Shown here: positions 1 through 45,425 of the stretch, piece by piece | How positions within the stretch are numbered: position 1 is the first letter of the stretch | Layout of the letters: each line of letters begins with the position of its first letter | NCBI GenBank assembly: GCA_964385885.1 | Contig: CAYLRT010000012.1 | Location: 1-45,425, forward strand | Direction: 5' to 3' | DNA: 45,425 nucleotides | From: an uncultured Anaerolineales bacterium | Lineage (GTDB): Bacteria; Chloroflexota; Anaerolineae; B4-G1; SLSP01 | Program-made: the position numbers and the translations under genes | Notes under the pieces: generated by a model | Told to the model about the DNA's origin: nothing | Databases searched by the model: none | What the model saw: only the letters and a program-made list of their open reading frames with translations

Positions 1-96
1 AGCGGTTCAGCCAACGCTAGACTTTTCCAACACTGATTTGTTAGAAGGTATGAATCAGGTTAATATGCATGGGACCAAATTCCTAACCAAAGTCTC

Positions 97-124
97 TTGC
101 GCTTTCTATGAAAATGTGTATAAT
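97..124 (+). promoter_or_regulatory. putative sigma70-type promoter (TTGCGC - 16 nt - TATAAT)
   Basis: TTGCGC at 97-102 and TATAAT at 119-124 with a 16-nt spacer, about 65 nt upstream of the ATG at 191. Confidence 0.35.
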
Positions 125-190
125 AATGATAGGAAGAGTAGTTGAGAAGTATTTCCCTGAGGGTTGATAGACCCTGAATGGAGGGTGGCG

Positions 191-832
191 ATGACGCGGA
201 GAAAAAGAGGATGGCGCCGGTGGTTAGGGGTAGCGGTGGCCATTATTGGTGGATTCCTGGCTGTGGGAGGAGTGCTGGCTGGGACCGTCTCGGATGGCGG
301 CAATTTCGAGGTCGACCTTGACAGCTATAGTTTCAATTCGGATGGCACGAGTACCTGGACCTATACTGTTGTGCTGTTGAAGGACTTACAATTGGCCCTA
401 AGTCATCAAAGTATTGGCATCGATCCGGACTGTGTGGTTGTGGACCCGGAAGACGGAGATTCGTACGTTACTGGCCCCTTTGCATTCACGGTTGAATGGG
501 GTACAGAGCAGAACTCCGGTGAGAATGCCCTTAAGTTTGAGACTGCTGAAGGCGATGGCCCGAAACAGGCCGGGGATTTGATGACATTCACGTTGACGAT
601 TGAGGGCGCCAGAGTGGGGGAAGTAGTCTCTGGGACTCTCTTTACCATGAAGTACGGGACGGTTTACGATACCGCTTTGGAGGAGGGTCCGAGCTGTGAG
701 CCGACGGCGGTGCAACTGACCAACGTGCGGGGTGGCAGTGGTGTGCACGTGTCGACTCTGGTTGGTTTCGTGTTGGCCGGTATCGTCGTGGCGGGGGCTG
801 GCGCCTGGGAGTTGCGTAAGCTGCATCAATAA
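191..832 (+). CDS. hypothetical envelope protein with N-terminal and C-terminal hydrophobic anchors
   Basis: The ORF track gives 164..832. I prefer the ATG at 191 because GGAGGG (180-185) lies 5 nt upstream. The N-terminus MTRRKRGWRRW is followed by a TM helix. The C-terminus has a hydrophobic helix plus a basic tail (ELRKLHQ). No recognisable family. Confidence 0.6.
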   Translation: MTRRKRGWRRWLGVAVAIIGGFLAVGGVLAGTVSDGGNFEVDLDSYSFNSDGTSTWTYTVVLLKDLQLALSHQSIGIDPDCVVVDPEDGDSYVTGPFAFTVEWGTEQNSGENALKFETAEGDGPKQAGDLMTFTLTIEGARVGEVVSGTLFTMKYGTVYDTALEEGPSCEPTAVQLTNVRGGSGVHVSTLVGFVLAGIVVAGAGAWELRKLHQ

Positions 833-859
833 GCTGTCTTAAGTGGCCTCGACGGTTCT

Positions 860-876
860 TCCAGGTGAGACCTGGA
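860..876 (+). terminator. weak hairpin downstream of the first gene
   Basis: TCCAGGT-gag-ACCTGGA, a 7-bp stem with a 3-nt loop, lies 28 nt after the stop at 832. There is no U-tract, so this is weak. Confidence 0.25.
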
Positions 877-949
877 GAGAAGAGAGCACACAGCTGGCTT
901 GTTCACGGGCCGGCTGTGTTTTCTTTATGGTGTCGCGCTGTGATTTGGG

Positions 950-978
950 TTGTGTCTTCATCGAATGTAGTATAGAAT
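950..978 (+). promoter_or_regulatory. putative sigma70-type promoter (TTGTGT - 17 nt - TAGAAT)
   Basis: TTGTGT at 950-955 and TAGAAT at 973-978. The track's first ATG at 977 lies inside the -10 element, which argues for the downstream start at 1034. Confidence 0.4.
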
Positions 979-1033
979 GATGTGCAAGGTAATGCGGTTT
1001 GAGCCATGGGGAGAACTGACGGAAGGAGTCTGC

Positions 1034-3007
1034 ATGATGCGTCGGAGGTTCTATCTGACACTGCTGCTTCTTGGGTTGCTCTGTGGGACGTGGTTTTACC
1101 CTGCGAGGGCGCAAACCGAGGCACCCCTGGCGTTCGCCGACCCGACGCCCGATACGATAACGTGGCCTGGGTGCATTGAGATCGAAGTTCTGAATAACAC
1201 CACGCAAAGTCTTACAGTTTCAGTCGAACTCACAACCTTTGTGGATCCCACTTCGGGGGTCTCTGTGGAGCCAGCATCCCTGTTGCAGTCGCTCATCCCC
1301 TCATTTACACTCCCACCCGCTGGTCAAACAACGTTGACCCTGGCTACTGCCTCGGGGGCTCAGCCAGAACCAGGCAAATATACGGCGTCTCTTGTGCTGG
1401 CAGTGCTCAGTCACAATGCCGTGTTGCGCAAACCCATCACGATAGAAGTGCCTGAGACGATAACTGTGGGAGAGACATCCCTGCCGGATTCCTTGCGGCC
1501 CGCCGTCGAGCGCTGGACCCTGAAAGCTGTTCGGTTTCTGCCGTTTGCGGACCCGGCTTGTGTGCGGGGCGTGCTCCTGGGGTGCACGTTGCCATTGGAT
1601 GGGAAGCCGGTGGCTTTAGAAGATCCGATGCCTGTCGGGCAACTCGTCAACGAGGAGGGGGGAGGGGGGCTTCTCGTGTCAGTTCGGGAGGCTTCTGATC
1701 ACTATGCCTTGCTTGATCTGGCTTTTGACAGACCTTGGGGGCTGGTGGGGAATTACACTGGTGTGGTGGATCTGGTGCCGGGTGACCCGGATGCAGGCAT
1801 TGTGGAAATGAGCGTCCATGTGAAGGACAGTATTGTGTGGCCCTTGTTGGCTCTCTGGCTGGGTGTCACCGCCGCACGCCATCTGCAGAGATACCTGACA
1901 GTGCGTCGTGATGTGCTGGGGCTTCTACAACGGCTGAATGCGCTGAGCCTAGAATTCGGGAAGCTGCGACGTTCGATCTTTGGCTATAGCGTGAGTGAGG
2001 ATTTTCATCAGCAGCGTGCCGCTCTTGAAGAGGCAATCCGTGCTTGGGATCGCAGCCACTATGGTCCTCCGACAGATATAGAGATGGGGATGCTGCAGCA
2101 CAGGATCATCGAGCCCCTTGAGGCCCTGGAGTCCCAATTGGAGATCTGGAAGACTATGCGGCAACGGCTTGACCGTCTTGGACGTCGTCTGGCCATGGAG
2201 GCAAGACCTGTCATCGCCAAGGCGACCAAGCCTCGGGGCGTCGATGTGCCTGAGCCCCGCTTCTACACGACGGCGCGCTCCTTGCTCCGCGGGCGGGCGA
2301 TATGCATGGCGGACCTGCCCGAGTTGGCAAGTCGTGTAGATCAGGCTGCTGAGTTGGCCAGTCTTTGGGGGGGGCTCTACCGGCTGGCCTGTCTGGTGCG
2401 CGACGCCATTCGGGAGTTGACCCGACCGACTGTGACGCTGAGTGAGAGCGAGCGAGCGATGCTTGAGACGGCGAGGCATCGGTTGAATTCAGCCGTACGT
2501 GATCTATGGGAAGTACGCGATCTTCAAGAGTTGCGAATTCGGGAGACACAGGAAAAGCTGGAGACAGCTCAGGAGCTGACACGGCAACTGATGGATCCGT
2601 TTGTGTATGGACGGCGCATACCTGTGAGTGGACGCGCTCTTACTGATGAGGAGTTCGCTTTCTCGAGTGTTGAGAGCGGTGCGGAGATTGCTCCACTGGT
2701 TCGGGTGTTCAGTCATATTGACAGTTTCCGCTTACCTCACCTTGATCTTGACCGGTATGAAGCCCTGCAATCCGATTCCCAACGAAGTGAGTATCTACAA
2801 CGGGCGGTGCTTTTCAGCGAACGGGCCGTGGCATCTGTAGCTATGGTGACTGCGGTGGTGGCTGGGCTGGAGAGGTATTTCTCGACCGATTTTGGTTCGC
2901 CAGCGGATTATTTGGCGTTGCTGATCTACGGTGTGGCAACTAAGGCGGGGCTTGAGCTAATCAATGCGGCGGTGAGCAGGTTGTTGGCCCGTTTTGGTTC
3001 TCAGTGA
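1034..3007 (+). CDS. hypothetical secreted/membrane protein: signal peptide, beta-rich N-terminal half, TM segment, long helical region, C-terminal hydrophobic helices
   Basis: GGAAGGAG (1021-1028) lies 5 nt before the ATG at 1034. The N-terminus MMRRRFYLTLLLLGLLCGTWFYPARA looks like a signal peptide. An internal hydrophobic stretch (WPLLALWLGVTAA) and C-terminal hydrophobic helices are present. No family recognised. Confidence 0.65.
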   Translation: MMRRRFYLTLLLLGLLCGTWFYPARAQTEAPLAFADPTPDTITWPGCIEIEVLNNTTQSLTVSVELTTFVDPTSGVSVEPASLLQSLIPSFTLPPAGQTTLTLATASGAQPEPGKYTASLVLAVLSHNAVLRKPITIEVPETITVGETSLPDSLRPAVERWTLKAVRFLPFADPACVRGVLLGCTLPLDGKPVALEDPMPVGQLVNEEGGGGLLVSVREASDHYALLDLAFDRPWGLVGNYTGVVDLVPGDPDAGIVEMSVHVKDSIVWPLLALWLGVTAARHLQRYLTVRRDVLGLLQRLNALSLEFGKLRRSIFGYSVSEDFHQQRAALEEAIRAWDRSHYGPPTDIEMGMLQHRIIEPLEALESQLEIWKTMRQRLDRLGRRLAMEARPVIAKATKPRGVDVPEPRFYTTARSLLRGRAICMADLPELASRVDQAAELASLWGGLYRLACLVRDAIRELTRPTVTLSESERAMLETARHRLNSAVRDLWEVRDLQELRIRETQEKLETAQELTRQLMDPFVYGRRIPVSGRALTDEEFAFSSVESGAEIAPLVRVFSHIDSFRLPHLDLDRYEALQSDSQRSEYLQRAVLFSERAVASVAMVTAVVAGLERYFSTDFGSPADYLALLIYGVATKAGLELINAAVSRLLARFGSQ

Positions 3008-3043
3008 GTCCTCTCCGTGTGCGATGGCAATGGGATGATGGAC

Positions 3044-3081
3044 AGACACGCGGCTGGATCGCGTAGCCCAGCCGCGTGTCT
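3044..3081. terminator. hairpin between convergent genes (probable bidirectional terminator)
   Basis: Perfect 14-bp inverted repeat AGACACGCGGCTGG (3044-3057) / CCAGCCGCGTGTCT (3068-3081) with a 10-nt loop, followed by ATATTT. It lies between the stop at 3007 (+) and the stop at 3092 (-). Confidence 0.6.
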
Positions 3082-3091
3082 ATATTTCACT

Positions 3092-4366
3092 CTAATCGTC
3101 GAGCAGTCGTCTTTCGCCCTTGAGCTTGCGTAGATGGGTCAGGTTCTGGGTTACCTCCAGAGTACCTCGGTAGATGCCAGAACTGTCGCGCAGGGCGAAG
3201 TAGCGGATGTGGATGAATTGGCGTTCATTGGCTGATTTCTGCTCTTGCCACGAGGGGGTGAACTGAATCCAAAACTCCGCCACATCTCGCTTGCCGGCGC
3301 GGAAGTCATCGAGGATGGCCTGAACCTTGTCTACGCTCTGAGGTGGATGGCAGTTTTGCACTTTGCGCCCGATGATCGCGGGAGAACGTGGGAAGATACG
3401 TTCCGCGGTCTGGGAGAAGTAGCGTACACGATCTTCCTCATCGACGAATGTGATGTCAACGGGCAGCGTATTCAGCATCATGTCAATCTGCTCGACTGTG
3501 AGGGCGCCCACCTCTAGGGCAATCAAAGCGTTTTCCGCCTCACGACTGCCTGTGGCTGGTGCGTTTTGTGGGTGCTCCTCTTGCGCTTCTCTGGCGTCAT
3601 CTGTCCCCCTCCACGGCCTTCCTGGCAGGGCGTAGGCGAATCCAATCTCATCCTCCTGGGCTCGGATGGCGCTCCAGTCTTCCTCAATTAGACGCTCTAG
3701 CGCGGCGGGGAAGAGAATGCGTTCCTCTTTGTAAATCATCTCGCGGATAGTGTGATCAAGGGCGGTGAAAACTTCCAGTGCACGATTAAGATTGACTGGC
3801 GTTGGACTCTCGTTCAGGATACGACGGAGTTCCTTCCATAGCGCGCGGATCTCATTGTGGATGCCCCACATTACCTTTGACGGACCGGTGAATCCCGTGT
3901 GCTCGAGGTAAGGGAAAAGAAGGTTTTCTTTCCGAACATAATGCCGATCATAAATCTGTAGCTTATCCAGGATCTCGCGCGCCTCTCGGATTGTCTCTGT
4001 GGTTGGGTGCCGGCCGATCTCCTCCAGCGCGCGCTTGAGCTGCTCCAAAACGCGCACCACTCCCAGGTTTTCAGCACGGAAAGTGAACACAGGATGGCCA
4101 GGTACTGTTTCGGGCGCTGGGCGGCTGTCCAACGCTTCTCGAAACAGAGCCACGTGTAGGTCACAAAGCGGTTGGATCTGTGTGGGGTCGAGGCCCTCCG
4201 CCACCAGGGCCTCTTCAATGCGTACCACTTCATCGGGTCCAACGTCCGCAAGCATCTCAGCAAACGCTGTTTTTACCTGTTCGGCGTCTTTGCCTTCGTG
4301 GAGTTGAAGGATGATTGCTTTAAGTTGTCTCTCGCGCCTGGACACGTTATCAATGTACTCGCTCAC
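3092..4366 (-). CDS. DUF438 / hemerythrin-like (HHE) / PAS-domain protein
   Basis: The N-terminus LKAIILQLHEGKDAEQVK...LCDLHVALF matches the DUF438 pattern. The middle has hemerythrin-type histidines (YDRHYVRKENLLFPYLE, MWGIHNEIR). The C-terminus has the PAS-like block LPVDITFVDEEDRVRYFS...QNCHPP. GTG start with GAGGAGAG upstream. Confidence 0.85.
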   Translation of the reverse strand: MSEYIDNVSRRERQLKAIILQLHEGKDAEQVKTAFAEMLADVGPDEVVRIEEALVAEGLDPTQIQPLCDLHVALFREALDSRPAPETVPGHPVFTFRAENLGVVRVLEQLKRALEEIGRHPTTETIREAREILDKLQIYDRHYVRKENLLFPYLEHTGFTGPSKVMWGIHNEIRALWKELRRILNESPTPVNLNRALEVFTALDHTIREMIYKEERILFPAALERLIEEDWSAIRAQEDEIGFAYALPGRPWRGTDDAREAQEEHPQNAPATGSREAENALIALEVGALTVEQIDMMLNTLPVDITFVDEEDRVRYFSQTAERIFPRSPAIIGRKVQNCHPPQSVDKVQAILDDFRAGKRDVAEFWIQFTPSWQEQKSANERQFIHIRYFALRDSSGIYRGTLEVTQNLTHLRKLKGERRLLDD

Positions 4367-4420
4367 AATCTCTCCTCAATCTTGTCTGATGTGACTGTAT
4401 TCTCATCTATCATTTGCCTC

Positions 4421-6121
4421 TCAGATTCCTTGGACGATTGAGGCCAAGTCCTCCTCGACCGTGCCGATTGGACGAATATCGAAGTGCTTTACCAACACGT
4501 CTCTCACACCAGGCGACAAGAAGGCCGGCAGTGTCGGGCCCAACCGGATATGTTTCACCCCTAACGCCAGAAGCGCCAGGAGCACGATAATCGCTTTCTG
4601 CTCGTACCAAGCGATATCGTAACTGATTGGCAGCCCGTTAATGTCCTCGAGACCCAATGCCGCCTGCAGCTTCAGAGCGATATAAACAAGTGAGTAGGAG
4701 TCATTGCATTGACCCGCATCCAAGACCCGTGGTAAGCCGGCTACCGTGCCCAGGTCGAGTTTGTTGTACCGATACTTGGCGCAGCCAGCTGTGAGAATCA
4801 CGTGATCTTTGGGAAGGGCCTTGGCAAGTTCAGTGTAGTAGACGCGACTTCGATGGCGACCGTCGCAACCAGCCATGACGACGAATCGCTTGATCTCACC
4901 TCGTTGGACGGCATCAAGGATGTGATCCACCGAGCTCATTACCGTATGCCGCGCAAATCCGATAGGAATAGTTCCCTCTTCCAACGGCTTTGGCTCGCCC
5001 GATCTTAGCGCAGCCTCGATCACCGGGGAGAAGTCTTTACTGCCCCCAGGTTCGCGGTCAGGGATGTGTTGAACACCTGGCCACCCTACGTGGCCCGTTG
5101 TGAACAGTCGATGTTTATAACTCTCTTTAGGAGGGACGAGACAATTGGTCGTCATCAAGATGGCACCGCCAAAGGACTCAAATTCTTGGTGCTGGTGCCA
5201 CCAAGATCCACCATAGTTACCGGCAAAGTGGTCGTATTGCTTGAAGAATGGGTAGGCATTCGCTGGTAGCATCTCCCCATGCGTGTAGACGTTGATGCCT
5301 GTTCCTCGGGTCTGCTCAAGCAGTTCTTCCAGGTCGCGTAGATCGTGACCACTGATCAAAATGCCGGGACCGGGACGCACACCGAGGTTGACCTGAGTGG
5401 GCTCGGGATGGCCGTAATGGGTTGTGTTGGCCTCATCTAGCAAACGCATGGCCTCAACCCCCATCTCGCCTGTGCGCAGAACGAGATTCACGAGAGCCTC
5501 AGCACTTAGGCTCTCATCGGTTGTTGCGTCAAGCGCTTCCTCGATGAATGCGGGGATTGTCTTGCTCATCTCTCCCAATACGTGGGCATGATCGAGATAG
5601 GCCGCCATACCTTTGAGGCCGTACACTATGAGTTCGCGGAGTGAACGTATGTCAGGGTCGAGGTTGGGATCCGCCATCACTCCCACTGTTCGGCCCTTGA
5701 CCTGTAGCGCATGAGTCTCGTAGCTCCGAGGTGTCCAGACCGCGGCTTCGGGTGGTCTCATGACGCACGCTTCTCCGTTCCGCTGTGTTGTACGGCAGAC
5801 ATCTTCAACCTGGATGCGCAGAGCGTCTCGGCGAGAGACAGCCTCTCGAATCCATCCAACAAAGCGGTCAGGGTCGAAATTCACGTTAGTGATAGTGCTG
5901 AAGAGAGCCTGAGCTACGAAGAGATCTGTCTGTTGATCCTCAATGGCGAAATGTCTCCGGCCACGTACCGCCCAGAATGAAATCCCCTTAAGTAGCCAGA
6001 TCAGTAAATCCTGTAACGCGGCTACTTCTGGTGTCTTCCCACACACACCGCGCACTGTGCATCCTTCCCCACGAGCTGTCTCTTGACATTGAAAACAAAA
6101 CATCTTGGTCGCTGCACTCAT
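4421..6121 (-). CDS. hcp: hybrid cluster protein / hydroxylamine reductase
   Basis: N-terminal [23 protein letters not shown] gives C-x2-C-x8-C-x5-C spacing. The length of 566 aa fits the family. AAGGAGAG SD lies 6 nt before the ATG at 6121. Confidence 0.95.
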
Positions 6122-6148
6122 AGTCCGTCTCTCCTTAGGAATTTAGAA

Positions 6149-6400
6149 TCATGAGTTTACCTGGCGTGATGCCTTAGAGGGGTCTGGTGACCCGTCCCAC
6201 TCGATGGTATAGGGCAGTATGATTGCCCCAGTTGGGCATATCGCTTCACATTCACCGCAATAGGTGCATGCTTCTGGGTTGACGAACTCGGGCCCCGTTT
6301 CCCCAAGTGTGATTGCTTGACTGGGACACAGTGCCACACATCGTCCGCAGTGTGTGCAGAGCCCTTCGACGACTGTGGGTAGCAGTAATCCGGACGCCAT
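6149..6400 (-). CDS. 2x[4Fe-4S] ferredoxin
   Basis: 83 aa with two CxxCxxCxxxCP motifs (CTHCGRCVALCP, CTYCGECEAICP). It ends 27 nt upstream of hcp on the same strand. Confidence 0.85.
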   Translation of the reverse strand: MASGLLLPTVVEGLCTHCGRCVALCPSQAITLGETGPEFVNPEACTYCGECEAICPTGAIILPYTIEWDGSPDPSKASRQVNS

Positions 6401-6473
6401 TGATTCCCCCAGACCCTATCAGGCTGATTCTTACTCTCTGATATAAAGCATACAGCAAGGGCGGCCTGTTGTC

Positions 6474-6489
6474 TGTGACTTTGGTCACA
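6474..6489. promoter_or_regulatory. perfect CRP/FNR-family palindrome TGTGA-N6-TCACA (candidate HcpR-type operator)
   Basis: TGTGACTTTGGTCACA sits in the 151-bp divergent region between the ferredoxin-hcp operon (ATG at 6400, minus) and the Crp/Fnr gene (GTG at 6552, plus). Confidence 0.65.
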
Positions 6490-6551
6490 TTGGATCTGCC
6501 AATTGCCAGCGTTGAATGAATTGGGTATAGTCCTGGGCAAGGGGGTGTAGT

Positions 6552-7235
6552 GTGGAAGTGCTTGACGCTCGGGATTTGCTCAAAAGCGTTCCGGCTTTTG
6601 CCAGCTTGCCAGAAGATACGCTCTCGGCCTTAGCAATGATGGCGGTCCCACGCAACTACACGAGAGGTGCTCATCTTGTCCTACAGGGCGCCTCGTCCGG
6701 TCATGTCTTTCTGATTGTACAAGGAAATGTGCGTGTGTATCGAGTGTCCAGAGAGGGCCGTGAACAGGTGCTGGGATGGCTCACCTCTGGGGACATGCTA
6801 GGTCTCGTGGCGTGCTTTGGCTCACCAATGGAGCGAAGTCCATCGCATGCAGTCGCAGCCTCGCCTGTCGTGGCGTTGGTCTTCTCTTGCGAGGAGTTTC
6901 AGAGGGTCCTCAGAAGGCACGGTGATCTAACATTCACTCTTTTGCACAGTCTCGCAGAGCGGCTGAGACACATGTCTGATCTGGTTGAGGACCTCGCTTT
7001 GTTTTCAGTCCAGCAGCGGTTGGCACACTTCCTGCTTGTCCACGCCCCAGAGCCTGGAGCCTCTAGAGCGAGCACCCCGGTTTGGACACAGAGTGAGATT
7101 GCTGCTCACCTCGGTACGGTGCGAGAGATGGTCAGCCGGGGGTTAAGGTCATTAGAAGCGTTGGGGGCGGTGCGAGTGGAGCGAGGGCGAATTGTGTTGC
7201 TTTCTCGGGAGAAACTCGAGGCCGCTGCGCGATAG
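6552..7235 (+). CDS. Crp/Fnr-family transcriptional regulator (HcpR-like by context)
   Basis: 227 aa with an N-terminal cNMP-binding-like beta-roll (HLVLQGASSGHVFLIVQGNVRVYRVSREGREQVL) and a C-terminal HTH (SEIAAHLGTVREMVSRGLRSLEALG). GTG start. Confidence 0.88.
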   Translation: MEVLDARDLLKSVPAFASLPEDTLSALAMMAVPRNYTRGAHLVLQGASSGHVFLIVQGNVRVYRVSREGREQVLGWLTSGDMLGLVACFGSPMERSPSHAVAASPVVALVFSCEEFQRVLRRHGDLTFTLLHSLAERLRHMSDLVEDLALFSVQQRLAHFLLVHAPEPGASRASTPVWTQSEIAAHLGTVREMVSRGLRSLEALGAVRVERGRIVLLSREKLEAAAR

Positions 7236-7248
7236 CGCGGCAGCGGCC
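7220..7248 (+). terminator. GC-rich hairpin overlapping the regulator stop codon
   Basis: GGCCGCTGC...GCAGCGGCC, a 9-bp stem extended by 3 bp past one bulged G, followed by TTATT. Confidence 0.45.
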
Positions 7249-7282
7249 TTATTGGCTGTGTATTCCCTCTTTTGCTATTTGT

Positions 7283-7750
7283 CTAGGGAAATAGTCCGAT
7301 CGGCGCGAGTTCGTGTGACATATGCCTCACAAGAGGCGGAGTAGGTTCCTTATCAGCATGGTGTATCCGGAGGGTGTTCAGGTCAACACCCAACCATATA
7401 CAAGCTGTACTGGGTTCGTTGAACACGATGAGGGTTATGTGGAACGGATCACCTCGGTATAAAGTACCCACTTCGAACCACTGATCGCTGTGGGCAATAA
7501 TCGCGTACCTGGCCCCACGAATTTTGTCGACCACCTTGGCGTGGAGTCGAGTGAGTCGCGGCACCAACGCCTCGGTGACGCGATCGTCGGCAACCCATCG
7601 GCAATCGATGATTTGTCGAAAGCCAGGCGCGACGTGCGGATCAGCGGCCAATTCCTGCTCATGCAGGATGAGGTCGTCGTCTGTCAGAATGCCATGCGCT
7701 CTTGTGTACACGAAGGTGCCTTGGTGCAGGACAACGTACTCAAGAGGCAT
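7283..7750 (-). CDS. hypothetical protein (155 aa)
   Basis: The track ORF runs to 7849, but GGAGGAGGAGCGAATA precedes the ATG at 7750 (MPLEYVVLHQG...). No family recognised with confidence. Confidence 0.6.
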   Translation of the reverse strand: MPLEYVVLHQGTFVYTRAHGILTDDDLILHEQELAADPHVAPGFRQIIDCRWVADDRVTEALVPRLTRLHAKVVDKIRGARYAIIAHSDQWFEVGTLYRGDPFHITLIVFNEPSTACIWLGVDLNTLRIHHADKEPTPPLVRHMSHELAPIGLFP

Positions 7751-7849
7751 TATTCGCTCCTCCTCCGCCCTCAACTCTGAAATGACTGGCAGTCGGGATG
7801 GCACTACAGACACACATGAGTGTGTTGAGGGAGCTCCACGAACAATCAC

Positions 7850-8077
7850 TCACTCAGCGCCAATGGCCACGATAGGACGGGTCTTCAGCCAAGCATCCAG
7901 TTGCGCAGCGAAGCCCTGCAGTGAAGCTGCCCGTATTTGCTGAAGCACCATACGCTCACTGTCACTGAGCTCAAATTGCTCTAGGACTTGCTCTCGTTGG
8001 CCATCGAGCAGCTTGGCACAGAGGTTATTATCCACCACTGCGTGGGCGATAAGGCTTCTGAGCGCCATTTCAGACAT
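7850..8077 (-). CDS. small helical protein (75 aa) with a LigA/Nif11/NHLP-leader-like sequence pattern
   Basis: GGAGGT lies 6 nt before the ATG at 8077. The sequence is MSEMALRSLIAHAVVDNNLCAKLLDGQREQVLEQFELSDSERMVLQQI... The periodicity and the L-(S/T)-D-x-E-R turn resemble these small helical domains. That resemblance is by eye only. Confidence 0.5.
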   Translation of the reverse strand: MSEMALRSLIAHAVVDNNLCAKLLDGQREQVLEQFELSDSERMVLQQIRAASLQGFAAQLDAWLKTRPIVAIGAE

Positions 8078-8123
8078 CGCTTTACCTCCATAGCAAATAG
8101 TATTAGGAGAGTATGTAGGTGAC

Positions 8124-8192
8124 GAACTGCGGCATAAGGCTCGGAAACACTCCCTGCTTGGCAGGGTACGCTCAAGCCCTATGCCGCAGTTC
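8124..8192. repeat. long inverted repeat enclosing an inner hairpin (structured element of unknown role)
   Basis: GAACTGCGGCATAAGGC (8124-8140) pairs with GCCCTATGCCGCAGTTC (8176-8192): 17-bp arms with 1 mismatch, 13 bp perfect. The inner hairpin is CCCTGC-ttg-GCAGGG (8152-8166). It lies in the 228-nt spacer between two small genes. Confidence 0.6.
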
Positions 8193-8305
8193 GCGGCGTC
8201 CACGGCCAATCAAGACATAGAAACGAGCCGTGAACCGCAGCTACTCCATTCCTTGTCAGCTCGCTAGTCGGCGTCCTTCTCCTCACCCAAGCGGCTTGAA
8301 GAAGT

Positions 8306-8479
8306 TTACCCGCCGACGCTTCCACCACCGCCCATCGCGGGATCTGCCAAGACGACCTGCACGCCGCCAGGTACCATTGGGGCTACCAGTGCCAGCAAAA
8401 CGGCCAACCCAACCAAAACCATGCGCACCACACGAGGATCTGCAGCCTTGACCATTGCCATCTGTACCTGTGCCTTCAT
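8306..8479 (-). CDS. small hydrophobic peptide (57 aa) with a Gly-rich C-terminus
   Basis: GGAGGTG lies 6 nt before the ATG at 8479. The sequence is MKAQVQMAMVKAADPRVVRMVLVGLAVLLALVAPMVPGGVQVVLADPAMGGGGSVGG, with one signal- or TM-like helix. The longer track ORF (to 8593) lacks an SD. Confidence 0.45.
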   Translation of the reverse strand: MKAQVQMAMVKAADPRVVRMVLVGLAVLLALVAPMVPGGVQVVLADPAMGGGGSVGG

Positions 8480-8733
8480 CGCGTCACCTCCATCTGTTTC
8501 GTACCGACTAACGTTGAGAACCTGTTTACATTTGCCCATATAATACAGATTAGGGCTTACCTGGCGGTAAACGTACCGGTAACGAGCGGTCACGATTGAA
8601 AACTTGGGTCTGGTATGTCTAAAGGCACCGGTTTTTCGAACGGGGTGGGAGTTGCCTGGCCAGGATTACTGCTCGGCGATAGGTTTCCCCATTGCCGAGT
8701 GCGGCTACTCAGGTAGAAGCCGATGGACTGAAG

Positions 8734-11700
8734 TCAGTCAAACAGTTGCTCTGCCTGGATCTGAGCTCGTAACGTTTCAGTGGTCGTCGAGGGAGGAACC
8801 CCGATCTGGGTACGCAGGATCGTTTTGCACCGCTCATATTGGGCCAGGGCCCGGCTGCGCTCACCTGCAAGTGCATAGGCACGCATAAGTTGCTGGTGGA
8901 ATGTCTCGTGGGTGGGATCCACACTGAGGGCCCTCTGTAAGGTTTCGATTGCCCGTCGATACTGCCTGCGTGTGAGATAGCGTTCGGCCAATTGCGCCAG
9001 GGCGTCGACGAACTCCAGGCGCAACGCTTCACGCTCTTGTTGGCACCAATCGAGATAGCAGTCGGTGAGGAGATCATCTGTATAGAGGCTTACGGCTTCC
9101 TGAAGCGCTTCCAATGTCTCGTTTCGGCGCCATTGCTCCAAGAGTTCGCGGAAATGCGCGACGTCAAACCATGCCTTGAGATCGGGATTCAGGGTATAGC
9201 GTTGGCCATCGAACTCTATGACCTCGCGATCCAGTGCACGCTTCAGGCGGAACTTGGTCGTGTGAAAACTCGCTTTTGCTTTTTGGGGGCTTAGCGAAGG
9301 CCAGAACGCATCGAGGATCTGCTCTCTAGTGCGGTTGGGGTAGAGTAGCATGTAGAACAGCAGGTGGCGTGCGCTGGCTGATCCCCAGGTGGACAGTGGG
9401 ACAGGTTTGTTAGCCACCTCCACGGTACCAGGCCCAAAGCCGTAGATACGGATGCTAGGCGGCTCGCTCTGTCTTGGCGGTGACACCTGCGAAAACAGAT
9501 GCACTGCGGTGTCGTCCAACGCCCGAATGCGTCGCTCAATCCTCTTGAGGCGCTGGAGACGGTTGGGCAGGTTTCTGTAGGCTTCACGAGCGGTCTTCAG
9601 AAGAGGTTGAAGATGTTGCCCTTCGAGGATGAAAACTTGCACCTCGATCGGGGAAGGTAGAGTATCCAGAAGCTGCCCGAGTTCGGCGATGGCGTTGCTG
9701 GAGGCCTCCCTCTCCTGTGGCTCTTGCGTGGTCTCCTCTAGGAAGTGGGCCCATGCTCTTAGCAAACGTGCGCGCCCCAAATCTGCCTGGGCACCAAGTT
9801 CGGAAAGGAGGTTGATGGCCTTGTCCAGTTCAATGAGACCTGCGGCTGGTGCACCAGACTCCGCAAGGACGACTCCTAGCGAGGCGTGGATTCGTCCCAC
9901 GAGGGATTGAGCATTCAATGCCTGGGCTTCTTGAAGGGCTTGTGCGAGTCTGGCGTGGGCTTGTTGCCACCGTTGCTGTCGTCGATAGATTAAGCCCAGA
10001 GCTTCTTGTGCATAAGCCGCCAGGTAGCGATCCTTGATTTCTAATGCCAGAGCCCGACCTTCGTTGCCATGGTGCTCGGCAGCCTCGAGAAACCCGAGAT
10101 CTCGGGTCAGCTCAGCGAGATTTACCAGGGCGATCGCTTCAACCTGGCGTAATCCTGTCTGCCGAGCAATAGTCAGAGCCTCTTGTACTGAGGCCAGAGC
10201 CTCGGTGAACTCACCCAACGTGTAAAGGTGAAATCCGAGGTCGTTGAGTTCGTCAGCCAGTCCCGCATCGCTGCCTAACTTGCGCCAGATCGTCAGGGCC
10301 TCGCGGTGCATGGCTACAGCCTCATGCAGTCGCCCGAGGGCTCCAAGGCACTGAGCCAGACCGGTGCGGATCAGCGCTCGGGTATAGTCATGAGCATAAT
10401 GATCCCCGAGTTCCAGCGCAACCCTAAGATGTTTGAGCCCCTGCTCGAGATCGCCCAGCATAACATGCGTTCGGCCCAGAATACGATGAATCTCGTAGGC
10501 AACCGGCGTTGAGCAAGTCTCCGCTAAGGGGAGAGTCTGTTGCGCAAGCGCCCGGGCGTCTTCCAGTAGCCCTTGCACGAGCCAGATCTCGCATCGTTGG
10601 ACTCGTGCCTGGATGACACCGTATTCGTCATCCTGTAACTCGTAACCACGCTCGGCTATCTCAGCCAGCTCGAGGGCGTCCTCACGTTCACCAAGTTTGT
10701 ACGCTGCCCTGGATTGGTACAGAGCAAGTTTTGGGGCAGTTTCAAGGTTTACGTCGCCCAGGAGCTGGCGCCATGTGCGTAGTGTAGAAAGTCGATTATG
10801 GATGTAAAGATTCTCGGCCGTGGTTTCCATCAGCCTGGCCGCTTCCTGATGGGCACCGATAGCCAGGTAATGCTGTACAGCATCGAACTGCTGGTTGTGG
10901 GTTTCTAACCACTCAGCCGCTTTGCGGTGGAGGATCTCCCAGCGGTCATGAGCCTGGGCCTTCAGGCGCTTCTGGAGGAACTCTCGGAATAGATGGTGAT
11001 AGCGATACCAATCGTTCTCCAGACGGGTGACGAAGAGATTCTCCGCTTCCACTCGCTCGAGCATCACCTCGGCCTCTGGAACGCCAAGGATCTCTTGGCA
11101 CCGACGGACGCTCATTTCGGTTAGCGTGGATGACTCAAGGAGGAACTTCTGCATGTCGTGGGGTTGGCGTGCGAAGACTTCCTGAGCGAGATAGTCGTAG
11201 ATAGGTTCGTTGGTATCCCGAGCACGCATCCAGCTTTGCAGCACGTCTTCCCAGCGGCTATAGGCCGTGAGCAGCAGACCTGTAATCCAGCCCTCAGATT
11301 GCTCCGCCAATGCTTGAGCATCTGCCTTCGAGAGCTCTATGCCGTAGTTGTGTCGGAAAAGCCGCTGAATTTCCTCCAGGGTAAACCGTAGGTCGTCTTG
11401 GCCAAGCCCTCCCACGCCTCCGCGTGCCACGAGTGGGATGATCAGGGGGAGGGTTGGGACACTGCGGCTAGTAATAACCGCGAGACACTGGTCGCGTCCG
11501 AAAGCCACAAAGTTAGACACAATCGCATCCACTTCAGGAGCTCGTCCAAGCAAGTGGTAGTCGTCGAGGACGAGCACAAACCAACGGGGGATCGTCGTGA
11601 TGATCTCGTTGACCAAGACGCGGACGACACCTGGTGCTCCCCCCCGAAGATCGGCTGTGGCCTCCAATGCCCTGAGTGTCTGCTGACCAAAGCTGGGAAA

Positions 11701-11967
11701 GCGCCGTCGCATGCTCATCACCAGACGCTCGAGGAAGACGCTAGGATCCCGATCGCTTGCGTCGAGCGCATACCAGCACACAGGATGCTCAAGATCGGCT
11801 GCAAAGTCCACCAACAGTGTGGTCTTGCCATACCCCGCCGGAGCAGAGACAAGGATCAGACGATAGTCTATCATGTCGTACAGACGATTGAGTAGACGTG
11901 GGCGGGATAGGATATCGTCACGGCGACGCGGCAGGAGGACCTTGGTGAGTAGCGTTGTCTCTTCCAT
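8734..11967 (-). CDS. large STAND-type transcriptional regulator: MalT-like NTPase + TPR repeats + C-terminal winged-helix/BTAD (SARP-type) DNA-binding module
   Basis: MalT-like N-terminus (LSRPRLLNRL...LILVSAPAGYGKTTLL Walker A, VLVLDDYH Walker B). The centre is TPR-like repeats. The C-terminus has an OmpR/PhoB-like wHTH (IRIYGFGPGTVEV...) plus the BTAD helices (...HQQLMRAYALAGERSRALAQYERCKTIL). Confidence 0.9.
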   Translation of the reverse strand: MEETTLLTKVLLPRRRDDILSRPRLLNRLYDMIDYRLILVSAPAGYGKTTLLVDFAADLEHPVCWYALDASDRDPSVFLERLVMSMRRRFPSFGQQTLRALEATADLRGGAPGVVRVLVNEIITTIPRWFVLVLDDYHLLGRAPEVDAIVSNFVAFGRDQCLAVITSRSVPTLPLIIPLVARGGVGGLGQDDLRFTLEEIQRLFRHNYGIELSKADAQALAEQSEGWITGLLLTAYSRWEDVLQSWMRARDTNEPIYDYLAQEVFARQPHDMQKFLLESSTLTEMSVRRCQEILGVPEAEVMLERVEAENLFVTRLENDWYRYHHLFREFLQKRLKAQAHDRWEILHRKAAEWLETHNQQFDAVQHYLAIGAHQEAARLMETTAENLYIHNRLSTLRTWRQLLGDVNLETAPKLALYQSRAAYKLGEREDALELAEIAERGYELQDDEYGVIQARVQRCEIWLVQGLLEDARALAQQTLPLAETCSTPVAYEIHRILGRTHVMLGDLEQGLKHLRVALELGDHYAHDYTRALIRTGLAQCLGALGRLHEAVAMHREALTIWRKLGSDAGLADELNDLGFHLYTLGEFTEALASVQEALTIARQTGLRQVEAIALVNLAELTRDLGFLEAAEHHGNEGRALALEIKDRYLAAYAQEALGLIYRRQQRWQQAHARLAQALQEAQALNAQSLVGRIHASLGVVLAESGAPAAGLIELDKAINLLSELGAQADLGRARLLRAWAHFLEETTQEPQEREASSNAIAELGQLLDTLPSPIEVQVFILEGQHLQPLLKTAREAYRNLPNRLQRLKRIERRIRALDDTAVHLFSQVSPPRQSEPPSIRIYGFGPGTVEVANKPVPLSTWGSASARHLLFYMLLYPNRTREQILDAFWPSLSPQKAKASFHTTKFRLKRALDREVIEFDGQRYTLNPDLKAWFDVAHFRELLEQWRRNETLEALQEAVSLYTDDLLTDCYLDWCQQEREALRLEFVDALAQLAERYLTRRQYRRAIETLQRALSVDPTHETFHQQLMRAYALAGERSRALAQYERCKTILRTQIGVPPSTTTETLRAQIQAEQLFD

Positions 11968-12132
11968 GGCTCAGTTTATCTCATCGAATCAGTGGGTCAG
12001 GTTCCCGCACGACAAGTATAGGGTACCCTAAACTATCGTCAATGCTGGGCTACTGAACCGAGTGGTGAACGTCCTTCAACATGCTATCCAGTTGTTGGCT
12101 AGATCCTGGGCATACCCAACGAGATAAGCCGC

Positions 12133-12687
12133 TCAGTCACTCTCCTGACGCACGACGCTGATGATCCGGCCAATGCCTATCATGAGGACGGCAATCAGCG
12201 CAAGGACCGCGCCCAGATCTAGGGCGACCTGGAGGGAGATGGCGACCAGAGCGAGAACCACGCCCCCGGCATCAACCAAGAGGAGTCGGAAGATGTGTTG
12301 CGAGATCAATGTGGATGGCTTTACTGTCTTGGCGGCAGAGTGTAGGCGCCGCTGGAAATGAAAGAGATCCCACGCGGCGAGTGTGCCTCCGACTACACAA
12401 ACGCCAAGGCCAATGGGTACACCTTGAAGTATCCCCAGCACAAGCACGGTGGCGCTGCCGACGAAGAAGACATCGATGAGGAAACCTGTGTGGGGTGAGA
12501 CACCGGCGATCAAGGCGGCTGCTGTGAGTCCTCCTGATGCGATTGCCAGCCCCCAAAGTCCCTGGAGAATAGCTCCCATGGCCAAGACGGCGCCCGTCAA
12601 TATTGTAGCGAGCCAGGTTACTCGCTCGAGGTGGATCAACGGGCGGTTAGGCGACTGACTGTCAATAGCGGATGGTTGTGACTTCAT
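12133..12687 (-). CDS. polytopic membrane protein (hypothetical)
   Basis: The ATG at 12687 overlaps the DUF58 stop (ATGA). It has 5-6 hydrophobic helices. The longer track ORF start at 12780 would overlap DUF58 by 97 nt. Confidence 0.6.
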   Translation of the reverse strand: MKSQPSAIDSQSPNRPLIHLERVTWLATILTGAVLAMGAILQGLWGLAIASGGLTAAALIAGVSPHTGFLIDVFFVGSATVLVLGILQGVPIGLGVCVVGGTLAAWDLFHFQRRLHSAAKTVKPSTLISQHIFRLLLVDAGGVVLALVAISLQVALDLGAVLALIAVLMIGIGRIISVVRQESD

Positions 12688-13982
12688 AGTGCGAGTTGAG
12701 GGCGGCGGTATATCGCCGTGGCTGTGAGTCTCGGGAGCCCACGGGCCACTGCCACGTCCAGCGGTTGGGTTACGTCCCAATCGATGACGGGGATTCCTAC
12801 ACGCTGAAGTTTCCTTATGATTAGCGTACGCTCTATACTGGCAATACGTAACGCCAGCCTTTGAAGGTCACTCTGGGGAAGCAACTGCACCTCAAATGAG
12901 ATGGGGTCGGGGCTGACTACCATTACCTGGTATCCGCGTGCCCGTAGGCGCATCAACACCGGAGGATCGTCCCCGCACAGCGGGCTGATCAGCACGACCT
13001 GGGACTTCGCAGGGAAGAAGCGTGTGGGCAAGTAGTCCAGACTGTCAAAGATCAGGCTATCGCCAGTCTGTGCTTGCGCAAGTGCCAGCAGAATGCGTTG
13101 ACGCTGGTGCCGTCCATAACCCGGGAAAGTCCACTCGAGGCCGCGGCCATAGATGAGTAGGCCAACCCGATTGCCGTCTGCGAGAAGGATATCGCTTAGA
13201 GCTGCTGCGGCCTCAATGGCGTGCTCGAAAAGGGCCACTTCACCTGATCTGACATCTATACGTGCCCGTGCGTCGAGAATGACACCGATATCAGCAATCT
13301 GTTCGCGTTCGAACTCATCGGTGAATAAGTCATGGGGGTGGCGGGCACTCAGTCGCCAGTTGATGCGGCTGGGAGGATCGCCGGGCTGATACGAGCGCAC
13401 GCCGAAGAAGTCGGTCCCCGGCCCTCCTCTGCGGGCGGGATACGGGCCGGCAAAGACCCGCGTGCGTAGCGGGCGGAGTAGGATACGGCGCATTCGGGGA
13501 ACTACGGGCACGATGGAGAGCTTGTTCAGACAATCGTAGGTATAGCGCTTCTGCACCAGACCTAAGTGTTCACCAATACACACCAATGTGTTGCGGAAAT
13601 GGTAGGTTCCTCGGGGACCTTTTACTGTGTATGTTAACGTGACTGTTTCGCCGGTGTCGAGTGAGCACACGACGCTCGTGTCTCCACTCACGACCAGTCC
13701 TTGTGGAATCTGATCCCAGAAGGCGATCTCCTCCAATTGCTGACCCTGGTTGGTAACGCTGAGCGTGACTTCGATTCCCATGTCGGGCAAGGCGTGATTT
13801 CGGCTCAGAGTGCGTGCAATCTTGAGGTCAAGCGGTGCTGTCGGCCGTTGGAGGAAAGAGACCCCAGCATACAATAAGAGTGGTATTGCCATGGCGATCA
13901 GCGACCCATTAAGCGTCGCCAATCCGACGAGCAGGAACCCGTAGAGTACAAGCGAGATGAGCAAGCTGCGGCGTGCACTCAA
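12684..13982 (-). CDS. DUF58 domain protein (MoxR partner, vWA-like)
   Basis: Signature DFFGVRSYQPGDPPSRINWRLSARH, with two N-terminal TM helices. The probable TTG start at 13982 overlaps the MoxR stop (TTGA). The track ORF extends to 14066. Confidence 0.85.
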   Translation of the reverse strand: MSARRSLLISLVLYGFLLVGLATLNGSLIAMAIPLLLYAGVSFLQRPTAPLDLKIARTLSRNHALPDMGIEVTLSVTNQGQQLEEIAFWDQIPQGLVVSGDTSVVCSLDTGETVTLTYTVKGPRGTYHFRNTLVCIGEHLGLVQKRYTYDCLNKLSIVPVVPRMRRILLRPLRTRVFAGPYPARRGGPGTDFFGVRSYQPGDPPSRINWRLSARHPHDLFTDEFEREQIADIGVILDARARIDVRSGEVALFEHAIEAAAALSDILLADGNRVGLLIYGRGLEWTFPGYGRHQRQRILLALAQAQTGDSLIFDSLDYLPTRFFPAKSQVVLISPLCGDDPPVLMRLRARGYQVMVVSPDPISFEVQLLPQSDLQRLALRIASIERTLIIRKLQRVGIPVIDWDVTQPLDVAVARGLPRLTATAIYRRPQLAL

Positions 13983-14977
13983 GCGGCAAACCCCCGCAAC
14001 ACTGGTACTGGAATCGTACGCACGATCTCTGTGATGATGTCCGCAGCCGCGCGTCGGTCGCTCCATAAATCAGGTTCCAGGATCAAGCGATGTTCTAACG
14101 CGGCATGGGCAAACCTCTTGACATCATCTGGGAGAACATAGTCGCGGCCTTCCATAGCGGCCCATGCCCGACTGAGCTTAAGGAGGGCAAGGCTTCCTCG
14201 GGGACTAGCGCCAACCGCTACATGCCGATGCGTGCGTGTCGCCCTTACCAGATCTACCATGTATCGTTCAACATCTGGATCGACATGAACCCGCTCGGTG
14301 GTGCTCCGCATACTGAGCAGGCCTTCAGCATCGGTCACTGCTCTGAGGGTGAAGGCATCCTGGCGGCGTTCGCGGCGCCGGCGCAGAATTTCTTGTTCCT
14401 CCTCCGCGGAGGGATACCCTACGCTCAGTTTCATGATAAAGCGGTCAAGCTGTGCCTCTGGGAGTGGAAAGGTGCCCTCATACTCGATTGGGTTTTGAGT
14501 TGCGATGACGATGAAGGGAGTTGGGAGTTTGAGCGTCTCGCCTTCCAAAGTTACCTGATACTCCTGCATGGCCTCCAGAAGCGCTGACTGTGTCTTGGGC
14601 GATGCGCGGTTTATCTCATCGGCCAAGATGATATTCGCGAAGATCGGACCTCGCCGGAGGACGAAGTTCCCTTTTGCGCGATCGTAAACGTAGCCACCTG
14701 TAATGTCTCCAGGTAGAAGGTCGGGTGTGAACTGGATGCGCTTGAATGTGAGCCCAAGAGCGGTGGCGAAGCTGTTGGCGATCAATGTCTTAGCAAGACC
14801 GGGGTAATCCTCCAGGAGTACATGGCCGCCGCTGGATAGGCAGGCCGCCAGGATCATGCGTAGTACCGATGTCTTTCCGAGTACAGCAGTCTCGACTTCG
14901 TCAATCACGCGCTCGCTTATCGCGGCGACATCCACGAGTGACAGGTATTCATTGGAGTTTGGGGTCTGTTGATTCAC
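13979..14977 (-). CDS. MoxR-family AAA+ ATPase
   Basis: HVLLEDYPGLAKT (Walker A variant typical of MoxR), ILADEINRASPKTQSALLEAMQE (Walker B/sensor), and a length of 332 aa. GGAGGA lies 5 nt before the GTG at 14977. Confidence 0.93.
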   Translation of the reverse strand: MNQQTPNSNEYLSLVDVAAISERVIDEVETAVLGKTSVLRMILAACLSSGGHVLLEDYPGLAKTLIANSFATALGLTFKRIQFTPDLLPGDITGGYVYDRAKGNFVLRRGPIFANIILADEINRASPKTQSALLEAMQEYQVTLEGETLKLPTPFIVIATQNPIEYEGTFPLPEAQLDRFIMKLSVGYPSAEEEQEILRRRRERRQDAFTLRAVTDAEGLLSMRSTTERVHVDPDVERYMVDLVRATRTHRHVAVGASPRGSLALLKLSRAWAAMEGRDYVLPDDVKRFAHAALEHRLILEPDLWSDRRAAADIITEIVRTIPVPVLRGFAA

Positions 14978-15632
14978 CTAGATCCTCCAGACGGGGTGCT
15001 CTGAGATGGGATTCGAGACAAGTGAGAGCTGGTTCGAGCTCTCTGGTAAGTGTCTCCAGTGCTATGAGCCCGGACGGCTTACCCCGTAGCCAGGCCCAGA
15101 AACGATCATACCAAGTGAGCTTGCTGGGTGCTCTTACTCGTAGAGCCGCTTGTGCATATGGTTCAAGCAGGTCGGGGACTGGCAATCTTTTTGTCTCCAT
15201 TTCGCTGACGATTTGGCGGATTGGCAGGTGATGCTCGAATGCCAGGATCTGGAGCACAAGCCGCCCGAAGAGCTGGTCAAATCGGGGCTTGGAGTACCTG
15301 CCGCGCTCGATCTGTTGCAGGCGGTCGTGCCATAGTCCCACCGCACCTTGCAGTTGTCTCTTCCTCACTCGGCGGTGTCCACGTGTATGCCTGACGCGCC
15401 GGATGCTTCTGAGTGCTACGTAGGTGGCGAGGAGGAGCGCAGCGGTCATGAGATAGCGTTGTGGCAGCGCGCGCATGATGACACCGATCAGCCATATTTC
15501 GTAAGCCAGTGGCGTAACGATGGCCACACGTATAAAGTCCTCCATCATAAAGGCGAGCGGAAGCGCTGCAATGATAAGGATCAGGACGGCAAACAACACT
15601 CGCTTAAGTTTTGTCGTAAGCGTTATGCTCAT
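14949..15632 (-). CDS. hypothetical membrane protein
   Basis: Three N-terminal hydrophobic helices are followed by a basic/helical cytoplasmic part. It overlaps both neighbours by 29 nt. Confidence 0.6.
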   Translation of the reverse strand: MSITLTTKLKRVLFAVLILIIAALPLAFMMEDFIRVAIVTPLAYEIWLIGVIMRALPQRYLMTAALLLATYVALRSIRRVRHTRGHRRVRKRQLQGAVGLWHDRLQQIERGRYSKPRFDQLFGRLVLQILAFEHHLPIRQIVSEMETKRLPVPDLLEPYAQAALRVRAPSKLTWYDRFWAWLRGKPSGLIALETLTRELEPALTCLESHLRAPRLEDLGESTDPKLQ

Positions 15633-16599
15633 GAGGCGGCTCCTCGCATGCTTTGATAATCGCTTCTAGGCTGGCGATGGCGATTTGCTGGTCTTCCGAT
15701 GAAACGGTTGTCGCTGCACTGTAGCGGGCCTTTTCGAAGAGGCGTGTAAGCGCGACTACAGCGTCTTGCGGCAGGTTGGCGTGCAGAAGGTGATCCGTAA
15801 ACTCACGGGCTGTGACCGATCGTTCTCGAAGAAGCCCTCGGCGCTCCCGAACGACTTGGTTCATGTCCGCGTAACACCGGATGATGATATTCCGCAGATC
15901 GCCCCCTTGTGAGATATCAGCGATGGCAGTTCTGGCATGGGCAGCGATCTGGTGTAGCGTCCTGGCCTTGGCTCTGGAGCGGTGTACTGCACGGATGATA
16001 CCGGCCGTCGCGCCGGCTATGAGCATCGCCGCTAACAGACTTAAGGCTCGAGCGATCCAGGGAGAGATACGTTCCGGGCTGAAGGACTCGTCGATGGGAG
16101 ACTCTGCTGCCAGAGAGCCAGCGATCGGTAATGGATTAAGCGTATTCCCTTCGATGCCTTGTTGCTGCTGCATCTGTCTTGATAACACGGCAGATACGGC
16201 AGCGAAGAGCACCGCCAAGGTTAGTGCGGTGCGCAATACACGACGTCGTAACTCAGGTGACAGCAGGATGAGGATGACAGCGACAGGAAAGAACACCAGC
16301 GCAATGGTGAAAATGATTCGATAGAGGTCAAGGATGAGCTGCCCGCCAGGCGGTGGGCTCGAAATGGGGCCCGCGATGCCCATCTGGAATTCGCCAATGA
16401 GAAACTGCAAGATCTGCCAAAGTGGCACGCCAGGGCGGAGATTCAGGTGAGGGACGCTTGCTGAAAGCAAGATCGCGGCAGCGATTGACAGCAACCCCAA
16501 CATTGTGCCTATGAGTTTGCTCAGCGATCTTGACATACTGTCAAGTATAGGCTCGCTCGGAAGAGAGTCAAGGATCACCTTCCCTTCGCGTAGTGACAA
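15604..16599 (-). CDS. DUF4129-domain membrane protein
   Basis: Several TM helices, then the C-terminal block IIRCYADMNQVVRERRGLLRERSVTAREFTDHL...LTRLFEKARYSA, typical of DUF4129. The start is uncertain: TTG at 16599, alternative ATG at 16536. Confidence 0.75.
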   Translation of the reverse strand: MSLREGKVILDSLPSEPILDSMSRSLSKLIGTMLGLLSIAAAILLSASVPHLNLRPGVPLWQILQFLIGEFQMGIAGPISSPPPGGQLILDLYRIIFTIALVFFPVAVILILLSPELRRRVLRTALTLAVLFAAVSAVLSRQMQQQQGIEGNTLNPLPIAGSLAAESPIDESFSPERISPWIARALSLLAAMLIAGATAGIIRAVHRSRAKARTLHQIAAHARTAIADISQGGDLRNIIIRCYADMNQVVRERRGLLRERSVTAREFTDHLLHANLPQDAVVALTRLFEKARYSAATTVSSEDQQIAIASLEAIIKACEEPPHEHNAYDKT

Positions 16600-16647
16600 A
16601 CATCACCGCACGAAGCATCTTTGTTTTTCTACCTTTAGACATAAAGT

Positions 16648-17469
16648 CTACGCGAATTGAAGCTTGCCGTCCCGCCAGGTTGCTCTCTCAACCGTAACTT
16701 GCAGACCTAGGAGCGATTCCAAGGGCACGCGCAGGTTTGCCTTTTGGCCCGTCGTGATGAAGCGGCGCGAAGGCTCTGTCTCTGAGAGAATCGGGTGGTG
16801 ATGATTAAGAAGAAGACGCTTTGTCTGCCGAGCGACGGCTGGGGCAGGGTCGATGAGGGCAACCTCAGACCCCACAACCTCTTGGATAAGTGTCCGTGCA
16901 AAGGGATAATGTGTGCACCCCAAGACAAGTTGATCGATAGGATGGATGAGGAGTGGGCGTAGACAGGCCTCAACGTGATGTAGAGCTTCCGTGCCCTCGA
17001 GTGCTCCATCCTCAACTCGCTGCACCAGGCCGGGGCAGGTCGCCGTGTGAATTGCAACACGGTGACGAAAACGTGTCATCAGCCGCTGGAAAAGCTCTCC
17101 ACGGAAAGTGGTGGGCGTAGCCAGGACCCCAACATGCCCGGTCTGTGTCCGCTCGACTGCGGGCTTAATGGCTGGTTCCATGCCCACGAAGGGCGTGTCG
17201 GGGAGGGTCTGTCTGAGATAGCTGAGGGCCGCTCCCGAAGCTGTATTGCACGCGACAACTATCAAGGATGCGCCCTCGCCTAATAGGAAACGGGCGATGC
17301 CAAGCGCGAGGTCTTGGATCTCCTCTGGAGAGCGGGTCCCGTAGGGCAAGTGGGCCTGGTCTGCCAGGTAAAGGGTCGACACAGAGGGCATCAGGCGGAT
17401 TATCTCTCGCCACACCGAGAGGCCACCAATCCCAGAGTCAAAAACCCCTACGCAGGCTTGTTGCATCAT
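16648..17469 (-). CDS. murI: glutamate racemase
   Basis: VGVFDSGIGGLSV, ADQAHLPYG, VVACNTASG and LGCTHYP motifs. Length 273 aa. Confidence 0.95.
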   Translation of the reverse strand: MMQQACVGVFDSGIGGLSVWREIIRLMPSVSTLYLADQAHLPYGTRSPEEIQDLALGIARFLLGEGASLIVVACNTASGAALSYLRQTLPDTPFVGMEPAIKPAVERTQTGHVGVLATPTTFRGELFQRLMTRFRHRVAIHTATCPGLVQRVEDGALEGTEALHHVEACLRPLLIHPIDQLVLGCTHYPFARTLIQEVVGSEVALIDPAPAVARQTKRLLLNHHHPILSETEPSRRFITTGQKANLRVPLESLLGLQVTVERATWRDGKLQFA

Positions 17470-17476
17470 GGCTGGT

Positions 17477-19576
17477 TCAGGGATAGCTTGAGAGCATGTA
17501 GCGGTATTGCGCTGGCTCCGTCGTGATAGGGGCCACTGCTGAAATCACTATGACGGCTCGATTCGTTGTGGCGTCAAAGGGCAGCACCCATCGACCGATG
17601 GATCCATTGTTGAAGAGAAGGCGCCGCACTTCCAGTGGGCGGTCACCGGAAAAGAGAACAGCCTGGACGATCCACTGCTGAGCCAGGACATTCGCGTGTC
17701 GAACGAAGCCCTCAGGTCTCCATGAGCCCTCTCCCGCTTCGACATCATCGAACAGGACAACTTCTCCATCGACGGTCAGTTGTATATCGTCCAAAGCCAA
17801 GCCCGGTTGGTTAACAGCAGCATCAGTTATGTACTCAAATCGAATCGCAATTTCCTGGCCTACGAAAGGTGTCAAATCTGCACTCAGGTACTTCCATCCG
17901 TCACTCTCACCTGTGAACCCGCATCCCAGGTTGCCATTGTTCGGGTTGCTCGTTGTACATTGCAGCGTTGCGTCATCCAGGATATGCCATGATATTGAGG
18001 GGTCACCCAGGTCCACTGGTATCCTCCCATTGGCCGCCGTGCCCACCACGACATAGGCATAGTCCCAGTCTGCTTCGATGTGATACCAAGCCCAGAACGC
18101 TAACTCGGCTTGTGTTGCTTTGCTGAGATCAAGAACGTAAGTCAGCCGGGAATCAGATTCATCAGCACGGTTGGACCACCACATGTACTTGCCGCTATGG
18201 GCCTCTGTCGCAAGCAGCCGTACCTGATCGCTACCGACGAAACTCAAAGTTAAGGGCTGGCGACTTTCGATCTCCACGTAATCCACGCCATACTGACTCA
18301 CTGTGCCCTCGCGCTGCTGAGGGTAATCGGTCGTCTTGTTGAGCTCTGCGTCGATGCGTGGTCTGCCCAGATCAAGGCTCTGGTAACCGTATTGGCCATT
18401 GTCCAGCGAGAGATCATCAATCAGGTTAGCGACAACCCAATCAGCAAACAGATCGAGGTGGGTCATTCCAGGCGCAATTCCGCTCTCCAAAGTGGCGTCC
18501 ACACTTTTCAAGCCGTTTTCTTTATGAGCGACAAGTGCCTTTGTGGCATCCTCCCCGAAGCGATCAAGAAAGTAGCTCATGAAGAGGTAGGCAGCTCCAT
18601 AGTGAGGTGCAGCAGCGCCGGTCACATCGAGTTCAGGCCATGTGTTGAGCTGGGTGTCTGGCTCATCTAGATATGCATACTCGCTCCCCCCAACATCATA
18701 AATGCCTCGTCCGCCGGGATAAGAGCGATCGTTCAGCTCCATGGCCAGCTCTGAACAGCCTTCGTTGAGCCATGTTGTCTCGTTGCGGTCGTTGTACCAG
18801 TGGATCATATGTTGAAACTCATGTGCAAGCACACCGTTGTAAAATGGATCGCCGACCTCTGTGCTACGTTCCACGTGGATATAGAACATTTCCATTTCGT
18901 TGGAGTCCGCTCGTGCGGCGCTTACATACTCATCGGCGCTTGAGAAGTACCCAGCTACTGTGTGGCCCAAATCGCGTGCGTGGAGAATACTAAGATGAGG
19001 ATCACCGTCGACACCCGGCGTCCACTCTGATCCAAAGAATTCCCGATTGGTGGGATAGGTGTGTTCTTCGAAGAGGTCTGCTGCTTCCTGGATTCGGTCT
19101 GGGTCAAGCCGCAGGCCCTTTTCGACCCACATGTAGACGTGTTCTGTCTTGTAGACGAGCTCCGCCTCGATGTCGAAGTTCCGGTTCTCGTCAAGATTTG
19201 AGACATGGAACACTCGCACGGTCCCAATAGGATAGTCCGGGCTCCGGGCAGCGGCGACCCTGGGGGTCTCAGGTGGCATCCCCAGGAACCGGATCGCGAG
19301 TTCATGCAGGTCTGACTCGGGTATTTCAGCAGCTGCGAGTGCTTGCGCCGTTTCCTCCGCCTCGTCTGGGAGTGGGCGAGGTGTGGGCAGGGGGCCGACT
19401 TCAAAGGGTTCCAGGGTGATCGAAGGGGAAACGGCAGTCGCGGGGGGATTGAAATCAACTTCTCTTGCGATGAGGATGGCGCTGATACAGGAACAGCAGG
19501 TACAAAAGCCCAGAGCGAGAACTACCACGACGATCGAAAGCGGCAATAATGGGCTACTTCTACGATCAATCCCCAC
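17477..19576 (-). CDS. membrane-anchored/secreted zinc metalloprotease (gluzincin-type HExxH...WLNEG)
   Basis: VLAHEFQHMIHWYNDRNETTWLNEGCSE. An N-terminal TM/signal anchor is present. The C-terminal region (WKYLSADLTPFVGQEIAIRFEYITD) resembles accessory domains of InhA-like proteases. AAGGAGA lies 8 nt before the GTG at 19576. Confidence 0.8.
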   Translation of the reverse strand: MGIDRRSSPLLPLSIVVVVLALGFCTCCSCISAILIAREVDFNPPATAVSPSITLEPFEVGPLPTPRPLPDEAEETAQALAAAEIPESDLHELAIRFLGMPPETPRVAAARSPDYPIGTVRVFHVSNLDENRNFDIEAELVYKTEHVYMWVEKGLRLDPDRIQEAADLFEEHTYPTNREFFGSEWTPGVDGDPHLSILHARDLGHTVAGYFSSADEYVSAARADSNEMEMFYIHVERSTEVGDPFYNGVLAHEFQHMIHWYNDRNETTWLNEGCSELAMELNDRSYPGGRGIYDVGGSEYAYLDEPDTQLNTWPELDVTGAAAPHYGAAYLFMSYFLDRFGEDATKALVAHKENGLKSVDATLESGIAPGMTHLDLFADWVVANLIDDLSLDNGQYGYQSLDLGRPRIDAELNKTTDYPQQREGTVSQYGVDYVEIESRQPLTLSFVGSDQVRLLATEAHSGKYMWWSNRADESDSRLTYVLDLSKATQAELAFWAWYHIEADWDYAYVVVGTAANGRIPVDLGDPSISWHILDDATLQCTTSNPNNGNLGCGFTGESDGWKYLSADLTPFVGQEIAIRFEYITDAAVNQPGLALDDIQLTVDGEVVLFDDVEAGEGSWRPEGFVRHANVLAQQWIVQAVLFSGDRPLEVRRLLFNNGSIGRWVLPFDATTNRAVIVISAVAPITTEPAQYRYMLSSYP

Positions 19577-19659
19577 GATATAGTCTCCTTACTTAAACGA
19601 AAAGCCCCGGGACACAGGCCACATCTGCATCACAGTCGGTGCCGCGTGGTGTGGCCAGC

Positions 19660-19687
19660 ATTATAGTCTTGTCGTTGATAGGATCAA
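19660..19687 (-). promoter_or_regulatory. putative promoter for the protease-murI array (TTGATC - 16 nt - TATAAT on the minus strand)
   Basis: The reverse complement of 19682-19687 is TTGATC and of 19660-19665 is TATAAT. The -35 lies inside the first copy of the tandem palindromic repeat. Confidence 0.45.
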
Positions 19688-19709
19688 GCCGGTTGATAGG
19701 ATCAAGCCG
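19675..19709. repeat. tandem direct repeat (2 x 18 bp, 17/18 identical), each unit containing the palindrome TTGAT-AGG-ATCAA
   Basis: TTGATAGGATCAAGCCGG (19675-19692) is followed by TTGATAGGATCAAGCCGT (19693-19710), in the divergent intergenic region. Confidence 0.85.
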
Positions 19710-19718
19710 TTGGTATTG

Positions 19719-19727
19719 TGCTATAAT
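19719..19727 (+). promoter_or_regulatory. extended -10 promoter element TGCTATAAT
   Basis: TGnTATAAT at 19719-19727. The first plausible start codons of the downstream gene are at 19726 and 19738, which implies a very short or absent leader. Confidence 0.4.
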
Positions 19728-19737
19728 GTCGTTGAGT

Positions 19738-22140
19738 ATGTACGCACACGCTAAAGCTTTCCCGCGGGCGATCGCCAAGCATGTCTCGCCTGTTAGCCAG
19801 GCCCTGTTAGCATTGATCTTTCTTGGGTTGTTCGTTGCGACGTTGGCACCGGGTACGATTTTTGGGGATCCCTCAGAGTACCAGTTCATTCCCGCCATAT
19901 GGGGCATTGCGCATCCTCCCGGTTATGCATTCTACACGCTTCTTGCTGGTGCATGGCAACGTGTGGTTCGGATTGGTACGGTAGCGTACCGCACAAATCT
20001 CCTCTCAGCTTTTGCCGGTGCATGGATTGTGAGCCGCGTTGTGGCTCTGGGACATTTGCTCTTGGCTGGCCAGACCGCGGAAGGCGAGTCGGCCCCTGAA
20101 TGGTGGAGTGCTGTCAGCGCGGTGCTCGGCGGGCTGGCTGTTGGACTGTCACCAGACGTGTGGCAGCATAGCATTCATGCCAACGCCCATATTGTCAGCG
20201 CAGCCATCACGGTGACACAGCTCTGGGTGCTGGTTGTGTGGTCTATGAGTCGCAAGGATGTGTGGCTGTACGCTCTGACATTCCTGGCTGCCGTAGGGGT
20301 AACGCATCACCCCATCACGATCTGGGGTATCCCGGCCTACGCCGCTTTCATACTGTTGCAGCGGCCGGGCATCCTGAAGCAGTGGCGTTTGCTGTTAGGT
20401 GTGCTGGCTGCAGGTCTAATAGGTCTGTCACCGTGGCTTTACTTCCCAGCGCGCAGCCCTCAAACCCCTTTCGGGCCAACTGATATGGCCACATGGAAGG
20501 GCTTCCTCCGTCATGCCACAGCTCAAGGCCTGCGTGTCAATCTGTTCCATTTCGGCCTTGCCGATCAACCCGATCGTTTGTTCGTGTTTGGCAATCTGCT
20601 GTCCCTTCAGTTCGGCATGATCGTGTTGGGGCTCGGCCTCTTGGGACTGATCTGCCTGATGGTGCAGCAGACACGCGTTGGGCTGCTTTGGACCTTTTAT
20701 CTGTTGGGGCATCTGATATTCACAATCAACAGCGTTCAGGACGTGATGGCTTACCTGCTCCACGTGTTCATCGCTCTAGGTCCTCTCATCGCGCTGGGGC
20801 TTATGGCCGTAGTCCGGTGGATTCGACGAGGAACATCCGTTTCCTGGCTGTCCTCCGTGGTGCCTGTTATCATCATAGGGCTTGTAATTGGGCGGGGGGG
20901 AGTGCTCTTACCCCGCATTACCTTAGCATCGTGGCGGGATGCAGATGACTTTGTGGATGAGCTCGCTGCCCGGTTTATGGGACGTGGTCAGGGGGCAAGT
21001 CTGGTCGCAGATTGGGAGCATCTGACACCGCTATTTTATCACTTATATGTTGAGCATCTGCCGCTGAATGAGTGTGATCTGCGTCCGATCTATGTGACCG
21101 GGGACCAACCCTGGCTCGAAAGCGTGCTTGATAATCTCGGAGAACGGCCAGTCTTTCTAACCAACTACAGACGAGAAGTACGAGGTAATGGCCTCCGGGT
21201 ACGCCCCGAGGGAAATCTGTGGCGTGTGTTGGAGCCACCTGCCTTGGCGCCCATCCGACCCGACCATGTACTCGATAGCGTGTGGGTCGACGACCGCCTC
21301 GAGGTCCTTGGCTATGACCTGTCAACAGATGTCGTTGAGCAAGGGGACTTACTCGTGATGACCTTGTATGCTCGTGTTCCTGTGGCCATCCCTGATATCT
21401 TGATGCCTTATGCTGATCTGGATGGCCATGAGTACCGTTGGACAACCGATAGCCGGCGGTTGACTCCAGACTGGCTGGCAGGCGAGATCATTGCTGAGCG
21501 CTACGAGATCCCTATCGCCCACGATTTCCCAGTTGGACCTCATACACTCAGTTTGGGATACTGGCAGATGACCGAGCCTGTACACGACTTGCAGTTTCAT
21601 GACGGGAGTCGCGAAATCGTCCTCACGACCATAAACGTCGTCCCATCCAGAGGGGCCCCCAGGCGTACCCGATGGGCCCGCGCGGCGATAGCGAATTTCG
21701 AGAATGAAGTCGCGCTTAGGAGTACGTGGATTCAATCTGGTTTCCAGTTTCGCGCGGGCCACTGGGACTCCCCTCTGCGTGTGCGCCCAGGGGACACATT
21801 GCACCTTACACTCTTGTGGCAAGCGCTCAAGCGGCCTTCGCGCAGCTACACGGTGTTCGTCCATCTACTTGACCAGCAGAGTAGACTCTGGCTGGGCCAC
21901 GACTACACCCCACTTGGTGGTGCGTACCCCTCGTATCTATGGTTTCCTAAATGGCTCGAGGGACAGCTTTTCGGTGATCCATATCGTCTTGACTTGCCTG
22001 ACAACTTACCACCGGGCTCCTATTTGCTTGAAGTTGGACTGTATGAGATGGGTAGCATTCGCCGGTTGGCACTCTTGGACGATGCGGGAACACTGAGCGG
22101 GGACCGCCTTGTCCTTGGCGCGATCGAGGTTTCTCCCTAG
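19738..22140 (+). CDS. DUF2723-family polytopic membrane protein (putative glycosyl/mannosyltransferase)
   Basis: GDPSEYQFIPAIWGIAHPPGYAFYTLL motif, about 11 hydrophobic helices, then a soluble C-terminal half. The track ORF starts at 19639 but would then include the promoter and repeat region. Confidence 0.8.
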   Translation: MYAHAKAFPRAIAKHVSPVSQALLALIFLGLFVATLAPGTIFGDPSEYQFIPAIWGIAHPPGYAFYTLLAGAWQRVVRIGTVAYRTNLLSAFAGAWIVSRVVALGHLLLAGQTAEGESAPEWWSAVSAVLGGLAVGLSPDVWQHSIHANAHIVSAAITVTQLWVLVVWSMSRKDVWLYALTFLAAVGVTHHPITIWGIPAYAAFILLQRPGILKQWRLLLGVLAAGLIGLSPWLYFPARSPQTPFGPTDMATWKGFLRHATAQGLRVNLFHFGLADQPDRLFVFGNLLSLQFGMIVLGLGLLGLICLMVQQTRVGLLWTFYLLGHLIFTINSVQDVMAYLLHVFIALGPLIALGLMAVVRWIRRGTSVSWLSSVVPVIIIGLVIGRGGVLLPRITLASWRDADDFVDELAARFMGRGQGASLVADWEHLTPLFYHLYVEHLPLNECDLRPIYVTGDQPWLESVLDNLGERPVFLTNYRREVRGNGLRVRPEGNLWRVLEPPALAPIRPDHVLDSVWVDDRLEVLGYDLSTDVVEQGDLLVMTLYARVPVAIPDILMPYADLDGHEYRWTTDSRRLTPDWLAGEIIAERYEIPIAHDFPVGPHTLSLGYWQMTEPVHDLQFHDGSREIVLTTINVVPSRGAPRRTRWARAAIANFENEVALRSTWIQSGFQFRAGHWDSPLRVRPGDTLHLTLLWQALKRPSRSYTVFVHLLDQQSRLWLGHDYTPLGGAYPSYLWFPKWLEGQLFGDPYRLDLPDNLPPGSYLLEVGLYEMGSIRRLALLDDAGTLSGDRLVLGAIEVSP

Positions 22141-22153
22141 AGAGACTTCCCAA

Positions 22154-22666
22154 ATGGAGGACCAGAGAACGATGGATGGCATTTTGATCCCTTGGGTTAT
22201 GGCGACCACTCTGTTGATGTTTCTGGCCGCGTACTGGATCTATCAACTCGAGCGGCGTGTACGCGATCTGCAAGACCGCTATCATTCAGTCGCGCAAGTA
22301 GCGATGGCTATGCTGGAGGAGCCGCAGGCGGCTGCGCTTCTACCACTAACGCAGCGGCTGGATACACTTGACCAACGTGCCCAGAAGCTGGAAGAGGGGT
22401 TTGCAGACGTGACGCGTACCCTTGCCCACACGGTGCAAGGGATTGGGATAGTGAGGTACAACGCGTTTGAAGGGGTCGGGGGAAACCAGAGCTTCTCCCT
22501 AGCGCTCGTGGATCCAACAGGCAGCGGTGCCATTGTGACAGGATTGCACAACGGCACAAGTATTCGGATGTACGCCAAGCCACTGGCCAATTGGAAGTCA
22601 TCATACAGTCTTAGCCCCGATGAGCAACGAGCGCTTGGGGCCGCTCGCCAGCACATGCAGGCCTGA
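22154..22666 (+). CDS. DUF4446-family protein
   Basis: One N-terminal TM helix, a coiled segment, then GIVRYNAFEGVGGNQSFSLALVDPTGSGAIVTGLHNGTSIRMYAKP, typical of DUF4446. The start is ambiguous among 22109, 22154 and 22172. Confidence 0.8.
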   Translation: MEDQRTMDGILIPWVMATTLLMFLAAYWIYQLERRVRDLQDRYHSVAQVAMAMLEEPQAAALLPLTQRLDTLDQRAQKLEEGFADVTRTLAHTVQGIGIVRYNAFEGVGGNQSFSLALVDPTGSGAIVTGLHNGTSIRMYAKPLANWKSSYSLSPDEQRALGAARQHMQA

Positions 22667-22673
22667 CTTCTGC

Positions 22674-22701
22674 TTGACATGTGCTGGCGTATCGCTATGA
22701 T
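22674..22701 (+). promoter_or_regulatory. putative sigma70-type promoter (TTGACA - 16 nt - TATGAT)
   Basis: Consensus -35 TTGACA at 22674-22679 and TATGAT at 22696-22701, about 110 nt upstream of the bactofilin ATG. Confidence 0.5.
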
Positions 22702-22813
22702 GCGGCTGCTTCGAGAGAAGCTAGCTTTGAGCACAGGGTTAACGTGTCCTTGAGTGAGTGATGAGTGACTGTCTCAGGTGAGGACTATTATTCTTGATCG
22801 GGGAGGATAGGCC

Positions 22814-23305
22814 ATGTCATTGAGGCGCAGTAAGGGGCAGGGTCAGGTCGCGGGAAGAGAGCTTCCGCCGGTGGCTCCGCGACAGGGGACAGCAACAGCG
22901 ATCGAATCGACCATCGGTCCCAACACACATGTGAAAGGAACCATCCAGGGAGATGGTGGCCTTCGCGTAGAGGGAATTGTGGAAGGGACTATCGAGTTGA
23001 CGGGCAATCTTGTGGTCACCGAGAGCGCCAAGATCCGTGCGAACATCAAGGCCAACAGCATTTCAGTGGCAGGCGCTGTCCAAGGGGACATTGCGGCAAA
23101 TCGAGTGGAGATCTTGGAAACAGGTCGGGTGTGGGGAGATCTGACAGTCAAGTCACTGCTGATCAACGAAGGGTCCTATTTCCGCGGTCAGACGCTCATG
23201 CCCCAGGACTTAAAACCGCCGCAGCTACAGGGACCCACACAAGCAGGCGCGAGCTCTGGCGCCGATGCCGGTACGGTGGTGGATGTCAAGGCATCACCCA
23301 AGTAG
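22814..23305 (+). CDS. bactofilin (polymer-forming cytoskeletal protein)
   Basis: Beta-helical repeat pattern IGPNTHVKGTIQGDGGLRVEGIVEGTIELTGNLVVTESAKIRANIKANSISVAGAVQGDI... with a Pro/Gln-rich tail. GGGGAGGA SD. Confidence 0.9.
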   Translation: MSLRRSKGQGQVAGRELPPVAPRQGTATAIESTIGPNTHVKGTIQGDGGLRVEGIVEGTIELTGNLVVTESAKIRANIKANSISVAGAVQGDIAANRVEILETGRVWGDLTVKSLLINEGSYFRGQTLMPQDLKPPQLQGPTQAGASSGADAGTVVDVKASPK

Positions 23306-23614
23306 TGTTTCTTGGGCGAAGTGGGGTGGGGAGGCCAGGTTATCGGAGTTCCTGTTCATGGCGCGATGGTCTGGCCTTCTCTCATGTGCCAGGGATGTTA
23401 AGGTGCCTAGGAGACCCGTCTTAACATGGTTGGACAATGATCCATTGACGGGAAGGGGAATTTCACGGACAATTGAGACAGCTGAGGGATGACAGCGGTG
23501 CTGCGCGTTGAGACTATGTCCGAGTTTGACCTTGAGGTATAATATTGATATCTACTGCTTGGGATGCTGTGCGGATTTGACTTGGGCTGACGATTGATAG
23601 TGTGGGAGGGCCAG

Positions 23615-23899
23615 ATGAAAATCACAGTAGAGTTCGCGGGGCTGGCGCGGGTTCTTACGCAGCAGTCTCAGATTAGTCTTGATGTCTCCGAGGAAGTGAC
23701 CTTCCGGGAGATCTTGCTCCGCTTAGCTGAGATGTTTCCACAGTTGGTAGGGGATGTGATCGATCCTACGCTTGGCACTCTTAGATCCTCCAATATGTTA
23801 AATTTGAACGGCAAGCGTATGATCCAGCCGTCTGAGATGGACACAAGCCCGCAGGAAGGCGATCGTCTCATCCTCATGTCCATTCTTGCCGGTGGATAG
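23615..23899 (+). CDS. MoaD/ThiS-family ubiquitin-like small protein ending in Gly-Gly
   Basis: 94 aa, MKITVEFAGLARV...EGDRLILMSILAGG-stop. GGGAGGG SD before the ATG at 23615. Confidence 0.8.
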   Translation: MKITVEFAGLARVLTQQSQISLDVSEEVTFREILLRLAEMFPQLVGDVIDPTLGTLRSSNMLNLNGKRMIQPSEMDTSPQEGDRLILMSILAGG

Positions 23900-24084
23900 T
23901 CAGAGCGTCATGGTTGCACGTCGAGGATGCACTTGCGAACCAGCGCCGGGATTGTCGTCGTGGCCGGCGGTTGCAAGGGCAAACTGCTTGCAGAATGTAG
24001 ACCGAACATCTCAAGTACGCCTCGACAAGTCTGCAGCAACTGAGATGAAGAGCCCTTACGTCTCATACCGAGAAGGAGGTTTCC

Positions 24085-25971
24085 ATGTATGGTTATCACG
24101 GGAAGATACTTCATATTGATCTGACAAATCGTGAGACTTGGGTGGAGGAGAAGCCGGAGTCCTGGTACAAGATGTGGATCGGCGGTGTAGCAATGGCGAC
24201 CCGTCTGTTGTGGGAAAACATCAAACCGGGATGTGACCCTCTTTCGCCGGAGAACCCGATTTGCATAGCGAATGGCATTTTTGCAGGCACCCCTGTGCCT
24301 GTAGGAGCGAAATATGGCCTGGCGTCTAAATCCCCACTGACGGGCTGGGTGGGGGATAGTCTCTCAGGGAGTTGGTTCTCGGTGGCACTGAAGCGCACGG
24401 GATGGGATGGTATTGTCATCCATGGGGCCAGCGAGAAGTGGGTGAACGTCTTCGTGGATGATGAACGTGTCCAGTTCCGTGATGCGGAAAAGTACCTGGG
24501 ATTGGGTACCTTTCAGACCGAGGAGGCGATCCGCGAGGATCTAATGGACGATCAAGTGCGTTCCGCGACTATTGGGCCCGCTGGTGAGAACCTGGTTCTC
24601 TATGCGAACGTCACCAACGACGGCCGCCAAGCCGGCCGGACTGGCCATGGCGCGGTCTGGGCATCGAAAAAGCTCAAAGCGCTATCGGTTCGGGGGACGA
24701 AGGGAGTGCGTGTTGCTGATCCAGAGACTTTGATGAAGTTGTCATTCGATATCATCCAGGCGGCCCAGGGCCCCCATACAGCGAAATATCGCATCTTAGG
24801 CACCGTGACCAACGTGCTCAACATGAACAAGCTCGGGCTACTGCCGACTCGGAACTTTCAAGAGGGTGTCTTTGAGCATGCGGAGCTGGTGAGTGGCGAG
24901 TATCTCGAGGAGCATCACAAAGTCAAGAAGATCGCGTGTGCGCAATGCCCTATTGCATGTGAGCAGGTCTCCGAAGCCAAACAAGGGATGTATGCTGGCG
25001 CCCGCACAGGTATTGACTATGAGTGTCTGTTTGCCAATGGCCCCAATTGTGGCATCAGCGACATGAATGCGATCATCAAGATGATTGATCTGTGTGACCG
25101 GGGCGGGATGGACGCGATGACCAACGGCGTTGTCGTCTCGTGGACTATGGAGTCGTTCGAACGTGGTGTGCTAAAGAAAGAAGACTTCCGATGCGCGAAG
25201 TACCCGGAGGGCTTCGAGCCGTACTTTGGCAATGCTGAAGCTGGCGTTACGCTTACCGAGATGATTCGCGATCGCGAGGGCATTGGCGCGTTACTCTCTC
25301 TGGGGGTGAAGCAAGCCAGCGAGCAAATCGACAAAGAGAGGGGCACGGAGAGCTACAGATGGGCTATGCACATCAAGGGATTGGAGAACCCCGGATATGA
25401 TGCCCGTGGTCTAAAAACCTTCGCTTTGGGGTTGGCTGTAGGCACCCGGGGGGGGTGTCATAACCGGACGGCTGCATACGATCCTGATATCAAAGGTGTG
25501 GTCGATCGCTTTTCAGTCGATGAGACCCGCGGTGAACTGGCCAAGAGCACGGAAGAGTATGCGGCAGTCTATGACACATTGCCTCTGTGTAAGTTCATTC
25601 GTCGATGTTTTACTGGCAAAGCGGATCGATCAGGGGCGTGGCCAGCGATTGCCCAGCTTATCAACGCCACGGTCGGATGGGATTTTGATTATGACGCGGT
25701 TGACCTGATCGGGGTGCGCGCCACAACCATCAAGAAGGCTTTCAATATCCGCGAGGGATGGACCCGTGATGACGATCATCTCCCGTATCGGACGCATCAC
25801 GACCCCATGACAAAGGGCCCCTCGGCTGGTCACGTCGTGACGAAAGAGGAGTTGGAATATCTCAAAGATCTCTACTACAAGGCCAAGGGCTGGACACCGG
25901 AGGGCTTGATACCGAAAGCCAAGTTGATTGAGCTCGGCATGGAAGATGTTGCCGAGGAAATCGGCGTCTAG
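24085..25971 (+). CDS. aor: tungsten/molybdopterin aldehyde:ferredoxin oxidoreductase family enzyme
   Basis: The N-terminus MYGYHGKILHIDLTN...WIGG...DPLSPENP and blocks KSPLTG, IGPAGENLV, GRTGHGAVWASKKLKA and ACAQCPIAC ([4Fe-4S] cysteines) align collinearly by eye with Pyrococcus-type AOR. AAGGAGG SD. Confidence 0.93.
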   Translation: MYGYHGKILHIDLTNRETWVEEKPESWYKMWIGGVAMATRLLWENIKPGCDPLSPENPICIANGIFAGTPVPVGAKYGLASKSPLTGWVGDSLSGSWFSVALKRTGWDGIVIHGASEKWVNVFVDDERVQFRDAEKYLGLGTFQTEEAIREDLMDDQVRSATIGPAGENLVLYANVTNDGRQAGRTGHGAVWASKKLKALSVRGTKGVRVADPETLMKLSFDIIQAAQGPHTAKYRILGTVTNVLNMNKLGLLPTRNFQEGVFEHAELVSGEYLEEHHKVKKIACAQCPIACEQVSEAKQGMYAGARTGIDYECLFANGPNCGISDMNAIIKMIDLCDRGGMDAMTNGVVVSWTMESFERGVLKKEDFRCAKYPEGFEPYFGNAEAGVTLTEMIRDREGIGALLSLGVKQASEQIDKERGTESYRWAMHIKGLENPGYDARGLKTFALGLAVGTRGGCHNRTAAYDPDIKGVVDRFSVDETRGELAKSTEEYAAVYDTLPLCKFIRRCFTGKADRSGAWPAIAQLINATVGWDFDYDAVDLIGVRATTIKKAFNIREGWTRDDDHLPYRTHHDPMTKGPSAGHVVTKEELEYLKDLYYKAKGWTPEGLIPKAKLIELGMEDVAEEIGV

Positions 25972-26017
25972 ACTGTTTGTCGACGAGACTCTGGATTAGA
26001 TGACAGGAGAGCGATCA

Positions 26018-26509
26018 ATGGCCTTACCTGCGACTTCGAAGTACAAATACATTACGTGTGACCCAGAGAAATGCATTGGCTGCCAGCTTTGCGAATATAT
26101 CTGTTCCTATACCAAAACCGGCGAGTACAATTCCTACCGCAGTCGGATCCGTACAGTACGGGTGGATGAAATCCTGATTACAGCGATTGCATGCCGCACT
26201 TGTGAGAATGCTCCATGCGTCGCTGTCTGCACGCGGGATGCACTGACCCAAGATCCAGAGACAGGTGTCATTCGTGTGGATGCAGAGTTGTGCGACGGTT
26301 GCGCTTGGTGCATCGAAGCATGCGATTTTGGCGCTATCTCCATCAATCCAGCCACAAAACTTGCAGAGATCTGCGATCTCTGTGAGGGAGAAGAAGACGG
26401 CCCTCAATGTGTAATTTGGTGCCCGAAGGATGCCCTGGAGCTAACCACACCGGAACAACGTGCTCAGAAGGCCCGACGCAAGCTGGCCACAGAAGAGGCC
26501 CTGCGCTGA
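26018..26509 (+). CDS. multi-[4Fe-4S] ferredoxin-like electron-transfer subunit
   Basis: Motifs CIGCQLCEYIC, CRTCENAPCVAVC, CDGCAWCIEAC and CDLC...C..WCP. AGGAGA SD before the ATG at 26018. Confidence 0.85.
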   Translation: MALPATSKYKYITCDPEKCIGCQLCEYICSYTKTGEYNSYRSRIRTVRVDEILITAIACRTCENAPCVAVCTRDALTQDPETGVIRVDAELCDGCAWCIEACDFGAISINPATKLAEICDLCEGEEDGPQCVIWCPKDALELTTPEQRAQKARRKLATEEALR

Positions 26510-26673
26510 CACAGCTGTCCACGGTGTGAAATGGGCTACTTGGAGCGTGTCCCACAGAACTGAGCGTGACAGGCTCGGCCTCGAGTCACGCCTGCTGCTG
26601 CCGAGTTCAGACGCGTGTACAATCCCATGAATTCCGCTTTTGTCGCGCGATAGCTCTGAGGAGAGATGGTGCT

Positions 26674-29232
26674 GTGGTTGAAGAAACAAAGCTAGAACCC
26701 GAGAAGTCCGAGGAATTGCGCATAGGTGTTTATGTCTGTCATTGTGGTTCCAACATCGCGAGTGTGATTCCGCCGTCTGAGGTGGTGGAGTTCGCCAAGA
26801 CATTGCCTGGTGTGGTCCTTGCCAAAGATCATCGGTACATGTGCTCGGACCCTGGCCAGTCCATGCTTCAGGATGACATCAGGCAATACGGGCTCAATCG
26901 AATTGTCGTGGCCGCGTGCACGGTTGCGATGCATGAACCCACGTTCCGGTCGTGTATCTCGGACGCGGGACTGAACCCGTTTCTATTTGAGATGGCAAAC
27001 ATTCGTGAGCACGATTCGTGGGTTCATGGTCATGAGAAGGAGCAAGCTCTTCAGAAGGCGAAGGAGATTGTAGCGGCCGCTGTTGCAAAGGTCAGCCACG
27101 CTTACCCACTGGAGATGTTTAAGGTGCCGGTCACTCGACGCGCGCTGGTGATCGGTGGGGGAATTGCCGGGATTTCCGCCGCGCTCGACCTCGCCGACAT
27201 GCAAATAGAGACGTACCTGGTTGAGAAGTCTCCCTCTATCGGCGGTCACATGGCTCAGCTCGACAAGACTTTTCCCACGATGGACTGCTCGATCTGCATT
27301 GAGGCACCCAAGATGGTCGACGTGGGTAAGAACAAGTTCATCCATTTGTTGACCTACTCTGAGGTGAAAGAGGTCTCGGGCTATATTGGGAACTTCCATG
27401 TGACAATCGAGAAGAAGCCACGCTACGTTGTGGAGGATCGCTGCACAGGGTGCGGCCTATGCGCGGAGGTGTGCCCTATTGATGTTCCAAATGACTTTGA
27501 GGAGGGGCTGGGGCCACGCAAGGCTATCTATGTCCCTCTGGCCCAGGCGGTCCCCTCTATATATACCATCGATAGGGATGCCTGTATAGAATGCTACAAG
27601 TGTGTCGAGGCCTGTGGCCCGTTGGAGGCTATTAATTTCGCTCAGCAGCCAGAGATCGTCGAGATAGACGTCGGTACGATCATCGTGGCGACAGGTTTCG
27701 ATATCTGGGATCCATCGCCGATCGAGGAATACGGCTATGGTGTCTTTGATAATGTCACAACCATGATGGAGATCGAACGGCTGCACTGTGCCGGTGGCCC
27801 GACGCTAGGCCAGTTTGTTCGCCCCTCAGACGGGCAGGTCCCGAAGACACTGGGCTTGATCCAGTGCGTAGGCTCTCGCGACAAGCGGTATCACGAGTAC
27901 TGCTCCGGCTTCTGTTGCATGTACACTATCAAGAATGCATTGCTCCTGAAGTGGCTCTATCCCGACATGGATATCACGATCTTCCGTATTGACATTCGTG
28001 CGCCGGGTAAGACCTACGAGGAATTCTACGAGCGTGCTCGGGAAGCCGGCGTTCACTTCGTGCAGGGGCGCCCCGCAGAGATCAGAGAGGATCCGGTTAC
28101 CAAGAATCTGATTGTCCGTGCTGACAATGTGAGTCTGGGCAAACCAATGGAATATGAGTTTGAAATGGTGGGATTGGCGACAGCGGCCATTGCCACAGAG
28201 GGATCAGATCTCCTGGCACGGACGTTGACGGTCGCCACAGACACGCATGGCTTTTTCCTGGAATCGCATCCCAAGTTGAAGCCTATTGACGCCCCCACTG
28301 AAGGCATCTACTACGCAGGAGCGGCCCAGGGGCCGAAAGACATTCCTCAGAGTGTAAGTCAAGCCAGCGGAGCTGCCGGGCGCGCGGCCCGCGTCCTCTC
28401 CCATGACACATGGGAGATTGATCCCATCGTCGCTTACGTCCATCCTGATCGCTGTATCAATGCGCGTGGCGGCAAGTGTTCGATCTGTGCCCAGGTCTGT
28501 CCCTACGGCGCAGTTGACAACCGTCCCGGCTCTGGGGAACCGTCACGTATCATCCCTGCTAAGTGTCACGGTTGCGGGACGTGTGTCGCTGAATGCCCTC
28601 ACAATGCCATTACTCAGCATCACTTCACGGATGGACAAGTGCTGGCACAGATCCATGCGTTCCTGGCAGATAAGCCAGAGGAGAAAGTCCTGGCTTTTGT
28701 GTGTCGCTGGTGCAGCGGCATGGGAGCAGACAACGCCGGGGTCAGTCACTTTGAGTATCCGGCCAACACGCGCCTTATCATGGTGATGTGTGCTGGCCGC
28801 GTGGATCGGGACTTTGTGTTGGAGGCATTCCGGTTGGGTGCTGGTGCTGTTCTGGTGTCAGGTTGTCATCCCCAGGACTGTCACTACATCGATGGCCGCC
28901 AGCATGCTGAGGAACGCATGGCTAGAGTCGCAAAGCAACTCGACCGTTTAGGGATCACTCCCGGCAGGTTCAGGGTTGAATCTGTTTCGGCCACTGAGGG
29001 CGCTAAATGGGCTCAGATCATGCGGGAGATGGGTGGGTTGGTTAAAGAACTTGGTCCAGAGCGGATCGCTGAGGAAAATGCTCAGATGAGGCCCCATCTC
29101 ACGAAGTTCTTGCGTCGACTTGGCGAGATCCCGGGCGTGTCTGAAGTGCTGATTGGAAGCCGAGCAGAGGCTCGGCTGGCTGCAGTGGACATGCCGTTGG
29201 TTCAGTTGGCCAAGACAACTGGAGGCGAATGA
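26674..29232 (+). CDS. hdrA: HdrA-like FAD/FeS protein fused to a C-terminal MvhD (FlpD) domain
   Basis: RIGVYVCHCGSNIA, ALVIGGGIAGISAALDLA (FAD), CVGSRDKRYHEYCSGFCCMY and two ferredoxin-type motifs. The C-terminus FVCRWCSGMGADNAG...MCAGRVD...LVSGCHPQDCHY is MvhD-like. The probable GTG start at 26674 lies 8 nt after GAGGAGAG. The track ORF begins at 26566. Confidence 0.9.
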   Translation: MVEETKLEPEKSEELRIGVYVCHCGSNIASVIPPSEVVEFAKTLPGVVLAKDHRYMCSDPGQSMLQDDIRQYGLNRIVVAACTVAMHEPTFRSCISDAGLNPFLFEMANIREHDSWVHGHEKEQALQKAKEIVAAAVAKVSHAYPLEMFKVPVTRRALVIGGGIAGISAALDLADMQIETYLVEKSPSIGGHMAQLDKTFPTMDCSICIEAPKMVDVGKNKFIHLLTYSEVKEVSGYIGNFHVTIEKKPRYVVEDRCTGCGLCAEVCPIDVPNDFEEGLGPRKAIYVPLAQAVPSIYTIDRDACIECYKCVEACGPLEAINFAQQPEIVEIDVGTIIVATGFDIWDPSPIEEYGYGVFDNVTTMMEIERLHCAGGPTLGQFVRPSDGQVPKTLGLIQCVGSRDKRYHEYCSGFCCMYTIKNALLLKWLYPDMDITIFRIDIRAPGKTYEEFYERAREAGVHFVQGRPAEIREDPVTKNLIVRADNVSLGKPMEYEFEMVGLATAAIATEGSDLLARTLTVATDTHGFFLESHPKLKPIDAPTEGIYYAGAAQGPKDIPQSVSQASGAAGRAARVLSHDTWEIDPIVAYVHPDRCINARGGKCSICAQVCPYGAVDNRPGSGEPSRIIPAKCHGCGTCVAECPHNAITQHHFTDGQVLAQIHAFLADKPEEKVLAFVCRWCSGMGADNAGVSHFEYPANTRLIMVMCAGRVDRDFVLEAFRLGAGAVLVSGCHPQDCHYIDGRQHAEERMARVAKQLDRLGITPGRFRVESVSATEGAKWAQIMREMGGLVKELGPERIAEENAQMRPHLTKFLRRLGEIPGVSEVLIGSRAEARLAAVDMPLVQLAKTTGGE

Positions 29233-29840
29233 TGGCATCGAACACCCACGGTGTGCTGAATCCTTTTACGATCGAGGTGCTTGAGACGCAAGGTGGACAA
29301 CTGGTGCTGCAATGTTATCAGTGTGGGACTTGCTCGGGATCCTGCCCTGTCATTGACGAGATGGAGTATGGCCCGCGGCGTATCTTGTACATGATCCAAA
29401 TGGGTATGGAGCAGGCAGTCCTGAGCAGTAAGGACATTTGGCGATGCGTGTCGTGCTATTCATGTGCGAACCGATGCCCGCGTGGCATCGAGATCACTGA
29501 CTTGATGGCTGACCTACGGCGTCTAGCTACGGTCAAAGGCTATGCGCGGGACAAAGAGGCGGAATTCGGTCAGGCCTTTGCGGAGACGATTGCAGCTCAC
29601 GGACGGCTGTTTGAACCAGAGCTGTTGATGCGTTATTACCTCCGGGTTCTGGACGTGAAGAGCCTAGTCGAAATGGTACCCCTGGGTTTGAAGATGTTGG
29701 CCAAAGGGAAACTTCCTTTCCTACCTGAGAGGATTGATGACCCAGAAGACATGAAGGCAACGGAGGTCGCTCCTTCTACGAGATTGAGGGTTGCCACCGT
29801 GTTTCTGCGGAGACCAGAGAAGGAGTCGGCGGAGCCATGA
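29229..29840 (+). CDS. hdrC: HdrC-like iron-sulfur subunit
   Basis: CYQCGTCSGSCPV and CVSCYSCANRCPRG motifs. The start overlaps the hdrA stop (ATGA). Confidence 0.88.
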   Translation: MMASNTHGVLNPFTIEVLETQGGQLVLQCYQCGTCSGSCPVIDEMEYGPRRILYMIQMGMEQAVLSSKDIWRCVSCYSCANRCPRGIEITDLMADLRRLATVKGYARDKEAEFGQAFAETIAAHGRLFEPELLMRYYLRVLDVKSLVEMVPLGLKMLAKGKLPFLPERIDDPEDMKATEVAPSTRLRVATVFLRRPEKESAEP

Positions 29841-30718
29841 ATGAAGTCCAAGCTTATGGTTACTATCCTGGATGCAGTCTGGCCTCAAGCGCCAAGGAAT
29901 ATGACCTCTCGGTACGTGCTGTGTTCGCACACTTGGGCCTTCCGTTGGTGGAGATTGAGGATTGGAACTGCTGCGGCGCGGTGCATGGAGACGTGAACGA
30001 CGCTGAGGCTGGCCTCGTTCTTCCATCGCGGAATCTCGCGCTGGCGGAGTCCCAGGGTTTTTCAGTCGTCATAGCCCCTTGCAGTGGCTGTTACCGCAAT
30101 CTGAGGCGAGCAAGTAAGCGCCTGGACGCAGACCGCACTGCTCGCGAGAAAGTAAATGCCCGCCTAAAGGGCGGGTTGAACGTTACCAGCCATATTGAGG
30201 TGATGCATCCGCTTTACCTGCTTCTCAGGGATTACGGACTTGACCGGATAGCGGCTGCGGTATCGAATCCGCTGGACGGATTACGGGTGGCGAGTTACTA
30301 CGGCTGTATGTTGACCCGCCCGCGAGATGTCTTTGACAGCCCAGAAAGGCCGTCGGGCCTAGATGATTTGGTCAGGGTGCTCGGCGCCCAGCCGGTTGAC
30401 TACCCGATGAGGGCCAAATGTTGTGGGGGGGCGTTGGCTATCTCTCATAGCGATGTCACAGTGCACCTTACGGGGGATATCCTGAAGTCGGCGAGGCAAG
30501 CTGAGGCCGACATCGTGATGCTTGCCTGTCCCATGTGTCATACTGCCTTAGACGGTTACCAGGAGAAGGTTGAGAGAGCGCAACATGAGCATTTGGGACT
30601 GCCGGTGCTCTATTTCACGCAGGTCATGGGACTGGCGTTTGGACTTGACCCGAGACAGTTGGGTTTCGAGCGACACATGGTGTCCCCGCGTCCGCAACTG
30701 GCGAAGCTCGGATTCTAG
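29837..30718 (+). CDS. hdrB: HdrB-like subunit with two CCG domains
   Basis: YYPGCSL...WNCCGA and YYGCMLTRP...KCCGG motifs. The start overlaps the hdrC stop (ATGA). Confidence 0.9.
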   Translation: MNEVQAYGYYPGCSLASSAKEYDLSVRAVFAHLGLPLVEIEDWNCCGAVHGDVNDAEAGLVLPSRNLALAESQGFSVVIAPCSGCYRNLRRASKRLDADRTAREKVNARLKGGLNVTSHIEVMHPLYLLLRDYGLDRIAAAVSNPLDGLRVASYYGCMLTRPRDVFDSPERPSGLDDLVRVLGAQPVDYPMRAKCCGGALAISHSDVTVHLTGDILKSARQAEADIVMLACPMCHTALDGYQEKVERAQHEHLGLPVLYFTQVMGLAFGLDPRQLGFERHMVSPRPQLAKLGF

Positions 30719-30743
30719 TTTCTAGTTGGGAGGAATTCACACT

Positions 30744-31793
30744 ATGAAGCGTGGGACTACACTGAAACACCGAACGAACCAGACGCTGGTCCTGGAGCGG
30801 AAGATGTTGACGCATCATGATGTCCTGACATGGGATCTGACGCGTTGCGTCGGGTGCCAGATTGGTCCCAAGATCTGCCCAAAGGACGCGTTGAGCCATA
30901 GTGGGGGAGAGATTGTCGATGGCCGTGTTGTCTCCAAGCTTATGGTCGATGTGGACCCCACCCTTTGTGTCTTCTGTGGTATGTGTGTGGTGATGTGCCC
31001 GGTGAATGCCATCACGATGACGCTTAACGGCGAGCCGTACGTGCCTGTCCAAGCCTATGAGGCGTTCCCCGTACTTATCGAGTCAACGACGTTTGATCCC
31101 CAGGCTTTCGATTGGGCACGGAAGGACTTCGTCATTGAGAATTGCCCGACTTCCGCCATCGACTACGACGAAGCGCACCATACACTAACGGTGGATGACA
31201 CACGGTGTATTCGATGCCGTCAGTGTGAAGTAGCTAGTGATGGGGCTTTTGAAGTTGTCCAGCCTTGGGAAGGAACGGTCACGTTGCGGCGCGACAAATG
31301 CATCGAAGGTTGCTTGGCCTGTGCTGATGTTTGTCCCACCCGTGCGCTGCACATCAATGAGGAAGGTGAGTTAGTCCTTGCAGACTATTACTGTATCAAG
31401 TGTGGAGCTTGCATGCAGGTGTGTCCGGTAAAGCCAGAGATGGAAGATTATGAGGTGACTTTCACCTCACAAGGCGTCGAAGTTACAAAGACTTTACAGC
31501 GTGTCGCCAACCGTGACGAGCTTCCTATATGGGTTGAGCGGTGGCGTGTGAAGCATACGCCGGTCCAAAGTGGCGCTTGGCTCGAAGCTCTGGAGAGGCT
31601 GGCCGATGCCAAGGCTGGCATGGTTGAGTTAGAGCGTAAGCGTGCTATCAAGCGCCGAGACCTTATTGTTGCGCTCAAAGGAGGTCGGGCGTTGCAGGAG
31701 CGCGAAGCTCAGCGTCGCCAAGCACAGTTGAGTGCGCTCAAAGGTGGTGATGCCTTCGTGGAAGAAAGCCATTCTGAGAACATGATAGCATAG
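30744..31793 (+). CDS. polyferredoxin-like protein with a charged helical C-terminal tail
   Basis: Motifs CVGCQIGPKICP, CVFCGMCVVMCP, CIRCRQCEV, CLACADVCP and CIKCGACMQVCP. GGGAGGAA SD before the ATG at 30744. The last ~100 aa are Arg/Glu/Ala-rich. Confidence 0.8.
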   Translation: MKRGTTLKHRTNQTLVLERKMLTHHDVLTWDLTRCVGCQIGPKICPKDALSHSGGEIVDGRVVSKLMVDVDPTLCVFCGMCVVMCPVNAITMTLNGEPYVPVQAYEAFPVLIESTTFDPQAFDWARKDFVIENCPTSAIDYDEAHHTLTVDDTRCIRCRQCEVASDGAFEVVQPWEGTVTLRRDKCIEGCLACADVCPTRALHINEEGELVLADYYCIKCGACMQVCPVKPEMEDYEVTFTSQGVEVTKTLQRVANRDELPIWVERWRVKHTPVQSGAWLEALERLADAKAGMVELERKRAIKRRDLIVALKGGRALQEREAQRRQAQLSALKGGDAFVEESHSENMIA

Positions 31794-31831
31794 CCCGTCC
31801 CATGTGGGCATGATAAACTCGCCTGCCCTTA

Positions 31832-31864
31832 CAGCGAGGGGTGACGAATTGTCGTCCCTCGCTG
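31832..31864 (+). terminator. hairpin downstream of the polyferredoxin gene (possible terminator/attenuator)
   Basis: CAGCGAGGG (31832-31840) pairs with CCCTCGCTG (31856-31864): a 9-bp perfect stem with a 15-nt loop, followed by TTGTGCTT. Confidence 0.45.
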
Positions 31865-32017
31865 TTGTGCTTCAGCAATTCCAAATATGGCGGGTTCACA
31901 AGGCCGTGACCTTCATCTAAGGCCGGACTGTGCAGCACTTGACCCACAATCACGTGGTTTATGGCCGCAGAATAGGGCTGGCCGGCCTTAGCAGGTTTCA
32001 TATTTGGGAATTGCTGG

Positions 32018-32045
32018 TTGTGCTTTGTCCGGTCAGTGTTATAAT
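32018..32045 (+). promoter_or_regulatory. putative promoter for the nuo operon (TTGTGC - 16 nt - TGT-TATAAT)
   Basis: TTGTGC at 32018-32023 and an extended -10 TGTTATAAT at 32037-32045, 28 nt upstream of the nuoA ATG (GGAGG SD at 32060-32064). Confidence 0.5.
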
Positions 32046-32072
32046 CGTTGGCTGAGTTTGGGAGGCGTTGCT

Positions 32073-32429
32073 ATGCTTCATCCCTATGCGCAACTTGGGA
32101 TTTTTCTGTTGATTGCCACAGTGATTGGTGTCGCACCAATTGCGTTGGCATGGTTGGTTAGCCCAAAGAAACAGAATCCCCGCAAGTCCCAGATCTATGA
32201 AAGCGGTAATCCTCCTTTTGGGGAGGCCTGGATCGAGTTCAAACCTCAGTATTATTTGTATGGCTTGGCCTTCCTTGCCTTTGACGTCGAGGCCGCGTTT
32301 CTGTTCCCTTGGGCTCTGGCTTACAACAAGCTGCCATTGTTCGCCGTTGTCGAAGCAGCTCTCTTCATTGCTCTGCTAGGCGTTGGCCTTATCTATGTGT
32401 GGCGCAAGGGATGGCTGACATGGATGTGA
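32073..32429 (+). CDS. nuoA: NADH-quinone oxidoreductase subunit A
   Basis: 118 aa with three TM helices, YESGNPPFGEAW...FLAFDVEAAFLFPWA. The track ORF start at 32004 would overlap the promoter. Confidence 0.92.
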   Translation: MLHPYAQLGIFLLIATVIGVAPIALAWLVSPKKQNPRKSQIYESGNPPFGEAWIEFKPQYYLYGLAFLAFDVEAAFLFPWALAYNKLPLFAVVEAALFIALLGVGLIYVWRKGWLTWM

Positions 32430-33715
32430 TGTCCGATTTGTGGCTCCCAATTGTACGGTCGCTCGGCATCGCTCTGTTCCCCGTTGTGGCAGTTGTCTTC
32501 CTCATCTGGGTGGCACGCAAAGTCATTGCGCGCATGCAGGATAGGCTTGGCCCCACCAATGCGGGAACTCCAGCGGGCCCAGATGCCATTTTCCAGACTG
32601 TTGCCGACGCAATCAAGATCCTGACTAAAGAACTAGTTATCCCGGAAGGTGCGGACCGGACCGTCTTCATTGCTGCGCCGATGCTTGTTACCGCGGTAGC
32701 CGTCGCAGTTTGGGCGGTGATTCCTCTGGGCCCCGGAGAGTTCCAGGTGGTAGATCTGGAAATCGGGGCTTTCTATGTAGTGGCTATGTCATCCCTGGCT
32801 CCTTTTGCTATGATCATGGCCGGATGGAGCTCCCGGAACAAATACGCAGAGGTAGGGGCCTTCCGGGCAGTCTCACAGATCATCGGGTACGAAATTCCTC
32901 AGACGTTGGCATTGTTGGTCCCTGTATTGCTTACAGGTTCACTGTCGCTTCAGAAAATTATCGAGGCTCAGCGAGTGCCATACATTGTGCTTGCCCCGTT
33001 TGCCGCACTTGTTTATTTCCTTGCCACAATGGCAGAGGTAAACCGACTTCCCTTTGAGCTCGCAGAGGCAGACTCCGAGATCGTAGCTGGTTACTTCACT
33101 GAATACAGTGGGATGATGTTCGGGTCTTTCTATCTGGCTGAGTTCATCAACAATCTTACGGCTTCTGTTCTGTTTTCCATCCTATTCCTGGGAGGGTGGC
33201 GTGGCCCAGGCGTAGACGCTGTTCCGCTGTTAGGCCCTGTTTGGCTTCTGGTGAAGGCGTTCTTGGTGTTCAATTTCCTTAACGTCTTCTGGGCTGCTAT
33301 GCCTCGGCTCCGTATTGATCAAGTTTTGGCCTTCAATTGGAAGTTCCTGGTCCCTCTGGCACTTCTCGTGCTGCTGACCACCGCGCTCGTGGATAAGCTG
33401 ATCGTGTATCTGGGCTATACGACCGACGGGATGAGGGCTGTGGGTCTGATTTTGGCCAATCTGGTGCTTGGCGTGGGCCTGGTGGGTTATCTGTTTGCTC
33501 TGGGACGCCGGAGAAAGCGGGCTGGTGTGAGTGTCCCCGAGGAGTTCCTGCCGTTGCTCTCGTCTGGTTCACATGGCGCCTTGAGAATGCGCTCAGCAGA
33601 TGTGGTGCCCCTGTCGCGTCATAATGGGACGTCGGGCATGCGGTACTCCCGAGATGAGAGGGGGAAAAGCAGCACCGTCGAACTGCAAGCAAACCACATC
33701 TCGAAAGGTGAGTGA
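32411..33715 (+). CDS. nuoH: NADH-quinone oxidoreductase subunit H, with an unusual hydrophilic C-terminal extension
   Basis: ARKVIARMQDRLGP...ADAIKILTKE and PFELAEADSEIVAGYFTEYSGMMFGSFYLAEF motifs. Candidate ATG starts are at 32411, 32420 and 32429 (the last overlaps the nuoA stop as TGATG). Confidence 0.92.
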   Translation: MADMDVMSDLWLPIVRSLGIALFPVVAVVFLIWVARKVIARMQDRLGPTNAGTPAGPDAIFQTVADAIKILTKELVIPEGADRTVFIAAPMLVTAVAVAVWAVIPLGPGEFQVVDLEIGAFYVVAMSSLAPFAMIMAGWSSRNKYAEVGAFRAVSQIIGYEIPQTLALLVPVLLTGSLSLQKIIEAQRVPYIVLAPFAALVYFLATMAEVNRLPFELAEADSEIVAGYFTEYSGMMFGSFYLAEFINNLTASVLFSILFLGGWRGPGVDAVPLLGPVWLLVKAFLVFNFLNVFWAAMPRLRIDQVLAFNWKFLVPLALLVLLTTALVDKLIVYLGYTTDGMRAVGLILANLVLGVGLVGYLFALGRRRKRAGVSVPEEFLPLLSSGSHGALRMRSADVVPLSRHNGTSGMRYSRDERGKSSTVELQANHISKGE

Positions 33716-33720
33716 GTGCG

Positions 33721-34218
33721 ATGCCGATTGGGCAGATAGCATTCCTGGGCTTCGCGGTTGTCTCAGTGATAGCGGCATTGCGGGTGGTGACCTCGCGTCG
33801 TGTATTCCACGCCGCTCTCTGGCTCATTGTTGCTTTCTTTGGGGTGGCAGCGGTCTACATGTTGTTAGAATCACCTTTCATGGCGGCTATTCAGATCTTC
33901 CTCTACATTGGTGGTGTGGCGGTGCTGACCGTCATCGCGATTATGGTGACAAAAGGTGTCATGCGAGAAGATCGTCGTATTTTGAACCGCCCTGTGGCTG
34001 CCGGGGTTGTCTCGCTGGCTCTCTTCGTAACGATGACCTGGATGATCATTCAGTTGCCTCTTCCAGAGGAGCCCGTCTTTCCCGTTGTTGAGGGCTCCCT
34101 GAGCCTATTGGGAGCTGCGCTGGTGGATCCGAAAGGATACCTGCTCCCCTTTGAGGTGGTCTCTGTGATGCTATTAGCCGTTTTGGTTGTCTCGCTCTAC
34201 CTTGGCAAGGAGCGATGA
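33721..34218 (+). CDS. nuoJ: NADH-quinone oxidoreductase subunit J
   Basis: FLGFAVVSVIAALRVVTSRRVFHAALWLIVAFFGVAAVYMLLESPFMAAIQIFLYIGGV. Start is ATG 33721 or GTG 33712. It follows nuoH directly, leaving no room for nuoI. Confidence 0.9.
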   Translation: MPIGQIAFLGFAVVSVIAALRVVTSRRVFHAALWLIVAFFGVAAVYMLLESPFMAAIQIFLYIGGVAVLTVIAIMVTKGVMREDRRILNRPVAAGVVSLALFVTMTWMIIQLPLPEEPVFPVVEGSLSLLGAALVDPKGYLLPFEVVSVMLLAVLVVSLYLGKER

Positions 34219-34221
34219 TTC

Positions 34222-34542
34222 ATGGGCGCTTCGTCTGTGCCGCTTGCATGGTACCTGATCCTGGGTTCCGCGCTGTTTTGCATTGGTGTGTACGGTGTCT
34301 TGGCCACCCGGAATCTGGTCGTTATCATCATGTCCATCGAGTTGATGCTCAATGCCGTCGTGCTAGATCTGGTAGCCTTTGCCCGGTTCATTGAGCCAGC
34401 TCGGGTGACAGGCAAGGCGTTTGGCATCATTCTCTACGCTACCGCTGCTGCCGAAGCCGCTTTGGGGCTGGCATTGGTCATATCGATCTGGCGTACTGAG
34501 AACACGGTTGAGGTCGAAGAGATCGACGTACTTAAGGGTTAA
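34222..34542 (+). CDS. nuoK: NADH-quinone oxidoreductase subunit K
   Basis: 106 aa, LILGSALFCIGVYGVLATRNLVVIIMSIELMLNAV...AAAEAALGLALV. AAGGAG SD. Confidence 0.93.
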   Translation: MGASSVPLAWYLILGSALFCIGVYGVLATRNLVVIIMSIELMLNAVVLDLVAFARFIEPARVTGKAFGIILYATAAAEAALGLALVISIWRTENTVEVEEIDVLKG

Positions 34543-34564
34543 TCATTCGCTTGGACATCGTGAC

Positions 34565-36781
34565 ATGAACATTCGAGATCTCACAATGGTAGCGTGGCTA
34601 GTCCCTGCAGGGCCCCTTCTGGCCTTTGTGTTGATAACGTTGGGGGTGCATCGGAGCCGCGGCCTCAGTCGTGTGCTCGCATTGGTAGGCATCTTTGTAG
34701 CCCTGGTGCTATCGATGATCCTGCTCAGTGAGGTGGTGAGGCAGCCCACTGTGCTCGCGTCTTTGGAGAACACGCAAGACGGAAAGCGCCTTTCGTGGTT
34801 TCGAGCTGGGGTGGAGGAGGCCGCCATCGGTGTACAGGTGGACCTCGTCGATGGGGCTGCCCTGGGCATGGTGACAATCGTGTGTCTGATGATCTTTGTC
34901 TACAGCTTGGGGTATATGCATGGAGATCCCAAGACGAGCCGGTTTTTCGCCTATATCTCCCTCTTCGCAGGTGCCATGCTGGGGGCTTTAGTCGTTGACA
35001 ACCTACTAGCCTTCTTCATCTTCTGGGAGATCATGGGCACGTGTTCCTATCTGCTGATCGGTTTCTGGTGGGAGCGAGAGTCGGCTTACAAAGCCGCACT
35101 GAAGGCATTTCTGGTCACTAAGACTGGAGATGCCTTTATGCTGCTCGGTTTGGTTCTTCTGTACAGCCAGGTGGGCACCCTCTCTTACGCGGGACTGTTC
35201 GACCAGGCAACTGTAAGCAAGCTGGCCCAGACTCCGTTCATCGGCGGCGTCTCAGTAGCCACCATGGCAGCTTTGCTGCTGTTTGGTGGTACCATTGGAA
35301 AGAGCGCGCAACTTCCGCTTCATGTGTGGCTTCCTGATGCCATGGAGGGCCCGACTCCCGTGTCCGCCTTGATTCACGCGGCGACCATGGTATCGGCGGG
35401 CGTCTACTTAATGATCCGGGCATATCCACTCCTTGAGGCCTCACAAGCGATGCCGGTGCTGGCCGTTGTGGGTACCGTTACAGCGGTCTATGCTGCGGTT
35501 GTTGCCTTGGCCCAGCGAGACATCAAGCGTGTCTTGGCCTTTTCCACTATCAGTCAGTTGGGCTATATGGTTGCTGCGCTGGGCATTGGTGCATACGCAG
35601 CCAGCGTGTTTCATCTTATCACGCACGCATTCTTCAAAGCCCTGTTGTTCATGGCGGCTGGGTCTGTCATTCATGGCATGGAACATGGTCATCATCAGTT
35701 ACATGGTCATGCCGTACCACAGGGTGAAGCGGACTTCGACCCCAACGATATGGCGCTCATGGGGGGATTGGCATTTCGAATGCCGGTTACCGCGATCACG
35801 TTTCTGATTGGGAGTCTCTCCCTATCGGGTTTCCCTCTGGTGACCGCTGGTTTCTGGTCGAAAGATGAGATCTTGGCCGAGGCTTGGCGATCTAGCCCCT
35901 CTGTTTTCTGGGCGTTGACGGTGACGGCTGGGCTCACGGGGTTTTATGCTGCTCGTCAGATTGGCCTTGTGTTTCTTGGGGCTCCCCGCTCACGGGTGGC
36001 TGTGCACGCTCGAGAAAGCGGCGCAGTCATGGTGCTACCGTTGGTGATCCTGGCCCTCTTCTCAATCAGCCTCGGGTGGTTGGGTATACCGCGGGAGTTC
36101 CCTTTGCTCGGGCGCGTTGTGCCTTTCCACTTCATGGATCTCATAAGTCATTCCATCTCTGTGGGGGAGGACGCCGCCAAGGCTTTGACCGGTGGGAGCT
36201 TCGTCTGGCAGCCCCTGGCCCTTAGCGTTCTCTTCGGCTTGGGCGGGCTTGTCGCGGGATGGTTCGTATACAGCCGGTATTCAGCTAGGGCGGACAATGA
36301 GTTTCGTGACCCCGTAGAGGGGGCGCTAAGCTATCTGCATACAGGGTGGCTGTATCGTGCTATGGTCCACCGGTTTTACTTCGATGAAGCCTACCAGGCG
36401 TTGTTTGTGCGTCCAACGCTTGCGCTTGCAGACGCCATGGCATTGGTGGACCACAGGATTATTGACGGGATTGTGGTCTCCCTCGCTAGTGGTTTCGGCG
36501 GAAGGGGCATCATCTTGCCCGCTGCTCGTGCTGCTGACAGACATCTTTGGGATGGTCTGGTCAATGCTGTGGGAGCGGTCAGTCGTTCTGTGGCCCAGGT
36601 GTCGCTGTTCCTCGATACGGACCTGATTGACGGCGCGGTGAACGCAATTGCTCGCGGAACGCGCACTCTTGGGCGGTGGGTGAGGCGCACCCAGACCGGA
36701 CATCTGCCTGATTATCTTTGGAACGCATTCGCAATCGTGCTTGTTCTCGTTGCCGCTTTGCTTCTATTTCATCGCTTTTGA
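34565..36781 (+). CDS. nuoL: NADH-quinone oxidoreductase subunit L
   Basis: WEIMGTCSYLLIGFWWERESAYKAALKAFLVTKTGD, SAQLPLHVWLPDAMEGPTPVSALIHAATMV, and a C-terminal lateral-helix region. The ATG at 34565 lies after the nuoK stop. Confidence 0.93.
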   Translation: MNIRDLTMVAWLVPAGPLLAFVLITLGVHRSRGLSRVLALVGIFVALVLSMILLSEVVRQPTVLASLENTQDGKRLSWFRAGVEEAAIGVQVDLVDGAALGMVTIVCLMIFVYSLGYMHGDPKTSRFFAYISLFAGAMLGALVVDNLLAFFIFWEIMGTCSYLLIGFWWERESAYKAALKAFLVTKTGDAFMLLGLVLLYSQVGTLSYAGLFDQATVSKLAQTPFIGGVSVATMAALLLFGGTIGKSAQLPLHVWLPDAMEGPTPVSALIHAATMVSAGVYLMIRAYPLLEASQAMPVLAVVGTVTAVYAAVVALAQRDIKRVLAFSTISQLGYMVAALGIGAYAASVFHLITHAFFKALLFMAAGSVIHGMEHGHHQLHGHAVPQGEADFDPNDMALMGGLAFRMPVTAITFLIGSLSLSGFPLVTAGFWSKDEILAEAWRSSPSVFWALTVTAGLTGFYAARQIGLVFLGAPRSRVAVHARESGAVMVLPLVILALFSISLGWLGIPREFPLLGRVVPFHFMDLISHSISVGEDAAKALTGGSFVWQPLALSVLFGLGGLVAGWFVYSRYSARADNEFRDPVEGALSYLHTGWLYRAMVHRFYFDEAYQALFVRPTLALADAMALVDHRIIDGIVVSLASGFGGRGIILPAARAADRHLWDGLVNAVGAVSRSVAQVSLFLDTDLIDGAVNAIARGTRTLGRWVRRTQTGHLPDYLWNAFAIVLVLVAALLLFHRF

Positions 36782-36798
36782 TGGGGAGGATGCTAACA

Positions 36799-38382
36799 AT
36801 GACTTTCCCGATATTGAGTATCACGCTGTTCCTACCCCTGGTTGGCGCGCTCGTGTTACTGCTGCTTCCAAGACGATGGCTGTGGGTGATTCGGGTTATC
36901 GGCATTCTCTTCGCTCTGGCGTCTTTGGTATTGACATTCTATGTGTGGTGGCTGGCTGGCGGTTCATCTTGGTCTTCCCTGCTCTCTGGGGAGAGTCTCT
37001 CAACCATGCAGCTAGTCGAAGATAGATCCTGGATACCCTCCCTTGATCTCCGGTATACCCTGGGTGTGGATGGCTTGAGCGCTCCCATGGTGGCGTTGTC
37101 TGGACTTCTTACGGCGCTGGCGCTCTTCTACAGCGCATTTACTGTTGAGAAGCGGGTGAAGGAGTACTATGTGCTGTTCTTGGTTCTCCTCACGGGGGTC
37201 TTGGGGGTGTTTCTCTCGCTTGATCTCATCCTCTTCTATGTCTTTTGGGAAGTGGGCCTCGTCCCGATGTTCCTCCTGATTGGCATCTGGGGCGGACCCC
37301 GGCGTGAGTACGCAGCGATCAAGTTTTTCCTTTACACACTCGCTGGTAGCGTTTTCGGGTTGCTGGGCATTCTGGCAGTGCATCAGGAGACAGGAACCTT
37401 CAATATGCTTGATGCTGCCGCGGCGCGGCCATTTCTCTCAAATCCAACCTGGGCAACGGTTGTGTTCTGGGCCTTGTTTGTGGCATTTGCTATCAAGATG
37501 CCTGTCTTCCCCTTCCACACCTGGCTACCTGACGCGCACACTGAGGCCCCGACCTCAGGCAGTGTCCTGCTCGCGGGCATCATGTTGAAGTTGGGTAGTT
37601 ACGGTATGATGCGCATTGCCTTTCCCCTCTTCCCAGAGCGATTCTATCATTTCTCTGTGGAAGTGCCGGTCATCACGGTCATGGCACTGATGAGTATTGT
37701 CTATGGAGCGATCGTTTGCCTGGCTCAATGGGATCTGAAGCGGCTCGTCGCGTATTCGTCGGTGGCACACATGGGCTATGTAACGCTGGGCCTGGCGGCT
37801 GCCGCCGCGGCATGGCCCTTGGGGCCGGGCAGTAGCTCGGGTGCTGGCTGGCCATCGGCCTCTGTGTTCAATGCGGCTGCCTGGAGCCTGACGGGAGCAG
37901 CTCTGCAACAGTTCTCTCATGGAGTGGTGACAGGTGCGATGTTCTTCCTGGTGGGCATGCTCTATGAGCGTGCCCACACGAGAGACCTAAAGGCATTCGG
38001 TGGGTTGGCCTCGGTTATGCCCCATTACTATGGCTTGACTCTGGTCACTGCTTTTGCCTCACTGGGTCTGCCCGGTTTGATTGGGTTCTGGAGTGAGTTA
38101 TTTGTCTTCCGTGGTACGATCCATCTCCTGCCGGTCGTCGCGTTCCTTGGTATCGTTGGAATCGTGTTTACAGCGGGTTACGTATTGTGGAAAATCGTGC
38201 AGTTCCTGTTCTTGGGCACGCTCGATCAACAGCGTTGGGGGACATTGAGAGATCTCGCATGGTGGGAAAAGGTTACCGTGTGGCCTCTGGCTGTGCTCAT
38301 GGTGGTGTTGGGTGTCTACCCCGCGCCTCTCATCGATACGTTTAGCGCTGCGCTGGCGGCGTTACTCCACGGGCTCTCGTAG
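36799..38382 (+). CDS. nuoM: NADH-quinone oxidoreductase subunit M
   Basis: FYVFWEVGLVPMFLLIGIWGGPRREYAAIKFFLYTLAGS and FPFHTWLPDAHTEAPTSGSVLLAGIMLK. GGGGAGGA SD before the ATG at 36799. Confidence 0.93.
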   Translation: MTFPILSITLFLPLVGALVLLLLPRRWLWVIRVIGILFALASLVLTFYVWWLAGGSSWSSLLSGESLSTMQLVEDRSWIPSLDLRYTLGVDGLSAPMVALSGLLTALALFYSAFTVEKRVKEYYVLFLVLLTGVLGVFLSLDLILFYVFWEVGLVPMFLLIGIWGGPRREYAAIKFFLYTLAGSVFGLLGILAVHQETGTFNMLDAAAARPFLSNPTWATVVFWALFVAFAIKMPVFPFHTWLPDAHTEAPTSGSVLLAGIMLKLGSYGMMRIAFPLFPERFYHFSVEVPVITVMALMSIVYGAIVCLAQWDLKRLVAYSSVAHMGYVTLGLAAAAAAWPLGPGSSSGAGWPSASVFNAAAWSLTGAALQQFSHGVVTGAMFFLVGMLYERAHTRDLKAFGGLASVMPHYYGLTLVTAFASLGLPGLIGFWSELFVFRGTIHLLPVVAFLGIVGIVFTAGYVLWKIVQFLFLGTLDQQRWGTLRDLAWWEKVTVWPLAVLMVVLGVYPAPLIDTFSAALAALLHGLS

Positions 38383-38396
38383 TAGGGAGGCTTGCC

Positions 38397-39926
38397 GTGC
38401 GGTTATCAGAGGACCTACGATATCTTCTCCCGGCGCTTTTGCTCGCGGGCACAGCGATTGCAGTTCTGTTGATGGACATCATGCCTCGCAGGGGTGGGCA
38501 GGATGATGATGCGTCTACCCGAGAAGCGCGACGCACCCGGGGGTTCTGGTGGCTGTCAGTGTGTGGCACACTGCTCACCATGGTGGCGATCTTGTGGCTC
38601 AGTGTCCCTATGTTCCAGTTGGACGACAGTACCTCACACCGGGTCCTGGGAATGATGGTGTTTGACCCTTTGGCGGGTTATGGCTGGCTGCTTCTTGATG
38701 GCGCGCTCCTGTTTCTTCTGGGGATGGGGCGATCCTATGTAGCCCATCGGATTGCCGAACCCGGATTGTTCTATGCTATGATGTTGCTTTTTGGTGCGGC
38801 GGCGTTTCTGCTTGTTGCAGCAACTAATACTATTATGCTTCTTCTCACCCTCGATTTTGTGAGTTTGCTGGGTTATGCGCTCACGGGCTTCCTTCATGAC
38901 GACCTGCGATCTACAGAGGGGGCGCTCAAGTATCTGGTCTATGGGGCGGTGCTCTCTGCTGTCATGGCGCTGGGGCTTGCCTGGTTGTATGGCATGACTG
39001 GATCCACTGACTACACCCAGGTCTCGCGAGCGCTGGCTGAAGGCCTGTGGCCCTGGTCAACGACCCGGCTCGTTCCCGCTGGGGCCCTGATCCCGGTGCT
39101 TGTGTTTGTCTTAACGGGATTTGCGTTCAAACTGGGCGTGGCACCATTTCATCAGTGGGTCCCTGATGCTTTTGAGGGAGCTCCGACGCCGGTGACCGCC
39201 ACGCTGGCTGTTCTCCCCAAAATCGCAGGATTTGCCGCTCTCGTACGGCTGACTGTAGTGATGCTGCCGGCAGGGTCAGAGCTGGCGCACATCTGGAGGA
39301 GTCCACTCATTCTCTCCCTTTCGTCCCTGGGAATGCTGGTCGGGAATCTGGCGGGCTTGTGGCAGAATAACATCAAACGTCTGATGGCTTACTCTGGCAT
39401 CGCACAGGCTGGATACGCTTTGGGTGGGGCCGTGGTTGGGAGTCAGGAAGGATACAGCAGCTTGTTTGTTTACTTGACGGCCTACACCATCGCAGAGCTG
39501 AGCATTTTCGCCGCGATCACTGTGGTGTCAGACGAGTTTGGTCTTGATGAGATCGATGATTATCGAGGTTTGTATCGACGGGCCCCCCTCTTGGCGGCGG
39601 TCCTTTTGATTGGCCTGCTCTCGCTTTTTGGAATGCCGGGCACAGCAGGCTTTATGGCCAAGTTGTGGCTGTTTTCAGCGGCATTGGATGCTCAACAATT
39701 GTGGTGGCTTGCCTTAGCTGCGGTCAACACCGTGGTCTCGATGGGCTATTATTGGCGTGTGATTCGGGTCGTCATGATGCACACGGATGAAGGCCTTGCC
39801 CCGTTGCCTGTCCCTTGGGCATCGCGGGCCACGCTGGTGCTGACATCATTGGTGGTGCTTGGCCTGGGGATTTTCCCAGGTACTATCATGCACTGGGCGC
39901 ATATCGCGGTAGCTGCGCTTTTCTAG
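38397..39926 (+). CDS. nuoN: NADH-quinone oxidoreductase subunit N
   Basis: APFHQWVPDAFEGAPTPVTATLAVLPKIAGFAAL. GGGAGG SD before the GTG at 38397. Confidence 0.92.
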   Translation: MRLSEDLRYLLPALLLAGTAIAVLLMDIMPRRGGQDDDASTREARRTRGFWWLSVCGTLLTMVAILWLSVPMFQLDDSTSHRVLGMMVFDPLAGYGWLLLDGALLFLLGMGRSYVAHRIAEPGLFYAMMLLFGAAAFLLVAATNTIMLLLTLDFVSLLGYALTGFLHDDLRSTEGALKYLVYGAVLSAVMALGLAWLYGMTGSTDYTQVSRALAEGLWPWSTTRLVPAGALIPVLVFVLTGFAFKLGVAPFHQWVPDAFEGAPTPVTATLAVLPKIAGFAALVRLTVVMLPAGSELAHIWRSPLILSLSSLGMLVGNLAGLWQNNIKRLMAYSGIAQAGYALGGAVVGSQEGYSSLFVYLTAYTIAELSIFAAITVVSDEFGLDEIDDYRGLYRRAPLLAAVLLIGLLSLFGMPGTAGFMAKLWLFSAALDAQQLWWLALAAVNTVVSMGYYWRVIRVVMMHTDEGLAPLPVPWASRATLVLTSLVVLGLGIFPGTIMHWAHIAVAALF

Positions 39927-39970
39927 CGCGTTACAGGTTACGCACATTGCACAGGATCCGTCGTGCCGAA

Positions 39971-41641
39971 ATGCAGTTCTCAATGCTATTGAGCGGTCTG
40001 TCGAAGTACTGTCGCTGTCTTGTGGGGGATCGCATACGGCTACTCTCTCCACAGATGACTGAGTCGGTGTCGGGCAGGACGTTTGAGTTTCCCCTGGACA
40101 TTAACTTGATCACAGACGACTCCCGGGAGGTACGACCTGGGGCTTTGTTTGTTGCAGTCCCTGGCGGACTGCACGATGGCCATGTTTTCATTGCGCACGC
40201 GATTCAGAAGGGGGCCGTGGCTGTGGTGGGGGAGTGGCCCATCGAGCGCGTGGCTGGGGAAGTAAGCGATCAAGTCGCTTCGTCTGTGATGGGCTCGGCT
40301 TTGTACGTCCGGGTCCGCTCAAGCCGCCGGGCGTTGGGGTGGCTTCATGCTGCGTGGCATGGGTATCCTTCAAAGCAGATGAGGCTCGTTGGAGTCACAG
40401 GGACTGATGGGAAAACCACCACCACCACGCTTATTCACAGCATTCTCAGCGCAGCCGGCTATCAGGCTGGTATGATCAGTACCGTACGCGCACAGGTCGG
40501 AGAGCGAACGTATGATACCGGCCTGCACACAACGACGCCTGCCGCAGCGCAAATCCAGGCTCTTCTGGCAGATATGGTGCACGGAGGATGTTCGCACGCA
40601 GTGCTGGAGGTCACCAGTCACGGTTTGCACCAACACCGTGTGGCGGGTTGTGTCTTTGATGCGGCCGTGGTGACGAACGTCACCCATGAGCACCTGGACT
40701 ACCATGGCACATGGGAAGCCTATCTGAATGCGAAAGCCAGGCTGTTCCACGCACTGTCAGATCCGATGCCTGAAGGATGGGGGGGCGATGTTAAGTTACC
40801 GGTGGATGAGCGAATCGCGATCTTGAACCGTGACGATGCATCGTTCCAGCGCCTGTCAGCTATTCCTGTGGGTCGGCGGTTGACATACGGCGAGGAGAAC
40901 ACGAAGGCTGATTTCTTCGCCTCTGACCTCAGATTCTCTCCTCAGGGACTGGACTTTCTAATGCACACGCCGGTCGGGGTCGTGCGGATGAAGAGCCCAT
41001 TGGTGGGAAGATTCAATATCAGCAACATCTTGGCGGCCGCGGCCACGGCGATGGGGCTAGGTGTGGACCTAACTACCATAGCAATGGGGGTTGAGCGTGT
41101 GCGCGGTGTGCCGGGTCGCATGGAACGGATCGATGAAGGACAGCCATTCTTGGCCATAGTGGACTTTGCCCACACGCCCAATGCACTGCAACGTGCCCTG
41201 GAGACGGTTCGTCAGATGACGAGAGTGGTAGATGGAAGGGTCATCGTGGTGTTTGGCTCTGCGGGACTCCGGGATCAGGACAAACGATGGATGATGGGAA
41301 GAGTGGCTGGAACGATGGCTGATCGTGTCGTTGTCACCGCAGAGGATCCCCGGACCGAGCCTTTGCCTCAGATCATGCACCAGATCAGGCGAGGCCTTGA
41401 GATGGCTGGGAGGACCGAGGGCCGTGACTTCTGGTTGGTTCCAGATCGGGGTCAGGCGATCAAGACCGCCGTCGACATGGCACGCTCCGGCGACGTTGTC
41501 ATTGTCTGTGGGAAGGGACATGAACAAAGCATGTGCTTCGGCGATGTGGAGTATCCTTGGGATGATCGTGCTGCCATGCGGGCAGCTCTTCGAGGAACTA
41601 CACTAGACACGCTGCCAACTGCCCACAGCGACGGCAAATGA
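39971..41641 (+). CDS. murE: UDP-N-acetylmuramoyl-L-alanyl-D-glutamate--diamino acid ligase (MurE)
   Basis: ITDDSREVRPGALFVAVPG, VGVTGTDGKTTTT (P-loop), DYHGTWEAYLNAKARLF, VDFAHTP and AEDPRTE motifs. The first ATG after the nuoN stop is at 39971. Confidence 0.92.
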   Translation: MQFSMLLSGLSKYCRCLVGDRIRLLSPQMTESVSGRTFEFPLDINLITDDSREVRPGALFVAVPGGLHDGHVFIAHAIQKGAVAVVGEWPIERVAGEVSDQVASSVMGSALYVRVRSSRRALGWLHAAWHGYPSKQMRLVGVTGTDGKTTTTTLIHSILSAAGYQAGMISTVRAQVGERTYDTGLHTTTPAAAQIQALLADMVHGGCSHAVLEVTSHGLHQHRVAGCVFDAAVVTNVTHEHLDYHGTWEAYLNAKARLFHALSDPMPEGWGGDVKLPVDERIAILNRDDASFQRLSAIPVGRRLTYGEENTKADFFASDLRFSPQGLDFLMHTPVGVVRMKSPLVGRFNISNILAAAATAMGLGVDLTTIAMGVERVRGVPGRMERIDEGQPFLAIVDFAHTPNALQRALETVRQMTRVVDGRVIVVFGSAGLRDQDKRWMMGRVAGTMADRVVVTAEDPRTEPLPQIMHQIRRGLEMAGRTEGRDFWLVPDRGQAIKTAVDMARSGDVVIVCGKGHEQSMCFGDVEYPWDDRAAMRAALRGTTLDTLPTAHSDGK

Positions 41642-42820
41642 GTGCTGACCCGCCTGGATGCGAGCATGGATACAGGTCTTGATTCCAACGGCGAAACGTC
41701 GGCGGCACCTGTTGCCTTTAATCGCCCCCCACGAGTTGCCCTGATCCATGATTGGCTCAATCAATACGGTGGCGCAGAACGTGTCCTGGAGACGTTGCAT
41801 GATCTGTTCCCCAATGCCCCTATCTTCACCAGCATCTACTGGCGGGATGGCATGCCCACAGAGTATCGGAGTTGGGATATCCGCACAAGTTGGATGGATC
41901 GCTTGCCAGGAATTCATCACCATCATCAGCTATTCTTTCCCCTATATGCCCTGGCTTTCGCCCGCCTGAGGATAAAGCTCTCTGAATACGATCTGGTATT
42001 GAGCAATAAGAGCGGCTTTTGCCACGGCGTCCGCACTGAAGGGCTTCCTCATCTTTGCTATTGTCTGTCGCCCACGCGCTACGTTTGGCAGTTTGACCAC
42101 TATGCGGCGCGAGAGGCATTGCCAGCCTCCGTGAAACTTGCACTTAGACCTGTCGTAGCCGCGCTACGCCGGTGGGATTTCTATGTGGCCCAACGTCCGG
42201 AGATGCGGTTCGTCGCAATTTCCAGCGAAATCCATGACCGGGTCGCCCGATTCTACCAGCGTGACTCTCAGATTGTCTATCCTCCTGTCGATGTGGAACG
42301 TTTCCAGCCGCGGGAGAGCCACGAGGACTACTATTTGGTGGTCTCACGACTGATACCTTACAAACGTATTGACCTGGCAGTCGAAGCTTTCACCAGGATG
42401 GGGCTGCCCCTCATTGTAGTTGGCACCGGGAGAGAACGAGCGGCATTGGAATCGATGGCCGGCCCCAATGTGCGTTTTCTAGGCCGGGTGCCAGACAAAG
42501 CCCTTCCTGATCTGTACGCGCGCTGCAAGGCGTTCGTGTTTCCCGGCTATGAGGACTTTGGACTTGCTCCTGTGGAAGCACAAGCTGCAGGGAGACCGGT
42601 GATCGCATACCGCGCCGGTGGAGCGTTGGACACAGTGGTCGATGGGGTAACGGGGACATTCTTTGCCGAGCAGACACCTGAAGCACTGATTGAAGCGGTA
42701 CAGACCTTTGATGCCGAGGGTGTGGACCCCAACGCATGTCGACGAAACGCCGAGAGGTTCTCTGTGGCACAATTTCGGTCTGAAATGACGCAACTTGTGG
42801 CGCAGATACTGGTCCGATAG
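41642..42820 (+). CDS. glycosyltransferase, GT4-type (GT-B fold)
   Basis: VALIHDWLNQYGGAERV at the N-terminus and the EDFGLAPVEAQAAGRPVIAYRAGGALDTVVDGVTG (E-x7-E region) motif. GTG at 41642 directly after the murE stop; alternative ATG at 41666. Confidence 0.88.
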   Translation: MLTRLDASMDTGLDSNGETSAAPVAFNRPPRVALIHDWLNQYGGAERVLETLHDLFPNAPIFTSIYWRDGMPTEYRSWDIRTSWMDRLPGIHHHHQLFFPLYALAFARLRIKLSEYDLVLSNKSGFCHGVRTEGLPHLCYCLSPTRYVWQFDHYAAREALPASVKLALRPVVAALRRWDFYVAQRPEMRFVAISSEIHDRVARFYQRDSQIVYPPVDVERFQPRESHEDYYLVVSRLIPYKRIDLAVEAFTRMGLPLIVVGTGRERAALESMAGPNVRFLGRVPDKALPDLYARCKAFVFPGYEDFGLAPVEAQAAGRPVIAYRAGGALDTVVDGVTGTFFAEQTPEALIEAVQTFDAEGVDPNACRRNAERFSVAQFRSEMTQLVAQILVR

Positions 42821-42838
42821 TGCACGAAAGGCGGATCG

Positions 42839-44746
42839 TCAGGGGCTCACATCTGCCCATGGTGCCAGCAGCGCTGAAGGTTCCTGTTCTGGACGTCTGG
42901 TCCACCATGGAAGGTTGCCGTAGGATGCGAGGATTTCCTTTTCATCATAGACCTCCAGCATACAATCGTACCAGCTCATGCCTTCGGTCTTTTGGAAATG
43001 CCACCACTCGACATCATAGTAAGATGTCCGCCAATTGGATAATGCGTTGCGACGCTCCCAGCCGTAATCAGCAGCGAGAGTGGTGAAATCAACGTAGTAG
43101 CCAGCCGGTATAGTGGCCTTAAGTGCCCCCCCCTCAGCGGCCGCGACACCGCCACGGGATCTTGCGTTGATATCCCAGGGAGCTTGCCTCAAAGGCTCGC
43201 CCAGGCTTCCATCCTGCTTTCTAGTCTTGATGTACACACGCCAATAGGTGACTCCGCCTAGGTCCTCCCTCACTAGCTCGAGCAGGCCGGACCGCCAGAA
43301 GCTCTGGTCGATGTCAATAGCCCGTCCACATACGTGCCAGGAAATCCTACCCTGGCCAGGCCGAGGGGTGTGATTCATCGGTCGCCAGGAGTCGCCCAAC
43401 TGACCCAGGTAGTCCCAACCAGTCTCCAGCAGCACACGCTGGCGCAGCGCATTGAAGCTGTCATTTACTTTGTCACTCAACCGTTGTGCATGGTCACTTC
43501 CGTTGACATCCGGCAACCATACAAAAGCAGCGTGTTGATCATCCGAGGAGTCTAATAGTAGCTCTGTGTAGAGCGGGCGCTCCTCGCGTTCCATACGGGT
43601 CAGGAGAATCTCTCGGAGTGCAGGGTCAAGGTCAACTGCCCGCCATGTAGGGTCATCGATCCTGTCAGTTGTGCTGAAACCACTGTGCGCCAGCGCCCAT
43701 CCTTCAGTATCTGCGACCACCAGCAAAGATTCAGCCCCTCGGTGGACCACGAAGGCCAGGGCATCCCCCTCCGGAGACCATGTCGGTTGAGTGCCTACAC
43801 CAAGCAGAAACGGACGCACCTGCCCACGAGATAGCGCATCCACGTCGAACGGCACTTCCCAGATCATCTCCGAGCCAGGCACCCCCGAAGTATACGCTAG
43901 ATACTCACCTGAAGGTGACCAAGCGGGAGCGTCCTCGTTAAGATCTGGGGTATGGGTGAGATTGACTGTTGTACCGTCATCCAAGGAGAGGACATAGATG
44001 TCCTGGTTGCCGTCTCGAAACGAGGTAAAGGCAATATAACGACCGTTTGGCGACCAGGCCGGTGAATAATCGGGGGCTGCATCGTAGGTCAGCCTGTGCT
44101 CCTCTCCTGTGGCCATATTCCGAATATACAGGTCGAGATTATCGTCCCGATATCCCTCGTAGACCAGCCATTGTCCATCCGGCGACCAAGCAGGTCCCGC
44201 TTCAAAATCCGGGGTTTGCGTCACCCTGAGAATGGTGCCGGCCGACATCTCCATCAAGTAGATATCCCAAGCCCCAGCTCTTCTTGAGGCAAACGCCAAG
44301 TAATCCCCATTGGGTGACCAGGCGGGGTCTCTGTCGTCCTCAGGGGCGAAAGTAAGACGTAGTAGGTCTCCAGTCTCCTGAGAAAGGAGATAGATGTCGT
44401 TGTTACCGTTGTGCCTCAAGGTCAGGGCGAGGATGCCAGCATGCCCAGGAGAGGTAGCTCGTGGTGCCGGTTGGGGCGCATTGCTCCGGCCTGCGCCCGG
44501 CGTCGCTGTTACGACCACGGTCTTTTCGATGACTATGGGGGATTGCGAGGTGTCTTCGTTGGCGGGAGGGGTATGGATTACGCCAACTGCAAGCAGCATG
44601 AAGAGCCATATGATTGGAGGGATCCGCGCGCGTCCAGGGACGAGGAGCCACGCTAGACATGTCCTCAGAGGACTCGGGTGTGAGCTGTCGTGGTCGCCGT
44701 GCGGGTCAGAGTTGGTGATCATCTGCTGTCTGGCTGGCGTTTCCAA
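42839..44746 (-). CDS. TolB-like PD40 beta-propeller protein fused to a C-terminal LAS/M15-type (VanY-like) peptidase domain
   Basis: Five PAWSP(N/D/S)G-type PD40 repeats after an N-terminal TM anchor. The C-terminal SWHVCGRAIDID (H-x6-D) and EWWHFQ motifs match the metal-ligand pattern of LAS-family peptidoglycan peptidases. Start uncertain: TTG 44746 or ATG 44722. Confidence 0.8.
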   Translation of the reverse strand: METPARQQMITNSDPHGDHDSSHPSPLRTCLAWLLVPGRARIPPIIWLFMLLAVGVIHTPPANEDTSQSPIVIEKTVVVTATPGAGRSNAPQPAPRATSPGHAGILALTLRHNGNNDIYLLSQETGDLLRLTFAPEDDRDPAWSPNGDYLAFASRRAGAWDIYLMEMSAGTILRVTQTPDFEAGPAWSPDGQWLVYEGYRDDNLDLYIRNMATGEEHRLTYDAAPDYSPAWSPNGRYIAFTSFRDGNQDIYVLSLDDGTTVNLTHTPDLNEDAPAWSPSGEYLAYTSGVPGSEMIWEVPFDVDALSRGQVRPFLLGVGTQPTWSPEGDALAFVVHRGAESLLVVADTEGWALAHSGFSTTDRIDDPTWRAVDLDPALREILLTRMEREERPLYTELLLDSSDDQHAAFVWLPDVNGSDHAQRLSDKVNDSFNALRQRVLLETGWDYLGQLGDSWRPMNHTPRPGQGRISWHVCGRAIDIDQSFWRSGLLELVREDLGGVTYWRVYIKTRKQDGSLGEPLRQAPWDINARSRGGVAAAEGGALKATIPAGYYVDFTTLAADYGWERRNALSNWRTSYYDVEWWHFQKTEGMSWYDCMLEVYDEKEILASYGNLPWWTRRPEQEPSALLAPWADVSP

Positions 44747-44831
44747 GCAGTGACAGCGGCAGCTCTGAAATTGCGTTGAAGCCCTTGAATGAGCGAAGCT
44801 TGGGGTCAGTCATCTTCGTTTGTAGGGAGTG

Positions 44832-45425
44832 TCAGTCCTCAAGCCGGGCGGCCTCTGCCGCATCTCTTTGACGTCGTGCCACATGGGATAACAGGATACC
44901 AAGCTCGTATAGCGCGATGAAGGGACCGGTGACCAAGAGCAACGTCACCGGGTCTGTGGTAGGAGTGATTACCGCGGCAAAGATGACTGCTACGAACCAC
45001 ACCACTCGGCGTGCCTGGGCCAGTTGCTTCGAGGTGACTCCCCCCAGGCGTGCAACGACATAGACAACCAAGGGTGTTTGGAAGAGAAGCCCCATCCACA
45101 TAACCAATGTCGTTACGAAGGAGAGATAGTTCTCTAGCGAGTAGGTCGGTTGAACCACATCGCCGAGAAAACCCATCAACACAGGCAAGCTGATGGGAAT
45201 CAGCACCTGGAGTGTGAATAGACTTCCCAGCACGAAGAAGAGAATAACCGCCGGGATGCCGAACAACAGAAGCGAGCGCTCATTGGGATACAACCCTGGC
45301 GCGACAAATGCATAGACCTGATACATAATATAGGGAAGCGCCAATGCAAACCCGGCAGCCAAGGCAATCTTGAAGTAGATGATAGGTGCCTCAGTGGGGC
45401 TAAGCACGATGACGTTCCCCCCTTG
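44832..45425 (-). CDS. tatC: twin-arginine translocase subunit TatC (5' end runs off the window)
   Basis: FALALPYIMYQVYAFVAPGLYPNERS and the downstream TM pattern are typical of TatC. The reading frame stays open to position 45425, so the N-terminus is missing. Confidence 0.9.
   Translation of the reverse strand, partial: QGGNVIVLSPTEAPIIYFKIALAAGFALALPYIMYQVYAFVAPGLYPNERSLLLFGIPAVILFFVLGSLFTLQVLIPISLPVLMGFLGDVVQPTYSLENYLSFVTTLVMWMGLLFQTPLVVYVVARLGGVTSKQLAQARRVVWFVAVIFAAVITPTTDPVTLLLVTGPFIALYELGILLSHVARRQRDAAEAARLED

Follow-up and report, generated by a model that had tools for sequence, protein, structure and literature searches.

The two characterized systems in which a polyferredoxin-type wire connects a tungsten- or molybdenum-pterin enzyme to an HdrA-type module both use that enzyme as the low-potential acceptor, Fmd being reached via FmdF and BamB via BamC. 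In the structure of class II benzoyl-CoA reductase (BCRII), the path leads from an inserted ferredoxin domain of the HdrA-like subunit BamE to BamC and on to the tungsten enzyme BamB. In the Fdh-Hdr-Fmd complex (7bkb), FmdF sits on the low-potential side of Hdr. In WorS of WOR1 and AorA, for their part, the electrons come from an aldehyde that is being oxidized and go on to a flavin module (PMC13328260).

A seven-gene AOR-Hdr block in an Anaerolineae genome

The locus analyzed here lies in a 45,425-nucleotide stretch of DNA (the window) from an Anaerolineae metagenome-assembled genome. A preliminary description had reported seven co-directional genes at positions 23615 to 31793, and all seven open reading frames were found there on the + strand. 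The first gene (23615..23899, +) encodes WorX, a ThiS/MoaD-like protein of 94 amino acids with the Gly-Gly C-terminus LAGG. Its profile matches were weak (Pfam ThiS, 4.9e-4; NCBIfam SAMP1, 5.2e-8). Its position directly 5' of the AOR gene is kept in relatives, and a "ThiS-like WorX" has been reported (PMC13328260). WorX is probably a maturation factor for the pterin cofactor and not a subunit of the enzyme.

The second gene (24085..25971, +) encodes the tungsto(molybdo)pterin catalytic subunit, AOR or WorL, a protein of 628 amino acids with AFOR_N (5e-70) and AFOR_C (6e-109) domains. Its best solved relative was Pyrococcus furiosus AOR (1aor, 1.7e-109, versus 8e-49 for BamB, 4z3w_A), in agreement with its earlier assignment by eye to the Pyrococcus type rather than to BamB. 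The residues T243, E313, Y427, and H448 and the cluster cysteines 288, 291, 295, and 494 (PfAOR numbering) are all retained. No other gene of the block is as well conserved: identity among relatives is 81 to 97%. The third gene (26000..26509, +; 169 amino acids) encodes the electron-wire subunit WorS, which may in fact begin at its second ATG (26018). Its 16 cysteines fall in four CxxCxxCxxxC-type motifs and would thus bind four [4Fe-4S] clusters. The best solved relatives of WorS were WorS of A. mobile WOR1 (9mqx_E, 1.8e-24) and AorA (8c0z_C, 8e-21); the match to BamC was far weaker, only 9e-10.

The hdrA::mvhD gene (26674..29232, +) follows after a gap of 164 nt (26510-26673), a length that is right provided that hdrA starts at GTG 26674. 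The frame is open from 26566, and GTG 26674, which is preceded by GAGGAGAG, is the likely start codon. The product is an HdrA2-type fusion, aligning over its full length to NCBIfam HdrA2 (1039 bits) and carrying an FlpD domain (2.7e-43). Residues 13-666 matched methanogen HdrA (5odc_A, 6e-245), and MvhD chains matched residues 665-803. By family, it is predicted to be an FAD and Fe-S bifurcating core to which a [2Fe-2S] adaptor domain is joined at the C-terminus. It contains the conserved DCSIC motif; sister loci have a TGA/Sec codon in place of the last cysteine of this motif.

HdrC (29229..29840, +; TIGR03290, 1e-28) has two CxxCxxCxxxC motifs, for two [4Fe-4S] clusters. HdrB (29837..30718, +) matched Pfam CCG in two stretches (3.2e-25), and both CCG domains, the non-cubane [4Fe-4S] sites, are intact; it aligned end to end with 5odc_B, a Methanothermococcus/Methanothermobacter-type HdrB (1.4e-44), with 10/10 cysteines matched. 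The ATGA overlaps at hdrA/hdrC (29229-29232) and hdrC/hdrB (29837-29840) could be read directly in the sequence and imply that these genes are translationally coupled.

The last gene (30744..31793, +) encodes a polyferredoxin of 349 amino acids from ATG 30744, or 355 from TTG 30726, with 19 cysteines, about five clusters, and a charged, helical C-terminal tail. It matched NCBIfam FwdF (1.1e-31), and its best PDB match, aligned from the N-terminus, was FmdF (7bkb_K, 6.7e-27), followed by FwdF and MvhB. Orthologues share 58 to 77% identity in Anaerolineae and 38% in Bathyarchaeia. A NuoEFG-like (BamGHI) module is absent from the whole window, as first noted; the polyferredoxin, which the preliminary description put in that position, is FmdF-like and no stand-in for BamGHI. 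Directly downstream and co-directional lies a complex I membrane arm, nuoA-H-J-K-L-M-N (32073-39926), that the preliminary description overlooked; this cluster is without nuoBCDI and nuoEFG. No disulfide carrier (DsrC, TusA, or LbpA) is encoded near the block, a point against the bifurcating complex proposed below.

Conservation and module exchange among relatives

We binned evaluable loci by the identity of their AOR to that of the window and counted those with Hdr linkage. The block was kept in 15/15 loci at ≥80% identity and 3/3 at 70 to 80%, and linkage then dropped with AOR distance, to 1/2, 2/4, and, below 40%, 1/14. Across 28 GTDB species loci, it was retained wherever the sequence permits, with flanking genes down to ~45 to 60% identity. 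The aor-fdx pair and the hdr genes are thus co-conserved, and chance juxtaposition of seven genes can be rejected because the block was kept in every evaluable relative.

Nor do the hdr genes associate elsewhere with another partner such as metFV or flxABCD; instead, other modules replace HdrB inside a fixed frame. In Anaerolineae, this frame reads WorX-AOR-WorS-HdrA::MvhD-HdrC-X-polyferredoxin. The window clade has HdrB as X. Among sister loci, L109 and L120 (Pelolinea sp.) have FlpD together with a Flx-like NAD(P)H module, L082 has FdhA (TIGR01591, 873 bits, exceeding the cut-off), and L121 and L122 have a VhuG/VhuA-like hydrogenase of the Vhu/Mvh [NiFe] type. Frame loci with another X module have no separate HdrB gene, and the polyferredoxin gene always closes the Anaerolineae frame.

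It might be argued that the block holds mere neighbours, a ferredoxin-dependent Class II WOR (WorL, WorS, and WorX) beside an independent HdrA2-HdrC-HdrB-polyferredoxin, their adjacency being inherited Anaerolineae synteny. Flanking genes (TMEM260-like, DUF4446, bactofilin, and Mur ligase) are indeed syntenic in Anaerolineae too, so part of the block's conservation is inherited, and hdrA2 with a polyferredoxin works without an AOR in M. acetivorans (PMC5296606). Several relatives carry unrelated genes between worS and hdrA, where the window has its 164-nt gap: insertions of 0.7 to 3.8 kb with defence or mobile-type genes separate the two in L019, L022, and L023, and L018 and L078, which have no hdrA within 2.8 to 3.4 kb, probably contain an insertion there as well. 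The AOR of L078 has 80% identity, and hdrA is missing from the adjacent 2.8 kb. Against this, worS and hdrA lie 8 to 59 nt apart in many loci (just 8 nt in L002, 38 to 59 nt in L120-L122), the exchangeable module has AOR-WorS on one side and the polyferredoxin on the other in each of four or five variants, and linkage is far commoner near the window AOR clade than among distant AORs. Linkage also recurs, in differing gene orders, in three archaeal lineages: Bathyarchaeia (L037), with AOR-WorS-HdrA-HdrCB plus polyferredoxin; Lokiarchaeia (L038), with HdrA-MvhD-polyferredoxin-WorX-AOR-WorS; and Sigynarchaeota (L052), where a related AOR is linked to HdrA and polyferredoxin in a rearranged order. 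We therefore consider independent neighbours improbable.

A predicted Hdr-linked aldehyde oxidoreductase

The intact AOR, WorS, HdrA, and HdrB, the fixed frame, and the exchange of cassettes suggest that the block specifies a single modular complex for flavin-based electron bifurcation, built on a canonical HdrA core, a predicted Hdr-linked tungsten aldehyde oxidoreductase. Judging from sequence, we give this reading a probability of about 0.5. Most likely, electrons would come in through AOR-WorS and leave at two points, at low potential through the polyferredoxin and at higher potential through HdrCB or whatever replaces it. We infer that the products associate physically and that electrons flow as follows. 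AOR, its cofactor matured with the help of WorX, would oxidize aldehyde to acid at the tungstopterin, and electrons would pass from its [4Fe-4S] cluster through the four WorS clusters and the MvhD [2Fe-2S] cluster to the HdrA FAD, where the pair would be split. One electron would take the low-potential branch, through the HdrA ferredoxin domains and the FmdF-like polyferredoxin to ferredoxin; the other would take the higher-potential branch, through HdrC and the HdrB non-cubane clusters to a disulfide or other acceptor. In sister lineages, the HdrB position is taken by a Flx-like module that would reduce NAD(P)+, by a formate dehydrogenase, or by a hydrogenase of the Vhu/Mvh type. The Bathyarchaeal L037 cluster has no MvhD, so electron input via MvhD cannot be universal. 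With aldehyde as the donor, every X variant makes a complete three-partner system.

The same modules could be run in reverse, as in BCRII or Fdh-Hdr-Fmd. AOR-WorS would then be the low-potential output, reducing acid to aldehyde independently of ATP at about −580 mV. Electrons would come from reduced ferredoxin by way of the polyferredoxin and MvhD, or from a hydride donor that acts on the FAD, and would be bifurcated; the driving force would be the exergonic reduction of whatever HdrB acts on or, in the variants, of NAD+, H+, or CO2. The BamE-BamC-BamB path of BCRII is a precedent, and FmdF, the best solved relative of the polyferredoxin, connects Hdr with a W/Mo enzyme whose reduction reaction lies below the ferredoxin potential; that both characterized HdrA-wired pterin enzymes are acceptors counts against aldehyde as donor. 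Under standard conditions, the potential of the acid/aldehyde couple (about −580 mV) is lower than that of ferredoxin, which makes ferredoxin the middle couple; for aldehyde to be the "middle" donor, the physiological aldehyde:acid ratio would have to be low. In L037, WorS abuts HdrA even though MvhD is missing, and each X variant is likewise a complete three-partner system in this direction.

We nevertheless think reversal unlikely and favor aldehyde oxidation. WorS is far closer to WOR1 WorS and AorA than to BamC, the AOR retains the catalytic residues for aldehyde oxidation and is only distantly similar to BamB, and the polyferredoxin is akin to FmdF. Those AORs without Hdr linkage that lie nearest to the window AOR are ordinary enzymes of the WorLS or WorL type. 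They are found in operons for amino acid catabolism, alongside IorAB, PaaK, and ACT genes, which points to aldehyde oxidation. Moreover, it is not obvious what fermenters would gain physiologically from releasing H2, formate, or NADH while reducing acids.

Aldehyde electrons might also pass without bifurcation from HdrA through HdrCB to a thiol/disulfide pool or, SdhE-like, to menaquinone, the polyferredoxin being merely an alternative exit. On NCBIfam, HdrB scored nearly the same on its own family model (183 bits) as on that of the SdhE quinone site (188 bits), respiratory nuo membrane genes adjoin the block, and aldehyde is reducing enough for all proposed acceptors without coupling. However, the HdrA architecture is near-identical to that of proven bifurcating HdrA, and the polyferredoxin is kept universally with the frame, which speaks for a third partner, at low potential, that the complex cannot do without. 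A non-bifurcating hub, or one with an acceptor other than a disulfide, seems improbable.

If the bifurcating reading is right, this family couples aldehyde oxidation to reduction of ferredoxin and of a second sink, which may be a disulfide, NAD(P)+, CO2, or H+. In cells living by fermentation or syntrophy, this would help to draw the oxidation forward even where the aldehyde:acid ratio is very low.

Comparison with known systems

We found no description of the AOR-Hdr arrangement in the literature, and the 2026 five-class scheme of tungsten oxidoreductases has no class for it. Current enzyme classifications do not include the combination, although many Anaerolineae and some archaea have it. 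The preliminary description had called the architecture Bam-like with a non-Bam catalytic subunit. The second part stands, 1aor being by far the better match than 4z3w_A, but the likeness to Bam does not: the Hdr part consists of canonical methanogen-type HdrA, HdrC, and HdrB with an FmdF-like polyferredoxin, and the locus is therefore closer to the Mvh/Fdh-Hdr-polyferredoxin complexes.

The gene block and its products

Seven consecutive open reading frames on the plus strand span positions 23615-31793 of the window. The first, worX (23615-23899, +), encodes a 94-residue protein with a Gly-Gly C terminus and weak similarity to ThiS and SAMP1; a "ThiS-like WorX" adjoins many WOR genes and is presumed to be a cofactor-maturation factor (PMC13328260). 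It is followed by the AOR (WorL) gene (24085-25971, +), whose 628-residue product matches AFOR_N (5.1e-70) and AFOR_C (5.7e-109) over the full length of both models, and by worS (26000-26509, +), which encodes 169 residues with 16 cysteines arranged in four cluster motifs. The reading frame for HdrA::MvhD, in which an MvhD (FlpD) domain follows a complete HdrA at the C terminus, is open from 26566 (+), and we placed its start at the GTG at 26674 because of the alignment and a GAGGAGAG ribosome-binding site. HdrC, with two [4Fe-4S] cluster motifs, and HdrB, with two complete CCG motifs, are encoded at 29229-29840 (+) and 29837-30718 (+), and a 349-residue polyferredoxin at 30744-31793 (+) is the last of the seven. 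The preliminary description, which had reported these seven genes together with ATGA overlaps at the hdrA/hdrC and hdrC/hdrB junctions, was right in every detail that could be checked; both start/stop overlaps were read directly from the sequence.

No Rfam family matched anywhere in the window at gathering thresholds. A riboswitch or leader upstream of worX and aor was considered and rejected, the Rfam search of 23250-24150 having returned only a spurious IRES match, and when the worX-aor spacer was aligned from 11 loci, the ribosome-binding site was the sole conserved element. Short tandem repeats occur in this spacer in some relatives, of the GGGGCAGGAAGCAAG type at L023:9900-9990 and of the CATTCGC/TAATTCG type in L002 and L030; the window has none. 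Promoter and terminator counts across 23200-32500 were at or below the shuffle expectation and are uninformative on transcript structure, as is the finding in the same scan of no plus-strand terminator in the intergenic gaps. We found no tup or mod transporter genes in the window.

We compared each product with solved structures and family models. The AOR matched P. furiosus AOR best (1aor, 1.7e-109), followed by WorL of A. mobile WOR1 (9mqx_D), 9g7j, AorB (8c0z_A), FOR, and WOR5; BamB (4z3w_A) came last as the weakest AOR-family match, at 8e-49 and over residues 2-424 only. In a phmmer alignment to 1aor, the four [4Fe-4S] cysteines and Thr243, Glu313, Tyr427, and His448 (PfAOR numbering) were identical in the window protein, and these four residues and the cluster cysteines are listed as conserved in aldehyde-oxidizing members (PMC13328260). 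We therefore assign the window AOR to the WOR family from its sequence, with tungsten as the predicted cofactor metal and aldehyde oxidation as the predicted activity. WorS was nearest to the WorS of WOR1 (9mqx_E, 1.8e-24) and to AorA (8c0z_C, 8e-21), the match to BamC being far weaker (9e-10).

Five solved chains of methanogen HdrA aligned with the window HdrA from end to end, at 6e-245 (5odc_A) to 1e-201; the window protein has the TrxR-like FAD domain, the N-terminal, inserted, and C-terminal Fe-S domains, and a DCSIC motif. The top NCBIfam model for this HdrA was that of the Methanosarcina HdrA2 fusion type (NF040770), with 1039.4 bits, below the cutoff of 1100. The C-terminal tail of HdrA::MvhD aligned with four MvhD chains and contains a FlpD domain (2.7e-43). 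HdrB aligned with 5odc_B along its entire sequence, with all ten CCG cysteines conserved; its scores on the SdhE and HdrB models are equally good. Among solved structures, the polyferredoxin was closest to FmdF (7bkb_K, 6.7e-27, the alignment starting at the N terminus) from the Fdh-Hdr-Fmd complex of Methanospirillum; FwdF, a polyferredoxin from the Hdr-Vhu-Fwd assembly of M. maripaludis, and MvhB came next. We rejected the idea that the polyferredoxin is a relocated NuoI, for which the scores were 39 bits in the PDB search and 66 bits on TIGR01971 (cutoff, 113), against 98 to 110 bits for FmdF/FwdF. Because of these structural matches, we regard the Hdr half of the block as canonical methanogen type and the AOR half as canonical WorLS. 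A search for AOR-Hdr fusions of the Rosetta-stone kind was fruitless: the overlong AOR representatives were AOR::OMP-decarboxylase-like or WorS::WorL fusions, and Hdr was present in none of them.

Conservation, cassette exchange, and linkage

Using the AOR, we retrieved 30 GTDB species loci, to which contig look-ups added three more. The database proteins and loci nearest to the block all came from Anaerolineae/Anaerolineales MAGs, one of these loci (L004) being 97% identical. The order WorX-AOR-WorS-HdrA::MvhD-HdrC-HdrB-polyferredoxin was kept in every locus with enough sequence, and AOR and WorS were the best-conserved products of the block (76 to 97%), with flanking genes down to about 45 to 60%. 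Since the flanks are syntenic too, shared order alone is weak evidence, and it would also be expected if the AOR and Hdr genes were functionally separate neighbors.

The worS-hdrA spacer ranges from 8 nt in L002 to 0.7 to 3.8 kb in other relatives, where it carries extra defense- or mobile-type genes (L019:3300-7100, L022:3550-6550, L023:12530-13230, and L018:2600-5977). Among these are genes for a STAND/AAA NTPase, a serpin, a DUF6036 nucleotidyltransferase, a type I R-M specificity-domain protein, and small toxin-antitoxin-like ORFs. In L002, a PIN gene lies between hdrA and hdrC (L002:15271-15642). The worS-hdrA spacer is thus a hot spot for insertions, one of which lies instead at the hdrA-hdrC junction, and the block is retained despite them.

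Starting 279 nt past the polyferredoxin stop codon, the window contains contiguous genes for the complex I membrane arm, nuoA-H-J-K-L-M-N (32073-39926, +). Genes nuoB, C, D, I, E, F, and G were found nowhere in the 45-kb window, nuoI being missing between nuoH and nuoJ, and a complex I membrane arm without NuoB and NuoD cannot by itself be redox driven. Among relatives with sequence past the polyferredoxin gene, 11 have the same nuo set, one (L020) has nuoJKL only, and 5 to 7 pass straight to a Mur-ligase gene or other genes; in the sister clade of Anaerolineae, nuoJKLMN (L080) or nuoN (L077) lies directly upstream of worX. The association is frequent, not obligatory, and we do not count the nuo genes as part of the system.

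Farther upstream, a gene pair for a Crp-family regulator and a DUF438-hemerythrin-PAS protein (window 3092-7235) adjoins a hybrid-cluster protein (Hcp) gene about 17 kb from the block, and the pair recurs a few kilobases upstream of sister-clade AOR-Hdr clusters (L120:608-2775 and L122:4046-6242). These genes may form a redox-, NO-, or O2-responsive regulatory neighborhood. A cluster for a MoxR AAA ATPase, DUF58, and DUF4129 proteins, followed by an Asp/Glu racemase and an InhA-like metalloprotease (12684-16599, -), is syntenic with L001 and L002 and appears unrelated to the block.

In sister Anaerolineae clades, whose AORs are 72 to 79% identical to that of the window, the WorX-AOR-WorS-HdrA::MvhD-HdrC-...-polyferredoxin frame is intact and HdrB has been swapped out. 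Two of these loci (L109 and L120, named Pelolinea sp. at NCBI) encode instead FlpD, an Fe-S protein, a sulfhydrogenase-beta/AsrA-like protein, and an NAD-binding sulfhydrogenase-gamma/AsrB-like flavoprotein, which together make up a Flx-like NAD(P)H module. In L082, an HdrC::FlpD fusion is accompanied by an Fe-S protein and by the alpha subunit of a formate dehydrogenase (873 bits on TIGR01591; cutoff, 666). L121 and L122 have an HdrC::FlpD fusion with VhuG- and VhuA-like [NiFe]-hydrogenase subunits, and L068 has FlpD followed by an HdrD-like HdrC::HdrB fusion. No separate HdrB gene was present within 10 kb at any of these six loci, and the gene junctions in the sister loci are overlaps or gaps of 8 to 59 nt. 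The module between HdrA and the polyferredoxin is thus exchanged while AOR-WorS, HdrA, and the polyferredoxin stay together. We consider this exchange the strongest evidence, among the sequence comparisons, that the juxtaposition is meaningful. Swaps between the AOR-WorS and polyferredoxin ends are hard to reconcile with unrelated neighbors, and we judge a merely positional association improbable.

At the site that is cysteine in the window HdrA (DCSIC), the HdrA genes of the sister loci have TGA (DCSI[U]). In L109, the in-frame TGA lies at 13062-13064; in L120 to L122, hdrA was called as two ORFs of 202 and about 630 residues. The Lokiarchaeal locus L038 has in-frame TGAs at 5033-5035, about 6441, and about 6594, at conserved cysteine positions of HdrA and MvhD. 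Gene callers split hdrA and mvhD genes of this kind. Since the in-frame TGAs fall on conserved cysteine positions, HdrA presumably contains selenocysteine in Pelolinea-like Anaerolineae and Asgard archaea.

Among 1.84 billion cluster representatives at 50% identity, none outside the query's own cluster had an AOR more than 45% identical to that of the window, so this AOR clade is tight and isolated; in Anaerolineae it comprises hundreds of 90%-identity protein clusters. We then asked how far the linkage to HdrA extends. A metagenome scan with an alignment of three Hdr-linked AORs yielded 80 loci, onto which the window, Bathyarchaeal, and Lokiarchaeal proteins were mapped, and linkage was counted only in loci with 4 kb or more to either side, with HdrA anywhere within the locus. 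HdrA was linked in 15 of 15 loci at AOR identities of at least 80% to the window and in all three at 70 to 80%. The fractions were 1/2 at 46 to 70% and 2/4 at 40 to 46%, and below 40% a single locus of 14 was linked. The gene neighborhood survey proposed in the preliminary description thus found AOR-WorS, hdr genes, and the polyferredoxin gene together in all 15 of the closest loci.

More distant linked loci are rearranged. L037 (Bathyarchaeota) has AOR-WorS-HdrA-HdrC::HdrB, the fusion having two CCG domains; MvhD is absent, a polyferredoxin orthologue (38% identical) is on the opposite strand, and two further AORs are present. L038 has the order HdrA-MvhD-polyferredoxin-WorX-AOR-WorS-FeS protein-AOR2. 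Linkage was also found in L047 (a second Chloroflexota lineage; AOR, 56%), in L052 (Sigynarchaeota/Lokiarchaeota), and in L104, whose AOR groups with PfAOR. In a rough neighbor-joining tree, built from BLOSUM62 distances and without support values, the Hdr-linked AORs of Anaerolineae were monophyletic and the archaeal linked AORs fell in neighboring clades. Unlinked relatives include the lone AORs of L036 and L039, with Hdr absent from the locus, and L034 (Chloroflexota), where AOR-WorS lies, without Hdr, in an operon with a branched-chain amino acid transporter, IorAB, a PaaK-like ligase, and an ACT protein. In L043, a 1,114-residue HdrA resembling "HdrL"/type III HdrA, into which a GltD/NfnB-like NAD(P)H domain (Fer4_20 plus Pyr_redox_2) is inserted, is encoded at 12595-15939 (-) with HdrB, HdrC, FlpD, and Flx-like genes, the set being convergent to a PaaK-ACT-AOR-WorS operon.

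A second or third, distantly related AOR, about 30% identical, is frequent in Hdr-linked loci and in some cases is accompanied by a small ferredoxin and a ThiS-like gene of its own (L037:5946-7832 [-] and 14564-16396 [-]; L038:11609-13387; L121:7253-9475 [-]; L104:6969-8813 [-] and 10001-11863). Because such extra AORs recur, one Hdr hub may be fed by several tungsten enzymes.

Direction of electron flow

Every cofactor-binding motif is intact in the window; across relatives, the genes are conserved together and the third module can be exchanged. From this we infer that the gene products assemble into one bifurcating complex. As far as comparative genomics reaches, this supports the preliminary interpretation of a flavin-based electron-bifurcating or -confurcating aldehyde/carboxylate oxidoreductase. 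A hub that does not bifurcate, or one with a quinone as acceptor, seems to us very improbable.

We prefer the reading in which an aldehyde is the electron donor, at a probability of about one-half. WorS would carry electrons from aldehyde oxidation at the AOR to the flavin module, the fused MvhD would act as the canonical input adaptor for HdrA, and the polyferredoxin would be the low-potential exit wire. HdrB would be the higher-potential exit, a role that NAD(P)+, H+, or CO2 modules would take in the sister loci. HdrB is a known higher-potential exit, and NAD(P)+, H+, and CO2 are classical electron sinks of fermenters. We favor aldehyde oxidation because the closest solved relatives of WorS move electrons from this reaction to a flavin module, because homologues of the polyferredoxin serve as low-potential-side wires of Hdr, because MvhD supplies the input adaptor, because the replacements of HdrB point to those same sinks, and because unlinked relatives sit in amino acid catabolic operons, an aldehyde-oxidizing context. 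For Class IV WOR1, the rationale is that a low aldehyde:acid ratio lifts the couple towards the ferredoxin potential and an exergonic acceptor pulls the reaction (PMC13328260), and the same may hold for the Hdr-linked AOR.

The main rival reverses the flow. The AOR would be the low-potential acceptor and would work as an ATP-independent carboxylic acid reductase, after the manner of class II benzoyl-CoA reductase and the Hdr-Fmd supercomplexes. The HdrA flavin would generate electrons below the ferredoxin potential, WorS would pass them to the tungsten site for reduction of acid to aldehyde (about -580 mV), and the energetic cost would be covered by reducing a second acceptor at the same time, which would be the HdrB substrate in the window type and NAD+, H+, or CO2 in the sister loci. 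Standard potentials favor this direction, as does the absence of MvhD from the Bathyarchaeal cluster; in the BCRII structure, an HdrA-like inserted Fd domain feeds BamC and then BamB (bioRxiv 10.64898/2026.04.10.717634), and FmdF feeds Fmd likewise. These are genuine points in its favor; overall, we regard acid reduction as unlikely. Its extension, in which the neighboring complex I membrane machinery, which lacks NuoEFG, would be a docking site for the polyferredoxin, is less likely.

Comparison with known systems

Known partners of HdrA-based bifurcating complexes include hydrogenase, formate dehydrogenase, Flx, MetFV, and Bam modules. Anaerolineae are major fermenters in digesters and sediments. 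None of the five current tungsten AOR classes joins a canonical AOR to HdrABC. If aldehyde-linked bifurcation is borne out, the block would represent a sixth architectural WOR class and a new donor/acceptor module for Hdr-type bifurcation. The combination is widespread in Anaerolineae, and rearranged versions are found in Bathyarchaeia and Asgard archaea; the redox metabolism of the latter informs syntrophy models of eukaryogenesis. The cassette series, with HdrB, Flx, FdhA, and [NiFe] hydrogenase in one slot, offers a handle on the HdrB substrate in nonmethanogens; whatever its identity, that substrate would be functionally equivalent to H+, CO2, or NAD(P)+. Directly assayable versions of the same machine would be available in the hydrogenase and Flx variants, which offer a testable entry to the system.

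BamBCDEFGHI (4z3w; bioRxiv 10.64898/2026.04.10.717634) is the only characterized AOR-family tungsten enzyme with an Fe-S subunit hard-wired to an HdrA-type module, which, as in the window, comes with an MvhD-like adaptor and an HdrBC-like subunit. We tested for Bam membership feature by feature and rejected it. The catalytic subunit belongs to the AOR clade and not to that of BamB (1.7e-109 versus 8e-49), with catalytic residues and cluster cysteines kept; WorS has four clusters, whereas BamC has three; a single canonical HdrA stands in place of the double-HdrA fusion of BamE; and where BamD is a fused HdrBC with a degenerate distal cluster, the window has HdrC and HdrB as separate proteins with theirs intact. 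No BamGHI counterpart (Complex1_51K or NuoE/G-like) was found among the Pfam-scanned window ORFs of at least 150 residues. Where the preliminary description had proposed a Bam-like architecture with a Pyrococcus-type AOR instead of a Bam-type catalytic subunit and without a NuoEFG-like module, the enzyme assignment and the missing module are borne out; the architecture is closer to that of the Mvh/Fdh-Hdr complexes. The direction likely differs as well, the window enzyme oxidizing and Bam reducing.

Class IV WOR1 (WorABCSL) of Acetomicrobium mobile (9mqx; PMC12318220) contains the best solved relative of WorS and the second-best relative of WorL, and it oxidizes aldehyde in a reaction coupled to the reduction of both ferredoxin and a second acceptor at once (PMC13328260; PMC12318220). 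Its flavin module is of the Bfu/NuoEFG type (FMN), whereas that of the window is of the HdrA type (FAD), and its second acceptor is NAD+ in place of the HdrB substrate. No WorABC (Bfu, NuoEFG-like) module was present in the window or in any related locus examined. The net chemistry would resemble that of Class IV WOR1 on a different, convergent bifurcating scaffold, and the Flx variant would match its net reaction. With AorABC of Aromatoleum aromaticum (8c0z) and Class II WorLS, the window shares WorL and the four-cluster WorS/AorA wire; HdrA::MvhD-HdrC-HdrB and the polyferredoxin replace the FAD subunit, AorC, at the end of that wire. In the 2026 five-class scheme, HdrA-like partners are recognized for BCR only (PMC13328260). 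On its subunit genes alone, a four-cluster WorS adjoining WorL, the window system would be filed there as Class II, missing its Hdr partners; yet the Hdr and polyferredoxin genes are co-conserved and bracket exchangeable modules. Apart from BCR, an AOR-HdrA(BC) linkage was not described in the full-text literature searched, and an earlier mention elsewhere is possible.

On the Hdr side, HdrA2B2C2 of Methanosarcina acetivorans shares the HdrA::MvhD fusion and a co-encoded polyferredoxin, hdrA2 being cotranscribed with the polyferredoxin gene, a precedent for this pairing (PMC5296606). It differs in using F420H2 and ferredoxin as donors, without an AOR, and in the window hdrC and hdrB are contiguous with hdrA. 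The FlxABCD-HdrABC systems of Desulfovibrio and syntrophs resemble L109 and L120, where FlpD and FlxC/B/A-like genes adjoin HdrA and HdrC; in those systems Flx accompanies HdrB, whereas in L109 and L120 the Flx-like module replaces it between AOR-WorS and the polyferredoxin, and the window has no Flx genes. The methanogen complexes MvhAGD-HdrABC and FdhAB-MvhD-HdrABC-Fmd(F) (5odc, 7bkb, 9sw6, and 9sfi) share with the window the canonical HdrA, the MvhD adaptor, HdrC, an HdrB with both noncubane sites, an FmdF/MvhB-like polyferredoxin, and the modular logic of a donor module with two exits. The window departs from them in having a tungstopterin AOR and its four-cluster WorS as donor-type module where they have a hydrogenase or Fdh, and in the fusion of MvhD to HdrA; no Fmd or Fwd is found at the far end of its polyferredoxin. 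CoM-S-S-CoB is unlikely to be the HdrB substrate because the host belongs to the nonmethanogenic Anaerolineae. By these comparisons, the arrangement would work like the Mvh/Fdh-HdrABC-polyferredoxin complexes with a new catalytic module.

Follow-up and report, generated by a model that had tools for sequence, protein, structure and literature searches.

The 45,425-nt window (the whole stretch of DNA analyzed here), from an uncultured Anaerolineae bacterium, carries seven tightly packed genes in the order nuoA-H-J-K-L-M-N, all on the plus strand between positions 32073 and 39926, and each matched a complex I membrane-subunit family in Pfam and NCBIfam (Table 1). Together with the coordinates, these matches confirmed that the locus is a genuine seven-gene operon encoding the membrane half of complex I only, as the initial annotation had held. 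The genes are separated by gaps of 3-22 nt or, for nuoA and nuoH, overlap by 10 nt (an alternative nuoH ATG lies at 32411), and nuoJ starts 6 nt past the final base of the nuoH stop codon, leaving 5 nt between the two genes. Because the gaps are so small, nuoB, nuoC, nuoD or nuoI cannot fit inside the operon, in agreement with what had been noted initially.

Table 1. Features of the nuo operon and its upstream neighborhood (coordinates within the window).
Feature	Position	Strand	Description	Evidence
AOR, 4Fe-4S protein, HdrA2-MvhD fusion, HdrC, HdrB, polyferredoxin	24085-31793	+		Pfam, NCBIfam
Intergenic gap, polyferredoxin gene to nuoA	31794-32072		279 nt	
nuoA	32073-32429	+	118 aa; ATG start, GGGAGG ribosome-binding site	Pfam Oxidored_q4 7.7e-33
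nuoH	32420-33715	+	431 aa	Pfam NADHdh 2.7e-101; NCBIfam NF004741 315 bits (cutoff 305)
nuoJ	33721-34218	+	165 aa; 5 nt after nuoH	Pfam Oxidored_q3 3.7e-29
nuoK	34222-34542	+	106 aa; 3 nt after nuoJ	Pfam Oxidored_q2 1.1e-23
nuoL	34565-36781	+	738 aa; 22-nt gap	Proton_antipo_M 2e-79 and Proton_antipo_N; NF005141 576 bits (cutoff 556)
NuoL lateral-helix (HL) segment	36374-36700	+	109 aa, versus 55 aa in canonical Chloroflexi NuoL	Alignment, anchor-to-anchor lengths
[IV][IV]DGxVN unit, three copies in HL segment	36455-36544, 36545-36622, 36623-36700	+		
nuoM	36799-38382	+	527 aa; 17-nt gap; sole nuoM of the operon	Proton_antipo_M 5.3e-65; TIGR01972 523 bits
nuoN	38397-39926	+	509 aa; GTG start; 14-nt gap	Proton_antipo_M 1.8e-64

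All seven reading frames are intact and their functional residues conserved. NuoA, for which the same gene was called in five related loci (L001-L005), contains both loop motifs, FDVE and YESG, and hence the motif Asp. NuoK, present as an identical protein on 18 public contigs, keeps its two membrane glutamates (SIELM, AAAEAA), and the Lys/Glu pump motifs are intact in NuoL, NuoM (FWEVG, AIKMP, MLKLG, FWSEL) and NuoN, the acidic residue in TM5 of NuoN being Asp. NuoN scored slightly below the TIGR01770 cutoff (319.5 versus 332.6 bits). NuoH aligned to residues 10-332 of Thermus Nqo8 and is extended at its C-terminus, from about 33386, by one more transmembrane helix plus a ~70-aa hydrophilic tail. 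Mrp-type models appeared only as lower-ranked NCBIfam matches, for NuoJ, K, L, M and N, and no Mrp or antiporter-family model was the best match for any of the seven genes. Mrp antiporters and the MBH/MBS complexes have antiporter-like subunits homologous to NuoL/M/N in common with the operon; however, Mrp contains MrpE/F/G and lacks NuoH, NuoA and NuoJ, all three of which are encoded here by proteins scoring best on Nuo models, while MBH/MBS possess NuoB/D/I homologs.

None of the peripheral-arm genes nuoB, C, D, I, E, F or G was found in the window. Searching its entire length by tblastn with Thermus Nqo4/5/6/9 returned no NuoB, NuoC or NuoD and, for the NuoI query, weak matches to ferredoxin domains (E about 1e-5); Pfam scans of the other large open reading frames revealed no complex I subunit. 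Scattered subunit genes are familiar from the NDH-1 of cyanobacteria and chloroplasts, an enzyme without NuoE/F whose genes are spread over several loci, and cyanobacterial NdhF1 is also the best relative of the window NuoL among solved structures (1.3e-120). In cyanobacteria, however, ndhI stays with ndhA (ndhAIGE), and ndhC-K-J keeps the A subunit with B and C, whereas the division here runs cleanly between membrane arm and peripheral arm.

The same layout recurred in related genomes. Every contig retrieved with NuoH (L001-L035, uncultured Anaerolineae) showed A-H-J-K-L-M(-M)-N without B/C/D/I at the nuoH locus, and no nuoB, C or D was present in the examined flanks of these 35 loci (up to 10 kb on each side). 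The genome scan with NuoH by itself contributed 23 species-representative Anaerolineae/Anaerolineales metagenome-assembled genomes, all with arm-only loci and no peripheral genes there. The window NuoH is 49-100% identical to its arm-only relatives versus 35-38% to canonical Chloroflexi operons, so that the proposed separation of the arm-only copies from the canonical operon into a clade of their own tested positive; judged by sequence, the window NuoH and NuoA belong to a different lineage from those of the canonical Chloroflexi nuo operon. Conservation of the operon across species, down to 55% NuoH identity, and the intact frames and functional residues in the window make it extremely improbable that the locus is a complex I operon in decay or one that has lost its function. 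Signs that would fit decay came from two relatives: in L011, an inserted HEPN/nucleotidyltransferase gene separates nuoJ from nuoK, nuoL is followed by an integrase and no nuoM or nuoN lies nearby, and in L007, NuoL is fragmented.

We then compared the residues of NuoH with those of Thermus Nqo8, as suggested in the initial annotation. The window protein keeps 48 of the 76 positions that are invariant across five canonical NuoH sequences, among them (Thermus numbering) R36, D62, K65, E70, E163, R216, E223, E227, E235, E248, R299, R301 and D303, each of which 115 or more of the 123 arm-clade sequences share. E225 is replaced by Asp. The conserved Glu35 is Ala in the window and Ala or Ser in 102 of the 123 arm-clade members, which counts against a split enzyme. 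Nearly every residue of the NuoH loop facing the quinone module is nevertheless retained, and a quinone module is therefore still expected; such a loop makes sense only against NuoB/D.

With a probability of roughly two in three, the locus supplies only the membrane arm of a complex I-type enzyme that pumps protons, and the genes for the peripheral arm lie elsewhere in the genome, a split layout characteristic of Anaerolineae. NuoA/H/J/K would form the quinone-access and E-channel part, and NuoL/M/N would act as antiporter-like pumps held together by the NuoL lateral helix. A module of NuoB, NuoCD and NuoI, encoded at another locus and perhaps joined by NuoG/F, would dock on NuoH/NuoA and reduce menaquinone, thereby driving the pumps. 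Gene content, its conservation throughout the clade and the retained catalytic and coupling residues are observed; the quinone module in this genome and the identity of the electron donor we infer. Passages of PMC7117926, citing Chadwick et al. 2018, describe nuoBCDI (with fused nuoCD) apart from the remaining operon in cultured Chloroflexi including Anaerolinea thermophila, and place nuoBCDI of the authors' own Chloroflexi genome on a separate contig. As the layout is both conserved in the group and reported for cultured relatives, the finding is mostly ordinary.

Complementary peripheral-only operons exist in public contigs, in support of the split reading, although their hosts may not be Anaerolineae. 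Four of these loci (L041, L045-47) encode nuoB-nuoCD-nuoG-nuoI with no membrane subunit within 10 kb, and a fifth, on an 8.6-kb contig (L048), encodes nuoB-CD-F-G-I with no membrane subunit on that contig; in all five, nuoCD is fused and nuoI lies immediately 3' of nuoG. Chloroflexi NuoCD was searched with an X-masked consensus of fused NuoC and NuoD from Thermus, human and M. tuberculosis. This query recovered fused NuoCDs, and the contexts viewed were canonical or peripheral-only operons, the sole NuoCD labeled 'Anaerolineae' sitting inside a complete canonical operon. A metagenome scan based on an alignment of group-15 NuoCD and two NuoC peptides returned operons of many phyla, most of them canonical, with L048 as the one informative locus; the two JGI samples containing the window organism gave no match.

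Complete canonical operons with fused nuoCD, found on Anaerolineae-labeled and other Chloroflexi contigs, are also what one would expect if the window operon were a paralogous membrane arm, additional to a complete nuo operon in the same genome and with no quinone module of its own. Such an arm may compete for the canonical peripheral arm, giving a different pump stoichiometry, or may work alone as an Mrp-like cation/proton module. In one locus (L039), an arm-only nuoA-H-J-K-L cluster and a complete nuoA-B-CD-EF-G-H-I-J-K-L operon lie ~4 kb apart in divergent orientation, so the arm could be an additional paralog and not one half of a single enzyme, and an identity of 35-38% between the arm-type NuoH and NuoA lineage and the canonical type fits this explanation. 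Further precedent comes from marine actinomycetes (Streptomyces, Salinispora, Kocuria), where partial nuoAHJKLMN sets of identical gene content and order, likewise holding neither quinone nor NADH module, accompany complete operons as an extra copy and are treated as a marine-adaptation gene set (PMC6676996, PMC8622039); a role along these lines has been proposed for them. The Anaerolineae operon, in contrast, is clade-wide and accompanied by a full operon only in L039; in relatives without the Hdr cluster described below, it leads straight into the ATP synthase genes, a linkage that suggests a core respiratory enzyme. The strong constraint on the quinone-loop residues of NuoH argues against a stand-alone antiporter, and nuoBCDI is described as separate in Anaerolinea-type genomes in the passages of PMC7117926. 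We thus consider a paralogous arm rather unlikely, bearing in mind that it and the split enzyme are not mutually exclusive.

Since Anaerolineae normally carry the operon in this membrane-only form, and actinomycetes offer precedents, it should not be taken for a new kind of enzyme. The layout does call for caution in annotation: module-completeness scoring will label complex I 'partial' in such genomes, and automated pipelines may overlook the coexistence of two nuo lineages in Chloroflexi.

As an alternative to a split operon, the initial annotation had envisaged a membrane module docking a different electron-input module. On this reading, our candidate is the adjacent HdrA2(MvhD)-HdrC-HdrB-polyferredoxin, which, fed by AOR, would serve as the redox module in place of NuoB/D/I. 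In every Hdr-clade locus with upstream sequence, AOR-Fd-HdrA-HdrC-HdrB-polyferredoxin stands directly upstream on the same strand, and the polyferredoxin matches, in its N-terminal part, positions 8-103 of the 121-position NuoI profile (E 1.6e-18). The polyferredoxin was rejected as a true NuoI (66 bits versus a cutoff of 113), with FwdF-type polyferredoxin being the better family. The two clusters are set apart by 163-371 nt in relatives, and the 279-nt gap in the window held no promoter-like or terminator-like match in our scan and no Rfam family. Moreover, while the Hdr cluster precedes nuoA in all other arm-type loci with enough upstream sequence, three arm-only operons (L009, L011 and L012; NuoH 55-58% identical to the window) lack it, and the quinone-loop residues of NuoH are kept. 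No relative of complex I is known to couple pumping in the absence of NuoB/D homologs. Replacement of NuoB/D/I by the Hdr proteins hence appears very unlikely, and the AOR-HdrA2B2C2-polyferredoxin cluster, confined to one subclade, is probably a neighbor rather than a partner. Of the two initial proposals, the split operon is the better supported, being lineage-wide and reported in cultured relatives, whereas support for the other redox module is circumstantial.

The most unusual feature of the locus is a lengthened NuoL lateral helix without matching nuoM genes. The helix contains two extra tandem 26-residue units in the window and one to four in relatives, yet the window and every arm-type locus covering the region have a single nuoM, except L009/L010 (same organism). 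AlphaFold2 modeling of the NuoL C-terminus without an alignment was unusable (mean pLDDT 47). In the '2M' enzymes, one 26-aa NuoL insertion is linked to one additional pump subunit (Chadwick et al. 2018, as conveyed in passages of PMC7117926), and by this rule five to seven antiporter-like modules, rather than three pumps, would be possible in these Anaerolineae enzymes. In that case the helix would serve as a ruler that sets the proton-to-electron ratio, with the extra modules coming either from several stacked NuoM proteins, all products of the one nuoM, or from subunits whose genes lie elsewhere; we regard this as a doubtful, clearly unlikely reading. The stepwise lengthening is nonetheless the part that merits the attention of specialists: if the number of pump modules is determined by helix length, the bacteria in question, abundant in anaerobic digesters and sediments, would form a natural series in which to test the assembly and tuning of complex I stoichiometry. 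As far as the passages of PMC7117926 describe it, the split '2M' complex I of cultured Chloroflexi such as Anaerolinea thermophila comes from the same taxonomic class as the window and shares with it clustered membrane genes lacking nuoB/C/D/I and an insertion in the NuoL lateral helix. The window differs in its one nuoM instead of two, with no second copy between nuoL and nuoM, in its two extra helix units instead of one and in the AOR-Hdr cluster upstream. The exact '2M' form, nuoL-M-M-N with one extra helix unit, is found in its relative L009/L010.

Pfam and NCBIfam identified NuoA, NuoH, NuoJ, NuoK, NuoL, NuoM and NuoN as the products of seven co-directional genes at 32073-39926, with start sites set by sequence, ribosome-binding sites and gene calls made independently for near-identical contigs in public data. 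Neighbouring genes overlap by as much as 10 nt or lie at most 22 nt apart, which leaves no space for a hidden gene between them. A tblastn search of the whole 45 kb with Thermus Nqo4 (exact against the PDB) and with Nqo5, Nqo6 and Nqo9 returned no match for NuoB, NuoC or NuoD and, for NuoI, only generic ferredoxin-domain similarity to Nqo9. The tightly packed seven-gene membrane arm proposed in the initial annotation was thus borne out in every detail, as was the lack of nuoB, nuoC, nuoD and nuoI in the operon.

Source names of homologues of the window NuoH include "Anaerolineae bacterium", and 18 contigs from several metagenomes encode an identical NuoK. Neighbouring genes could be compared in relatives with 55-100% NuoH identity and in 23 Anaerolineae/Anaerolineales loci from metagenome-assembled genomes (MAGs; one genome scanned for each GTDB species). 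All share the order nuoA-H-J-K-L-M-N, save that locus L009 has an extra nuoM (two in total) and locus L011 is incomplete; flanks of up to 10 kb per side contained no nuoB, nuoC or nuoD in 35 of 35 loci. Since gene order and missing subunits recur across relatives, the membrane-only operon is an old, conserved trait of Anaerolineae and not an accident of this contig. ATP synthase genes follow the nuo operon in the distant relatives L009 and L012, and also the remnant in L011, where a nucleotidyltransferase/HEPN gene separates nuoJ from nuoK and nuoL is followed by an integrase, without nuoM or nuoN. A passage of PMC7117926 summarising Chadwick et al. 2018 gives nuoL-M1-M2-N for cultured Chloroflexi including Anaerolinea thermophila. 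Arm-only nuoAHJKLMN operons have also been described in marine Streptomyces, Salinispora and Kocuria, there as extra copies.

The residue check against Thermus raised in the initial annotation was made by aligning 123 arm-clade NuoH sequences with those of Thermus, E. coli and three canonical Chloroflexi. Window NuoH keeps 48 of the 76 positions invariant among the five references; R36, D62, K65, E70, E163, R216, E223, E227, E235, E248, R299, R301 and D303 (Thermus Nqo8 numbering) are retained, each kept charged residue being found in at least 115 of the 123 clade members, and E225 is replaced by Asp. Nearly all charged residues thereby persist in the E-channel and in the TM1-2 and TM5-6 loops, which line the quinone cavity against NuoB/D in the Thermus complex I structure. 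Because these cavity-loop and E-channel residues are so strongly constrained, a quinone module would be expected, and the constraint would be hard to explain without one. The exception is E35 of the 'ER(R/K)' motif, a near-universal glutamate that corresponds to E. coli E36 and human ND1 E24: it is Ala in the window (residue 34), and across the clade Ala (61), Ser (41) or Glu (11), with the adjoining Arg kept in 122. The NuoA loop and NuoK glutamates are present, as are the charged pump motifs of NuoL/M/N (Lys/Glu, with Asp at one NuoN position). Window NuoH also carries a C-terminal extension with an extra predicted transmembrane helix, a region across which M. smegmatis NuoH aligns, and a hydrophilic tail of ~70 aa; the extension varies among relatives (total NuoH length 375 to 439 aa).

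A Chloroflexi quinone module was sought by running a masked consensus of fused NuoC+NuoD against a protein collection. The fused NuoCD proteins retrieved have gene contexts of two kinds, complete canonical versus peripheral-only. Complete operons (nuoA-B-CD-E/F-G-H-I-J-K-L-M) were found on one contig with a NuoCD source-labelled Anaerolineae and on three contigs whose NuoCDs group with Chloroflexi-labelled ones. The 104-kb metagenome contig L039 holds both a complete operon and an arm-only cluster, divergent and ~4 kb apart with a two-component system in between. Peripheral-only operons on contigs L041 and L045-47 read nuoB-CD-G-I, with no membrane subunit in the 10 kb around, and the 8.6-kb contig L048 has none beside its own; in these operons a short NuoG-like gene is followed directly by nuoI. 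They are the exact gene complement of the window operon, and their hosts may or may not be Anaerolineae. In a related Chloroflexi contig (L043/L044), a bactofilin gene immediately precedes a canonical nuoA-B-CD-E-F, with a Mur ligase nearby, the same neighbourhood as that of the window's arm-only operon; its NuoA belongs to the canonical lineage (36% identity to window NuoA).

Window NuoH shares 49-59% identity with the arm-type NuoH of L039, L009 and L012, against just 35-38% with NuoH from canonical Chloroflexi operons, and NuoA identities split likewise. Arm-only copies thus stand apart from the canonical operon, as the initial annotation had envisaged; judged by these identities, they form a complex I lineage that is old and separate, with both lineages present in at least one genome. 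We conclude that the window operon encodes the membrane arm, of the Anaerolineae type, for a split or duplicated complex I; the arm-only finding is real and largely explained by this known layout. The genome may carry a dedicated nuoB-CD-I locus, a complete second operon or both.

A different electron-input module docking onto the membrane arm had been proposed as the alternative, and an upstream block encodes, in order, an aldehyde:ferredoxin oxidoreductase (AOR), a 4Fe-4S protein, an HdrA2-MvhD fusion (NCBIfam HdrA2 1039 bits, just below the cutoff of 1100), HdrC, HdrB and a FwdF-like polyferredoxin. Within one Anaerolineae subclade the block is conserved: all arm-type loci with enough upstream sequence have it, flanked by bactofilin and nuoA, save L009, L011 and L012, which lack it. 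It ends 279 nt before nuoA (163-371 nt in relatives), a gap in which promoter and terminator scans and Rfam found no recognisable signal. Among relatives below 90% NuoH identity, its proteins vary less than the Nuo pump subunits (identities: AOR 80-87%, HdrA 76-82%, NuoL 50-66%, NuoN 40-62%). Nothing shows a docking role for the block, which reads as a lineage-specific insertion adjoining the operon; a metabolic link is conceivable, in that it may supply reduced ferredoxin to an enzyme possibly devoid of NuoE/F. The polyferredoxin was rejected as a NuoI, its likeness being confined to the two-cluster ferredoxin domain (66 bits versus a cutoff of 113). One population variant has an AAA-to-TAA change exactly at the HdrA/MvhD junction (L001:4463-4465, window 28684-28686) that splits the fusion into two genes; gene calls in L004 are split at the same junction, and the fusion is kept in the window and L002.

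Most worth attention is the NuoL helix-length anomaly, measured between the conserved (F/Y)xxDxxY motif and the QTG motif ahead of the last transmembrane helix. This segment is 55 aa in canonical Chloroflexi and, in the arm clade, 55 aa plus one, two (as in the window), three or four units of 26 aa, with an [IV][IV]DGxVN motif recurring in register in each; in L011, the units are an 81-bp tandem repeat at the DNA level (3.0 copies, 95% identity). PMC9040806, citing Chadwick 2018, links a 26-aa insertion in the lateral helix to one additional pump subunit, and also notes such insertions in clusters that lack an extra subunit. A second nuoM occurs only in L009/L010 (one and the same organism), whose helix has a single added unit; the two-unit window and intact three- and four-unit relatives have a single nuoM. 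Additional pump subunits may be encoded elsewhere, the enzyme may contain several copies of the single NuoM, or the added helix may be slack; a single-sequence AlphaFold model of the NuoL C-terminus was too poor to choose among these readings.

Positions of features in the window and in related loci, with NuoL segment lengths
Feature	Position	Strand	Basis or length
nuoA	32073-32429	+	Pfam, NCBIfam
nuoH	32420-33715	+	Pfam, NCBIfam
Ala at Nqo8 E35 position	32519-32521		
NuoH C-terminal extension	33386-33715		
nuoJ	33721-34218	+	Pfam, NCBIfam
nuoK	34222-34542	+	Pfam, NCBIfam
nuoL	34565-36781	+	Pfam, NCBIfam
nuoM	36799-38382	+	Pfam, NCBIfam
nuoN	38397-39926	+	Pfam, NCBIfam
AOR-Hdr-polyferredoxin block	24085-31793		
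Hemerythrin-prismane-Crp group	3092-7235		
Arm-only nuoA-H-J-K-L	L039:5-4879	-	
Complete nuoA-B-CD-EF-G-H-I-J-K-L	L039:9036-21755	+	
nuoB-nuoCD-nuoG-nuoI	L041:9460-14125		
nuoB-nuoCD-nuoG-nuoI	L045:9464-14377		
nuoB-CD-F-G-I	L048:2654-8508		
Canonical nuoA-B-CD-E-F	L043:6519-12273, and L044		
HEPN insertion	L011:11763-12485		
nuoL repeat	L011:14818-15058		
Integrase region	L011:15595-17616		
NuoL segment, L009 and L039 arm			81-82 aa
NuoL segment, L012 and L034			106 aa
NuoL segment, window	36374-36700		109 aa
NuoL segment, twelve further loci (11 MAGs; L008 and L016 are one contig)			132-136 aa
NuoL segment, L011 and L015			161-164 aa

Elsewhere in the window, genes for a hemerythrin/PAS/DUF438 protein, a hybrid-cluster (prismane) protein and a Crp-family regulator are grouped, and their adjacency suggests an oxidative or nitrosative stress unit.
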